From: Strigamia acuminata | Lineage: Eukaryota | Direction: 5' to 3' | Assembly (NCBI GenBank): GCA_949358305.1 | Contig: OX442314.1 | Span: 30,256,001-30,320,000 of the forward strand | Length of the DNA stretch: 64,000 bases | In this document: positions 1 to 64,000 of the stretch, piece after piece | How the letters are laid out: each line of letters opens with the position of its first letter | Position numbering within the stretch: the first letter of the stretch is position 1 | Position numbers and translations under genes: made by a program | Notes under the pieces: generated by a model | The model's input: the letters and a program-made list of their open reading frames with translations, nothing else | The model's database searches: none | What the model was told of the DNA's origin: nothing

Positions 1-2175
1 AACGAATTTTTTTGATAGTTCATTTCCAACGTGAATTCGTAAATAACTATATTTGATTTGTTTGAATGTTTTCTCCTGCATTATCGTTTTGAGTGGCAAT
101 CCTAAATTTGTCCTGTGGGTTACCAAAGCACACGATTCGATGTGCGGTGATGCAGCAAAACTTAAGCATTCATTTAATGTCCCATGAAATGGACTTGGGT
201 TTGAAAAGATTTCTTGCAAATTAGGCGATGCACACGTGTACAATATTAACTTTTCACTATAATTTTTTCGCACGGTTATTTCCAAGCGCGTTGTGAAATT
301 TTCAGAGAATAATTCTGAAGGAATTTGTCCATCAGTTGCGAGTTGTTTAATTTTTCCACTATCGCATCCATATTTTAATAAATTCCTACTTGCGGGTAAA
401 TTACCGTTTAGTACGGAATAAAGGCGTTGTAAATCAATGTGGGAAGGAATAAAATTATCCAGATATTTGCTGTTTGAGATATTAATTGTGGAACAATCTG
501 CAATTAGTTGCACAGTTAGATCATTGTCTAAACAGAACCAAACACTGAATGGCTCTATTTTGGTGAGCAGAAGATCCAAGTCTTTGCCTAGTAAACTTGC
601 TGTAAACGGCAATATTAGAGATGTTCGTCCGCTTTTCCGGAAATGATTTACAATGGATTCTAAACTGCCTTTGATGAGTGCAGATTCGTTGGATTTCAAG
701 TGAATGGAAAGAACAAAGGCAGCCGCAAATTCCATGATTGACAAGTGGAATGCTTCGTAATGAAGTTTCGATGCGAAAAAAGTCACTTGTTTGTGGTTGA
801 TTAACAGTCCGAGTTGATAAATCTCATGTGTTAGGTCATTTGGATCAAACGTCAAATCACTTTGGAGTATTTTTTCGACGCATAATTCCCCAAATTGTTT
901 CATTTGTTCCCGAATTCTGTCCGGTGATGAACTGGAATTAAATAGGTCGAACTCACTGTCGGTATTTAGAATCCCACGTTTCACACAAGTGTGTCTGAGA
1001 ATGGAACTAAATAGCTTCTTGTATAGGTCGGTTTTGGACGAGAAATGTCCAAAATCTTTGTCGTTTTCCATGATTATTGGTAACATCATTAGGTATAAAG
1101 GGGAATTAAACAACTCCAGCTGCGAGGACAAACGTTCGATTATATCATTGACATTTTGTTCGGGGAAGAATTTTTTCAAAAATTCCCTTTTGGCAGTGAT
1201 GCTCTGAATCCCCAAAATGCTGACTCGCTTGTCCCAGAACTCGCGACTGTTGTACATTTCTCCGAACAATTCATCACGTTCTTCTTTGGTTAACTTGAAT
1301 AAGCCCGTTCTACACAATGTAAGTACTGTTGAATCACTGTATCTTTGTTTGTATAACACTTTCACTGTTTCGCTCCGGTCCTCCAATGGCAATTCGTCTA
1401 AACCGTCCAATACGAATAGAATTTCTTTCTCATGTCTGGTCAATATTTGCTTCATATTGATCTGTTCTTGTTGTCGATAACCACATCGTTCTCCAACTTT
1501 GATAATTGCATTCTCGATAGTTCGTTGTTGTAGTTCTCGTAATGGTATGAAGAATACCAATTTGAAGTCGATGTATTCTTTATTCGTTGCCCAATCGAAG
1601 GCCAGTTTCGTCGCGAGTGTCGTTTTACCAAAACCGGGCTGTCCTTCAATGAGTATCCTACGTGGTTTTGCCTTGTAAATCGGGTGGAATATCTCTTGGA
1701 TTTCTATGGACCTTTCCGAGTGGCTGAGTTGGAGTTGGACATAATGAACCTCTAACGATAATTCGGAGCTTTCGTCTATCCACGCAACTTTTGGTAATTT
1801 TAACTCCGTGTAAAATGCTTGGAGTTTAGCTTTGAGAACCTCACATTGTTTATTGCCTTCACTATCGAAGGTTGTGCAGCAATTTTTGATTTCCTCGTTC
1901 GGTGCACTGGTGGCTGTTGTAAAGAGAATTATGTTTTTGTCTTAGATATGAGTTTGATTAAGAAAATGATGATACTAACCTCCGGCAACTGGTTGAAAGT
2001 AGTTATATATTGTAGGTTGTTTGTATACGTGTGGTTGGGCCGTAATCGTGTTTTTTGAATCTGCAATTGTTAATTGCACATTTCCACTGTTGCTGTTGCT
2101 GCTACTACTGCCATCACATTTACCACAACATGTATTCGGCCGGTTCCCCATGAGCGTAGAATTAAAAACAGGTAT
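1..2175 (-). CDS. NACHT-domain (NLR-like STAND NTPase) protein, partial; runs off the left edge of the window
   Basis: Manual translation of the minus strand gives a long open exon (~1913 to <1, absent from the ORF track because no stop is reached). It contains Walker A RILIEGQPGFGKTTLATKLAFDW, Walker B ILFVLDGLDEL, an SPLYL motif and a FHLSIMEFAAA winged-helix motif. A probable upstream exon lies at 1981-2175 (GT-AG intron ~1914-1980). The true start codon was not located. Confidence 0.85.
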
Positions 2176-3699
2176 CTGTAAAATATATTTAATGGATTCT
2201 TAGTGCAGACTTCTGGTTCGAACATCGATATTCATAATTTAAAATAAATTAAAATAATTAAAGTTGGTTACTATTTACTTTTAATTGAGTTAAAATTGAT
2301 TTTTTTTTTTACTGTTTTATAAAATGTTCATAAATCGAGCTTAATCTCTCTCTTGTTTTCCAGTTTACTGATAATGAACTGATTTTTTTAATTTATCAGA
2401 CTTGATTAGAAAAGCATTTGTTGCACTTCAAAATGTTAAAATGGTTTTTGTATGAAATTTTTTCTTTTTTTTCTTTTAATAAAAAAGGAATATAATTTTG
2501 ACTCTTACGTAGATTACGTAGAATCAAATTGATAAATTTCTAATCCAAATTTTTTATTCCAAAACTATTGAGGTGCAGGGTGCTGGCAATTTCCTCGATT
2601 ATATAACCCTTTACAACAATTGAATTATTTCATTAGGTACGTTCAAAGTTTCGGTTTATGCCGTTTATAAAACGGCCAAAATACTACGCTAAATAAATGT
2701 GAAAAGACTGAATACCCATTAAGTTTATTAATGGCACTGACTTGTGAGTGGGAAGCTAAGGGTTTTTGTCAAAACACAAAATAGTAGAAATGACAGTAGT
2801 GGTGCTAAACCTTTGGCCACCACTGTAGTTTGTCATGTCTAGAGAGAGTTTACTGCTATATAATAAAATCTTGAGATAAATTAGTGTGAGTAATGTTACT
2901 TACAATTGGGGAAAAATGAATTTTGTACTACATACACGCGAAATCGTCTAGATCTCTCTTTTTGAGGTCACAATGGCGAGGAGTATGTTCAGTATTCTGA
3001 TCTTATCAACCGAAATGTATTTTGTGACGCAAAAAGTATTATTATTAGATAAGATAATATTTCTAGTGAGAACTGGAAGCGGTAGGATGTGAATGCATCA
3101 CCCAGTCATGAGTTTAATGATAAATTATAAGACTTTGAATATGATTTTCAAAGTTATTTTATTTCTACATCAGACAAAAAATTTTAAGATGAGCATTTTG
3201 TCGAGCTGTATTGACAAATGAGATGCTCTGGTGGTTTCATGCGGAAACTATACAGTATGTGAACTATAGTGCTAAAAATGCGATTATTTTAGTTTATTTT
3301 ATTTTATTTTATTTATTTTATTTTGTTTTAAATAAAGACTTTGAACTCAGTGAAGTAGTAGCTTCTTGGATAATGGACTTGTGTGGGAAAGCCGTTATTG
3401 TACCACAGACCGAAATACTACTAGACTGCGCACTGCTAATGGCGCTCAGCTTGTGAGAAGAGGAGAAGGCATTGCTGGATTGAAGTGACATTATGGTAAT
3501 ACATACATTACAAAGTGTGAGTACAATGCAGTAATATGAGAACCAAAGCAGCTAATTTCAGTCTAGAGTTTAGGAAATGTTTTTGTTCACAATTTCAATC
3601 CTAAAATATAAATTGGAGTACAACATCACACAAAATATTTTCCTGGGGTGCAGATAATAGCTAATTCTAGTATGTCATGCTAAAAACTGTGTTCTATTA

Positions 3700-3897
3700 G
3701 AGATTTTTCCTGTTCTGAGGCAGATTTTTCCTGTTCTGAGGCAGATTTTTCCTGTTCTAAGGCAGATTTTTCCTGTTCTGAGGCAGATTTTTCCTGTTCT
3801 GAGGCAGATTTTTCCTGTTCTGAGGCAGATTTTTCCTGTTCTGAGGCAGATTTTTCCTGTTCTGAGGCAGATTTTTCCTGTTCTGAGGCAGATTTTT
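3700..3897. repeat. 21-bp minisatellite (GAGGCAGATTTTTCCTGTTCT), ~9-10 copies
   Basis: Direct tandem copies are visible; they produce the spurious KICLRTG-repeat ORF. Confidence 0.95.
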
Positions 3898-3949
3898 ACC
3901 ACAATTGTGGTGTTCTGTGTACGGTTCTCACATTAATTCTGTGTAATGT

Positions 3950-4177
3950 GAAAAGCACTCACATTATGCATGTGTAACGTTGAAAGTCCTCACATTATGT
4001 TTGTGTAACATTAAAAGTCCTCACATTATGTTTGTGTAACATTAAAAGTCCTCACATTATGTTTGTGTAACATTAAAAGTCCTCACATTATGTTTGTGTA
4101 ACATTAAAAGTCCTCACATTATGTTTGTGTAACATTAAAAGTCCTCACATTATGTTTGTGTAACATTAAAAGTCCTC
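3950..4177. repeat. 31-bp minisatellite (AAAAGTCCTCACATTATGTTTGTGTAACATT), ~7 copies
   Basis: Direct tandem copies with 31-bp periodicity. Confidence 0.93.
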
Positions 4178-5296
4178 GCCTTATACCAGTGTATCAATTT
4201 ATGTTTTCACATAGTTGCTGTGTATTATTGCTGGTTCGTATTTAGCTGGCAAATCTTCGTTTGGTTCTCACATTATATGGTCTTCTTCTGGACAAAAAAT
4301 CACAAATTTCTCTAATAATTTTGTGACAGTTTGATTTGATTTAATATGCTGATCAAATCCCTCTAAGCATTTTTTAATTGATACATTAGAACTTGTGGTT
4401 CTCATAATGTATGTCCTCTGATAGGGTTCTCATAAGCTAGTGGAAACAAGTATGGGTGGGTTTGGTTTAGTTAGCTGTAATGAGTGCTTTTAAAAGCTCC
4501 CTTGGCCGAGTAAAGCTTCATTTTATTTTATTTCAATTTTTTTTTTTTACATGAAAGCTAGTTCTTAAAACTTTATTTTACAGCTATAGTGTACTGTAAT
4601 TGTCTCGGTACTTTATTTTTTGCCATAAACATCGTAGTTAAGTGCGCATTCACAGTTCATCTTCAACTACCGGTACCTGTTGCAGGCCGTTAGGCCCGTT
4701 CTTCATTCCATAAGTTTTTCCTTGTAAAACCCAAACAAACCAACTCAAAAACAAAACCAAAACCAAAAACCACAAACGTTATACAAAAAACGTTCCCCAA
4801 CACCACCTCCAAATTTCCATATGTTTATCTAACTTTTAATTGCTTTCCTATTTATTTTTTTAAAACTGGATGTTTATTGAAAGTGATAAGGGGTATATGT
4901 TCCCAACATGTATTGTAATGTACAACAAACGTTACATACAATGATAACGTATTATGATAGCAGATTTGCGGAGCTGGCAGAATTAATTTGCTCCGCTAAA
5001 TGTAATCATCTTGAACGTTTGAAATTGCTCGTTTTCAAATTATAAAATTTAATTCAGAACATACAAAAACGTGAAAGTGAAAGAAATTTTTACATTTCAT
5101 TTACAATGCAAGAACGTGTTTTAAAATTGAAAATGAACCGAGAAAATAATATAGAATTCTACTTGTCAAGAATTCAAAGTAATAAGTATGTTACTTTAAA
5201 AAGTGAAATGCACAAAAAAAACAAAAAATTGGCGTTTGAATTTAAGAATTATAAACAGAATGAACGAAACGAAAGTTTTTAAATTTCTATTCCTTC

Positions 5297-6079
5297 TTAA
5301 AATGCTTTTTCTCCTGTATGGGTTAAAAAATGTTTTCTTACATCCCCATTTCGATTACTAAAATAATCACACAATTGGCACTTGAATGGTTTTTCTCCTG
5401 TGTGGGTTAATAAATGACTCTTTAAATTTCCTCTTACACTGCAGGAATAATTACACAAATGGCACTTGAATGGTTTTTCTCCTGTATGGGTCAATAGATG
5501 TCTTCTTAAAGTCCTACTTTGAACACTGGAATAATCACACAAATGGCACTTGAATGGTTTATTTCCAGTGTGGGTTAAAAGATGTGTTTTTAAGGTCCCA
5601 TTTTGAGCCGAACAATAATCACACAAATGGCACTTGAATGGTTTTTCTCCTGTGTGGGTTAATAAGTGACTGTTTAAATGCCCACTTTGATTGCAAGAAT
5701 AATCACACAAATGGCACTTGAATGGTCTTTCTCTAGTATGGGTTAATAAATGTGTTTTTAAGGTCCCATTTTGAGTGCAAGAATAATCACACAAATGGCA
5801 CTTGAATGGTTTTTCTCCTGTGTGGGTTAGTAGATGTCTTCTTAAATGCCCACTATGAACCGCACAATAATCACACAAATGGCACTTGAATGATTTTTCT
5901 CCAGTGTGAATTCGCATGTGGACAGTCATGCAAAATTTAAGTCGAAATGAAAGTGAACACATTTGACATTTGAAAGGCTTTTCACCAGTGTGTTTAAGCA
6001 TGTGCTGTTGCAATAAGTACACGTATGAACACGAATAATCACACAGATTACAATTGTAATCCTCACGTGTTCTCTTCAT
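5297..6079 (-). CDS. Tandem C2H2 zinc-finger protein (ZF-A), 9 fingers, 260 aa, no effector domain
   Basis: Nine CxxC-x12-HxxxH units with TGEKPF linkers. The ATG of MKRTRED at 6079 is chosen by comparison with the paralogs. A splice acceptor (TTCATTTCAG) at ~6131 indicates a 5'UTR intron. Confidence 0.9.
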   Translation of the reverse strand: MKRTREDYNCNLCDYSCSYVYLLQQHMLKHTGEKPFKCQMCSLSFRLKFCMTVHMRIHTGEKSFKCHLCDYCAVHSGHLRRHLLTHTGEKPFKCHLCDYSCTQNGTLKTHLLTHTRERPFKCHLCDYSCNQSGHLNSHLLTHTGEKPFKCHLCDYCSAQNGTLKTHLLTHTGNKPFKCHLCDYSSVQSRTLRRHLLTHTGEKPFKCHLCNYSCSVRGNLKSHLLTHTGEKPFKCQLCDYFSNRNGDVRKHFLTHTGEKAF

Positions 6080-7081
6080 TTTGTTTACTTCAACGACAAT
6101 GAAATGAAATGACAATGAAATGAACGTAGTCTGAAATGAAAAAAATAAGAATAAAATAATAATAATTAAGTTCGAAAACGATTAACTTAATTAGACACAC
6201 TTTAAAAAATATTGGTTTGTACAAACTCTGAACAGAAAAAACGCCGTATGGAAAGGTGGGAAGGTCGGGGCATCGCCGCTAATGGTTCGAATTCAGTTCG
6301 GCGAGTTAGGCCTAACGTTCGATGCACGATTGTGCCGAACTTTATAAACCGAGAAAAAAATCTCGTAACACCCAAAAGAATGTGATTTATCTATTCTCCT
6401 ATCTTTACCTTAATCTGCTTACACTTTGGAACCTTTCAAACGTCATAAACATGCATTTAATCGAGGATGTATGAAAAAGTGCGATATAACAAAACACAAT
6501 AAGAAAGATCAAACGAAGGTTGCCGTAGAAACTATAAGTGCATAATAGCGCCGACTAGTGACATTATTAGAACTAAACACAATACAACAAAGACACAAAC
6601 ACTACAAATTGAATGCACATTGCAAATGGTTTAAATTAATTGAAAAAATATAAAACCAAACCTAAAATAAGTCAGTTTTCAATCAATTTTTATTTCATGA
6701 ATCAAATGTCATTTATTTTCACGTTTGTTTATTCGTGAAACGAAATTGAAATTTCTAGTTTTAGAACGAGCAATTATATCGAAGCATTGCAGTGAAGCGA
6801 GGATTATTTTTATTAGCATTGAAATAAAATTTCAAAGCTTAAATTAAAGCTTGTAAAACGAGCAATTTCCAACGTTTAAGCTAAACCATTTAAGCGGATT
6901 AAAAAGAATTACCACGGAAGGAACGGTTGCTAGATAACATTTGCACACTCGTTTTTTTGCCTCCACACATTTTAGATCATAGGCGGGTCCACCAAACAGG
7001 TACCCGACCTAGAGAGACTTCGCTGTATATTCGAATTTCTAATTATTCAACTATCATGTGTGATGACACGTTTATAAGTAC

Positions 7082-8040
7082 TGTGGTGATCTCAAAATAT
7101 TCACCAACTTAGAAGATTAAATTAATTATCTTCTAATTAATTTGACTGTGGCACACGCCAAGTCAGATCATGTGACCGAGGGGAGAAATCCTCTCTAGGC
7201 ACATATCACCCCAGGTTGTCCGGGGTGAAAACGGTTATTAGCCGTTATGGTGCAATATGGTGTAATAACCACTAGTTGCACCCATTTGAGCTAAGTGCGC
7301 AGGTTTTCTGCGCAATATTGAAGCGTGCTGGGCTCGCGTCTTGGCTCAAATCGGGACTCTGAAAAATACAACAACAACCTCAACATCACTGCGATATCTG
7401 CTCCGACAATACGTATTGATAGAGGACCGTTGTAACTCAGTTTCACCTGCTATCTTTGTGCCACCCAAAGCACAAAGCCAGCAATTCTGCTTGAATTAGC
7501 CGTAGCTAATTCCAGCAAACGAGAAGAAGAAGTTTCCCGACGATCGTGAACCATCGCCGTCGCTGCCGCGCGAACGACAGCCACCGCCATCGTACGAGAG
7601 CCGGACGCCTACAGCCGTCAACCACCGCCGCCGAGCCGTCGCACGAGCCGTAGAAGGAGCCCACGAGAACCATCGTCTTCGACCATCGTTCGTGAGTTCA
7701 GCAAACGAAGACAATTCGCCTTCGCCTAACAACTGTGTGTTGTTTAAGCGCCATTTTAGCGCTTTGTAGCTTGCAACAGTCGTTGCAAGCCCTTCCATTG
7801 TTCCCGCTCATTTCATTTCGCGACTTGTCGCCATTGTGATATTTTTAACTAGTCATTGTAATTTAAACGAATAAATACATATTTGTGATTTTTATTAATA
7901 AAACTGTCTTTTTATTTCTTTTCCTTAAACTTAACCCCTAGATAATTTAAGGCCGCCGATTGTAAGTCTTTTATAGCATTCACCTGCGGTTTCTGCTTAA
8001 TTTATTAGAAATTAAGTGGATAAAAACCCGGATCGCAGCA
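7082..8040 (+). repeat. 5' LTR (959 bp)
   Basis: Starts TGTGGTGATC and ends GATCGCAGCA; repeated at 18460-19418; AATAAA signals at ~7870 and ~7897. Confidence 0.97.
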
Positions 8041-8042
8041 CG

Positions 8043-8060
8043 TGGGGGCCTGTCCGGGAT
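8043..8060 (+). promoter_or_regulatory. Primer-binding site, tRNA-Pro-like
   Basis: TGGGGGCCTGTCCGGGAT lies 2 nt after the LTR; it matches the canonical Pro PBS TGGGGGCTCGTCCGGGAT at 16/18 positions. Confidence 0.8.
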
Positions 8061-8154
8061 AGTCATTGTATAAATTTTGATAGTTTAAAATTTACCCGCC
8101 ATTTTTATCTTGCTTATCTTTCTTCTCTATCCTTTCTTTGTCTTCATTTGAAAA

Positions 8155-11100
8155 ATGGCGACTCCAGGCGAAAAGAGACCGAGAGGCAGACCAGCGAAGA
8201 GACGAGTGGCGATCGATCTACCAGCCGTGGATCAAGAAGTGACTGAGTCACAAGAACTGTTTGAAACTATGGATCAAACAGCTAACTGTAACTCGGCACA
8301 GTTAATCGTGAATGAATTCACGCAAGCGTTGGAGCGACAACAGCCATCCCCGCCAAGCGGCCAGTTGGACTTAAATAATCCAACTGGAAGTGGCCGTTCC
8401 AAGTCGCAAAATGATGATTTGAATTTACGAATTCAATCATCAAGTGCAGAGCACTCGCTGAATTCATCACCAGTCCAAGGTGCAGCACAGCAAGATTTAG
8501 AGAACTCCAACATGGAAGTTTCTCATTCTCCAGTGCGTGTTACCATGATGGACGCACTCCGTGAGCAAGCTAGGCTCGAGGGAGTAAAAGTCACTAGCGA
8601 AATGACTGTGGAACAAATCCACAAAGCTATGGTTCGCAAACAAAGTCAAAAAGACGTTGAAATCGTCAGAACAAGCTTGCAAGCAGAGTTCGAGCGAATG
8701 CGTGCAGAAATGCATCAGCAAAATGCCGAACTAAAACAACAACGTGCGAATGACCATGTTAAGTTGTTACAATTAGAGCAGGAAAAAGCTTCCTGGCTAA
8801 TTACTGACGAAGAGCAACAACAAAGGCTCGAGCAACTAAATCAAGCCCAAAAAGATTTAGAAATTGCTAATGAAAATTTGAGATTGGCCAACGCAAATTT
8901 GCGAGAAGCCAACACAAATTTAATGACTGCCGAACTAACCGCCCCAGTTCGAGCGAGGGAAGTAATTCCCTCCACTTCTCGAAATTACGAGAATCATGCT
9001 GCAGAGCAAGCAGCAAGAGCTAAGAGATTAGCACAACGAGAAAACGAAGTATTTCTCGCTCGACAGCAGTCTGTAATTGATGCTGGTCAAGCCGCCAAAA
9101 GTCAAAGTACTGCAGAGCAGTTATTACGTGCCGACTTAGCTGCGCAAGCTCGTGAAAACGAAATTCTTCGCGCAGACCTGTTGACGGTACAAGAGAACTT
9201 TGCAGTAGTCGTACAAAAAGTACAAGACGTTTGCGGCGAAGATAATTTTGCAAAGCCAGCCCCAGTTTTGCAAAAAGGTGCTTCCAAATCACCTGAGTTG
9301 ATTGATTTAACATCAGCTAAACCAAAAGTCAGTCGACAATCAAGTTGGACTGACAGCGATGACTCACGCAGTAGTCGTGGAAGCCGTAATAGTCATCACA
9401 GTCGCAAAAAGAGAAAGCGACAACCAGACCCGACCGAATATCATTCCCCAAAAGTTCCGCAAAATTCGGATAGATTCTTTAGCAATAGTGACCAATTAAT
9501 TGGATTGCTGGCGAAAAAGAATAAAGAACGTGAGAAACCACACGATCGTGGACGGTCACACGATAATCCGCGAGAAGGCTCACCAAAACGAGATTGTCAC
9601 AACGACATCCGTGATGGGCCGAGATACCGTGGAAATCCGCCAGGTGGTGACCCACCAGGTGGAGACAGTTCAGATGGACATGGAGGTGGCCACTCACGTG
9701 ACCACAATTCGAATGGCAATCAAAATGGAAGGGGACCACCAAATGGAGACCGTCGTCCGCCAGATGGCGACGATCCTCCGGACCCTGATCCGCCGCCAAA
9801 TCCGAATCATGAATCTGCGTCAGATACAGATTCCTCACGTCCCAGTGTGAGAGGGCGATCTCGTCACAGAACACGTAGTAGAACTCAAAGACCCGATTTT
9901 TACACGAAAGATGAGATTGACCAGTTGTTGAGGCAAAATGCTCAACAACAGCGAAAAAGCAGAAGGGATAAAATTATTTTGCAAAAAATAAGTGAATTTA
10001 CTTCTGATAAATGGACTCATCAAACAACAGATGAAAAGTTCATTAGATGGGATCGAGTTATCCCACATGCCTATAATGGAAATTGGCAAGCAGGGTCAAA
10101 CCTCTTGCTGGAAATATTCGAACTAGGCAAAGTTCACAGTTTTAGCTGTGAAGGTGCATTGGCCCATCTAGTACCAAGAATACTAGTTGGCGGTGTCAAG
10201 GAGTGGTTTCGCAGGAAAGACTTCACGAAGTGGGATGACTTCGTTAAACAATTTATGTTTAAATTTGGTGAATCGAGCGAAGACATCAAGACGCTCTGGA
10301 GATGTCTTAAGCAACGAAAAGGCGAAAGCTTACATTCGTACATGCTAAGAGCAGAGAATCTGCTTGGCAGAATGCCACATGCTGTTACTGATGCAACAGC
10401 AGATGATCAGTTTAGAGCTGGCCTCACAGAATATAGTAAAAATATTCTGATGATGTCGGACGCTCCCGACCCGGGGAAATTCTCCGAGTTAAACGAGTTC
10501 ATGGAAGTCAATCAATTGCGCATTGACGAAAAGTACAAAGCTTATCTTACAGAAGCCGAAAGGTCAGCGTACTTAAAGCGAGAGAAAAGACTCGCTGAGC
10601 AAAACAATGAAACCTTTAATGGTTTGAAATTGTTGCAGCCACCTAGTTACGAAGACTTTCTAGACGAAGTGGATGAGAAGAGTTCGAAAAAAGAATCTTC
10701 CAAAAAGGACGTCAAAAATCCTCATTCAGTCCCTAAGTTACACGCAAATATAACTGGAGCTGAAACTCCGTCGTCTGAAGCTGAAGAAGCTGAAGAGGAG
10801 GAGGAAACAGGAGACGAGACGATGGCTTTATTGGCCAAAGCAGCGGCGTTGTTAGCAAAAAATAACCCCGTTGCGGGCAAATGGAAGCCAAGGATGAAAC
10901 CAAAAAATGTTTCATTTGACGCATCAAAGGTGAATACCGAAAGGAATTCAAAGTCACCTGCGGTGTCGCCAGAGCGCCGGTCTGACGCTCGTTCTCGTTC
11001 TGCCTCGCCAGCAGCAACGAAAAAGAAATCGCCTGCCACTGATCCATGCAATTTATGCAAAAAATTAGGGCATTGGCAAAAAGACTGCCCTTCCTCTAAA

Positions 11101-11178
11101 AAGGACAAACCAGTGTCAACAGCTGAGTTTGAAAAAGCAGTCAAGATCATAACTGACATGTTTCGAAAAAACTTGTAG
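8155..11178 (+). CDS. gag: Gag polyprotein, unusually long (1007 aa)
   Basis: First ORF after the PBS. It has a long coiled-coil-like region, a capsid-type segment (WFRRKDFTKWDDFVKQFMFKF...LKQRKGESLHSY) and a CCHC knuckle CNLCKKLGHWQKDC. Confidence 0.93.
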   Translation: MATPGEKRPRGRPAKRRVAIDLPAVDQEVTESQELFETMDQTANCNSAQLIVNEFTQALERQQPSPPSGQLDLNNPTGSGRSKSQNDDLNLRIQSSSAEHSLNSSPVQGAAQQDLENSNMEVSHSPVRVTMMDALREQARLEGVKVTSEMTVEQIHKAMVRKQSQKDVEIVRTSLQAEFERMRAEMHQQNAELKQQRANDHVKLLQLEQEKASWLITDEEQQQRLEQLNQAQKDLEIANENLRLANANLREANTNLMTAELTAPVRAREVIPSTSRNYENHAAEQAARAKRLAQRENEVFLARQQSVIDAGQAAKSQSTAEQLLRADLAAQARENEILRADLLTVQENFAVVVQKVQDVCGEDNFAKPAPVLQKGASKSPELIDLTSAKPKVSRQSSWTDSDDSRSSRGSRNSHHSRKKRKRQPDPTEYHSPKVPQNSDRFFSNSDQLIGLLAKKNKEREKPHDRGRSHDNPREGSPKRDCHNDIRDGPRYRGNPPGGDPPGGDSSDGHGGGHSRDHNSNGNQNGRGPPNGDRRPPDGDDPPDPDPPPNPNHESASDTDSSRPSVRGRSRHRTRSRTQRPDFYTKDEIDQLLRQNAQQQRKSRRDKIILQKISEFTSDKWTHQTTDEKFIRWDRVIPHAYNGNWQAGSNLLLEIFELGKVHSFSCEGALAHLVPRILVGGVKEWFRRKDFTKWDDFVKQFMFKFGESSEDIKTLWRCLKQRKGESLHSYMLRAENLLGRMPHAVTDATADDQFRAGLTEYSKNILMMSDAPDPGKFSELNEFMEVNQLRIDEKYKAYLTEAERSAYLKREKRLAEQNNETFNGLKLLQPPSYEDFLDEVDEKSSKKESSKKDVKNPHSVPKLHANITGAETPSSEAEEAEEEEETGDETMALLAKAAALLAKNNPVAGKWKPRMKPKNVSFDASKVNTERNSKSPAVSPERRSDARSRSASPAATKKKSPATDPCNLCKKLGHWQKDCPSSKKDKPVSTAEFEKAVKIITDMFRKNL

Positions 11179-11212
11179 ACGCAGATCCATCAGGTCTAGT
11201 GGACGCTGCGTC
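11166..11212 (+). promoter_or_regulatory. Putative -1 programmed ribosomal frameshift signal
   Basis: Slippery heptamer A AAA AAC (11166-11172) in the gag frame. The pol frame is -1 and open from this point. A GACGCAG...CTGCGTC stem starts ~5 nt downstream. Confidence 0.8.
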
Positions 11213-14200
11213 ACCTCCGAAATCGGAATCAGAGAATGAAAATCTGAAGATAATGGAAGATGTTGGAGAAGTTATTGATGAATTAATTCGTCAAACAGAA
11301 CTAAAAGAAAAAGGATCTCTTGATGTAAAAAAGGAGATTGTCGGCGAAACCCCGACTGAAGAAGACACTTCCAATATTCAAGATAAAGTCGAAGTTAAAG
11401 ACGATAGACCAAGCTCAGTTCCAGAGACACCTGGAATTGAGGAGTGCATTAAGTTATTTGCAGCTACAACTCTTGATACCAATGAGTTATTAGATGAATT
11501 GCCTTTGGAGCCTCCAATTACAGTTCCTCATAAATTGCGCAAGTTTGAGTGCAAAGTGGCTGGAATACCAAACAGCCAAGACCTTCCGACGTTAAAGTTA
11601 GAAACGTTAAAAGGTGTAATAACCGGAATGTTGGACTCAGGAGCAAATAAAAGCTTCCTAGCCACTTCAGTTATTAATCAATTAGGTCTAGAAAAATATC
11701 TACGACCTATCGGACCTGGTGTCAGAGTTACGACGGCAAGTGAAGAAGTCACTCCAGATGGAACCATCCATCTTTCATTTCGATGGACACATGGCACGTT
11801 ACGTCATCCGTTCATCGTAATACCAAATAAGTATCCAATGGTACTATTGGGTTGCGATTTTATGAATAAATTAAAAATCCAACCTAATCCACAGACGATG
11901 TCTTGGAATTTCACGCAACCTATGGATGCAGATTTACCCTACATTCCACAAGCGTTGCTGGATCGTTATTTGGAGAAAATAGAGGAACCCGATTCCTCAT
12001 TTATGACCTTTGCAAAAGCTTACGCTGCAAGTGTAACTCAAGGCAAAATTGATGAAGAGAATTTCATCCAAAAGTTAGTCGAAGAAGCTAACTTAAATTT
12101 GGAGCAATCCAAATTATTAGAAAAGATGTTATCCAAACATAAAAGGATTATTTCTAAAGATCCAGGTAAAACACACCTGGTTAAGCACAAAATTGAGCTT
12201 GACACGGAGAAACCCATCCGTGTCCCCTTTAAGAGCATAAAACCTCAAAAAAGGGAAATAATCAGACAACTTTGTCAAGACATGATTGACAAAGGCGTAG
12301 TCGTCAAAGCTGAAGGCGATTACGGAATGAGGCCAGTCCTAGTCATGCGACCAGGAAACGACCCACGCTTGTGCATTGATTTTCGCCCCATCAATACACA
12401 TACTAAGTACAACCCACCTCAAATGCCAACAATTGAGGAAATTCTGCGAGAAATCGGAGAATTCGAGTGGGTCAGTACTATAGATCTGACCAAGGGATAT
12501 TGGCAGATAGAATTGCGCCCTGAAGACAGAGAAAAAACTGCCTTCTGGAGCCCAATGGGAAGACTAATGTTTTTAGTCATGCCTTTCGGATTAGTAAACG
12601 CACCAACTACCTTCCAAGAATTAATGGAAAAAGTTTTGGGTGACGTTTACAGAAAATTTGCATGGGCATATTTGGATGACATAATTGTTGTATCCAAATC
12701 GTTCGAAGAACACATTAAACATTTAGATATAGTGTTTAAAAAATTGGCAGAAGCTAATTTACATGCGCACCCTGGCAAGACGCATCTCTGTAGAAAGGAA
12801 TTAATTTTCCTAGGCTACAAAGTAGGAGTAGAAGGACTTGCAGTAGACCCTAAAAAAGTCGCTGCAATTACGCAATTTCCTGCTCCTACCAATCTTAAGG
12901 AATTACAAAGATTTCTAGGCATGGTGAATTTCTTTCACCGCCTAATCAAGAATTTGGCCACAGTGGCAGAACCACTAAGGCCACTCTTGAAGAAAGATGC
13001 GGAGTTCGATTGGGAACTGCATCATCAAGCAGCATTCGACGCAATAAAAGACCTGCTTACGAATGCTGAAACAATGAAGATGCCTGACTTGTACATGCCA
13101 TTTATTGTTCATACTGACGCCAGTAAACAAGGGTTGGGTGCAGCCCTTACACAAAAGAAAATTGTGGATGGCCAAGAAGTCGAAATGCCATGCGTGTATG
13201 CAAGCAGAAGCTTGCAACCCGCTGAAAAGAATTATACTGTGACAGAATTAGAATGTCTCGCAGTAGTATGGGGATTACGCAAATTTCGCCCATACTTAGA
13301 GTACACTACATTCACTGTACAAACGGATCACCAAGCACTTAAGTGGTTGATGTCGTTATCTGACCCGTCGGGCAGATTAGCTCGTTGGCAAATGGAGCTA
13401 ATGGCGTATTCGTTCGAAATACAATACGTCAAAGGTCCGCTGAATGTAATAGCAGACGCATTGTCACGTGCACCTGTCAGCGCACCTGACGAACCAGAAG
13501 ACGATGGCGATAATGATGATTTATTATCATATTGTCCATCTCCTTGCCGAAGTTGGCAAATGGGAAAATTGAACGAATTACCCAAGTCAATAATAGTTAA
13601 TGACGACGATCAAGCATTAATTAATTTTTGTAATAACATGCATGATCCGTCAGGAACCCCTGACGTCGAATTAAGAGCTATGATGGCTAAAAAATTCGAG
13701 CTGCCAACAACAAATGTTTTAATTAAAGCATTTGCAGCTAAAATTGCGAAGCAATTAGAATGTGATCCTCCAACGAGAGATGACATTATTGCAGCGCAAA
13801 AAGCAGACGAATTTTGCCAACATATTCGCAATTACTTGCTAAACAAGCAATATCCAAGTTACATAGTAACTCGTCTTCAAAGAAGAAACTTTGAAAGACA
13901 CGCGAGTACTTATCTCATTGAAGAAGATATGCTACTCCATTATCATCCTACCTCCACCGATGAATTGGGAGAGGATGGTAGGGCACTTAAAGTTGTTGTG
14001 CCAAGAAAATTGATTTATAAAATCATTTGGTTGATGCACGGACATCCACTGTCCGGCCACCCAGGCATTGCGAGGACAATGTACCGAACTCGAAGAGTTT
14101 ATACCTGGAAAGGTATGAAACGTGATATTACACGTTTTATTCAACATTGTCAAGGATGTCAGGCATGTAAGCCGAGATCAAAGACCGAAATTGAAGACGC

Positions 14201-15425
14201 TCAAATTGGACCATTTGGACCATTTGACTGCCTCAGTGTGGATTTGTCTGGTCCCAAACCAAGAACCAGAAAAAACAATACCCACATTTGCGTCATCGTA
14301 GATGTCGCTACACATTGGCCCGAATTATTTCCAATGTGTAATCCAACGGCAATAAAAGTTGCCAACACAATTTATCACTTATCAATGACTTTCGGATTTC
14401 CGAGACAAATCATAAGTGATAATGGACCACAATTTCGATCACAGGTCTATAAAGAATTTTGCAAAAAATTCGACATGTCGCGAACACCGACATCGATTTA
14501 TCATCCACAAAGCAATCCTGTGGAGAGAACCAATCGAGATATTAAATATTTAGTTTCGATTTATTTAGATATTCATGACCAATGGGATGAGTATCTACGC
14601 GAATTTGCATTCAGTTTGAGAACAACTGTAACAAGAGGCAGAGATTATTCTCCTGCTTTCTTAAATTTTTTCCGAGAATTAAGAATTCCTTGGGATCCAA
14701 GAATTCCGGAAGGAATTTTAGTCATTGATCCAAAAAATCCGCATTTATATGTTCAGAAATTAGAAACAATAATTGCAGAGACGTATCAGCATATGATGTC
14801 TCACGTCTTAGATTTGAGACGCCGTGTCGAAGCTGAAAAATCAGATAAGAAATTCGACAACTTCAGACAAAATGATTTAGTCTGGCGAGAGTCTCATATT
14901 CTCTCAAATGCCGCTAAAGGAATAGCAGCAGGCATTTCACCGAAAAGGAATGGGCCTTATGTAATTATCAAAAGGTTACAAGGAGGCGCCTTTCAACTTC
15001 GACGGCTGAGTGATAATAAAATTTATCCAGCTGTTCACGGCACTGAATTAATGCCGTACTTTCCCGTTTTCAACCAAGAAATTTGGCTGGAAGGGGAGGA
15101 AGTGGGTCAAAAAACAAAGAATATTGTTAATACCTTGGATGATGCTAAATTATCCAAAATTCCTGTCGAAAACACGGAATCGAGTAAAAAATCGAAACTC
15201 AAAAATAACGAAGTCGATGAAATAAACCAGCGACTTGAAAATGTTTCTCTTGATGAAAATCTAGAAAAGGAAATGTTTTTAGAAAAAGAGAAAATTTCAA
15301 ACAATGAAGTATATAACTCATCTGACATTGGAGACGATGCTGATGACAATCTAAACAAGTTGGATTGTACTTCGCGAAAGTCAAAGTACAACTTGAGATC
15401 TCGCGTTCCGCGAGCCAAGACATAG
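11166..15425 (+). CDS. pol: Pol polyprotein (protease, RT, RNase H, integrase), probably expressed as a Gag-Pol frameshift fusion
   Basis: Motifs: LDSGA protease; LCIDFR, MPFGLVNAP and YLDD of RT; TDAS...ELECLAV...TDH of RNase H; HHCC (HGHPLSGH...CQGC); DDE (VDLSG, SDNG, VERTN); GPY. The frame is uninterrupted and the track start is a GTG. Confidence 0.97.
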   Translation, partial: KKLVDADPSGLVDAASPPKSESENENLKIMEDVGEVIDELIRQTELKEKGSLDVKKEIVGETPTEEDTSNIQDKVEVKDDRPSSVPETPGIEECIKLFAATTLDTNELLDELPLEPPITVPHKLRKFECKVAGIPNSQDLPTLKLETLKGVITGMLDSGANKSFLATSVINQLGLEKYLRPIGPGVRVTTASEEVTPDGTIHLSFRWTHGTLRHPFIVIPNKYPMVLLGCDFMNKLKIQPNPQTMSWNFTQPMDADLPYIPQALLDRYLEKIEEPDSSFMTFAKAYAASVTQGKIDEENFIQKLVEEANLNLEQSKLLEKMLSKHKRIISKDPGKTHLVKHKIELDTEKPIRVPFKSIKPQKREIIRQLCQDMIDKGVVVKAEGDYGMRPVLVMRPGNDPRLCIDFRPINTHTKYNPPQMPTIEEILREIGEFEWVSTIDLTKGYWQIELRPEDREKTAFWSPMGRLMFLVMPFGLVNAPTTFQELMEKVLGDVYRKFAWAYLDDIIVVSKSFEEHIKHLDIVFKKLAEANLHAHPGKTHLCRKELIFLGYKVGVEGLAVDPKKVAAITQFPAPTNLKELQRFLGMVNFFHRLIKNLATVAEPLRPLLKKDAEFDWELHHQAAFDAIKDLLTNAETMKMPDLYMPFIVHTDASKQGLGAALTQKKIVDGQEVEMPCVYASRSLQPAEKNYTVTELECLAVVWGLRKFRPYLEYTTFTVQTDHQALKWLMSLSDPSGRLARWQMELMAYSFEIQYVKGPLNVIADALSRAPVSAPDEPEDDGDNDDLLSYCPSPCRSWQMGKLNELPKSIIVNDDDQALINFCNNMHDPSGTPDVELRAMMAKKFELPTTNVLIKAFAAKIAKQLECDPPTRDDIIAAQKADEFCQHIRNYLLNKQYPSYIVTRLQRRNFERHASTYLIEEDMLLHYHPTSTDELGEDGRALKVVVPRKLIYKIIWLMHGHPLSGHPGIARTMYRTRRVYTWKGMKRDITRFIQHCQGCQACKPRSKTEIEDAQIGPFGPFDCLSVDLSGPKPRTRKNNTHICVIVDVATHWPELFPMCNPTAIKVANTIYHLSMTFGFPRQIISDNGPQFRSQVYKEFCKKFDMSRTPTSIYHPQSNPVERTNRDIKYLVSIYLDIHDQWDEYLREFAFSLRTTVTRGRDYSPAFLNFFRELRIPWDPRIPEGILVIDPKNPHLYVQKLETIIAETYQHMMSHVLDLRRRVEAEKSDKKFDNFRQNDLVWRESHILSNAAKGIAAGISPKRNGPYVIIKRLQGGAFQLRRLSDNKIYPAVHGTELMPYFPVFNQEIWLEGEEVGQKTKNIVNTLDDAKLSKIPVENTESSKKSKLKNNEVDEINQRLENVSLDENLEKEMFLEKEKISNNEVYNSSDIGDDADDNLNKLDCTSRKSKYNLRSRVPRAKT

Positions 15426-15469
15426 TGTTGTCTTTCACCTTTTGGGTTTACCCAAAAGATCCGAGAAAG

Positions 15470-15663
15470 CAATCTCGTGACGTCATTCGTAGTACCCACT
15501 CGAATGACAACGTTAATCATACGTTATAATTAGTGACGTCACAAAGCGTCTCTAATCCAAGTTCGTGTTTGCAATCAACGAACTTAGTCACTTTTTCAAA
15601 AGTTTCGAGAGTGTATGCATCGCATCGCCTACGTTACGACCCGAATAGTTCGACAACCTGATC
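15470..15663 (+). promoter_or_regulatory. Putative internal promoter and non-coding first exon for ORF3
   Basis: Two TGACGTCA palindromes (15478-15485, 15534-15541), an Inr-like TTAGT at 15584 and a perfect donor GTAAGT at 15664. Confidence 0.5.
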
Positions 15664-15767
15664 GTAAGTAATTTTTCTGTATGAAAAATTTGATAAAACA
15701 TAAGATTTATGTATTATTTCTCTTTCAAGACGAAAGAATTTCCGAAATTACCGGAAAACGAAAGAGA

Positions 15768-18407
15768 ATGGACGAGGAAGCGATCCAACTCCAGGCGGAC
15801 GGAGAAATGCCCATGGAAGGGGCAAATGAAGACGTTCAATTGACGCTTCAACAACGGGTAAATTATTAGAATAAATTTTTACCAAGTGTTTAAGTCAGAA
15901 AAATTGAGTAATTTCACTTTTCCTGACTTCAAACACAAGCCGCTAAAAAATAAAAATGGCGGCTATAAAAGTCACGTGCTTCAAGCATGTGCGAAGGGAG
16001 TTGCCATGACAACCAACATCCCTTAGTGACTCACAGCCACAAGCGCTAAGCTTAAAAAATATTTCAAATAAGAAATTATTTGTTTATTTTTAAATAAACT
16101 AATTTATTTATTTTTCTTCGAATATAGATCGAGAGGGATCGAGAAACACCATTCGCGCTTCCCGATCACGTGCCGACTCAGCACCCGCTGATTTTTCGAG
16201 CGGCATTGCCCGAAAAAATCAGAAGACTGAAGACGGCAAACAATACCTGGTGGAAGTTGCGCCACGACTTCAGCAGATCAGCGCTGCAAGGATTTGGTGC
16301 AAAAGGAAGATTCATCGAGCGCCTTCACGTGGACGGTGTCGATGAAATCGAGTGGACGCTCGACGAGAGCCCCCCAGGACCGCTTGCAGCAGAGTTGCTG
16401 CACAACCAGTGGCCAGTGACGCCACGAGAGCGTCACGAGCGCAGAAGAGCGCTAAAGAGTACCGGAATTAATTACGGTGCTCTAACCCAATTGAGGAAGA
16501 ACCTCAAGACGACACAACGCGAAGTCGTTAAACGGTATCGCAAATCCGTTCGTGACGGGAACCCACAACTTCCCGTCACACAAACCGAGCTCCACCAGTT
16601 GGCGCTCGCCGGGTGTTTTAACGATTTTCCGGGATTTTTCCCGTCCAAAGCACTCCGAGCTGCCGCGGTGCAGCTTCGCGTCGACGAAAATCGACAACTG
16701 GCTCGAGAACACGAGGCAGAGGAGCAAGCGCGTTGCGCTCTCCCTTTTTATCAAGAAGATGGAATTCCGGCCCCAGCGGCCATCAATCCTCCGCCGCAAG
16801 ACGAGGATTTGAGGGTGGGGCAACTCCCTCCGCCGGTTCCAGTCCGACCGATGTTCCGCGAATCAAGCCGCGATCGAGAGGAACGTCAGAAGCGATCACG
16901 CCCATATTCGACTGACGCGCAGCCATCACGCCCGCAGTCGCGACGAGGACGGACACCAGAGTCGTTTGGCTCGTCGTCTTCGCTGAGTTTTGAATCGGAC
17001 TCCACAATTAAGTCCGCCCGAAGTAGCCGAACCGCCTCCACGTTCAAAGTGGACAACTCGGCTACTCCATACGCCATGAGACGTGTTGTCGGTGATATTT
17101 CTCCCGACTGTAGCGTGCCAGTACCTGGACATGCTAGCCGCTTGCCCGAACAAGGATATGTTTCCCGCTTGCCGGCTGGAGTTAGCAACCTGCAACTCCG
17201 GCCATTTTTTAGTGAGTCATTCGGCCCACAATGGACCTGCTACGAGCAGCAACCCATTAGAGCACAGCAGGAAGTGCTCCAGAAGCTGGACGCATACCAA
17301 AGCGCCCAGATCGCCGAGTCGCAGAAGGACTGGCAGAGACTAGCTGAAAGGCTAGAAGTCTCCGACATCAATACCATTGATGATCCCCGTCTGATGGATT
17401 TTCAGCGTCAGCTAATTCCGGGGATGACTAGGGTGTTGTACCCTGGTGTTCTTCCTTCGCCAGGACAGGCGTTAGCGGCCATTACGTACCTTTGGACCGC
17501 GCCGATGGGCCTGTCGGAGAAGAAAGTCGAGCTGTGGTACCACCTCAGGCTCGACCCGCCTACGATCTTAGCCGAGCTAATAAAGCAAGTCGTAGCAAAC
17601 GGTGAGACCGAAGAAGAGGCCGCCGTTCGGTTGCGAACCGAGTGGTCCTTTGCGAAGGCCACGGCGCGAATGACCGGAAGACCACCGCTTCCAGTTACAA
17701 GCGCCACAGCAGCTGCGTCACTGGCTGTTTTCCAGTCGGCCCAAGAGGGCGCTGGATGTTCATTTTGGCCAGAGAACGCCGGAAGTTCTCAAACTCCAGC
17801 CGGAGTTCAACGGGTAGTCGAAACCCGTCAGCTCCCCGGTGTGGGTCGAGCACCGGGACGAGGCGTCACACCCTCGTCAACCTCCGCACCCGCGTTGGTT
17901 TTCTTGGGCCCGCAGTGCCATTTTGACGATGCCACGACGGAAGACTCACGTCCGCCGCCGCCGCCAGCCAAGCCGGAGACGAAGGTCAAGCCGCTGAAAA
18001 AAGAGTCGGCTTTCAAGACCCTGATGCGCCTGTATCCGCACTTCTATTTGACGCCGGATACGCGAACACTGCTTAGCAACAACCACAAGTTGTCGAGGCA
18101 GGTGTTTATGTGGCTCGAGGACCACATCCGGGTGTTAAGCCCACCATCAGTGCTCCACGATCGACTCCTGAGAGCACGATTGGCGCCAGAGGATCCCATA
18201 GAGTTTGCGGCGCTAGGATTTTTCAACCGAGCGAACTCGGCGAGAATCATCCAGGTTTGGCTTCATGTCAACCCTGGAATGGTCTCCGGACCAAACGCAG
18301 GTCGCGACCTGTGTACGGTTAACGAGCGGTCCAACCCGAGGGACGACACCACGGATATGATGCGCCCGTTGACGCCTGAGCGAACTCAGACCATGGACGA
18401 ATCATAA
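15768..18407 (+). CDS. Spliced third gene of the retrotransposon (ORF3), ~789 aa, unknown function, not env-like; coding exons 15768-15857 and 16128-18407
   Basis: The ATG at 15768 reads MDEEAIQ...LQQR to a donor GTAAAT at 15858. A branch-like CTAAT (~16099), pyrimidine tract and acceptor TAG at 16127 join in phase 0 to the 745-aa ORF, which itself lacks an early ATG. No signal peptide or transmembrane segment is visible. Confidence 0.8.
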
Positions 18408-18446
18408 ATTGGTTCGTTCATTTTCTCTCCATGTAAGATTCGTCTT

Positions 18447-18459
18447 AAATGGGGGGATG
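18447..18459 (+). promoter_or_regulatory. Polypurine tract
   Basis: AAATGGGGGGATG immediately before the 3' LTR. Confidence 0.8.
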
Positions 18460-19418
18460 TGTGGTGATCTCAAAATATTCACCAACTTAGAAGATTAAAT
18501 TAATTATCTTCTAATTAATTTGACTGTGGCACACGCCAAGTCAGATCATGTGACCGAGGGGAGAAATCCTCTCTAGGCACATATCACCCCAGGTTGTCCG
18601 GGGTGAAAACGGTTATTAGCCGTTATGGTGCAATATGGTGTAATAACCACTAGTTGCACCCATTTGAGCTAAGTGCGCAGGTTTTCTGCGCAATATTGAA
18701 GCGTGCTGGGCTCGCGTCTTGGCTCAAATCGGGACTCTGAAAAATACAACAACAACCTCAACATCACTGCGATATCTGCTCCGACAATACGTATTGATAG
18801 AGGACCGTTGTAACTCAGTTTCACCTGCTATCTTTGTGCCACCCAAAGCACAAAGCCAGCAATTCTGCTTGAATTAGCCGTAGCTAATTCCAGCAAACGA
18901 GAAGAAGAAGTTTCCCGACGATCGTGAACCATCGCCGTCGCTGCCGCGCGAACGACAGCCACCGCCATCGTACGAGAGCCGGACGCCTACAGCCGTCAAC
19001 CACCGCCGCCGAGCCGTCGCACGAGCCGTAGAAGGAGCCCACGAGAACCATCGTCTTCGACCATCGTTCGTGAGTTCAGCAAACGAAGACAATTCGCCTT
19101 CGCCTAACAACTGTGTGTTGTTTAAGCGCCATTTTAGCGCTTTGTAGCTTGCAACAGTCGTTGCAAGCCCTTCCATTGTTCCCGCTCATTTCATTTCGCG
19201 ACTTGTCGCCATTGTGATATTTTTAACTAGTCATTGTAATTTAAACGAATAAATACATATTTGTGATTTTTATTAATAAAACTGTCTTTTTATTTCTTTT
19301 CCTTAAACTTAACCCCTAGATAATTTAAGGCCGCCGATTGTAAGTCTTTTATAGCATTCACCTGCGGTTTCTGCTTAATTTATTAGAAATTAAGTGGATA
19401 AAAACCCGGATCGCAGCA
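18460..19418 (+). repeat. 3' LTR (959 bp)
   Basis: Same length and, by eye, same sequence as 7082-8040; the track shows an identical 100-aa antisense ORF in both LTRs. Confidence 0.97.
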
Positions 19419-19774
19419 GTACGTAAAGGATATCTACATTGATACGAGTGTATCACCAGGCAATTAATGTAAGCTGTTACATCTATCTCAGTCTTTTTAG
19501 CTCAATAGTTCGCCCGTGATGTGCAAGCACTGGGCAAAAACGTAACGCACAACTAAAATCAATAAATCTACAATTAAGATAATACGCAAATAGAACCCGA
19601 AAATAAACTTAACACAAGAATAAAATTTTTTTAAATAAAAATTTACAAAGACAAAAAAATTGAAGATTGAACATTTTTATTTCCAATTTCAAATATTTTA
19701 CATCGGCATTAAACTGACAATACTCACTATTAAACTACAGTAGGAAATTAAATTAATATATACAAAATGTGCAT

Positions 19775-21440
19775 TTAAAATCTCGCTATTAATAACTCCA
19801 GCAACCCAACTATGACCGACAACAGCATTCCACAGACAAACAGGACGACTGGGCCACGTATCTGACCAAACGAAATTGGATAGAAGAAATTATCCTCGCC
19901 GCAGTCTTGCCACGGGTTTAAGTAATGCGAAGACAAGAGGTGTAAGAATCCACATTCCTTCAACTGGATGATTCTGCCATGTTCATTAAAAAAATTAATT
20001 GATAATTAATTCTAGAAATACACTAGTATATATAGTTACTTTTGATTGAAGAACTCTTTGTAAGCAAACTTTTTCGAAAAAGCCAGTGGCACAAATATAC
20101 CGTACACGGGTTTTTCGGCAACTGTTAAACTACAGTTTGTCACTGAATGTTTGGTTGCAATGAATCCAGCTTTTTGCTGGAATACTGCGTCAATTCCTTC
20201 CTTTGCATTTTTTACTTTCAGATATGATGCATTGGGAAATAACGTCTGTTAGAATTAAATACAGCATTTGTTTACTGTTATTATGATTTATTGTTATCAG
20301 TTAAACAAAAACCTTAAAGTTGTGTTCAGGGCCACTACTCTCTAAAATGACAGGTAAATAATCCGTATTGTGAACCATTTCCTCAAGTGAGTGAAATGGA
20401 GTTTTAATATTAGTCGTTGCAAACAAAGCTGTCAACAGTGAAGTGTAAACAGATAAAAGCACTGTTGACAACGTCAGAAAAACAACGAGACAAAATTTCA
20501 AAGAATGCAATGATGGAAATGATAAATTGCCTGAAACAAACATCAAAAATGCATTCAATTAATTAATTAATGTCAATTGTACGAACCTACTACGACAATT
20601 GGCCACCAGAGGAGAATCTTATTTATAAAACCTACTACACTTCTTGAAATTGAATTTAAACTTGTCGACTTGTCCATTAAAATAAGAAAAATGGTCATCA
20701 AATTGACAGCAAATATGCTTAGCCACACATTCGTGCTGAATGCTTTCAAGAAGTTAGTCAGAGACGATTCACGGTAATCCAATTTTCGATACACAATTTT
20801 TACTTGCATTTCAAATAAAGAAAGCGAGTGTTCAACATAGTCTCTCCTCTTTCGAGTAAGACCTAGATTAGTGGCAATATCCGCTGTCTAAAAAAGAAAC
20901 CAAATTATTTGATTTATAGCTTATCACTTTATCAGCAAATATTATTTTTGTATAATCAGGGTATTATTGGAAAACAAACAATACTTACTCCATGTACAAG
21001 TTCACCCATCAATCCATCCCATTTTCCATCTCGAATTTCACCAAAAACCATCCCTTTAATTTCAGTCAACTTAAAGCTAAATTGAAAATAAAGTAACAAC
21101 AAAATTCGATCACCATATGATCATTACCTAATATTATAATTTGTACGAAAGATGGACAACAGTTGTCCAAAATAACCATCCATTATTACTGAATTGTTTT
21201 CCTCTCTGAAGATAACACATGGCGGTAACTGCAAGTTGTATGTTGAAATAAAAGAAAAGAAAAAGGCAAAGAAGATGAAACGTGACGATTGGTTCAATTT
21301 AAAGTTTTAAATTCTACAAAATCAACGTTAGCGTAGGAAGTGCGTACCGTAAATGCTGCTATTTCAATTGGTGTATTACTCGTGTCAGGTATATTCCTTG
21401 ACGTAATCTTTAATTTCATAAAATGTAAAACTCGTTAGAT
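19775..21440 (-). CDS. Divergent ionotropic receptor (IR/iGluR-related chemoreceptor), multi-exon; 5' end uncertain
   Basis: Approximate exons: 21348-21430, 21128-21228, 20989-21076, 20587-20887, 20313-20530, 20040-20245, 19775-19973. They encode YPP...DGYFGQLL, FGEIRDGKWDGLMGELVHG-TADIATNLGLTRKRRDYVEHS (S1), FLKAFSTNVW (pre-M1), YTSLLTALF...TPFHSLEEM (M3/S2) and a C-terminal TM ending LLELLIARF. Confidence 0.82.
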
Positions 21441-22347
21441 TGGAAATATTGTTTTTGAAAGCTCGTCCAATTGTGTCAATTTTGTTTTCAATTAAAACAC
21501 ACATTAAAAACCTTATTTGGGGTTCGTGGAGGTAATAACCAGCGAATAAAAGATGAAAATAAATGGGTGTATTGTGTATTGTCTTTTGCAGAGTTTAAAA
21601 GAAGCCAAAATTGGCACTCAAAGCACTTCTTTACGGCGTAGATACTCACTTTTAAAATATTTTTTGAAAAGATACCTAAAAGAAAATTAAAATAATTTTA
21701 GAATTTAAGCGTTGTACAAAAAACATCACCAGTTTGCAGCGGAGAAATTCCAACGGTAATTTTCGAACTCATCTGAGTCAAATTTGCTGCGGCTGAAAAG
21801 CTTACACAGCTAACTATAGGAAGAAGAAATAACGCATGAAAATGGCTTTTTGCCCTCTTTGTCCTCAACTCACTTACACAGAACTGCATACAAGTGCAAC
21901 ATCTTCGATATCAAACAGAAAAGTTAAACTACAAATTTCACCAATTTGCTGAAAATTGCTGATAACAAAACTCCCACGACTAAGCAACTTGTAAAGCAAA
22001 AAGATGTTTGAACAGTGCGTGAGAGCAAAGAAATTGGAACAAATTAAAAATGAATGAAACTGTACTATCGATTAAAAAATTACTAATTTTTTTTAATATC
22101 ACAATGTAGGTCCTCAACACAATGTAGTAATTTGCCGCTATTTTGCCTCTATGTGTATTGTCCAGTGTTCTGAAGGTCTGATACACAATAAATATAGTAA
22201 TTTGCTGCTTTTTCAAATTATACCAAATCAATATCTAATCCGTGTGCACTTTTAAATTTCGTTTAGCTAAAATTTTGCTCATACTGTAATTAATGTTCGT
22301 GATCGATGAAAATGTTGTACAAAGCTTGATCAATAGTCATTAACCAA

Positions 22348-22700
22348 ATTATTGTCATTTATCGCTCCCCCCCCCCCCACCGCCCCTTAACCCAGGTCCT
22401 AGACCTTATCAATGAAGTTATCTCCCCTCGAACGAATACCTTAATCGCGGGTGACTTCAACCACAATTTCCTTCCCCATAACCCTGACAACACTATTACG
22501 AATTACATGAGATGCATAAACTTAGCCCCAGTTATCGAATCTCCCACCCGAGTTACGGTTAACTCGTCAACATTGATTGACCAAATATTCCTTACAAATG
22601 AAATTAAGCACGATCCCTGCCACCTAACTGATTTTGACCGTCTGGACCACAAAGTTGTCTATATCTCACCATCAACCTACCAAAACCCCCTGCTCCCAAC
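22348..22700 (+). mobile_element. Relic of a non-LTR (LINE) apurinic-type endonuclease domain
   Basis: Translated motifs IYRSP, IAGDFN, PTRVT...STLIDQI and DHKVV are typical of APE domains of CR1/L2-type ORF2; no RT follows. Confidence 0.8.
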
Positions 22701-23703
22701 CCTCCCCGACTCAACCGACATTACTCCTTTTACTCCTTATTCAATTTAATCATTTTTGCAAATTACGAAAAGATTTTTTACTGTACCGGGTATTCGTCAC
22801 GTTATCGGTTAAATTATTAAATATGCCGGTACGTTATGCAAAGTGCAAAAGCGGGACGTTGCGCCCAGTACAGCGGGTGTACTACACATGAAGATTACTG
22901 TTGAATTTTCGGTCCAAAAAAAATTTCCGGTGGAAGAAAAAAATTATCAGATTGAAAAATGAATTTTTGGTCCGAAAAATGAATTTTCTAAAATTTCAAG
23001 GTAAACTTTAAAATTCATATAATAGTCATGACTTTTATATTCAAATTTGTCATTTATCATTATCAAAATTCAAAACTTCCTCTCACTGAGTTGCAGCGTC
23101 CTTCTGGTGGGAACAATCAACAGCAGCTGTCAAGTGTTTCTTCCTCATTTTGTTTTCAGCCGTTGTTTCTTCTCCCAAACAAGCATTTTTGTTCCCTTGT
23201 TTTTCACAATTTTCAGTCGTTATTCCATTGTGTTTACGTGGGTGTTTTGAAAGGTGTGGTCGGGAGAAGTCGACGATCTAAAAGATTTATAAGCTGATCT
23301 GGCCTGAAGTAGCCCAACTCTTTCCACTGGATGTTGTGTTCGTCACTACTGTCACAAAAGTTACCCACAAAGTGATTTGTACAAATTAAACTTTTTGTGT
23401 TTTTCCCAAACATTAAAATTAATATTTGCAAATATATAAATTTGGAAACTGCTCGTTTTCAAGTTATAAAATTTAATTCAGAACGTACAAAAACGTGAAA
23501 GTGAAAGAAATTTTTACATTTCAGTTACAATGCAAGAACGTGTTTTAAAATTGAAAATGAACTGAGGAAAAAATATACAATTCTACTTGTCAAGAAATCA
23601 AAGTAATAAGTGAAATGCACAAACAAAACAAAAAATTAGCGTTTGAATTTAAGAATTATACATAGAATGAACAAAGCGAACGTTTTTAAATTTCTATTCC
23701 TGC

Positions 23704-24486
23704 TTAAAATGCTTTTTTTCCTGTATGGGTTAAAAGATGTCTTCTTACATCCCCATTTCGATGACTAGAATAATCACACAATTGGCACTTGAATGGTTTT
23801 TCTCCTGTGTGGGTTAATAGATGTACTTTTAAATGCCCACTACGAGTCGAACAATAATCACACAAATGGCACTTGAATGGTCTTTCTCCAGTATGGGTTA
23901 ATAAATGTCTTCTTAAATGCCCACTATGAACCGCACAATAATCACACAAATGGCACTTGAATGGTTTTTCTCCTGTGTGGGTTAATAAATGACTCTTTAA
24001 ACTCCCTCTTACACTGCAGGAATAATCACACAAATGGCACTTGAATGGTCTTTCTCCAGTATGGGTTAATAAGTGACTGTTTAAATTCCCATTTTGAGTG
24101 CAAGAATAATCACACAAATGGCACTTGAATGGTTTTTCTCCTGTGTGGGTTAATAGGTGACTCTTTAAACTCCCTCTTACACTGCAGGAATAATCACATA
24201 AATGGCACTTGTATGGTTTTTCTCCTGAATGGGTTAATAGATGTATTTTTAAATGTTCACTACGACTCGAACAATAAGCACACAAATGGCACTTGAATGG
24301 TTTTTCTCCAGTGTGAATTTGCATGTGGACAGTCATGCAAGTTTTAAGTCGAAATGAAAGTGAACACGTTTGACATTTGAAAGGCTTTTCACCAGTGTGT
24401 TTAAGCATGTGCTGTTGCAATAAGTACACGTATGTACACGAATAATCACACAGATTGCATTTGTAATCCTCACGTGTTCTCTTCAT
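23704..24486 (-). CDS. Tandem C2H2 zinc-finger protein (ZF-B), 9 fingers, 260 aa
   Basis: Nine C2H2 units; paralog of ZF-A with shared flanks (block ~23440-26087 vs ~5020-6915). Confidence 0.9.
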
Positions 24487-24738
24487 TTTTTTTTACTTCA
24501 ACGACAATGACACTGAAATGACACTGAAATGAACGTAGTCTGAAATGAAAAGAATAAGAATTAAATAATAATAAATTAAGCTTGAAAAGCGGAAAACAGC
24601 AGATTAACGACTAGTGATTGCCATCAGATGTTTACTTTCTCATTTTTAAAACCTTAATTTCATTGTTAGCTGTCAGTCATTCTCTCCCCAGCATTGTTAT
24701 GCACGTGCGCTCTTTTTGTCAGCCATCTTTATTTTTCC

Positions 24739-24846
24739 ACCTAACCTAACCTAACCTAACCTAACCTAACCTAACCTAACCTAACCTAACCTAACCTAAC
24801 CTAACCTCACCTCACCTCACCTAACCTAACCTAACCAACCTAACCT
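24739..24846. repeat. Interstitial (CCTAA)n = (TTAGG)n telomere-type tract within a ~530-bp insertion
   Basis: About 20 CCTAA/CCTCA units; the segment ~24590-25117 is absent from the paralogous ZF-A and ZF-C upstream regions. Confidence 0.9.
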
Positions 24847-25194
24847 TGGACCCCTCGCCCCCCCCCACTACATCCCCCCAGCCGCATACACTATTTAACC
24901 CGTGACACAACAACATAAAGAACAACAACAACAATGGGCCATATAATTCCAATGCTTAACCTAACCTCACCAGTATAAACCAACTACTAATAATCTCCTG
25001 ATTTCCGTTTCCGCTTGCCCGAAACCGTCAACGTCAATGCTTTCCCACCCTTGAATACCCCTAAATACAAAATTTGCAGATGATCTGAGAGGTGGCCGGT
25101 AAAGTAAAATTATACCTATTTAATTGGACACACTTTAAATAATATTGGTATGTATAAACTCTGAACAGAAAAAATGCAGTGTGGAAAGATCGGG

Positions 25195-25474
25195 CGGCTG
25201 TTCTTCACTTCTGCCCCAATGTTTGCCATTGTTAGGTTAGGTTAGGTTGATTGATTTCATTTGTTTGTGTTGTGTGTGGTCGTTTTCGGTTCGGTTAGGT
25301 CAGGTTAGGTTAGGTTTAGACCTAAACCTAGGTCCTAACCTAACCTGACCTAACCTAACCTAACCTAACCTAACCTGACCTAACCTAATCGAAAACAACC
25401 ACACACAACACAAACAAATGAAATCAAGGCAACCTAACAATGACAAACATTGGGGCAGAAGTGAAGAACAACCG
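25195..25474. mobile_element. Foldback MITE with internal TTAGG/CCTAA arrays and 6-bp TSD
   Basis: Almost entirely palindromic (CGGCTGTTCTTCACTTCTGCCCCAATGTTTG ... CAAACATTGGGGCAGAAGTGAAGAACAACCG), flanked by ATCGGG on both sides; the paralogous sites near 6265 and 26485 are empty. Confidence 0.9.
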
Positions 25475-26603
25475 ATCGGGCATCACCGAATTCGGTTAGG
25501 CGAGTTAGGCCTAACGTTCGACGCACGCGCCGAATTTTATAAACAGAAAAAATAATCCAATAATACCAAAAAAAAAATGTGATTTATCTATTCTCCTATT
25601 TTAACCTTAATGTGCTTACACTTTGGAACCTTTCAGACGTAAAAAACATGAACATCGATGATGAACGAAAAAGTGCGATACGATAATGCAAACGAGGTTG
25701 CCATAGAAACTATAAGTGCATAATAGCGCCGACTAGTGACATTATTAGAACTAAACACAATACAACAAAGACACACACACTAAAAATCGAATGCAAATGG
25801 TTTAATTTAATTGAAAAAATATAAAACCAAACCTAAAAAAAAGTCAGTTTTCAAACAATATTTATTTCATGAATCAAATGTCATTTATTTTCACGTTTGT
25901 TTATTCGTGAACACGAAATTGAAATTTCTAGTTTTAGAACAAGCAATTATTTCGAAGCATTGCAGTGAAGCAAGGATTATTTTTATTAACTTTGAAATAA
26001 AGTTTAAAAGATTAACATAAAGCTTGTAAAACGAGCAATTTCCAACGTTTAAGCTAAACCATTTGAGCGGATTAAAAAGGATTACCACTTGACAACAGGT
26101 CGTGTCGTCCGAAATCACTAATTCTTGTGATTTCGTCTAGGCAACTTGGTGGAGCGTTACAACATCCATGCCCAGCGTGACGATTGGATTCTAGCGACTA
26201 GCGTTATTATGTACCAGTTTCTATGGCAACCGCCATTTGCGTCATCATATTGTATATTGGTGTACCGGTATCGCACTTTTCCGTTCATCCTCGATTAAAT
26301 GCATGTTTATTACGTTTGAAAGGTTCCAAAGTGTCAGCAGATTAAGGTAAAGATAGGAGATTAGATAAATCACATTTGTTTGGGTATTATGGGATTTTTT
26401 TCCGGTTTATAAAGTTCGGCGCAATCGTGCATCGAACATTAGGCCTAACTCGCCGAACTGAATTCGAACCGTTGGCGGCGGTGTCCCGACCTTCCCACAC
26501 AGCGTTTTATCTGTTCAGAATATACACATACCAATATATTTAAAGTGCGTCCAATTAAGTTTTATTTTATTCTTATTTTTTTCATTTCAGACAAACAAAC
26601 AAA

Positions 26604-27539
26604 ATGAAGAGAACACGTGAGGATTACGAATGCAATCTGTGTGATTATTCGTGTTCAAACGTGTACTTATTGCAACAGCACATGCTTAAACACACTGGTG
26701 AAAAGCCTTTCAAATGCCAAATGTGTTCACTTTCATTTCGACTTAAAACTTGCATGACTGTCCACATGCGAATTCACACTGGAGAAAAACCTTTCAAGTG
26801 CCATTTGTGCGATTATTCTTGCAAGCAAATTGGACATTTAAACAGTCACCTATTAACCCACACAGGAGAAAAACCATTCAAGTGCCATTTGTGTGATTAT
26901 TCTTGCACTCAAAATGGGACTTTAAAAACACATTTATTAACTCATACTGGAGAAAGACCATTCAAGTGCCATTTGTGTGACTATTGTTCGACTCGTAGTG
27001 GGCATTTAAAAGACCATCTATTAACCCACACAGGAGAAAAACCATTCAAGTGCCATTTGTGTGATTATTCTTCGGCTCGTAGTGGGCATTTAAAAGACCA
27101 CCTATTGACCCACACAAGAGAAAAACCATTCAAGTGCCATTTGTGTGATTATTCCTGCAGCGTAAGAGGGAATTTAAAAAGTCATTTATTAACCCATACA
27201 GGAGAAAAACCATTCAAGTGCCATTTGTGTGATTATTCTTCGGCTCGTAGTGGGCATTTAAAAGACCACCTATTGACCCACACAAGAGAAAAACCATTCA
27301 AGTGCCATTTGTGTGATTATTCCTGCAGCGTAAGAGAGAATTTAAAAAGTCATTTATTAACCCATACAGGAGAAAAACCATTCAAGTGCCATTTGTGTGA
27401 TTATTCTTGCAATCAAAATGGGAATTTAAAAGCCCATCTATTAACCCATACAGGAGAAAAACCGTTCAAGTGTCATTTGTGTGGTTTTTCTTGCAATCAC
27501 AGTGGGAATTTAAGAAAACATCTTTTAACCCATACATGA
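26604..27539 (+). CDS. Tandem C2H2 zinc-finger protein (ZF-C), 11 fingers, 311 aa
   Basis: Eleven C2H2 units; inverted paralog; acceptor TTCATTTCAG at 26590 just before the ATG. Confidence 0.9.
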   Translation: MKRTREDYECNLCDYSCSNVYLLQQHMLKHTGEKPFKCQMCSLSFRLKTCMTVHMRIHTGEKPFKCHLCDYSCKQIGHLNSHLLTHTGEKPFKCHLCDYSCTQNGTLKTHLLTHTGERPFKCHLCDYCSTRSGHLKDHLLTHTGEKPFKCHLCDYSSARSGHLKDHLLTHTREKPFKCHLCDYSCSVRGNLKSHLLTHTGEKPFKCHLCDYSSARSGHLKDHLLTHTREKPFKCHLCDYSCSVRENLKSHLLTHTGEKPFKCHLCDYSCNQNGNLKAHLLTHTGEKPFKCHLCGFSCNHSGNLRKHLLTHT

Positions 27540-29254
27540 GAAAAAGCATTTTAAGCAGGAATAGAAATTTAAAAACGTTCGTTTCATACGTTCTGTATAT
27601 GTATATAATTCTTAAATTCAAACGCTAATTTATTGTTTTGTTTGTGCATTTCACTTTTTAAGTAGAATTGTATATTTTTTCTTCGGTTCATTTTCAAATT
27701 TAAAACACGTTCTTGCTGATTTTGGTTTTGTTAGTGTATTTAACTTTTTAAATATATATTTATTACTTTGAATTCTTGACAAGTTGAACTGTGTATTTTC
27801 TTCTGTTCATTTCCAATTTTAAAACACTTTTACCTGTATGCACTTCGCGTTCTTGCATTGTAAATTAAATATAAAAATTTCTTCCACGTATGTATTTTAT
27901 GCATATTTATGTATTTTTTTCTATTTCTGATTTAAGTTTTTAAAGTTGAAAAACAATAACTTTCCATAGTTCAATAAAAATTCTAAGCATTCAAACGATT
28001 ACATTTTGCTGCACTGTAGGTGCTCACAACCACGACAACCATTTATAGTGTGTGTAGTGCCATCTGGTGAGCAACCTTCAAAATACACGTACAATTTATT
28101 TATAATATAATATAATTGTAATCGCTTAAGAAGACTTAAGTTTCCAAAAAAAAAATAGAGCAAGTGTTTACATGCCATAAAAACAATTCACTTGAAGCAA
28201 ATAAATGACACTGAGCACGCGCAACGTATTTGTTTAACGAAGCGTATTTTCTGTGTTTACACGCCAAAAGAATATATATACATATTCATCTGGGGATTAA
28301 CCAGATCATTTTAGTCATTTAATAGCTCTATTTGTTTCGTTTTGTAAGCTATTTCACCTTAATGTCAAAAAAGACAACCTAAATTGTCTCTTGTAGCTCT
28401 TGGTTGGCTTCCCCACATAGCTTTGCTATTTTTATTTGTTCCACAAAGAAAAATATTTAAATAATAAATAAATACATTGATTTAACATGTGTTTATCATT
28501 TTTTTGTGAATTTAAATGACTGACAGCTGGTTGACGTAAGTTGTCATGTCGATACAATAAACTTTAGAATTTTTTTTTTGAAAATAAACACCGTAATAAT
28601 AAAAAATAATAAAAACAATATTTATATTTTAACAGACCCTGCAATTGCCCTCAAAACCATTGGCTAGGTGATGAACTTGCAAGGTCATTTCCCGAAAATC
28701 GAAAGAGAAAAATAATTAAAATGTTCCACCACATCAGCACACAAAACACTGATTACCACAAAAGAATTAATTAGCGAAGGGGCAACAAAAAACATACTTT
28801 CTTATCGGAAAAAGAAAAGAAAAGGAAATGTAAACACCACAAATTTTATCAGTTTTCTTTTATATATAAAAAAAACACACACAAAAGGCTTCGAAAATGA
28901 ATAAAAAGTGTTAGTTCCGGTCTTACTGAGTGGATTTCTTTTATTTATTTTTTTATTTCGTCAAAAGACGTTGGTATTTCTTGTATTGGTAGTACTTCCG
29001 GTGACATTGTATCATTTGTCGTCTGGTTCTGATATCAAGTTCTCCAGGATGAGAAGGTCACTTGTGCCACACCTGAGGGAAAGATCGAATTAGGACGACC
29101 CAGGTGATGGTTTTCGAACAGGAACTTCAAACACATTCAAGTTAATTGCATTTTCCTGTTGACATAACAATCACACATGTACAATTTATCAAAACAAAAA
29201 AATCAAACACGAAAATAAAATCGCAAATAACAAAAATTAGACTTCCAATGTAAA

Positions 29255-29690
29255 AATACATCGAAAAAACGAAAGAAAATGCAAAATAAATGCAAAATAA
29301 ATTGAAAAAACGAAAGAAAATGCAAAATAAATGCAAAATAAATTGAAAAAACGAAAGAAAATGCAAAATAAATGCAAAATAAATTGAAAAAACGAAAGAA
29401 AATGCAAAATAAATGCAAAATAAATTGAAAAAACGAAAGAAAATGCAAAATAAATGCAAAATAAATTGAAAAAACGAAAGAAAATGCAAAATAAATGCAA
29501 AATAAATTGAAAAAACGAAAGAAAATGCAAAATAAATGCAAAATAAATTGAAAAAACGAAAGAAAATGCAAAATAAATGCAAAATACATCGAAAAAACGA
29601 ACGAAAATGCAAAATAAATTGAAAAAACGAAAGAAAATGCAAAATAAATTGAAAACACGAAAGAAAATGGAAAATAAATTGAAAAATAAA
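29255..29690. repeat. 41-bp A-rich minisatellite, ~10 copies
   Basis: Unit AAAAAACGAAAGAAAATGCAAAATAAATGCAAAATAAATTG; it explains the three F-rich antisense ORFs. Confidence 0.93.
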
Positions 29691-31099
29691 TAAAAACATA
29701 AAAAAAACATAAAAAAAAGCAACAAAATCGAGCAGAAAAACCACAAGGGGATACAGGGAGAAAGTAGTGGGGGGGTTGACGAAACAGGGTCACTGGGTGG
29801 GGTAGTGAAAAATCTTCTTTCCCTCGACTGTCAGGTATTTCAAACCACAGGTGAATGAACCTCTGGAATTTGTTTTCAAGTGAAAAACAACGTGGTGAGG
29901 TCACCAAGCTGTTGTGTAGGAGTACTTCATTTTATTCCTATTTTTTATTTCATTATAGAATTTATTTTTAAATTTTTTTAAATTTTAAAAAAAAAATATA
30001 TAATTCATTAGAGATGAAACAGAGATAAAATAATCATTTAATCTAAAAAATTAAAAAAAAAAAAAAAAAAAAAAAATTACGTCACTTCCTCATTTTAGCA
30101 ATAACCTTGAACTGCACACTTGAATCTCAGTTAGGGTGGACCCGGAAGTGACCCACATCCGCCACAAACCCAATTTCAAAGTCTAAACATTCTGAAATGT
30201 TTTCCCCTCCCCTTTACCCCTTTTTTTCGCATCTTTTCCCCTCGGATGACCTAAAAAGTGTAATGGGATTAGGCAACGTTGGCAAACAGGTGTTAAGAAA
30301 AAGGAGAGGTGAATGAGTGTGGTGTTTTGCGAGTTTTGCAAAAATAACTTTTGACTTTTAACCCTTTTGCCATCGTTTAACCTGCAACTAGGAAACGAGT
30401 TGATGCATTATGAGCATTAAATTACACCTGGGATGATTCAACGGGAGGTTGAATTCATTATGCACGTTTTTAGTTGGTTAATGTTGGCTTTTATGTTAAT
30501 TGTTTATGGTTTGTTGCTTCGTTTGCATGAGGAATGAATTGGTGCATCGTAATGCCAACGATTTAAGAGATTATGGAGTTTTGGGATCAGTAGCCTACAT
30601 GTGGGTTTTAATATTGTATGGCGCTTAAAGTTGCGATTTAATGGGTGAGGAAATTGGAAAAATGATGGTAAATGTGGTACAAATTGCTGCGTAATGCGGC
30701 TAGGTTTAATTTATTTGTTCTGGTGTTCGTTCTCCGATTTGGTTTAAATTGTGTGTTTACTTTCAGGTGCAAAAGTTCAATTTTTAGATGCATAAATACA
30801 CTTTTTGTGTGTAATATGTTAGTTTTAGGTTATTAAAATTAGCTTTTCGAGTGCAAATACTGCAGAAATACACTTAGGTGCAAAAGTTCACACTTTTTAT
30901 TTAGAAAATTATACGTTCCATGTGTGAAAAGCACTTTTTCGATGCAGAAATGTACTTTTCCGATTAAAAAAATAAAGGAAAAACGTTCTTTTGAAATGCT
31001 AAATGCAAAATTTTGGTTTATTTAACGCAAAATGGAAAATTATTCCACGAAAAAATAGAAAAATTTATTTTTTAAATGAAAAAATACTATTTTTAGTGC

Positions 31100-32150
31100 G
31101 AGAAATGTAATTTTTTGGTGGAAAATGCACTTTTTCGGTGGAAAATGCACTTTTTCATGCACTTTTTCAGTGTAAAACTGCACTTTTTTAGTGTAAAAAT
31201 GCACTTTTTTTTAGTGTAAAAATGCACTTTTTCAGTGTAAAAATGAACTTTTTCAGTAGGCGCATTCGAAAACTAATTTGCACTAAACGACCAGTGCAAC
31301 TGGTAGTGTAAATGTCAAGTTAAACGACCCAATTTTCGAGTATCAAAATAAATTTCTGTGCAAAATTCAGTGTAAATTCAGGTGTAAATATTAAATTAGT
31401 CCAAATAATAACCAGAGTCATTATTGTTGTTGTTTACTCTAAAAAAACAGGAGATTATAAAAACATGATTATAAAATGTAAATTTATTTTAATTATTTTT
31501 ATCATTAATATTTATTTAAGAACGGGAATCGGCTGAACATCCGCCTCAATCGCACAAATGCGGCCGAACACCGGCCGCATTAGATCGCACAAACGCGGCC
31601 GAACGTCGGCCGAACGTCGGCCGCATTCGATTGTACAAATGCGGCCGAACGTCGGTCGAACGTCGGCCGCATTCGATCGTACAAATGCGGTCGAACATCG
31701 GCCGCATTCGATCGCAAGAATGCGGCTAATACCTGCTACAAAATTGTTCTTGCGATCGACATCGTTCCAACCGATCTAACGAAAATCCAAGATGGCTGCC
31801 AGCAAGACCCGATTTGTACGAGAAAACTCGTTGCACGGAGATTTTAAACGGAAACGTGGCGTACAGTCCGTTTCCGTTTAACCAGTTTACACGACATTTA
31901 CACGAATTAATTCGTGTAAATGTCGTGTGAAAACGAGTGTAAACACGTTTACACTCGTTTTAATGACTTTTCGAATGCGCCTAGTGTAAAAATGCACTTT
32001 TTCAGTGTAAAAATGCACTTTTCAGTGTAAAAATGCACTTTTTCAGTGTAAAAATGCACTTTTTAGTGTAAAAATGCACTTTTTCAGTGTAAAAATGCAC
32101 TTTTTCAGTGTAAAAATGCACTTTTTCAATGTAAAAATACACTTTTTCAA
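31100..32150. repeat. ~20-21-bp minisatellite (TTTTTCAGTGTAAAAATGCAC) interrupted by a transposon
   Basis: Tandem copies at ~31100-31257 and 31983-32150. Confidence 0.9.
31258..31982. mobile_element. Non-autonomous DNA transposon, 15-bp TIRs, 3-bp TSD AGT (PIF/Harbinger-related group likely)
   Basis: AGGCGCATTCGAAAA...TTTTCGAATGCGCCT. Removing the element and one AGT restores the satellite unit TTTTC-AGT-GTAAAA. Confidence 0.85.
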
Positions 32151-33339
32151 TTAAAAAATAAAAAAAAAATTGTAAATTTTTCAATGCACTGCACTCTTTC
32201 CGTGCGAAAATGCACTCCTCATTTGCAAATTTACTCCCAGGGACTACTTTACCCCTAATTACACTTCTCAGTTGTTACTGCAGAGCTGAATGATGCTCCA
32301 AAAAGTCCATTTTCTTTACAAATTCCCTGCAAAACCTAATTGTGAGATCCTCAAAATCTCCCCATTCCCAAAACATGCAAATTTCACTTCAAAGCTTCAA
32401 TTTGAATGAACGAACTTGAACTGAAAATCATTTTATTACACATTTTCTCAAGGTACTGCACCTCCAGAACAAAACAGGATCAATTAACCTACATGACCTT
32501 ACAACTTGCTGACCCCCTGACCTCATATACCCCCACAGGCCCCACTTTTTAACACGTCTCTCTCACTCACTTTGGGGCCTCAGACACAAGGCCAAATCCT
32601 TGCAACCTCATTTCCCACAAAAATAAAAGGGGGGAAGCCAGAAAATTGGGTTGGAATCATTAAAAACAAAATCCGTTCCCATTTTTTCCCCCTTCGATAA
32701 ATCGAAAATTCGTTTAATTTATACAAAACGAAACAAAACACAAATCAAAAAAGGTCGGCCATGTTTTTTTTTTCTTTCTTTTTCCATATAACTCTCTCAA
32801 TTCGAAATTCGTGAACTGAAACTCAATTTGCTCTTCCGGAATTTAAAAAAATAATAATAATAAATTATTGAATTATTTTTATTTTAAAAAATTTTTTTTT
32901 ATCAATGTAGGGTTAAATTATAATTAAACTTTTGTTGATGTTGTGCAGCGACGCATGACGGGAAGAAGAAGAAGAAAAAAGATTCCTTCTTATCGCCTTG
33001 GCCCATCTCGATTTGTTTTTCTTTTCAAAACGGCCGGAAATAAACAGTTTTATTCAATCGCAAATCAAAAATTCTTTCCGTTTCCATCACACAAATGCGA
33101 AATGTTTAATTCTGCTTCGAAATTCTCTCATTTTTCCATCCAAAACTCGCGATAATTAACAAACCACCACAAAAATACGTAAACTTTAATCCAATTTCCT
33201 CGCTACAGTAATTTATTGTGTTTGTGGACTGTTTGTGAAGGTCTAATATTTTATTAATCAGTCTAGTAATCCAGTGGGAGTAGCCGCGAGTAACTAACAC
33301 GAGTGGAAACTGGAACGAGACAACACCGATGGCTTAGCA

Positions 33340-33460
33340 ATGGGGCGGGGGCTACGAGTGAAGTCACGTGGTGCTGCCGGTCGCCCCATTGACCAGCGAC
33401 CTGACTGAACCACGGCCCCATATAAAAACACGCGCGGGCCAAGTGCCAAACACTACATAC
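33340..33460 (+). promoter_or_regulatory. Core promoter of the Gly/Ser/Tyr-rich protein gene
   Basis: GC box GGGGCGGGG (~33342), E-box GTCACGTG (~33363) and TATAAAA (33421), about 90 bp before the ATG. Confidence 0.6.
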
Positions 33461-33508
33461 ATTTTCTCATCGGTGCGTCCATGGTGTACTAATCGCACCA
33501 AGACAGCC

Positions 33509-36500
33509 ATGAATACTGTAAGTACCACACTTTTATCATCCACAATTAATATTAGCCATCAAACCCGACTTTTTATTAGCGTGTTTGTAATATTACATCT
33601 TTTATTTCATTATTTTTAACCGTCGAATAATTTTTTTTGATGATTTTTTGATGATTTTTTCGAGTACGGCGTTGAATGGTTTCTCACGCCGCGTGAGAGC
33701 GACTTGGCACGGCCGGGAGTTTTGAAATCTCCGTCGAAATAATCAAAAACATTTATTTTGTCCGTATAGTTTCTCCGAGTAGAATTTTCCATTAAAAAAA
33801 AATGTTTTTGAGATTGCAGTTCATTAGTTTTATTCATTTGACCCGGTACACGACTACATTTGTTTAAAAATGTGCCACAGCTCGTGATGTTTATTGATAT
33901 GTTTAGCGTCGACCTTGCATTAGGCCTAGGTCAAGTACTACTGAGGCCAGCAACATTCAAACCCGGAAACGAATATGTTCTGCACATCCTTGATTTTTTT
34001 TTCTTAGTTTCCGATCTGATGAACACGGACTTGAACTACAAACCTAGTTATTCTGACTTAATATTCATAACGCGAACAAGTTTATATTCTTGTTTTATTA
34101 CAACCACGAAAAACAAGGCTTATTGTAAAAGGGAATTACAATGGGAAAATGGGAACAAGATAAAATACAGTTTTTAAAATAAATTGCATGTTGTTTAAGT
34201 GGTTACCTGGTGTTATACACTCAGATAAATATGGGTTTCATTCATGACTTCTTTTATTTATTTCTGTTTTGGCCTTAAAAGGTGTTAATCTGGGCTATTA
34301 CATCTTTTTAAAGACTTAAATCCTATTCACGATGTCTTAGGAGTCTCAGGGATGGTGAAGTACATTGTATGCATCTCGGCTTTTTAGATTATTGGGGGCT
34401 TTAAGGTTTTTAGCTTTGTGTGTGTCAATTTGTAGTTTTAAATAACATTCAATCCTCAAAAGACAAATTCAATCCTCCTTAAATCACTTAAAGAAGTGGA
34501 CAGAACTGAACTAAAAAGATGGCTTCCTACAACATCAGTAATAATAGTCTACAACAGGTGCCAAAGAGATGAATCACTTCTATATGTCAAAGAAATTATT
34601 TCAATTTCACTTAATCTTAATCCTCTTATTTGAATTCTTTCAAGTTGATTTCTTAGAGATGTGATGTAAAAGACGTCTTATCCTATTTGGAGAAGTCAAG
34701 TCGTCTTTTGAGGATTAAATGGGTAAAGAAGGTGTTAGGTGTTTCTTGATTTTATCTGTGTGGTTGCAGTCATACAATAGTTCTTTTATAGTGTGGTCTA
34801 TTGAATTTTACCCTGTAACTTTTGGTTGAGTGTTTATCTTTGATTTACAAACAATGTAAACTGTGTGGGCTGACACATGGCAGTTCTAGAAAAGTGTCCA
34901 GTCGAGATAAGGTTCAGTTTTGGGAGTATACTTTCTTCCATCTGGGCAAAAATTAATCAGGTTTGGGATCCAGCACTTCTGTCAGAACAATGCTGTGTAA
35001 CCTTTTTGCACCTCGCACTGTTACTTCTCGCTTGCACCTGGTATCTTGATGCTAAATTCAAACTGTGCACCCTATTCTACGCAGACAAATTCCTAATTCA
35101 GTTATTTAGCAGTATTGAGACCAATATTAAGCCTAATAATACGAAATTAAAGTAAATAAACAACAAAAAACTCATTAATAAAAGTAATTTACAGCATGGT
35201 ACCAAAAACCACCTTGTTAAATGCATATGCAGAATATGATGCACTGTTTGAATTTGGCATCAAGACACCGGGCATAAACTGTAGAGCAGTCCCCAGAAAT
35301 GTGTCCAGTCTAAAGAAAGTTCAGTTGGAAGAGCGAACTTTTTTTCTCTAGACAAAACCTGATTTGACGCCGCTATGTACAAATCAAAGTTTACGCTCTA
35401 CTCTTCCAAAAGACTTGATCGTAGTTTTAATACGTATTTTTTATTTATTTATATATAGTTCCTAATATGCGTACTTTCACTCAGCATCCTTCATCAATCA
35501 TTAGCAACTTTCTCGACTGGTTCGAGTAACTTTGCTAGTGGTAGGTATGGAGGAGGAAGCAGTTCCAATTATGGCTCAAACCAGCCCAGCTACAGTCCAC
35601 CCAGCAGTTACAGTCCACCCAGCTATGGAACCAAACCATCCATTTACTATGCCGGACCCATCGTATACTCCGACGAGAAACCCCCAGCACTCATCTTTCC
35701 GTCTCCGCCATCCACTTACCAAACCGGTTACGGCGGTGGAAGTAGCTATGGCTCCGGTTCTAGCTATGGAAGCAGTAGCCAATCTGTAGAATATGTGCCA
35801 CTTCCAATTCACGATTTGCCAGTGCTCATATACCAGTCCAAAGACAAACCACCACTTCATGTCCTTGGTGGTGGTGGAACCGGTGGATCTTCCTATTCTT
35901 CTGGCAGCACCGGTGGTTCCTACGGTGGCGGTGGAAGTTATTCTTCTTCTAGTTACGCTTCCCCATCCTACAGCGTAGCGGCTCCTGCTCCATCCTACTC
36001 TTCGGCAGCAGCTCCTCTTCCATCTCCTTCTCCTCCTTCAGCTCCTAGTTATGGCTCAAGTGGTTCTTATTCAGGTGGTGGTTATGCAGGTGCTTCTCAA
36101 CAGGCAATGTACATGCCAGCAGCCATTCCAGCCCCAGCACCAATCTACATCAATCCACCCACACCACAGTATGCTGGCAGCAGTTCAGCTGATTACAGTA
36201 GTGCTGGCAGCAGTTATGGAGGACAGAGCTATGGTGCAGCCAGTCAGCAGTATCCAAGTGCCGGCAGTTCAAGCTACGGAAGCGGGCAAAGCTACGGAAG
36301 TGGACAAAGCTATGGAAGTGGACAAAGCTATGGAAGTGGACAAAGCTATGGAAGCGGACAGAGTTATCAGAGTCCAAGTTACGAAAGCTCAACACCTCTA
36401 CCTCACATAGTTTATGCTGGACATCCTCCGATACATGTCTATTCCCAACCCCAAGTATACATGACGTCGGCCGGTAGCAGTTACGGAGGTTCCGGATCCT

Positions 36501-37087
36501 ACGACAGCAGCTACGGTCAAGCAGGTTACGGCTCTTCCAGCGGCAGCTACGGGGCATCACCACCGGCCAGTTACGGAGCCGCTTCTACTGGCAGTTACGG
36601 AGCGGCGGCTCCACCCAGTTACGGAGCAGTGTCAGCCGGTAGTTACGGAAACGTTGGTGCCAGCTACGGAAGCACCGGAAGTAGTTACGGAAGCTCAGGA
36701 AGTAGTTACGGAGGCGCAGGAAGCAGTTACGGAAGCTCAGGAAGTAGTTACGGAGGCTCAGGAAGTAGTTACGGTAGCTCCGGAGCTGGAGGTTACGGCG
36801 GAAGTTACGGCGGTTCACAAAACAATTATGTAGCAGTTCCCGGCATTTCGAAACCACCGATACTTATTTATCAAGGTATCCGTCCACCGATGACTGTTGT
36901 TCCAAGCAGTCCTGGTTATTCGGCAGCGTCTTCGTATTCGGCCGGCAGCGCAGGAAGTTACAGTGGTAAAATAGGACCAACAAATTCTTCCCCGACAGTT
37001 TCTTCTTCCGAGTTGAAGAGCAATACTGACAGCAATGATATCATTAATGAGATTATGGCTGCTTCTCAAGATGCAAAAAGCAACTAG
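33509..37087 (+). CDS. Secreted Gly/Ser/Tyr/Pro-rich structural protein (cuticle/eggshell-like), ~545 aa; exons 33509-33517 and 35459-37087
   Basis: A micro-exon ATGAATACT|GTAAGT splices in phase to FLICVLSLSILHQSLA (signal-peptide-like) and continues into the 430-aa ORF with SYGSGQ and SSYG repeats. Confidence 0.85.
34446..34721. mobile_element. Probable MITE; related copy at ~56080-56358
   Basis: Inverted ends CATTCAATCCTCAAAAGAC / GTCTTTTGAGGATTAAATG; internal TCCTCTTATTTGAATTCTTTCAAGTT is shared with ~56262-56288. Confidence 0.55.
35030..35285. mobile_element. Degenerate MITE; related copy at ~48112-48300
   Basis: Inverted CTGGTATCTTGATGCTAAATTCAAAC / GTTTGAATTTGGCATCAAGACACCGG; the same arms occur in PCYOX1 intron 1. 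Confidence 0.55.
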
Positions 37088-37624
37088 AAAATTGTTTGTC
37101 ATTTTTTGAACTTTTATTTTGGTTTTAATTGTCGAAAATAGGTAGCAGGCTACAATTAAAAATTTGTTTTACAACATTTTCAACAAGCCTCTGGAAGGCA
37201 TCCCAATGTCCATCTTTTATACCTTTTTTTGATACTTATACATATATAATTTTTTTTAAAAAAAAAAATAAGTTCTAGAATTTTTTTTGTACTGGCTTTA
37301 AGTAATTAAAATATTTAATTAAGAATGAATTAGTTTCATCAATTATCTGCTCAAATAAACTGCAATTTATATAAAAAGCAACAAACTGAATTCAGACATT
37401 TCAAGTTCTCCAATGCTTCTTAAGCAACAAAAGTATTTTCAACTCTCCATAGATGTCTCTCTCTCTAGAATTTCATCTGTCATTAAAGATGTGGACCAGC
37501 AGAAATTCAAACTTAAAGAATGTAAGTAAATAAAGTAAAATATGAGGAAACAGGACCAGCTTCAGACATTTTGGTAGCCCTTGCCAAGTAAGCTTGGATA
37601 TGTAACCGTTTCGTGTGCATATTG

Positions 37625-37816
37625 TAGACTTTGACCGGTGTCGGCTATCGGCCGATATTTCGGTATTCACCGATATCGGATCCGATATTTTTTGTGTGGC
37701 CGATACCAATATTGCAATTTTTCTAAAACTTATCGTTTTAGAAACGCGTTAGCATCCTCGGTTGCCGATTATCGGTGTCGGCGATACTGCAAAATATCGA
37801 TATCGGTCAAAGTCTA
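37625..37816. mobile_element. hAT-type MITE
   Basis: TIR TAGACTTTGACCG / CGGTCAAAGTCTA; 8-bp flanks GCATATTG / GTATATTG; internal CCGATA/TATCGG repeats. Confidence 0.8.
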
Positions 37817-38088
37817 GTATATTGTATGATTTTATTTTGTGACATTTAGCATGGTCGCCGTAGGCTGGATGTAACTTGTCCAAAAATCAAAAAGTATTAA
37901 AATTTGTTATAAAACCCAGGAATTCATCATACTTGCTGCTATTTTAAATAAGGATGCGAAATATCAAGGTAAGCAAAACACTTTTACGCATGCACCGGTG
38001 TTTACATTGCAAACCTGCAAAATCTTTTTATTAAAATACCATCACAGATTTTCCATCTGATAAACTATATTTTTTTCTTTCAAATTAA

Positions 38089-38751
<663 letters not shown>

Positions 38752-39224
38752 GACGAATCGGCGCCAACGATTTTCCGACGAGGAAAATTCGGTCTCGTGG
38801 CGGCGGCGCTGATGTTGTTGATAAAATATCGTGCAATAATTGTTTTTACGGTAGCCGAAAAGGCACAACACCAAACATAAAGGCAATATTAGTTAATTCA
38901 TACGATTTAATCCTTAAATTAGAACATTTTAAACTTGTATTTACGATTCTCGGTGCATTTAAACATGTGTTTGTAAGATTCAAAAATAGAAATCAATTTT
39001 ATTACAGTAAGGAAATATTATTACGGCAGTTCATAAGGCGCAACACAAATATTTCCTACACAATAATGCATACGTTTGTCATACGTTCTCTTGCACGTAT
39101 TGGCGACGTGTCTGATATTTCAGATATATATATGGGCGAGTTTATCCTATAGCATCACTATTCTCTGGATAACTAAAGGGAAATCACTCATTTGTCAGAA
39201 CCTGAACAGAAATATTAAACTACA

Positions 39225-40724
39225 ATGGCAGTTAATCAGATAATTGAAAATCAATTACGATTACTCTCAAACAATCTCTACAATTCGCGAGACGATGGGA
39301 AACCGGGAAAAGTCACGTTAGAATGCCCGGATGGACGTGTGTTGGCACACAAGAGCATTCTGAAGGCCGCGAGTGATTATTTCCGCGCGATGTTCAGTCA
39401 CAACGTCAAAGAAAACGTATCTGACGTGGTCCACATCCCGGACACAACCGCTCAAGTGATAAACATCGTAATTAAATTCATATACGGTCAAGACATAAGT
39501 GAAATCACTAGTGAAATCACCGACAGTCTAATGCGTGAAATACTTATCGCCGCTGATAAAATGCAATTGAAAAGCCTATTCGACAAATACTGGATCCCAT
39601 ATAGCAAATCGATCACTCTGGACAACTATTCAACCGTGTGGCAATTAGCCGAAATGACCGCCGACGATAAAACGGTGGAAAACGTCGAAATATTTGTTTC
39701 GGAACAACTGAAACGAATCCCCGACCTTCTTCCCGACAACAAAATGGCGCTATTGCGCTCTCTCGTTGCGCGTGGTAGTTACAATTTTGGTAAGTTGTCG
39801 GACGAGATTCTTCGGGATCTTACATCGTCGAATGATGTTGTCGAATCGCCGGAAATTTACGACGCGTTGAACAAAGAGATGGTTTCGCGCTGTGTCGAAG
39901 AAGTGGAGCCGAGAATTAACATTCACGCTTTCGCTATTAAAAAATGGAAGTGCAAACATTCGGTTCTGAAAACAATGAGCGACAAGGAATGGACAAGTTC
40001 GCCATTTTGTCAACTTCACGATTCACTGTGTGTTCCGGCAGTTTCGACGAGCAAAGACGTGTTTTATTTTACTTTCAGGAATAATAAATTCCACGCTATC
40101 AACATGGCGACACACCGGTCCATCGTCCAAGAAACGATAACGGAAAGTCAATTGTCATTATCGGAAGACTTCAGGATCGAAGCTGCGAATCGTACGGACG
40201 TCTACATCAGGACGCATCCGACGACGAATTTTCAGTACGCGTGTTTTAATTTCGCTCGAATGAGATGGATTTTAGTCGAATTTGCCGAGCATTACGTGCA
40301 CGACGTGCAGTCGATGCTTTTTGCCACCGGTGACGGCAAGTTTGTCTTCGATGTCGACGAACGGCGCATTAAAATCGTCGATACTAAATCAATGACGTGG
40401 GTGATGAAGAAGAAGTTGCCGGGTGATTGGAAGGACGTGAGGTGTAAGAATCGTAACGAGAGTTGTGGGGGGAAATTGATTTTTGTGCAGAAAGAACCGA
40501 GTTGTTTGTTGGTTTACGACATCGTGCGTGATTGCTGGAGTGTTGTTTCGACGCCGGGTATTGTGGGAAAGGTGATTATGTACGCATCTTACGGAAGCGA
40601 GTGTTTAATATTTGAAAAGATAGGTTACGAGTGTAAAGTACATTCTTTAAAGACTATGACGGTTGTTTCATCCTATAAATTACCCAGGCATTTTGGTTAC
40701 ATCTATTTTGACGTAAGCGTTTAA
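39225..40724 (+). CDS. Intronless BTB/POZ protein with degenerate BACK/kelch-like C-terminus (499 aa)
   Basis: BTB signature VLAHKSILKAASDYFRAMFSH...VIKFIYG...ILIAADKMQL; beta-rich C-terminal half with LLVYDIVRDCWS. Confidence 0.85.
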   Translation: MAVNQIIENQLRLLSNNLYNSRDDGKPGKVTLECPDGRVLAHKSILKAASDYFRAMFSHNVKENVSDVVHIPDTTAQVINIVIKFIYGQDISEITSEITDSLMREILIAADKMQLKSLFDKYWIPYSKSITLDNYSTVWQLAEMTADDKTVENVEIFVSEQLKRIPDLLPDNKMALLRSLVARGSYNFGKLSDEILRDLTSSNDVVESPEIYDALNKEMVSRCVEEVEPRINIHAFAIKKWKCKHSVLKTMSDKEWTSSPFCQLHDSLCVPAVSTSKDVFYFTFRNNKFHAINMATHRSIVQETITESQLSLSEDFRIEAANRTDVYIRTHPTTNFQYACFNFARMRWILVEFAEHYVHDVQSMLFATGDGKFVFDVDERRIKIVDTKSMTWVMKKKLPGDWKDVRCKNRNESCGGKLIFVQKEPSCLLVYDIVRDCWSVVSTPGIVGKVIMYASYGSECLIFEKIGYECKVHSLKTMTVVSSYKLPRHFGYIYFDVSV

Positions 40725-41130
40725 TGATGCATTTTTCCCTTACAGTTTAAGACTATACGGTACAACGAGAAGAGCACTCCCGTGCTTCACTGCAGTGCCC
40801 ATTGTGTTTTGCATTTTTACAACACACATCAATCAATCAGTATTGTGATATTGTTGTCTCGTAATAAGAGAATTCTTTGTTGTTTTGTTTCATTTTGAAT
40901 TTTTAGTATTTTGTTTTACATAAAAAGGAAAATAAGTCCGAGCAGCTAATAGATATACATTTTTCTCTTTCAAGCTTTCTTACAAATAAAATAAATTACT
41001 ATGTAAATAAATGTGTCAATAAATTAATAAAATGAAATATAAAAAAAAAACAGGAAGAAGTTCTTTCTCTAGCAAAATCAACGAATGTCAACACTGACAC
41101 CACCTTTGGCAGAACTCAGGATTCAGTATC

Positions 41131-42163
41131 TCAGGTCGACTGAGTGAGATTCTGGTAAAGGCGCTGACCCCACCACTGCTCCAAGTCAAAGGGCGTAAAA
41201 TCTAGAAACAAAAACATTATTTTCAAACACACTCATAAATAAATAAATAAATAAATAAATAAATATAAATGCTAAAATACCGCCGTATTTCGAATGTGTT
41301 AGGTGTTTGTCTTTCTGTTTTGTGATGTTAAAAATACAAAACAAAACAAAAACACAACACCAAAAACACTTAAAACAGCAGCTGCATTCAAAAACTAAAA
41401 TATTTTGTGTTTTACTTCAATTTTAAACCAAAAATGACATTATCTCGTGTTTTACTTCAATTTTAAACCAAAAATGACATCATCTCGTGTTTTACTTCAA
41501 TTTTAAACCAAAAATGACATCATCTTGTGTTTTACTTCAATTTTAAACCAAAAATGACATCATCTCCGCTTAAACCCACGTTAAAACTTAAAATACGCTT
41601 AAACTAAAAATTGTATTTTTCTTTACTTTGTAATTGTGGGTGTACAGCCGTGTCTTGAAAGTAAGTAATATTCGCTACATGTCCCTCGGTGTTGTTTTCT
41701 TTAATCAGTTCGTATTCCTTTGAAACCCGGGTCCACGCTGAAATATTAAAATTAAAAATTAAAATAATATAAAAATATACATTTAATTTTTTCACCATCA
41801 TGGAGATATTTAATCAACTCTTCGTGATTTGGTGTCAATGTTTCTTGCGGTGAGCGATGGTTATTCGATCTTTTGCCATTCACTTGATGAAAAACAGGTT
41901 TGGGCGAGCTAGTACAAATAAATAAAAATTACAAACCATAATTTTTAGACATTAATTAATTCATACTTCATTTCTGTGGGGTCCTCCAGCTCGGTATTTT
42001 TTTTCTGGAAATCCCTTTGGTTGTCGATTTTCTGCGAGTTGGTGATGCCTGCAACGCGAACGAATGTGAATTAAGCCGAGAGAATCGACAATTGCGGCTC
42101 AAACTCACCACGACGCGCTTTATCTACTACTTGTTTACTGGGTCCTTTAGCGATTGTATACAT
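41131..42163 (-). CDS. MCRIP1: MAPK-regulated corepressor-interacting protein (MCRIP/FAM195 family), 5 exons
   Basis: Hand-spliced protein: MYTIAKGPSKQVVDKARRG...SPKPVFHQVNGKR...HEELIKYLHDAWTRV...HPQLQNFTPFDLEQWWGQRLYQNL*. The family call is secure; the MCRIP1 vs MCRIP2 paralog cannot be resolved. Confidence 0.88.
41405..41566. repeat. 40-bp intronic minisatellite, 4 copies
   Basis: TTTTAAACCA recurs at 41421, 41461, 41501 and 41541. Confidence 0.9.
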
Positions 42164-42790
42164 CACTCGATCAACGACTCGCTGCGAGATTACCGTAGAA
42201 ATAAATTTGATGACCAGTCCGCATAGATGACGTTAGGTGGAAGCACTTCATAAGCGGATTTTCGATTTTATTTCTCTACGGAAACCAATAGGAACCTTTG
42301 TGTTTACTCAATTAAACGGTGCAGACTGATAAATAACCCCAAACAAATACATCAAAATAATTTAATTGATATTATTATTGCTTTCTAAAGCTAAAATTTC
42401 AAATATAAAATTAGATGTATGTGTCTAATTTATCTTAAAATGTTGTTTGTTATTTTTATTACTTTTTCATGATTTATGCAGATTCCAGTCTAGCTGCGAA
42501 GCTTGTCGTACGTCATATTTCAATGTCTAGCTCAGTTGTGCGAATGTATCTTTTCTCAAAATTTTGATTTTTCTTTTGTTTGAAAATAAAGTTTAAATAA
42601 GTCTATTTGCAAATTTGTGTATATTTGTGTATATATTGGATATTTTAAGAGCAACCCAATGGCGCTCGTGTTGAAATTCGTACCTAAAACATTTCAGTGG
42701 AATTTGCAGTGTACATGTAAATTTGGAGTAAAATTGTGAATAAATAGACACTTCGTTTATAAATAAATAACGAATGCTTTATTTTACTGT

Positions 42791-45317
42791 TTAAAAGTCC
42801 GCATCCAAAGTAAATTCGTGTCGTAGGTATGCGGGAATTCCAACATTGGCAAGCTTGTATTCTGGAACTTTCTTCTCGAAGAAATTACTTTTGCCTTCCA
42901 AGGAAATGTTCTCCATGAAATCGAATGGATTTTCAACATTGTACAACTGCACAAGTGTTTTAATAAATTCAGTTTTTAAGGTGAGATTTTTGGGTTTTTT
43001 TTTTTATTTGTTACCTTGTTGCAATTTAAACTCTGCAAAATAACATCAGCCACGTACTGCACATATTGGTTCATCAACTGAGCATTCATTCCAATTATAC
43101 CAATCGGTAATGCTTCGTTGAAAAACTAAAAGATAAAAAAAAAAATATTTAAGCAATAATTTCTCTGCACATTTTAACATTACACAAATTTTGTATAAAT
43201 TTAACTGAAATTTCTCAAATTTTGTATAAATTTATCTTAAATTCGTCAAATTTTGTATAAACTTATCTGAAATTCCTCAAATTTTGTATAAATTTATCTA
43301 AAATTCCTCAAATTTTGTAAAAATTTATTGAATATTATCAAATTTTGTATAAATTTATCTGAAATTCCTCAAATTTTGTATAAATTTATCTGAAATTCCT
43401 CAAATTTTGTACAAATTTATCTGAAATTCCTCATATTTTGTACAAATTTATATGAAATTCTTCAAATTTAATATAAATTTATCTGAAATTCCTCAAATTT
43501 TGTATAAATTTATCTGAAATTCCTCAAATTTTGTATAAATTCATTGAATATTATCAATTTTTTTCTTCAAATATAGTCAAAATCAAAACATCATCTAAAT
43601 TTACCACAAAATGAAATCAATTTACTATAAAATGATCTCAATTTACCACAAAATAATCTCAATTTACCACAAACTTACTTCATGTTCAATCGTGACCGCC
43701 TCAGCAATAATCGCTTGAATGCGTCTTTCGTCCGGTTTATTCTTCAAATGACTTAATATCAAACAAGCAAATTCCGTATGAAGGGCCTAAAACACAAAAA
43801 ACAAAAAAAACCCCATCACCAACACATCACAAAACCCTAAAAAACCAAATACCCACTTCGTCTCTGCAAATAAGTTCATTGCTGAACGTCAAACCAGGCA
43901 TCAAGCCCCTCTTTTTCAGCCAAAAAATGCCGGCAAACGACCCCGAGAAGAAAATCCCTTCGACCGCCGCGAATGCGACCAATCTTTCGCCGAACGGAGT
44001 CTAAAAAACAAAACGAACAAATCAAAATTAACGAGCGTCGAGCGCACGCATTTTAATTATTCACAAGTTAAATGCAACTAACACTTTTATTCTTGACCCA
44101 TTGAAGAGCCCACTCGCCTTTCTTTTTAATTGAAGGCACTAAAATTTGATTAGAAATATTTGAAAATGAGAACACGAGCGTTTAGAACTACGGAACCCGC
44201 GTGCTGCGAGTTTCATGTCGTTTTGCGGGGTTTTAAGCTTATTTTGCGAATTTGGCGCTACGTTGGGCGGGTTTTAATACGGTTTTTAATTGTTTTTTAC
44301 TTGTATCTAGTGAACTGAATAGTTGTTTCTTCTCCACTGGGTCCTTGATGTATGTGTCGATTAGTAAACTGTACATTTCCGAATGAATGTTCTAGAAGTA
44401 AATGGATATAATAAATATTTCGGTCTAGGTTTAATGGTTTTTCATCTGTCTGCACGGTAAAATTGGCTTTTTCGTAATTTTACGTCAGAAAATGCTTTTT
44501 TGTGCCTAAAATTAATTTATTTTGTCTACAGAAATGCATTTTTGTGCATAAATCAATTTATTTTGTCTAAAAAAATGCATTTTTGTGCATAAATCAATTC
44601 TTTTATCTCTGAAAAATGCATTTTTGTGCCTAAAATCAATTTATTTTGTCTAAAAAATGCATTTTTGAAACTAAATCAATTTATTTTGTCTAAAAAGATG
44701 CCTTTTTGTGCGTAAAATCAATTCTTTTTTCTCTGAAAAATGCATTTTTGTGCCTAAAATCAATTTATTTTGTCTAAAAAATGCATTTTTGAACCTAAAT
44801 CAATTCTTTCTTCTCTGAAAAATGCATTTTTGTGCATAAAATCCATTTTTTTATGTATTACCCCTTCCTTGTCACATACCTCGATCATAATTTGAAATCC
44901 ATAAAAACATCTTGCTTCTGGAATTTGTATTTCTTGACTAAACCTCTCCACTAAATTTTCGTTGACAATTCCATCACTTCCAGCAAAAAAAGCCAAAATT
45001 TGACTTATAAACAGCTTTTCGGCCGGCTAAAAATCATGTAAAAACATTTAAAAACATAAAAAAAATCGTAAAAAATCATCAAAAATTATCGACATTTTAA
45101 TCTTTTCTACCTTCAACGAGTCCCAATCCTTTAAATCGTTGCTCAAATCGACTTCTTCTGCCGTCCAGAATGAAGCTTGAGCTTTCTTATAGAACTGCCA
45201 AATGTCGTGATATTGGATCGGGAATAGGACGAATCTTAGCGGGTTTTCTTTAAGCAAAGGCTCGTCGTCGTTCGGACCCTTTTTGCAGCAATAGCAGTGA
45301 TAGTCGGCGTCACACAT
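42791..45317 (-). CDS. RRM2: Ribonucleoside-diphosphate reductase small subunit (class Ia R2), ~8 exons
   Basis: Motifs [114 protein letters not shown] and C-terminal FTLDADF. Confidence 0.95.
43186..43560. repeat. 31-bp intronic minisatellite (AAATTTTGTATAAATTTATCTGAAATTCCTC), ~12 copies
   Basis: Tandem copies within an RRM2 intron. Confidence 0.9.
44485..44850. repeat. ~40-bp intronic minisatellite (AAAAATGCATTTTTGTGC...AAATCAATT...)
   Basis: About 9 degenerate tandem copies within an RRM2 intron. Confidence 0.85.
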
Positions 45318-45750
45318 GATGAAAATGTTTTGTTTTTGATCGTTTCGCTTAACTCATAAATATAGAATCAAAATGACTAATGAAAATTTCGATGCCGAAA
45401 GAGAGCGCCACGTGCGAATCACTCGGAATCATCTCTTACAACAACCCGACTATCGACACTAGCGCTCGCAGTGATAGAAATGATATTTGTGCTCACGATG
45501 AAATATTTGAACGCTAAAACATCATGTATTCGAACATTCATTCAACTTAGATATTTTTTTTATTAATGGCAAAATATATTTTGCAAATATAATCATTTTC
45601 TCCATTTGTGTGACAAACAATTGGAACCAAAATGGCTGCCAGAATGGCTTTGCAGCAAATTTGACAAATCTCATTAAAAAATCATCCAAAAACCAACAAA
45701 AATGATTAGAAAACATCCCAAATTGACACAAATTAACATAATTTCTCATT

Positions 45751-46569
45751 TTAAACCTTCTTTCTAGACACAAATCCAGAATACACCCAATCCAGCTCCA
45801 CCGAACGGAACATCCGCTTAACAAAACCACTTTCAACGGGACAAACTTTCTTCCCATCCAACTGCAACACAAAAAACAACCCAACACCCCCATTACAATC
45901 CCTCAACACCATCCTCTGCACTTTTCCTTTCTCCTCATCCGACATAATCGACCAAAGATACTCAACGGCGCTTTCATTATTCATCGAAACAGCATAAACA
46001 AACACATTCAACTTCTTCGCAAAAGGAATATCAATTCCGCGCATTTTACGCCCAACCAAATCAGTCCAGAACTCATAAACCACACGAAAAAACTTCAGGG
46101 TCCTGGAATAAGGTCCCCAAAGCTCCCCCACCACGTCCACCACACAAAACGCACAAGCAATCTTAAACCTGATCGCCGGCTTCAATTTGGCCTCTCTGCA
46201 AAGCACTTGGGCCGTTTTGGTCCACTCGATCTTGCCATATTGAGTCCACTGCACGTATTTGTTTATTATCATGTCGACGTTCTCAAGGCCGCGGAGGGAG
46301 CAATGGCCATGCAGGAAGTCGAACCATTGGTGCAATTCGTTCCCCAAATGCCCGACGTATTTTTTTATCCAGGCTTTGAGGATTTCGGCACTTTTTAACG
46401 TTTCCACTTGTTCGGAAATTGCGGTTTTGATTTTGTTCCAGTTGTGGGTCGATGCAGTGTCGAACCAATCCATTGGTTCGCAGACGTAAGCGTTGGTCTT
46501 CCAGTAGTGAACTGCCATTTTGACGCAGAGAATGTGCTGAAGACTGGGCAATTCCAAAACACAAGACAT
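45751..46569 (-). CDS. Uncharacterized intronless protein (272 aa)
   Basis: Long ATG-started, non-repetitive ORF with helical, Trp-rich composition, more GC-rich than its flanks; TATA-like run ~90 bp upstream. Confidence 0.65.
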   Translation of the reverse strand: MSCVLELPSLQHILCVKMAVHYWKTNAYVCEPMDWFDTASTHNWNKIKTAISEQVETLKSAEILKAWIKKYVGHLGNELHQWFDFLHGHCSLRGLENVDMIINKYVQWTQYGKIEWTKTAQVLCREAKLKPAIRFKIACAFCVVDVVGELWGPYSRTLKFFRVVYEFWTDLVGRKMRGIDIPFAKKLNVFVYAVSMNNESAVEYLWSIMSDEEKGKVQRMVLRDCNGGVGLFFVLQLDGKKVCPVESGFVKRMFRSVELDWVYSGFVSRKKV

Positions 46570-47675
46570 TGTGTTATTGTTTGTAATTGATGGAAGGATT
46601 GATTGACAATACTTGACAATTATAATTGATACAATTGTTGGTGATTGGGTTTGTTTATATATAAAAATATATAAAATTGGTTCGTATACAAGACGAAGAC
46701 TTAATATGAACGTGTGGTAGACGTTATGGTCTGCGAGAGGGCCCCACGGTTAAAACGACACAAAACAAAACATAAATTGTGTAAAAGACGATTTTCTTGG
46801 GTTAATTTTCGTGAATAATTAAGATACGCACTGCAGTGAAGGTTTTTAGGGGCGGTTAGAATGAGGTGCGCTGCAGAGAAGTTTTGCTGGATGATAACAC
46901 TAAAAACGCAGAAAAGGAAGAAAATAAAATGATTGTTGATGTGGTGGAAATTGTAAAATTTACCTTGTGAACTTCTTAACATGGATAATAAGAATACCGT
47001 AAACACAAAATAAACCAATGTTTTCTGTAATTTAATTCGATTTAGACATGAAATGGGTCACATAACTGTCATTTATCTCGAGTATAATCGTGGAAAGCAG
47101 CCCAACTTGACCATATATGCATTCAAAGCTGCTGCAGTTGCAAATTACAGTAATTTCTAAATTTGCGATTACAGTATATTATTTTTTATTTTATTTATAC
47201 ATCGCATAATGTGTGTATGGTCCCACACTGTGGTAAACATGAATAAACATTTATTTCCTCGTTTTATCTATTGTACAATACCACAATCATAGAAGGAAAT
47301 TCACCATTTATCTACCTAGTATTAATAAATGTATTTAATTTCTTTAAAAACAAATGAATTGTTTCTTTTTATTTAATAAACCAGAAATTTCGAAACATTT
47401 ATCAAACAAATTAATCAACTTGATGCCCTTTGTACGATTCTATTTAAAATTATCACTTTTTATTACAACACTTTCAAATCCCGTTTCGCATATCCACAAA
47501 ATCAACAATATGACGTCATAATTTTTAAAATTTTATAAAGCATTGTCATAAATTATGACGCTCAAATACGTTCCTAAAACTCCAGCGCGTCCTCTGTGTC
47601 TGCTATGAACAAAACCGTCGAATGCAAAGGTCGCTATGATGCTATGATTAATGCAAAGCACAAGGCAATGCAGAA

Positions 47676-50193
47676 ATGGTCGGCTACGTCTATAAACCCA
47701 GTGCCTTCGTCGGTGCCGCTCTTTTAATCCTGTTATCGAGATGCCTGTGTTCCAGCGCAATACCGGTGAACGTGGCGCCGCGGATTGGCATCGTGGGCGC
47801 CGGCATCGGCGGAGCTATGACGGCGCACTTTGTTCGAAATTTATTCGGAGTCGATGCTAAAATCGACGTGTACGAGAAGAATCATGTCGGAGGTCGATTA
47901 TCACTCGTCGAAGTTGGAGAACAGAAATTCGAAGCTGGGGGATCGATTATTCATGAAAGAAACCGATATATGGATGAAATTGCAAAGAAATTCAGTAATT
48001 GATTAGTTTTGGTTGAATTTAAAGTGAAAAAAAAATATTTAAATGGAGGAAAATCAAAATGTAATCGCTTCCTTATCGCTGCTATTTAATACCGTCGAAC
48101 TGCACATGCAACAGTCTGTGTCTGGTATCTTGATACCAAATTCAAACACCAAATTCCATTTATTTGCACCGAAAACACAAAAGTTTTAAAATTGTTTATT
48201 ACACACAAGTGAGAAATTGTGTATTTTTATGTTATATATATATGCTCAGTAAGGGATTTTTTCAGTTTGATTTTGGCATCAAGTTACTGGGCGCAGACTG
48301 CAGCTCAGATAAAGATGGATTGGGTTCGTGTTTCTGTTGGAATGCGAGGTAGCTTAATGGGTAGAACAGCCGGCTGTTTGGTATTTTCAACTAGAAATTT
48401 GGAGGAAATGGGAGGAAAGACCATTAGATGTCCAAAATGTAAGAAATTGGCCTAAATTTTTATAAATTTACCCAGATTTTAGTAATAATCTTCAGAAAAT
48501 TAAGAAAACTCAAATTTTAAGACTGTCGGGAATTTCCCGGTGGCCCGTTCCTGCCCCACCGTAGCCTGTCTCTGTGGCCCGACCCATCCAGATTTCCCGG
48601 CACTAAATTTGTACCCAGTCCAGCCCTAAAGGAAGTGCATGGAGAGATACTTTCCAATTCGCAATTTTATATCGCTAATGGGTATCCCGGTTCTTGGGAC
48701 TAACGACGTTACTTTTGTTGTTGTAGCGGTAACGAATAATACTTCAGATTAGACTGTACTATATAATTTGTTTTAATTTGCAGATTTGAAGCGAGCTCAG
48801 CAACATACTCAGCGGTCCGGAATATTCGACGGCAAAGAATTCGTGTTTGAAGAAAGTAGTTTCACGTATATGACGTACGTGGATCTGATATGGAGATACG
48901 GCTTGAGCATTATGAAATGGAACCGCTTGATTGCTCAAATGCTGGACCGCTTTGATAATGTTTACCGTTTCCAGGACTACGGCTATGCTTTTACAACGGT
49001 CGAGAAATTGCTAAAAGCCATGAACCCTGACTTTTACAACATGACTCAAACTACAACTTCGAAATTTCTTAAGAAGCAGGGTTTCAGCGACACGTTTATC
49101 AATGAAATTGCACTGGCCGCTGTTCGAGTCAACTACGGCCAAACTACGGATGTCAATGCATTTGTTGGTAAGACATCGACAAGCGGTGTAACCATGAGTC
49201 GTGTTAAAACGTAGTAAACCCCAGATAAATTCATAAATGCATAGAATATATTTATATTGAATAAAAAATTAAAAAGCCGAAATTAGCTTAAATTGCATAT
49301 TTTGTGAAAATCGGTAAATAAATGCATAAATTGCCATTTTTCCAGGAAAAAACAGCGATGCGTAAGATGTACGTAATCAATTTTTGCCATTTATTTTGGT
49401 AGGGGCTCTGAGCCTTGCAGCTGCCCAACCAACTCTGTGGTCAGTGGCAGGAGGAAATTACCAGTTAGTGGAAGGAGCGTTGAATTTAAGCCGAGCGAAC
49501 TTAATACCCCAAGAAGTGAATTCCGTAACACGATTGAACGGAGGCACATACAGGCTATCCACAACTGATCTCGACGACCCAGTGGACAAGGAGTTCGACA
49601 TTGTGATCATCGCGGCACCCCAAACCAAAGATCTTCGAACTATCACATTTAACGGTTTTCCGAAATCCTTCGATCACCATTTTCCCGGCAGTTATCACCA
49701 AACTGTCGCTACTTTTGTCGAAGGAATTATCAATTGTACGCACTTTGGCTCGCAGTATCCTTTAGCCATTCCTGATGATATTATTTCAATTAACGAAAAC
49801 ATGTCGTTTAGTTGTTTGGCGAGGAATTATCCAGTTAAAGGCAAAGATACGAAGAGTGGGAAGAGTGGGAAGGAGAAATCATATAAAGTTTATAAATTAT
49901 TCTCACATGATGTGTTGTCGAGCGAGCAATTGGATGTGCTTTTTAAGGAAAGGACAGTGGCTAAGTCGGTTGATTGGTTGGCGTATCCGCATTATACGAC
50001 GCCGGAGAAGCTAGGGGATTTTAAACTTGACGAGTTTTTGTATTATACCAGTGCGATTGAGTGGGCTGGAAGTGCGATGGAAATGAGTGCTGTTTCGGCT
50101 AGGAATGCGGCTTTGTTGGCGTATAATGAGTATAATGATGTGGCTCGGAATGATGAGATTTATAATCCAAGTAAAGTTAAAACTGAGTTGTAA
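47676..50193 (+). CDS. PCYOX1: Prenylcysteine oxidase 1-like; exons 47676-47994, 48784-49167, 49403-50193
   Basis: Signal peptide, Rossmann motif IVGAGIGGA, VGGRL...FEAGGSIIH, RVNYGQ, WLAYPHY, IEWAGSAMEMSAVSARNAALL and C-terminal KTEL; splice phases are consistent. Confidence 0.93.
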
Positions 50194-50329
50194 GAAATAA
50201 AGTTGTTTTTAATTTGCTGTATGTTGTGATTGGCTTTTTTTAATTTTTATTAAAGTTGCTAAATTTTGTAGAAAAATGACAAGATTTCATTAAAAAAGGC
50301 CTAAAAATTCATTTAAAAATGCCAAAATT

Positions 50330-50880
50330 TCATCTAAAATGGCAAAATTTCATTCGAATTTTCAAAATTTTATCAAAATATTTCAAAATTTCAAAATTTT
50401 CTTGAAAAATGCCAATATTTCTTTACAAAATGACAAAATTTCTTTTAAAAATGGCAAAATTACCTTAAAGAATGAGAAAATTACATTAAAAAATGAGGAA
50501 ATTACTTTAAAAAATGAGGAAATTACATTAAAAAATGAGGAAATTACATTAAAAAATGAGAAAATTACATTTAAAAAATAACAATTACATTTAAAAATGA
50601 CAATTACTTTAAAAAATGACAAAATTACATTTAAAATGTTCACAATTTTATCAAAACATTTCCAAATTTCATTAAAAAATATCAAAATTTCATTAAAAAA
50701 TATCAAAATTTCATTAAAAAATATCAAAATTTCATTAAAAAATATCAAAATTTCATTAAAAAATATCAAAATTTCATTAAAAAATATCAAAATTTCATTA
50801 AAAAATATCAAAATTTCATTAAAAAATATCAAAATTTTCATTAAAAAATATCAAAATTTCATTAAAAAATATCAAAATAC
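50330..50880. repeat. 21-bp AT-rich minisatellite arrays
   Basis: AAAAAATGAGGAAATTACATT-type units followed by AAAATTTCATTAAAAAATATC units; these generate three spurious repeat ORFs. Confidence 0.9.
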
Positions 50881-51124
50881 TGTATCAACTTTTTTCCCAA
50901 ATTTCAAAATTCCATAAACCAACTACAAATGAACACATCAAGTTAATCACGACGAATCTAAACTCACGCCGCTTTCCAAATCCCAAACCCGGCACAATAA
51001 AACCCAATCCCATCCACCACGAACGATCTACATGACGTCACAAAATCTCAACCACTCAACGTGACATCACACCGAAAACCTCTCCCACTGAGCACAAACA
51101 GCTTAACATCACAGAGCTTTTAAA

Positions 51125-54100
51125 ATGGCTACCAAGAGCACCACAGCCACCAAATCTGGTGCAGCATCCACCTTGGAATCGATGGATAAATTATCTAGCA
51201 GCACGCTTAAGGTGAGAAACAAATCACGCTCCAAAATACCCCAATTACAATCCCAACTATTCCACCTCCCAAACACAATCGTCCGCGTGTTTGGATGATG
51301 GATGCGGTCATTCATTTGTTTCTAATCTGAGCACTTTTTTTTTACTTTCCAGAGGAATCCCAAAATGGAATTGAGTAAAGCTGACTTGCTGAAACTCCTC
51401 AGTTATCTAGAGGGGGAGCTGCAAGCCAGAGAAGTAGTTATTGCTACATTAAAGGTATGAGTAAATAGAAAATTTTTTTTTTAAAAAAATAAAAAATAAA
51501 AAATGAAGAAAATGTTTATTTTATTGATTAATGTGGTGAAATTTATTTTTTTTCAGGCTGAAAAAGTAAAGCAACTACTTCAACAGGTTAAATTAGGAGG
51601 ATATAATATGGACAACCCAATTATTGCTCTGCAACGTGATGCATTTGCAGCTTGTAGCCCTGGCTTCGACGAATTGGCCGTGCAAGCGATTTACAGTAAT
51701 CAACTCTTAGCTCTTGAAACGTTAATCGACGCGCAACGATGTGCTCATTATCAAATGAAAGAGCAACTAGTTAAAATAGAACAACGCCACGCCAAGGTTT
51801 GCGAGTTGTTTCGCGGTCCGATCATTTTGTCACCTTGTTTGCATATTTAATTTGGTGTTTATGTTTAATTAATGCTCATTTAGATATTGCATGATGTAAC
51901 GAATTGCAAGGGATCCGAAAAATCGATTCGTTATAACGATAATTCGTTATAACGATAATTCGTTATAACGATAATTCGTTATATCAAAATTTTTTAACAT
52001 GGTGTTCTGTGGAAAGCCAACCAAACCAGACATTTTTAGGTATTCGTTATATCGATAATTCGTTATATCGCGATTCGTTATAAAGAGTTTCGACTGTATT
52101 CTACAAAATGTATTATGAAATGCACTCCCAATATTATTATTTGTTAAATATAGTTCGGGACTGCGATTTAACCGAAGAACTAAAACAGCAAAACCGGTTT
52201 ATTATAAAATTGCGTAATCTATTTAATTTGTACAGAAAAAGCAGTCTAATATGATTACTTTTTCTTTACACAAGTTTTTTATTGTATTTTTGATTAAATA
52301 TTGATAATTTTTGCAGATAATAACTTTTCATAAAACAACGAGAGTATTTACACCGATTTATCTGAAAAACCTGTATAAAATTTAGTATAAAAATTAAGGC
52401 TACTGGTATTAGTTCTTTGAGATGTTTAAAACATGTCAACGAACAAATAGTCTTATCGGTACCATCATTTTTATTAAGCATTTTCTACAATAAAACCAAC
52501 ATCAACACATGCAGAAAGGACATTTTTGTTGAGTAGTAATTTTTTACTAAAAATTAAACTTTGTTCCACGTTTATTAGATATTAAATCAGTAAATGCTCT
52601 TGGTTTTTTGAATGGTTATTATCTGCAAAAAAATACAATAAAAGACTTGTTTATTATGTCTGATTTTTATTTACAAATTAGATAGATTAATTTTATAATA
52701 CTCAATTAGGAAAAATGAAAAACCGATAAACCACAAATGTCTGTACATTGTAATGTAATTCTGGTGTTTGGGTCTATTTTTTTGGATCACTACACCAGTA
52801 AAATGGCTCGGCCAATGGGATTTTGGGGCCTTTTTGAGTTCAACAAGAGTATAAGAATGCGTTAAGCGAAAAGCAATATATTGTAAAATACAGCCCGAGT
52901 TGACCGAAGCGACGAAATGATCGGCGACGAAATGAACGATGCACGAAGAGATGTTTTTGAGCGAGTGAATGAGTGAATTTTTTACTTATTTTAAGGTTTT
53001 ACAAGAACTTGATGAAGAAAGATGTAAACATGCTCACGATACAGCGCAAGGTGATGACGTAACATATCTTTTGGAAAAGGAACGGGGAAGACTGAAACAA
53101 GAAGTAATGAATATTAATAATAATAAATAATAAATAATAATTTTCAGAATGGTTAAATATTGAGAGACTTCAATGTTGTTGTTAATTTTTTAGATAGAAT
53201 TGGAGCGGCAGCATAATAAGAAGCTAGAAAAGGAGATGAAAAAAATAGCCTCCATCTTAGAACAAGAAAGGTCGAAGCAAAAACAAATAGTGTTGTTACT
53301 TCTCTCGGAGCGGAAACGAATAATTGTTAAGCTTTTAGAAGAACGTCAACGTTGTATAGAATTGGAAAAGGTAAAAAAGAGTGAGAGATGTGGAGTTTAT
53401 CTACCGCGACAATCCGTCCCTAAAAAATGGTTTTTACATAAAAAAAACCAGTAAGGTTAGGTTCGCGGGGGGTTAGCCCTTCTTACGAATTAGACAAAGA
53501 AAAACGTATTCGCAGTTTCAAAAGTTGCGGTAGATCGTGTCGTGGTAAGATTTTGTCGCGCTAGATCACACGCCCCGAGTTTATCTCAGGGGGTACCACA
53601 TTCAACCGAATCCCTGAATCTCCGAATCCCGAATGTTTACATTTTATAAAAATTTTTAATTTTTTATCAAAAATTGGACATAAGTTAAAATACTTTCGAC
53701 TTTTTTATTAAAATAATCATCTAAATCTTTTCGAATGCTAACCGAATTCCTTCTGAATCCTATGAAAGATTCGAATCTCTGACATGCAGATTCTGACTGT
53801 CTGTACCCTCTGGTTTATCTGTAGTGGCAGGTGATATGCAACATTTTTTAAATTGTTTTTTTTAAAAAAACAATAATAACACAAATTAAACAAGTAAACA
53901 TCTGTAATGCATTACTTATTAGACTTCTAAACCCCTTCTACACATTTGGGACTGAACCGAATGTTAGAAAAGTGAAATTACGAGATATAACTCGTTGCAA
54001 ATGTGCGGTATAGAAGAACCAAGTCCGTAGGCTAAAGTGGCTAAAAGTGTACTAAAACAAGTTTTTTAAATAAACCGGAGGTCGGAGAAGTACGAAAATA

Positions 54101-57100
54101 CCTTAGGAACCTAATATAGGTATTCTGAGTTCATGCTGAGTTGTCCGTTTGCCTCTAGCTGCTATAGTTTTTGCGGAATTGATGCGGCAGACGGACATGA
54201 CCGTTTTATTAGACTTTCTAAACATAGGGTTTAGAAGTCTAAAAAGGTGATTTTTTTGGTCCTAAATTTGCAAACTTTTCTAAGCTAGGAAGTGGGGATG
54301 GTCCCCTGCCCAGGTTCCATTAACCAGTTGCCTGCGGCCCCGACTCCCCTAAAAGTGTGAGGACCTAGGCAGAAGCCTAGATTGGCTATTGATATAACCA
54401 CCATGTTAGTTACATCAGTGCTTCTCAAAGTTTGGTCAGCAGACCACTGGTGGTCCGCAAATAAGTATGGTACAAATAAGTCAGGTGTGTAATTGATTAA
54501 TTAAAAACATGGAAAACCCCATTTAATCTTGCACACACCTAGTCTATCAAAATTTCACCACAACTGAATGTGATACCGGTTCGCAACACATTGGGACAAA
54601 ATATGTTAGTGGTTCGCGACACATTGGGAAGAAAAATAGCGGGCTGCAACATTACATATTTTATTTTATTTATTTATTTTATTTTATTGTTCAATGTGGT
54701 AAGTTGATATTTCGGGATTAAATTATTTGTACACTATTTTCCCTGATTTTTTACACTAAAAATCCCTGACTTTTACACTAAATTTCTGAATATCACCACT
54801 ATTTTCTCTTATTTCTCCAAAAAATAAATTCATACACATCAAGGACTGGTGTAGGTTAGATTAGATTAGGTTAAGTAGAAAAAAGAAGGCGGGGTCGTGT
54901 AAAATTTATTTTTTTTTTAGTGTAAAAATAAGGGAAAATATACTCAAAACCACCACAAAGTTGATCTATTTTAGCCTGTTTACGCCTAACTGTGTACTGT
55001 TTTATACTACGTGGAAAAGTAGTTCTGTGTCAAAACATCACCTTTGACAATGTTGGTAATCAATCACAATGTCTGGAGTTCGAGTACAATTCTGGTGTTA
55101 TGAGCTATTTTTTTGTGTCCCTACACCAGTGAAATAGATTAACGTTGTGGTGGTTTTGAGTATAGTGTACAAATAAATGGAACCCGTTGATTTCATGCAA
55201 ATTGACGAGTTAGTTAGTGCGAAATCATCTGAATCAGACATACGAAGAAATATGACGTCAGAGGGCAACTACTGTGACAAATCATTTTTATAAATAGAAC
55301 CAAATAAAAAAGTTTCTATTTTTACCGCCTCCAGTTTTATTGCTGATTTTAAGTCCAGCCATAACATGAGCAAGAGTGTTTTTTTATCTAATAATTGGTT
55401 TCCATGTACATTTCTTAGGTATTGCAGCTAGAAAAAGGTCGCTTAGCCGACATGGTGGATGGATTAGAAGAGGAGAGTCAAAAGTCTTTACAAATGGAAG
55501 CCGAATTAGAGCAGCAACTTGCACTGTTCAAAGAGGAACGAAATCGATTAAAAGACGCAATCTCCGCCGAATCCGACAAGTCTGCAAGACTGCAAGATGT
55601 CAATCATTCACTCGTTTTAGAGGTTGCAACTCTCAAGCAAAAGACTCGTTCGGAACCTACCGAAACACAAGACACAGCAGGTTTATAACGCTATACAATC
55701 TTAAGAATATATTGATTTTAAGCTTCTAATACAATACGATTCTAAATTGCATTGATTAGTTAAAGTAGGTTATCTGTAGTTCTTCATTTCAAGGAAATAA
55801 GTCAGTCAAAAGTAATTTACCACGTTTGTTCTTGCAGGTACTCGTGTACCTATTTCACCTGATCGGCCAACTGTTGGAAGTACTTCCAAACAAGCTGTTC
55901 CTCCAACCCCTCCAATTAAACCAAACCAAGCGACTAAATCCAATTTAGGTACTACATTCACTAACATTAAAAAAAATCTATTAGGTTTGATACTGCCCCA
56001 TATCAAGTACTGCTGGTACTAGCCTTCTTCAAACCTAGCATAAAGTGGCAGCAGTCATCTATCATTACGTGCATTTAATCCTGATCTTGCAAGACTTATT
56101 CATTTGTCCTTAAATCGTTTAAAGAAGTGAATTCTCGATTGAACACACAAAAATCTGAACTGACCTACATGTGGTAGCAACTGTCGATAGAAGGTGCAGA
56201 AGAGATAAGTCACTTTTATAAGTCAAAGACGTGATTTCAATTTCAATTTCACTCAATTTTCATCCTCTTATTTGAATTCTTTCAAGTTCCGAGAAAGGAT
56301 GTAAAAACAAAAGTTATTGCAGACGAATAAGTCAATTTGTCTTTTGAGGATTGAATGCGCTTCCAGTCAGTAGTAACTGGCAGTAGTTATTTGAAATAGC
56401 TACCGTATTACTATAGTGCGGGTTTGACCAGACTGCCGGTAAACCTCGTTTATGCCGACGTTTGGGCGTATTTGGCTCATATAACGCCAGGTACTTTGCC
56501 AAAACATGATTGGAATAGTGTTAAAATACAAGGTGTTCTAAAAGTATTGTTCCCTTCGAAAACATTTAACTTAAGATGACTAAGATAAGTTGGATAGTAC
56601 TAATTTGATGGTGCTCTACAACTTTGTAATTGGAAATTTTGGTGTATCTTGAACGGTTTAAAAGTGAAAATGTTCTTCAAGGTCAAATTTGATGACGTTA
56701 TTGGATTGCTCTCACCCAACTTCCTATATGGTTGCTTCATCAAAGTTGGCCTAGATGCAATTGCTCAGGAAATATTTGGAGGGAACAATACTTTTAGAAC
56801 ACCCTGTATATTGTTATACCGGCATTTTAGCTGCATATTGCTAGAGCGGAAAGTACGGTCCATGTCAGTTGCAAGTACCCCTGGCAGTAACATCTGCCTA
56901 TCAATTAGTATCCAATGAAGCATTTATATTGCACTGGCCATTAAATATGCTATAATGACCTATCACTTTTCAACGTTATTGTTTAAATACTGTATTTCTT
57001 TTCAGCTTCACTGGCATCTGCATCAACCTCACCACAGTCTGTGACCCAGTGTCAGAAGTTTACCACAGGGCGTAACGAAACAAACTTATCCGGAGTCACT

Positions 57101-57772
57101 GCACCTGCGCAAGCTGGAGATACCATGATTGTACACAGTACAGTGTCACCTGGCATATCTGTAACGTCCAAACCAGTTGCAAGACTGGTGCATGGCATTG
57201 CAAGTACACCGAATGTGCAAGATGTTTCATCCGAGAAACCAAACACTGTGACCGGGCCTGCGCCGGAAAAACCATCATCGAATTCTGTGGATGCACATAG
57301 TAATACATTGGGCAATAAAATACTTACTTTTGGTGGAAAAGCGCCGGTTGCAAGATCAACTACAAGTGGCCATCCGCAGCCTCCGCAGCCACCGAAAAAA
57401 CCCGTGGCCGTTGTTCGTGGCACTCCGCCTCCGGTACCGCCGAACAAACCAGTTCTGTTGGCCCAAGCCAAACGGCTGAGCATAGAAAGTGGTGAAGGTG
57501 ATAGGAAATTGACTAAGCCAGCACCAGGAGGCACAAAGTTTACCAAAGATAAGATAGGCTCGCGGCCAAACGAAGCGAATGAAACCGCCAAATCTGGTGC
57601 ATCGGATGGGGGTCAGGTGGGTTCACTTCTTCCGCCGACAGCTAGCATGGATCTTCTGGGGCAGGAGTTGGCAGATTTTCAGCAGTTGTTAGTCTCTATG
57701 GTCAATGGGAAAGGGATAGAAATGCTATCTACTGAACACATTTCCCAGGCTCCTTCGCAAGGCACTAGTTAA
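51125..57772 (+). CDS. CTTNBP2NL: CortBP2-domain coiled-coil protein (CTTNBP2 N-terminal-like / Nausicaa), ~8 exons
   Basis: ELSKADLLKLLSYLEGELQAREVVIATLK|AEK, NPIIALQRD, KHAHDTAQGDDVTYLLEKERGRLKQE, LEEESQKSLQMEAELEQQL and Pro-rich PPPVPPNKP. Approximate exons: 51125-51211, 51353-51454, 51558-51796, 52996-53103, 53195-53370, 55420-55681, ~55839-55950, 57006-57772. Confidence 0.9.
51920..52098. mobile_element. Tc1/mariner-pogo-type MITE fragment; second copy at ~59815-59966
   Basis: TTCGTTATAACGATAA subterminal repeats ending ...GACTG-TA; near-identical sequence at both loci. Confidence 0.7.
53587..53812. mobile_element. hAT-type MITE with perfect 8-bp TSD
   Basis: TIR CAGGGGGTAC / GTACCCTCTG; GTTTATCT on both sides. 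Confidence 0.85.
53916..54243 (+). mobile_element. Helentron-associated (DINE-1/HINE-like) non-autonomous element
   Basis: TTATTAGACTTCTAAACCC at one end; at the other a repeated TTATTAGACTTTCTAAAC plus inverted GGGTTTAGAAGTCTAA, preceded by CAGACGGACA. Confidence 0.55.
54713..55186. mobile_element. TTAGG-bearing foldback element with a nested TA-flanked MITE (54941-55162)
   Basis: Outer arms TTATTTGTACACTATTTTCCCT / AGGGAAAATA...TAGTGTACAAATAA with CGGG...CCCG ends; inner TIR TACTCAAAACCACCACAA / TTGTGGTGGTTTTGAGTA. Confidence 0.7.
56529..56806. mobile_element. Tc1/mariner-type MITE
   Basis: 27-bp TIR CAAGGTGTTCTAAAAGTATTGTTCCCT / AGGGAACAATACTTTTAGAACACCCTG, flanked by TA. Confidence 0.88.
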
Positions 57773-60700
57773 AACAAAAACACTTGTATCCACACTGAAT
57801 TTTCTATATACGACAAACTTGAAAAGACTGAACATTCCATATCTTTGGTAAGTGCAATTGTTGGCTTTACCAATGGAAGCAGAAGTCTATAATAATTTTA
57901 AGCAGAAAAGAGACTACGGTCAGTAGCGATCATTTTGACATCCCGGAGCATCGAATTTTACTAGAAAGCGACATAAAATATTAAAAGCGTTAAAATTTTG
58001 AAGGAAAAAGTCACTTTGCTCACTTTTAGAAGGCGGAAGTGATGCTTTTTACATCATAATTAAAGAAAGTCACTTTCTTTGTCACGTTTAAATGACGCGC
58101 CGGCAGGGGCGTATCGACCTATGAGGCAAAGAGGCGGCAAACTGAGGGGCGGCAATTTTGACCCAAAATTTTTTTTTCAGCGCGAAATATTTTTGGACAT
58201 ATTCGGAAATACCCAATATTTAGCTTTTTTAAGATGTTTTTTTTTTTTTTTGGGGGGGGGGGACATTTTTAATGCTTGCCTCACCATAGATATTTCTTAG
58301 GAACGTGTCTGCGTGCCTGTCTATACAAAACACGAGACGCATTAGATCGACTGCCATAATGAAAATGACCAATGCGCTTGTTTCCTGTTGTCAAATGGGT
58401 GCGTTCATTCAAAAGTCAATTTTTTTAGAGGAAGGAAAGGAAAAAACACATTTCCTTTCTTGTATTGAATGTACCTATTGATTTTTTTCTGCCACTGAAT
58501 TGGATTTCTGCATGCAGTCTACATGCAGTCTCTTAGAATTAATTGTTTTTAACTTGGATCTCAAACCAATGAATGTCTAATGAATTTTTTTCAATTTTAG
58601 CAGTCAGATTGCTTTGATTCTTTGTCACTATTCAAATGAATCTCAAATAAGACAATTTTTTTAGAAACCGTAAGTCTCCTACAAACGAGACTGCATTTGC
58701 AAGTCGAATTGTTCGTTAGTCCAGCAAAAGGGTACAAGATGGAAAAATTATTAATCCTAATTAAAGAAAACATTTTTAATCGTACTTTTTTTTCTTATTG
58801 AAAATTAATAAATAATACAGTTGTGGACAAAAAAAATTTCTATTCAGTTTAGCTGTTTTAAGTTTATCTATCATTATTTGCCCGGTCTATCTTTTAACAG
58901 CTGACATACAGTGCTAGATACGCGAATTGACTTATTCGCTGCCATAATATGTGAAGTTTGTATCTCTGAAAGTTCGTAACTTGAATGTTCGTGTGTAGGG
59001 GACTAAATACCGAAGACCATAAAGTGGCATTTCTTGCATAATACATGAACAAAACAAGACATTTCACTGCACAATGTTAATGAATTTGCAACCAAATGGA
59101 ATTTCCCATTTGATAAAGCATAATTGCATATTTATAGACAGATTTTATTGCCAATTATTTTTTTTTGTGACTTCTGGTTTAATTTTACATCGAAGATTAT
59201 TCAGTGTGGATACTCAAATAATGAAATTAGACATTTAAATTATCTTGACATTGATTGATCTACATAACAAAATATTTAAATACTTAAAAATTGTTGTTAG
59301 TAATGAATATTTATTTATTTGTATTTTGCATGATGCACGTTTCTGCAATTTTTCTCGATTTTATTTTTATTTCCAATTCCATCACTGCTTAGTTTTCTAT
59401 GCATGATGTTTCGTAAAGGAAATCTTTTATGTTATAGCTGTATGTATAATTTTATTTTCACTCTATCATGGTAAATCGTTATTTTTGTCACCATTGGTAT
59501 TTTGTATTAGGTGAACAATATTTTTAATAAACTTTTTTTGTTTCTTTTTTTTTTATAATTTTATATTTTTTTGCATGCCTATTATGATTTTGTTTTTATT
59601 ACTTGTACTCTTGTTTCCATCATTTTTCCTTGTTCAATCAATACAGAACTCCAATGCCAAAGTGAGTAAAATGTCCAAAAAATAATTATTACCAAAAACT
59701 ACTAAGTAACTTTCGCTGATATTAAAAAGAACTTAGATAATGGTAATAAAATGGTTTGGTTTACTGAGAAGATTCATATCTATTTGAGATATATATATAT
59801 TCTTGCAGTGACATCACAAAACCCAATTCGTTGTAACGAGAATTTGTTATATCGAAATTTTTTAACATGGCGTTCTATGGCCAACCAACCAAACCAGCCA
59901 TTTTTAGGTATTCGTTATATCGATAATTCGTTATATCGCGATTCGTTATAAAGATTTTTGACTGTAGCATGCAAAAACGTATTACGAAATGCATTCTCGC
60001 AAAACCCAATGCATTTCAAAGTACATTGCGATATAATTTCAATGTATTTTTGAACCATGTGGGCAGATTTCTGTCAACTAATTGAAGTTTGTCAGGCGAC
60101 TCCAGATCTTGAGATAAGTTCTCCGAGAAATTTGTTAATTGCTTTGAATTGACTGCAATTGTATTTTTTCTTTTCAAAGTCTCTCACTGATTCTTCAATC
60201 TACATTCATTCGCTGAAAAGCTCTTTCTTAAAACGGTGTTCGGACGAAGACCGAAATGGCAACGAAAAACTTTTTGCCATTTATTATTTTCAAATTTGAA
60301 GTCATTCTTATCAGCTTTCACACAAAGCATTCAGATCTTCTGCATAATAATTTTAGAACCTGCAACGTTTTGGTTCATCTGGTAGCAAATTAGATCCACA
60401 ATTGCTTATTTTGGGAGATTAGGAATCTAATTAGTTATTATTCCATTTTAACACTAACTAGACTTTTTTTTCTCTTCTCTTTCACAGGTTGCTGCCAAAT
60501 AATGTTTTTTGCTGCAATTTTCCTCCTCCATGAATAAATTTTAAAAAAATGAAAAAGAAAAAAAAAATTACACCTTCAGAAACCCTTTTCTAGAAAAAAT
60601 TGTAATTTAGAAATCTCATACTTTTGTAGAGCTAGCTTGCTGTCAATAATGGCTTTATAAAAAATTCATAAAATAAGCTAATACGTATGTTAAAAAAAAG

Positions 60701-61575
60701 GAGAAAAAAAAATATTAAAACATCATTTTTAAAAACTTCAAAACAAAAAAAATAAAACATTTTCAGAGTTTTAGAAAATGCAGATGTACGTTTTTATTGT
60801 TATTTCAGATGAAATAAAGTTCTTTGTGATCGCTGTTCATAATATGTTCTTTGATTTGAAAACCGAAAGAATTATCATGCCGACATAAGCAAAGGCCAAC
60901 TACATCTGCTGTAAAAGGGCCCCAAATTTCTAAAAGGCCTATTTCAGTTGACTATCGTAGTATTTTAAATAAATTTTCACTTTCTGTTGTAATGCGTATA
61001 ACTTATATTTTTGAATTTCGCGCTCGAGTACAAAGTAAACGAGCGAGCGCGCTTTAAAACCATTTACGAAAACCACCATCAGAGCGACTCGCGGAAAGCA
61101 GAATTGGTGCAAATGGTGCACTTTTTAAAGAACCAGATGGAACTACCTCATTTATTCAACCTCTACACGCATATTCTATGTTATCGGCCAGAAAATCTAT
61201 GTAAATATACGCTCTATCAGCAAAAACAGCCCTAACCCACTTAAACGCATAAAACCAAACCAAAAATGGCGTAATCTACGACGCTTCCGCCTTACCATCC
61301 GCAGCAGCTGACACGTTGACTTAACAAGTTGTTGACCTATTTTAACCCAAAAACAACCAAAAAAACCCAATCTAAAACCACTTAAAATTATTCCCACGAT
61401 AAAATCCCTTCAAATCCCTCAAACCAAATTTTTTTAAATAAATAAATGTGAAAAAATTGAAAAAAAAATTGAAAAATCTTCGCCATATTGCGCACAAAAC
61501 CTGTTTGAATGTCATTTAACGAGTTATTAAACGTCTTATTATCTTTCAGGGAAGGAAGAATGATGAGCCATTGTC

Positions 61576-62648
61576 ATGGCAACACTGCAACTCAAGTTAA
61601 AACAAGTTAACTTCGACGCTTCGGATTATCCCGAATACGAATGTGAACTGGAAGATCCCATATCGACCGTAGTGGACGCAAACACTGATTTCCGAGTCGT
61701 TAACGACCACGTTTCTTTGCGTAATTCCTTCGCACCGCACCCAGGTGAACGTCCACAAAGTTATCCGTGCTAATATTTGATTTGTTTTAGATTTTTTATT
61801 CGTTTTTTTAAAAAAAAAAAAATTTTATTTACAAATTTTATTGTTCCCGGTTGTGAAATGGAAGGTTCCTATTGTAAATAAAGCTAAATTGCGTGGAACA
61901 TTGACGTCATATAAAAAAAATCGTCGAGTACCACCTGGGAAAATAGTAAAAGTCTATTGATGAACATCGGGATTGCCGCGACAGATGTGTTGGTTGCAGG
62001 TGGTTTTTCGATCGGTTTTTGCGAAATGAGTAAATTTAAAAGATCTGGTAAAGAGTTTCGTGGTGTTTTGATGAAATTTGTGGTTTTTATTTTGTGTGTT
62101 TTTTATTTTATTTTATTTTATTTTATTTTATTTTTTTTTTTTTAGATTTGAATTGTGAGGAATCTGAAAGCGAAGTTGTGAATTTGAGAAAAAGTTCAAT
62201 CGAAAGTAAAAAAAAAAATTAATAAAAATAAAAAAAAATTGATTAAAATGATGAAATTTGGATTTAATTGAATTTAAGACAATTAATTTTTGTTTTGTTT
62301 TAGGAGATAAGTTTATCGGGTTTGAACTTCCGCAAGTTCATGAGAAATCATCACAGAGGGCTTCCAGTACTTCGAACGGCAATTGCGGCGACCCGTCTTA
62401 CCCTGGGATTTCACCTGACGTAGATTATAATTGTTTTATTTATATTTATATTTAAATTTATATTTATATTTATTTTTATTTTAAGGTTGCCAGATATATA
62501 TATCAAATGAACCCAGATGTTATAACGACGGCCGAAGCTGCGTTGAAGCCGGATTCGAAGAGAACAGCTGAAATCAACATAACCAAATCAAATTTAACAT
62601 GTTTACACAATACTAGCGAAACGTTTGCATTGCAGCAATCAAACATTG
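61576..62648 (+). CDS. Unknown spliced protein, partial; exons ~61576-61744, 62146-62205, 62304-62419, 62487-62648, 3' end not found
   Basis: Four GC-richer blocks with GT-AG boundaries join in frame: MATLQLKLKQ...APHP-DLNCEESE...SIE-RDKFIGF...GISPD-VARYIYQMNPD...QQSNI. Confidence 0.5.
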
Positions 62649-64000
62649 GTATAAAAATTACATTTTTTAAATTTATTTATCAAATTATTGGTGAATCAAG
62701 TCGAATTTTTTGGCTTGTTTAGGCGAATTTTTAATTGTTAGCAAATTTTTGATTCATTCGTTACATTAAGGGAAATTCTTGATTTATTCACGAAATTAAG
62801 CGAATTGATTTTACTTATTTGTTTATTTATTTAATCGATTTATTCATCGAGGTTTTCGATTTATTTATTAAATTAATCTACTTACCGTAAAGCTTCAAAT
62901 TGCCAGTGTTTTATCGAACGTGAACTAATAGTTCTAATAGAACGAAGTTTACGTTCACCATGTTTGATGATGAAAATGTTGCAAAAATGTTAGTTTAAAT
63001 GACGTTTTCATCATCAAAACATTCACTTCACTTCTAATCACTTTTTACAACGATGACAGCCATGAAAGCAATGAAAACGCGATCACATGGTCATGAACAC
63101 GAACTTGAACGAGTTCACAATTTAGTGAACGAGATACAACACTGCAAATTGCGGCCCGATTCATTTAGGGGCTCGGGAACGGGGGTCGCTGGCAATACAC
63201 GCAGTAAACGCCGGGCCCAAAATAAGCATCTGTGGTAATAAAAATCAACGATTTTTATGAAAAAATAAATAAGCACGTCCGAAAAATAAATAAGCGCTGG
63301 GCTGCAATTTGAAGCTTTACGGTATACGTATTTATCAAACTATTCGACTTAATTTATCAAAATTATCGACTTATTTCGGGGCAAACCACTTCCTCGAATC
63401 CCGTTACCTCGAATTTCAAAATTTCAAAATCACAGAAAGTGGAGGTTGTTTCCTCGCTTCTGAAATCTAACCTCGCACTATTTCCTCGACACATCGGAAA
63501 ACTCGCTATTTCCCCCACATCGCCGCAATGATGCCAAATATACAAATTCCAACACCGGTAATCGATTTTTCAGCTCCTTTCCGATGGATTAACCATCCTT
63601 CTACCAATTCTTTTCCCAGATTTTGACAATTCCTCAGAAAATTAATCGAAAAAGACTTTAAAAAAACCAATTCCTTAAGTCAGAATTTGATATCTGACAT
63701 CATCGGAGAAGCATGAACAAAAAATCGAATTTTCCCCGAATAAAAACAAGAAAACTCTATTTTCGGACACGTAAAGAAATTCGATTTAATTGTCAAACTA
63801 ATCGTTTTATTTTTCCAATTTTCCAGGCAGCAGAATGAACCCGACATCGCCCGAACCCGCCAAAACGCCCTCCCCGGCCCCAAAATCCCCGCCTGTAAAT
63901 AACCACAAAAACGGCACCGAAAAAACAACATCTCACGACCCTAGTCACAAAATCCTGCACAAATTCCCACCAGACCGCATAACCACCATCACCGAGCGCA

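Follow-up and report, generated by a model that had tools for sequence, protein, structure and literature searches.

A predicted three-exon accessory gene, probably with its own internal start, downstream of pol in a Ty3/gypsy retrotransposon of Strigamia acuminata

In a 64,000-nucleotide stretch of the Strigamia acuminata genome (the window), the segment that follows pol in an LTR retrotransposon (15426–15767) reads, with a probability that we put at roughly 0.55 on sequence grounds, as the 5′ part of a gene in its own right, ORF3, which has three predicted exons and would be transcribed from an internal start near 15586. We regard this start as the likeliest because no good splice acceptor lies before the first predicted exon. 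A first-pass annotation of the same DNA had already assigned ORF3 a transcription unit of its own; the coding status of the first intron, a second intron at 15858–16127 and a train of predicted hairpins go beyond what it described.

The stretch 7082–19418 is an intact Ty3/gypsy (Metaviridae) LTR retrotransposon, which we call young because its gag and pol frames are open. Its two LTRs (7082–8040 and 18460–19418, both on the + strand) are identical over 959 bp, have TG...CA ends, and are flanked on both sides by a GTAC target duplication. The 5′ LTR carries an Inr-like TCAGTT motif at 7437 and AATAAA motifs at 7870 and 7897; the corresponding AATAAA motifs of the 3′ LTR, at 19248 and 19275, are likely to provide the 3′ end of both the genomic and the ORF3 RNA. 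Directly 3′ of the 5′ LTR lies a primer binding site (8043–8060, +), which we take to resemble tRNA-Pro, and a polypurine tract (18451–18459, +) stands directly before the 3′ LTR. The tRNA-Pro primer and the GTAC target presumably recall Woot/Osvaldo elements, and we claim no clade name, a literature search having returned nothing relevant. The gag frame (8155–11178, +) encodes a CCHC zinc knuckle (PF00098, E 9e-4, just under the cut-off), and the pol frame (11157–15425, +) overlaps its end by 22 nt in a different frame. The pol domains, assigned with Pfam, follow the order PR–RT–RNase H–IN, as they do in 119 of the 120 relatives listed, among which the top RT–RNase H identity is 46%; no close locus was found in the pol search. 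Two public runs from one study contain the element at high depth and with many variants, as expected for a many-copy family. The kind of these runs is unrecorded, and they behave as DNA, since a 486-nt contig crosses the first ORF3 intron unspliced.

The main part of ORF3 is exon 3 (16128–18407, +), an open frame of 759 codons whose own first Met is codon 242, so that an upstream exon is required to supply a start. The stretch described in the first-pass annotation ends just before ATG 15768, but the frame from there closes after 33 codons and needs a second intron to continue; unspliced, ATG 15615 fares no better and stops after 18 codons. When two introns are removed, a predicted coding exon 1 of 49 nt (15615–15663, +, counted from ATG 15615), an exon 2 of 128 nt (15730–15857, +), which holds ATG 15768 as a second in-frame ATG, and exon 3 join in phase into an open frame of 818 codons, making the first intron a predicted coding intron. 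ATG 15615 lies 29 nt downstream of the A of an Inr-like site; a stop at 15585 closes its frame upstream, and the frame is open from 15588. Its start context is weak and that of ATG 15768 is better. The fit of exon 1 was reproduced in 2416 of 13675 shuffles, and the 36 nt before ATG 15768 were open in 8010 of 20000, giving a joint rate of about 0.07; the frame fit of ATG 15615 is modest support for a coding exon 1.

For comparison with the host, we traced 19 introns in the window (out of 20 candidates, one being dropped for want of a clear frame) and built the splice-site scoring matrix from these alone. Three of the host genes, used for their introns only and recognised by eye, are presumably a NACHT-type gene (1–2240, −), a Gly/Ser/Tyr-rich secreted protein (33510–37087, +) and the ribonucleotide reductase small subunit (42000–45330, −). 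Host introns span 60–2048 nt, with 8 of the 19 no longer than 102 nt and one of exactly 66 nt; in leave-one-out scoring, their donors range from 0.9 to 9.1 and their acceptors from −6.3 to 14.0. The first intron of ORF3 (GTAAGT...TTTCAAG, 15664–15729, +, phase 1, GC 0.20) is likewise 66 nt long, which bears out the host-like size given in the first-pass annotation. Of the 809 AG sites of the element, its acceptor has the best score. The donor has the full GTAAGT and scores 2.7, and owes its rank of 129 of 546 to its exon side. GC content falls from 0.45 to 0.20 at the donor (best change point 15665), and the GC change at the 3′ end of the intron is not clear-cut (best points 15751, 15742 and 15720). 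With GT..AG ends, a pyrimidine tract, host-like size and composition, and the frame kept, it has the features of a U2-type intron and is a well-supported prediction.

Intron 2 (15858–16127, +, 270 nt, phase 0) is predicted from a donor ranking 17 of 546 and an acceptor ranking 47 of 809, the latter scoring only 2.4, with a branch-like CTAAT at 16099, 25 nt upstream of the acceptor. Three of the four splice sites coincide, to within 1 nt, with GC change points (15665, 15859 and 16127). A coding middle exon within intron 2 was considered and rejected by eye, as no donor there opens an in-frame path from exon 2. Neither intron is matched by a joint among the 15 of 20 joints listed or in a second contig listing, and, as such contigs reveal presence and not absence, intron-less copies may still exist.

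What lies upstream of exon 1 bears most directly on where the RNA would begin. Within 15426–15663, no acceptor scores above −0.9 with the host-intron matrix, and the closest fair one further upstream, 15264, is inside pol; an exon that ends at 15663 with no good acceptor before it more likely begins at a start site. Together with the supported intron and the in-frame ATG 15615, this is the part of the independent-unit proposal that stands. The first-pass annotation went further and set aside an env-style splice from the 5′ leader, for which the element nevertheless offers a complete route, albeit one we consider unlikely. Transcription would start at the LTR Inr (about 7439), donor 7962 (or 7692) would be joined to acceptor 15729, intron 2 would be removed as well, and reading would begin at ATG 15768; the CRE palindromes described below would then be a by-product of hairpins and the 66-nt intron the mere end of a long one. 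The only GTAAGT sequences of the element are at 7962 and 15664, the leader is ATG-free between 7258 and 8154, just before the gag start, and the 7962-to-15729 joined RNA has ATG 15768, with its better context, as its first ATG behind the strongest acceptor. Leader-spliced env is usual in insects according to the cited section of PMC12992720, and splicing of this type is assumed for rotifer ORF3s in that of PMC5408684. However, this route leaves unexplained the GC step at 15664, the host-typical length of 66 nt and the in-frame exon 1. An LTR splice and an internal start may also both be used. Donor 7962 is placed 65–92 nt downstream of the AATAAA signals of the LTR, a position from which it could prevent premature polyadenylation in the 5′ LTR, as donors do in HIV and foamy virus.

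We give little credence to an exon 1 that is internal to an LTR-started RNA and entered through a weak acceptor, either 15264 in the pol tail or 15602 or 15609, with Gag– or Pol–ORF3 fusions as possible products and the upstream hairpins serving as an RNA element only. In its favour, acceptor 15264 is the 18th best of 809, both pol (14113) and gag (10930) contain strong donors, and the frame is open from 15588. Yet acceptors 15602 and 15609 score only −2.6 and −0.9, and an exon beginning at 15265 crosses the in-frame stop at 15585, so no fusion would result.

The candidate promoter elements between pol and ORF3 carry less weight than the first-pass annotation gave them. Two perfect CRE palindromes TGACGTCA, at 15478–15485 and 15534–15541, are indeed present 56 bp apart. 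The pair arose in none of 2000 shuffles of 15426–15767 and in 9 of 500 whole-element shuffles, and some 8-mer palindrome or other occurs twice in 33 of 2000 shuffles and, among 187 tiles of 342 nt taken from the real sequence, in 24; the pair is unusual, not unique. Across the window there are 6 CREs against 0.82 expected, and the longer RTGACGTCAY, which we take to be the full CRE 10-mer motif, occurs four times, two of these being the CREs of the element. Two of the four host CREs sit 92 and about 165 nt upstream of a host start, which makes CRE use in promoters plausible for this host. Host CREs at 47511 and 51033 lie upstream of a prenylcysteine oxidase gene and of a second, presumably cortactin-binding-protein-like, gene, respectively, with two more at 55253 and 61902.

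The Inr-like TTAGTC (15584–15589, +), from which we predict a start near 15586, lies where the earlier annotation had placed its TTAGT, at 15584. As a motif it falls at chance level (0.9 TTAGT per kb, three in 15426–16127), and we found neither a DPE match nor a TATA near −30 to accompany it. A bacterial promoter scan gave chance-level results and is not relevant here. The inverted repeat at 15439–15458, noted earlier as a hairpin, is present, belongs to a class with 16 members in the window and recurred in 14 of 1000 region shuffles; folded as RNA, it forms an 8 bp stem with a 4-nt loop. Its core GGGTTTACCC (15444–15453) fits what we take to be a Dorsal/Rel-type κB pattern, as one of seven such matches in the window and the sole one in the element, and could act as a DNA site instead of a hairpin.

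That inverted repeat belongs to a set of six predicted hairpins (15439–58, 15463–76, 15482–508, 15509–25, 15529–56 and 15559–85) that, with a closing helix (15477–81/15587–91), make up a predicted block 1 at 15439–15591 (+). Its folding z-scores are −6.5 and −6.2, no shuffle of 200 was as stable, and it is the lowest of 189 windows across the element. A second block of five predicted hairpins (15938–16053, +; z −4.4, 0 of 200 shuffles) lies inside intron 2 and overlaps motifs that we take to resemble TATA, E-box, AP-1 and YY1 sites. The element from 7082 to 18459 is rich in stable folds, with 14 of 189 windows at z ≤ −4.9 (25 shuffles each), spread over LTR, gag, pol and ORF3. The antisense strand folds as stably as the sense strand (−54.5 kcal/mol for sense, −56.7 for antisense), and the structure could therefore function in RNA or in single-stranded DNA. 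Rfam gave four sub-threshold minus-strand matches, which we take as chance.

Variation between copies falls mostly outside the predicted stems. Among the listed variable places, 10 of 12 in block 1 and 3 of 3 in block 2 are unpaired, 13 of 15 in all; these 15 substitution places come from 21 listed rows, of which the other 6 are outside the blocks or are repeats, and they form a thresholded subset, with single-contig differences in the two divergent contigs falling under the 1% threshold. Two paired places of 15, against paired backgrounds of 0.65 and 0.58, were reached in 4 of 100000 site permutations, in 821 of 100000 when neighbouring places were treated as 8 clusters, and in 702 of 100000 for the 4 high-depth clusters. 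In the rest of the element, for 40 listed places of 143, 20 of the 40 are paired against 0.62 (1642 of 20000). Among the listed variants, one insertion hits the first hairpin at a stem, the last hairpin has two small gaps, and no compensatory pairs were seen in the block stems. As the variable places avoid pairing, stems appear to be kept while loops change, although hairpin-templated repair could also spare stems.

These stems bear on the promoter reading. The Inr-like site and both CREs are mostly within them, palindrome 1 lying in stems, palindrome 2 with 5 of its 8 positions paired in the predicted fold and the Inr-like site paired in part, so the motifs may partly reflect RNA structure. 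Lying in conserved predicted stems, they are weaker as promoter evidence, and in this respect the independent-unit proposal has lost ground. RNA structure alone could, in the folding model, keep both CREs and the Inr-like site; a stem has no need for the same 8-mer twice, which argues against a structure-only reading of the CREs. Furthermore, related-copy contigs match through the last base of the second CRE (15541), two loop positions included, and are then unlike.

Two divergent contigs, which differ at 15 and 27 letters, match the window until 15595, just past the Inr-like site. Related-copy contigs turn unlike after 15541 and 15622, and before 15924. This sequence pattern hints that sister copies share an upstream block and differ in the first exons that follow it. 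Summed X1 contig depth is about 5,960 over 15643–15858 against about 11,600 at 15496, a weak hint, depth not being copy number, that about half of the copies have a different exon 1–2 segment.

A further reading, which we think improbable, puts the main start within intron 2. The GC island with a TATA-like motif at 15964 would be a promoter or first exon, for example from ATG 15956 through donor 15989 to 16128 in frame, and exons 1 and 2 would be minor or copy-specific. TATAWAW occurs at just four places in the element, of which 15964 is one; the context of ATG 15956 equals that of the gag start, and this ATG is in phase 0 with donor 15989, which scores 3.8; and X1 contigs of 82 and 78 nt span 15899–16028 with no other letters. 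Against it, a TATA at 15964 puts the RNA start near 15994, past both ATG 15956 and ATG 15987, ATG 16006 is out of phase, and the GC island is accounted for by hairpins with variable loops.

Exon 3 has no Pfam family and no relative among 1.84 billion protein representatives, in a word search of 7997 candidates restricted to near lengths, in the Atlas (searched with the whole exon and with residues 370–545) or in metagenome and viral contig collections; by these sequence searches, ORF3 is an orphan. Over 19 residues, hydropathy peaks at 1.01 in exon 3 and at −0.46 in the exon 2 peptide, with one N-glycosylation motif, and, having no membrane span, ORF3 is not an Env. A single-sequence model (pLDDT 40) contains three helical regions joined by long disordered linkers; a second single-sequence fold is also of low confidence (pLDDT 62), and a fold search with the ORF3 models found nothing at E 0.001. 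Clusters of basic residues can be made out by eye and suggest that the protein is nuclear. Six silent and four replacing differences are listed for exon 3 (0.29 expected silent), compared with 9 and 8 for gag and 9 and 2 for pol, and this silent-leaning pattern gives weak support for selection on ORF3. That ORF3 is a recently captured piece of a host gene, its introns and promoter motifs unused passengers, is highly improbable even though the introns and CREs are of host type: the frame is intact over 818 codons, the listed differences lean silent, no host relative appears among the 1.84 billion proteins, and RNA-mediated capture would be expected to lose introns.

Internal promoters for the extra genes of LTR elements are already known from Tor4b, foamy virus and Grande, as far as the cited parts of the sources go. 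The first-pass annotation likened this locus to foamy viruses, whose internal promoter, situated within the 3′ end of env, drives Tas and Bet and is activated by Tas within the Retroviridae (PMC13220597, in the passages cited). As an analogy this holds: a second promoter, here a predicted one, an accessory non-structural product and a spliced RNA are common to both. Unlike in foamy virus, however, the site here is intergenic after pol in an element without env, and exon 3 shows no Tas or Bet likeness in Pfam, the word search or the 1.84 billion representatives. On our comparison with the cited part of its description, Penv of Oikopleura Tor4b is the nearer precedent. There, env of Tor3b and Tor4b is made from an internal start mapped by RACE, that of Tor4b in the space after pol (PMC4402516), and the authors argue that an internal start frees the genomic RNA from splicing. 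The third gene of a gypsy-type element and a start position after pol, predicted in our case, fit this pattern. In contrast, Tor env is a membrane glycoprotein made from an RNA without splicing in the passages cited, whereas ORF3 has two predicted coding introns and no membrane span. With no env, no Tas/Bet likeness and splicing required, the locus belongs neither to the foamy type nor to the Tor type.

Other systems share single traits. In the cited sections of PMC11963269, maize Grande and Retand carry extra genes between pol and the 3′ LTR, antisense, with a TRP28 domain and a nuclear product, and the Grande accessory gene is reported to have its own promoter (by a title cited in PMC11963269). 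The position of the extra gene in a Ty3/gypsy element is alike; Grande and Retand, however, are plant elements with an antisense TRP28 gene, whereas the present gene is animal, sense, orphan and predicted to bear introns. Drosophila errantivirus env is spliced and gains its start by the splice (PMC12992720), and bdelloid LTR elements have ORF3s after pol, non-Env ones included (PMC5408684); in the parts of both papers cited, it is the leader or gag that supplies the upstream exon, in contrast to the coding exon with a host-sized intron after pol predicted here. The MusD transport element is a multi-stem RNA element that serves unspliced RNA (PMC5767303, cited passage); our blocks, whose role is predicted, are like it in kind only and have no Rfam match. 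What is new is the combination of two predicted coding introns with conserved hairpin blocks outside the predicted mRNA. In mostly open-access literature and at the level of main texts, we found no LTR element whose ORF3 is in sense orientation, not an Env and interrupted by two coding introns.

An element copied through RNA should lose its introns, and this young, many-copy element has kept two predicted, host-type coding introns, which implies that splicing is silenced on the genomic RNA and active on another. On the internal-start reading, the DNA upstream of 15586 would serve both as a CRE-driven promoter and, in the full-length RNA, as a folded signal. Host CREB/ATF factors would start a short capped RNA near 15586; the host spliceosome would remove the first intron, 78 nt from the cap, and the second; ORF3 would be translated from ATG 15615 or ATG 15768; and the RNA would end in the 3′ LTR. 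The product would be a regulatory protein, soluble and probably nuclear. On the genomic RNA, the donor of the first intron would lie 8 kb from the cap and be left unspliced, and the introns would thereby survive reverse transcription. Closeness to the cap favours splicing through first-exon definition, which would account for the splicing of the short RNA alone. With block 1 upstream of the start and block 2 in intron 2, both would be present only in the genomic RNA, where they may act in export, packaging or splice suppression.

A bolder reading, which we hold to be doubtful, is an independently evolved complex-retrovirus layout, in which a CRE-responsive promoter feeds a multiply spliced mRNA for the orphan regulator, the hairpin blocks are its targets, cap-dependent splicing keeps the introns, and copies swap first exons. 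If that layout were true, the orphan regulator would be a transactivator, an export factor or an anti-silencing protein. Even the internal-start reading, if correct, would enlarge the small set of LTR-element genes that have a promoter of their own by a sense-strand, non-Env accessory gene with introns, and the locus gives exact places at which to study how splicing is switched. LTR elements are methylated in this lineage (PMC6673714, cited part), and the CREs, which contain CpG, could tie ORF3 expression to methylation loss.

Elsewhere in the window, the prenylcysteine oxidase gene is 70% identical to that of the centipede Strigamia maritima, the next match being at 48%. A repeat that contains an 84-nt tandem array is present three times, once inverted (5197–6181, 23604–24492 and 26559–27600); the copies are 80–90% alike and probably represent a non-autonomous mobile element. 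An intron-free BTB-domain gene of 501 codons (39219–40724), with GC content above that of its flanks, is possibly a retrocopy. Finally, two adjacent long perfect palindromes with arms of 20 and 15 nt (31889–31961) lie between inverted 21-nt arrays.

What the first reader, a model, noticed from the sequence alone, without database searches (positions are those of the whole stretch)
15768..18407. Gypsy retrotransposon carries a spliced, non-env third gene
Seen: between pol and the PPT lies an intact ~760-codon exon with no early ATG. It becomes a complete ~789-aa protein when joined in phase 0 to a 30-codon exon (15768-15857) through a canonical GT-AG intron (15858-16127). The protein has an acidic N-terminus, three putatively folded blocks separated by Pro/Ser/Arg-rich linkers, and no signal peptide or TM segment. 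It is visibly more GC-rich than gag/pol and the host. Known: the usual third ORF of arthropod Gypsy elements is a membrane Env, and retrotransposition tends to purge sense-strand introns. Inference: this is an undescribed accessory gene (for example anti-silencing, RNA export or transactivation) maintained by regulated intron retention in the genomic RNA.
Basis: partly seen in the sequence, partly recalled or inferred. Interest (0 to 1): 0.9.

Follow-up and report, generated by a model that had tools for sequence, protein, structure and literature searches.

The report
Intron-bearing orphan gene in Gypsy retrotransposon
A recently inserted, intact Gypsy jumping gene carries, where an envelope gene would sit, a long extra gene for a membrane-anchor-free protein with no detectable relatives; it is likely spliced through two predicted introns and is predicted to help the element's own unspliced RNA leave the nucleus, but neither step has been tested.

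Summary
Observation confirmed. A 12.3-kb Ty3/gypsy element (identical 959-nt LTRs, 4-bp TSD) has a 759-codon open frame between pol and the PPT. Its first in-frame Met is residue 242, it has no signal or TM segment, and GC3s is 0.58 against 0.36 and 0.32 for gag and pol. The proposed intron has a good branch point and acceptor, but no RNA data were available, so splicing is unproven.

New here: (1) a second candidate intron (15664-15729) and an upstream in-frame ATG would give 818 aa with a KRKR motif; (2) the 486 nt covering a CRE pair, that intron and the donor match a deep contig with no difference in a multi-copy family; (3) the whole element RNA, ORF3 included, is unusually hairpin-rich.

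No homologue or fold was found. It is not Env. Best guess: a CERV/Rev-like nuclear export factor (0.35); next, a Tas-like activator from an internal promoter (0.25). Non-env ORF3s, spliced accessory genes and internal promoters all have precedents, so this is a new variant of a known kind with an orphan protein.

The parts
7078..7081 (.). Target-site duplication, left copy (4 bp; right copy 19419-19422)
7082..8040 (+). 5' LTR, 959 nt, TG..CA, 0 differences from the 3' LTR; Inr-like TCAGTT at 7437, AATAAA at 7870 and 7897, donor-like sites at 7692 and 7962
   Evidence: motif roles inferred from recalled consensus
8043..8060 (+). Primer-binding site, resembling the complement of a tRNA-Pro 3' end (assignment recalled; not found in the supplement tables of PMC13524379)
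8155..11178 (+). gag, 1007 aa, Retrotrans_gag (E 2.5e-7) and a CCHC knuckle (E 5e-4 to 9e-4, just under the curated cut-off); no ATG in 7260-8154
11157..15425 (+). pol, 1422 codons, PR-RT-RNaseH-IN, overlapping the gag end by 22 nt; closest solved structure Ty3 Pol; relatives listed at 46% identity or less
15437..15922 (+). Stretch matched with 0 differences by one 486-nt contig of depth 5964; spans the CRE pair, exon A, intron A, exon B and the donor of intron B
   Evidence: table 8; simulation
15478..15541 (.). Two perfect CRE palindromes TGACGTCA (15478, 15534): candidate internal promoter
   Evidence: 1 of 5000 dinucleotide shuffles held two
15615..15663 (+). Candidate exon A: in-frame ATG in a weak context, 16 codons + 1 nt
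   Evidence: predicted only
15664..15729 (+).
   Evidence: donor rank 5 of 547, acceptor rank 4 of 802; -3 base is A, which is less usual
15730..15857 (+). Exon B: open frame including a KRKR motif just before the strong-context ATG at 15768; acidic 30-codon segment
15858..16127 (+). Candidate intron B, 270 nt, phase 0, branch-like CTAAT at 16099; folds as an array of hairpins (z -6.8); holds YY1-, TATA-, E-box- and RFX X-box-like motifs
   Evidence: folding rank 6 of 37 element windows
16128..18407 (+). Exon C: main ORF3 exon, 759 codons, three predicted helical blocks, Arg/Ser/Pro-rich linkers, no TM, no homologue
18447..18459 (+). Polypurine tract
18460..19418 (+). 3' LTR; AATAAA at 19248 and 19275 would end the ORF3 mRNA

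Best explanation
ORF3 is an intact, element-borne, non-envelope gene with no detectable relatives that is likely expressed from a spliced mRNA and is predicted to encode a soluble nuclear protein that would let the element's unspliced genomic RNA escape splicing and be exported, as CERV does for Cer1 and Rev for HIV. Steps: (1) shown: intact frame, no membrane features, canonical splice signals, intron-bearing form present at high depth in the family; (2) inferred: transcripts splice by default into exon B and exon C (from LTR donors 7692/7962 or from an internal start near 15585), giving 789 aa from ATG 15768 or 818 aa from ATG 15615; (3) inferred: basic clusters take the protein to the nucleus and its basic first helical block binds the hairpin-rich element RNA; (4) inferred: bound RNA is exported unspliced, serves as gag-pol mRNA and is packaged, so every new copy keeps both introns. 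I put 'real spliced non-env accessory gene' at about 0.75 and this particular function at 0.35.
For: Strong splice signals lie in an element that must export an unspliced RNA. Both candidate introns code for nothing, so an intron-less copy would keep gag, pol and ORF3; yet a contig of depth 5964 runs through intron A and 65 nt into intron B, and none of the 15 joints shown (of 32) removes either intron. gag and pol are 34% A against 24% in ORF3, a split that recalls Rev-dependent RNAs (recalled analogy). Arg-rich stretches at residues 99-111 and 247-259 and K[KR]x[KR] motifs at 135 and 255, plus KRKR upstream. Three predicted folded blocks with linkers parallel the three linker-separated domains of CERV (PMC10309623 section 9), whose mRNA is proposed to arise by default splicing of the genomic RNA (section 15). 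The element RNA is structured throughout: mean z -2.25 over 153 windows vs -0.43 over 257 host windows.
Against: No RNA evidence was available for any junction. No sequence or fold likeness to any export factor was found, and the models are poor (pLDDT 40-41). CERV has a four-cysteine loop and shares its N-terminus with Gag; ORF3 has 7 scattered Cys and no similarity to Gag. Intron B is not uniquely structured (6 of 37 windows), folds about as well on the minus strand (z -5.6), and the splice sites are not paired more than the region as a whole, so no RRE-like element is shown. The CRE pair points to a separate promoter, which fits a transactivator better. Short basic motifs are common by chance in a protein with 10% Arg. 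Contigs drop rare variants and 17 joints were not shown. Many LTR elements export unspliced RNA with host factors alone (PMC10309623 section 15 cites Mason-Pfizer monkey virus).
Confidence: 0.35

Rival explanations
1. Tas-like or anti-silencing regulator. ORF3 is its own transcription unit, started near 15585 by a CREB/ATF-responsive internal promoter; the acidic N-terminus acts as an activation domain and the protein switches on or de-represses the LTR.
For: Two perfect CREs about 50 and 107 nt before an Inr-like TTAGTC (1 of 5000 shuffles); spacer CpG o/e 1.96, reached by 13 of 375 windows; the stretch is invariant in the deep contig; exon B net charge -7; X-box-like motif in 0 of 5000 intron shuffles (motif picked after seeing it). 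Precedents: foamy virus Tas/Bet from an internal promoter (PMC13220597 passages), Oikopleura Tor env promoter in the pol-env spacer (PMC4402516 passages).
Against: No recognisable DNA-binding domain. The CREs sit in predicted stems (pairing 0.96 and 0.62) in an RNA that is hairpin-rich throughout, so palindromic motifs may be by-products. The Inr-like site doubles as a possible acceptor (AG 15587, rank 15 of 802). It does not by itself explain why the introns survive reverse transcription.
Confidence: 0.25
2. Soluble accessory protein with a cytoplasmic or host-directed role (particle transport, suppression of small-RNA silencing, germline advantage), made from an env-style subgenomic mRNA spliced from the LTR.
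For: Donor-like sites at 7692 and 7962 and an ATG-free leader (0 seen, 13.3 expected) would make ATG 15768 the first start of an LTR-to-15730 spliced mRNA. Family-specific non-env ORF3s are varied and described as usually spliced (PMC5408684 passages).
Against: The ATG-free leader is needed for gag anyway. No enzyme, TM or known domain was found. The basic clusters suggest the nucleus.
Confidence: 0.25
3. Recently captured or neutral cargo, a decayed env, or a gene that is not spliced as drawn (started at Met242 or cap-independently on the structured spacer).
For: Codon usage unlike gag and pol (RSCU r 0.02 and -0.05); only 3 of 6 listed ORF3 variants are synonymous vs 24 of 34 in gag-pol; ORF3 depth and junction data come from one study only.
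Against: 759 open codons; the only ORF3 indel among the 12 shown (of 26) is in frame and none of the 6 substitutions is a stop; ORF3 shares the element's RNA-folding bias (mean z -1.69 vs 0.0 for host coding windows), which suggests long residence; no Env hallmarks remain; the best acceptor of the element opens this frame in phase with an ATG exon.
Confidence: 0.15

Closest known systems
CERV of C. elegans Cer1 (PMC10309623; abstract and sections 9 and 15 read)
   Same: LTR retrotransposon accessory protein with no homologue outside its lineage, from a multi-exon spliced mRNA, three predicted domains joined by linkers; the genomic RNA keeps its splice sites.
   Different: CERV (517 aa) shares reading frame and N-terminus with gag and has a Cys loop and a G-protein-like domain. 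ORF3 lies after pol, its candidate introns are non-coding, it has no similarity to Gag, and its role is untested.
Non-env ORF3s of bdelloid rotifer LTR retrotransposons (PMC5408684; passages) and plant additional ORFs (PMC7264820; passages)
   Same: Family-specific extra gene between pol and the 3' LTR that is not a canonical env.
   Different: Those have GDSL, DEDDy, coiled-coil or TM features, or are antisense. The passages seen report no internal introns ('intron' occurs 0 times in either main text). This ORF3 matches no Pfam family.
Errantivirus Env (F-type, gB-type; PMC13524379 passages) and mdg1-type sORF2 (PMC13486581 passages)
   Same: Position after pol (Env); an extra gene that lacks an early ATG and would need splicing (env splicing: PMC7264820, PMC4402516 passages).
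   Different: No signal peptide, TM anchor, glycan load or Cys pattern; far larger than sORF2; predicted all-helical and soluble.
Foamy virus Tas/Bet (PMC13220597 passages) and Oikopleura Tor3b/4b internal promoter (PMC4402516 passages)
   Same: 3' gene that may have its own promoter between pol and the LTR; a small intron (301 bp in tas/bet) kept in the integrated DNA.
   Different: The tas/bet intron is coding; Tor's gene is a membrane Env with no sign of splicing; no sequence likeness; the promoter here is only predicted.

Membership tests
Ty3/gypsy LTR retrotransposon | TG..CA LTRs, TSD, PBS and PPT | tested here: met
   959-nt identical LTRs, 4-bp TSD, PBS at 8043, PPT before 18460
Ty3/gypsy LTR retrotransposon | gag, then pol in the order PR-RT-RH-IN | tested here: met
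   Pfam; best PDB match Ty3 Gag-Pol E 3.6e-105
Osvaldo lineage | Long LTRs and a tRNA-Lys PBS (PMC3286476 passages, Culex elements) | tested here: inconclusive
   LTR 959 nt, near the 997-2055 range; the PBS looks Pro-type by recall; no tree with named elements was built
Errantivirus/retroviral Env | Signal peptide and C-terminal TM anchor | tested here: not met
   Maximum 19-residue hydropathy 1.01 in exon C and below 0 in exons A and B; SignalP/TMHMM not available
Errantivirus/retroviral Env | Sequence likeness to F or gB fusion proteins | tested here: not met
   No Pfam family to E 1, no PDB sequence to E 10, 0 hits among 1.84 billion representatives
Errantivirus/retroviral Env | Class I or III fusogen fold | tested here: inconclusive
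   Models at pLDDT 40-41 are too poor to exclude a fold
sORF2/FAST-like fusogen | Small protein with a TM helix | tested here: not met
   759 or more codons, no TM
Rotifer-type GDSL or DEDDy ORF3 | Detectable GDSL or DEDDy domain | tested here: not met
   No Pfam or NCBIfam match, whole or by block; HHpred not available
CERV-like export factor | Made from a spliced mRNA of the element | tested here: inconclusive
   Signals present; no RNA run to test them
CERV-like export factor | Shares frame and N-terminus with Gag; C4 cysteine loop | tested here: not met
   No similarity to Gag (best E 2.8); 7 scattered Cys. Weak phase-compatible donors exist in gag (8561, 9530, 9847), so a Gag-fused form is not excluded
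CERV-like export factor | Nuclear, binds genomic RNA, required for its export | not testable with these tools
   Needs localisation, CLIP and knock-down
Tas-like transactivator | Own internal promoter | tested here: inconclusive
   CRE pair, CpG excess and invariance; no 5'-end data
Tas-like transactivator | Binds and activates the LTR | not testable with these tools
   Needs reporter and chromatin assays

The most novel reading that the evidence does not exclude
A likely arthropod Gypsy lineage has independently become a 'complex' retroelement: a three-exon regulatory gene with true non-coding introns and its own CRE-driven promoter encodes a new-fold nuclear protein that toggles the element between spliced and unspliced RNA, so that introns survive every round of reverse transcription. 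It would be a third, unrelated solution to the Rev problem beside Rev/Rex and CERV.
Probability: 0.2. Interest if true: 0.85.

Novelty: new variant of a known kind. Interest (0 to 1): 0.55.

Why it matters
How LTR retrotransposons export intron-containing RNA, and whether animal retrotransposons encode their own regulators or counter-defences, is open outside a few cases (CERV, sORF2, Env). A young, apparently multi-copy family with an intact orphan gene and dispensable-looking introns makes this testable with RNA data and a knock-down. If it holds, it adds a new protein family and shows non-coding introns persisting in an actively retrotransposing element. If ORF3 is only another family-specific cargo gene, it joins a growing list: the scan's own notes hold several other orphan ORF3s.

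Tried and rejected
Homologues of ORF3: none in 1.84 billion representatives, none among 7995 near-length and 7997 shorter candidates (longer proteins were not searched), none in PDB sequences, Pfam (by block only sub-threshold TssR_C and DUF3320 rows, 38), PHROGs, NCBIfam, viral contigs (32) or metagenome contigs (33). One GTDB row (L005, 36% over 45 residues of a Pro-rich linker, E 6e-4 among candidates) was rejected as chance. The ESM Atlas gave no answer, so language-model look-alikes are untested.

Folds: no Foldseek hit at E 0.001 or better; best VIA Z 6.2 (rmsd 1.6, 43 aligned) and 6.5 (rmsd 2.3, 68 aligned), generic helices. The first and third blocks were not folded alone, and a passing BEN-domain resemblance (recalled) got no support from Pfam.

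RNA: no RNA holder listed. No genome is held, so copies could not be counted or aligned. Only 40 of 385 variant rows, 12 of 26 indel rows and 15 of 32 joints were visible, so no proper dN/dS could be computed.

Relatives of pol with flanks: none in viral contigs (39); four distant short metagenome loci (33-40%), not examined further. No look-alike windows in the scan.

An 'RRE in intron B' was suggested by z -6.8 and set aside as unproven once the whole element proved structured. Splice-site masking by hairpins was not supported. No Rfam family (two rows far below gathering score). ORF3 as a second gag was rejected. No complex was predicted, since no binding is claimed.

Full report
THE ELEMENT. 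Window 7082-19418 is a complete Ty3/gypsy retrotransposon: 959-nt TG..CA LTRs with 0 differences, a 4-bp target-site duplication, a PBS at 8043 and a PPT before 18460. gag (8155-11178) has Retrotrans_gag and a CCHC knuckle; pol (11157-15425) has PR-RT-RNaseH-IN, and its best solved relative is Ty3 Pol. The 120 RT/RH relatives listed are at most 46% identical, so the lineage is poorly sampled and I did not assign it to a named clade. The host is an animal, likely an arthropod; that is inferred from neighbouring genes and no call established it. No genome is held.

THE OBSERVATION. Confirmed as sequence. 16128-18407 is open for 759 codons (shuffle maximum 298 of 2000). Its first Met is residue 242, behind two out-of-frame ATGs, so it needs an upstream start. 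15768-15857 is a 90-nt ATG exon that stops 3 codons past its donor if unspliced. The 270-nt interval is 30% GC, has CTAAT at 16099, and ends in the best-scoring of 802 AGs in the element; its donor ranks 15 of 547 (crude scores from recalled consensus). There is no hydrophobic segment, one sequon and 7 Cys. GC3s is 0.577 against 0.361 for gag, 0.316 for pol and 0.33-0.49 for six host ORFs; codon usage is uncorrelated with gag and pol and only weakly with four host ORFs (r 0.20) (replacing host values that had a strand slip). The source of the gene is therefore unexplained.

(a) A second candidate intron, 15664-15729 (66 nt, GTAAGT, 20% GC; donor rank 5, acceptor rank 4). The frame stays open upstream of ATG 15768 through a KRKR motif and, across this intron, to a weak-context ATG at 15615, for 818 aa in all. 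(b) Two perfect CRE palindromes (15478, 15534) and a CpG-rich spacer, a candidate internal promoter. (c) Donor-like sites in the LTR (7692, 7962) and an 895-nt ATG-free leader, an env-style route to the same exons. (d) Element-wide RNA structure: mean folding z is -2.54 in gag, -2.62 in pol, -3.09 in the spacer and -1.69 in ORF3, against -0.43 for 257 host windows and 0.0 for 36 host coding windows. Intron B (z -6.8) ranks only 6 of 37 windows. ORF3 sharing this bias suggests long residence in the element (inference).

OTHER COPIES. Two contig sets of one study hold the stretch; neither is on record as RNA, and the even depth of diverged pieces suggests DNA. Main contigs in X1 have depth about 6000-8800 against about 105-125 for diverged pieces, roughly 50-70 copies if those are single-copy (a rough inference, and the tool warns that depth is no copy number). 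ORF3 is covered in all its bins. Of the 40 of 385 variant rows shown, 24 of 34 in gag-pol are synonymous (p 2e-7) but only 3 of 6 in ORF3 (p 0.23); none is a stop. The one ORF3 indel among 12 of 26 shown is in frame. One 486-nt contig (15437-15922, depth 5964) has no difference from the window, where about 14 variant places are expected and the longest gap in 2000 uniform simulations was 444. This stretch was picked after seeing it, the null is crude and contigs drop rare variants, but it points to constraint on the promoter-like region, intron A and the donor. None of the 15 of 32 joints shown removes either intron.

THE PROTEIN. An orphan in every search run (one chance row in 81). Single-sequence AlphaFold gives three helical blocks at low confidence, and fold searches return only generic helices. 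The N-terminus is acidic, block 1 and the first linker are basic and Arg-rich, and it is not a second Gag.

HOW IT LIKELY WORKS. The puzzle is why non-coding introns persist, since an intron-less copy would keep all three genes. The most economical answer is that only unspliced RNA is exported and packaged and that the spliced product enforces this: transcripts splice by default to ORF3 mRNA, the protein enters the nucleus, binds the element RNA and diverts it to export. This is the logic reported for Cer1 CERV (PMC10309623, abstract and sections 9 and 15). Shown: anatomy and retention in the dominant form. Inferred: splicing, localisation, binding, export. Odds: export factor 0.35; Tas-like or anti-silencing factor from an internal promoter 0.25; other soluble accessory 0.25; neutral, decayed or unspliced 0.15.

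COMPARISON AND NOVELTY. It is a Ty3/gypsy element, and ORF3 fails the Env and sORF2 tests. It may work like CERV or Tas but is a member of neither. Non-env ORF3s are known from rotifers (PMC5408684, passages) and plants (PMC7264820, passages); internal promoters from Oikopleura Tor (PMC4402516, passages) and foamy viruses (PMC13220597, passages). The surveys of metazoan and fly Gypsy elements that I saw deal with Env and sORF2 (PMC13524379, passages and supplement searches; PMC13486581, passages). PMC3286476 (passages) was used for Osvaldo features. Six searches of the open-access library (listings only, apart from the papers named) showed no intron-containing non-env ORF3 in an arthropod Gypsy element; subscription journals and TE databases were not searchable. 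Unchecked scan notes list other orphan ORF3s, which lowers surprise without bearing on this protein.

VERDICT. A real, intact orphan accessory gene with a well-formed but untested splice structure; new variant of a known kind; interest 0.55.

Noticed in passing
window 7082-19418: The whole element RNA folds far better than shuffles (54% of 153 windows below z -2 vs 9% of 257 host windows), coding regions included, on both strands (-2.5 plus, -2.0 minus in 26 windows). A search for 'genome-scale ordered RNA structure' with 'retrotransposon' listed 6 papers, none on this by title or abstract start.
   Followed up: partly
window 8155-9950: Gag has an N-terminal extension of about 600 residues before the capsid domain: an AT-hook/NLS-like PRGRP basic motif at the start (recalled motif), a coiled-coil-like stretch and a Gly/Pro/Asp/Arg-rich region; no Pfam match.
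   Followed up: no
window 7260-8154: 895 nt without an ATG (13.3 expected; 0 of 2000 shuffles), placing the LTR start site downstream of 7257 and implying a long leader; donor-like sites flank the poly(A) signals, recalling U1-mediated poly(A) suppression in foamy viruses (PMC3694450, search listing only).
   Followed up: partly
window 15950-16015: Cluster of YY1-, TATA-, E-box- and RFX X-box-like motifs inside intron B; YY1-like motifs also at 7749 and 8097. Possible enhancer, or a by-product of hairpins.
   Followed up: partly
window 11157-11178: gag and pol overlap by 22 nt with an A-run before the gag stop, suggesting a ribosomal frameshift.
   Followed up: no
window 5297-6181, 23704-24492, 26559-27539: Three near-identical single-exon C2H2 zinc-finger array genes (84-nt repeat) flank the insertion on both strands; such clusters could be TE repressors (speculation).
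   Followed up: no
window 45751-46749 (-): A 332-codon ORF with no Pfam match, overlapped by a 218-codon frame on the other strand.
   Followed up: no
window 15597/16284, 16903/17012, 18281/18422 (joints): Low-depth diverged contigs match ORF3 on both sides of unaligned segments, suggesting older, diverged copies that also carry ORF3.
   Followed up: no
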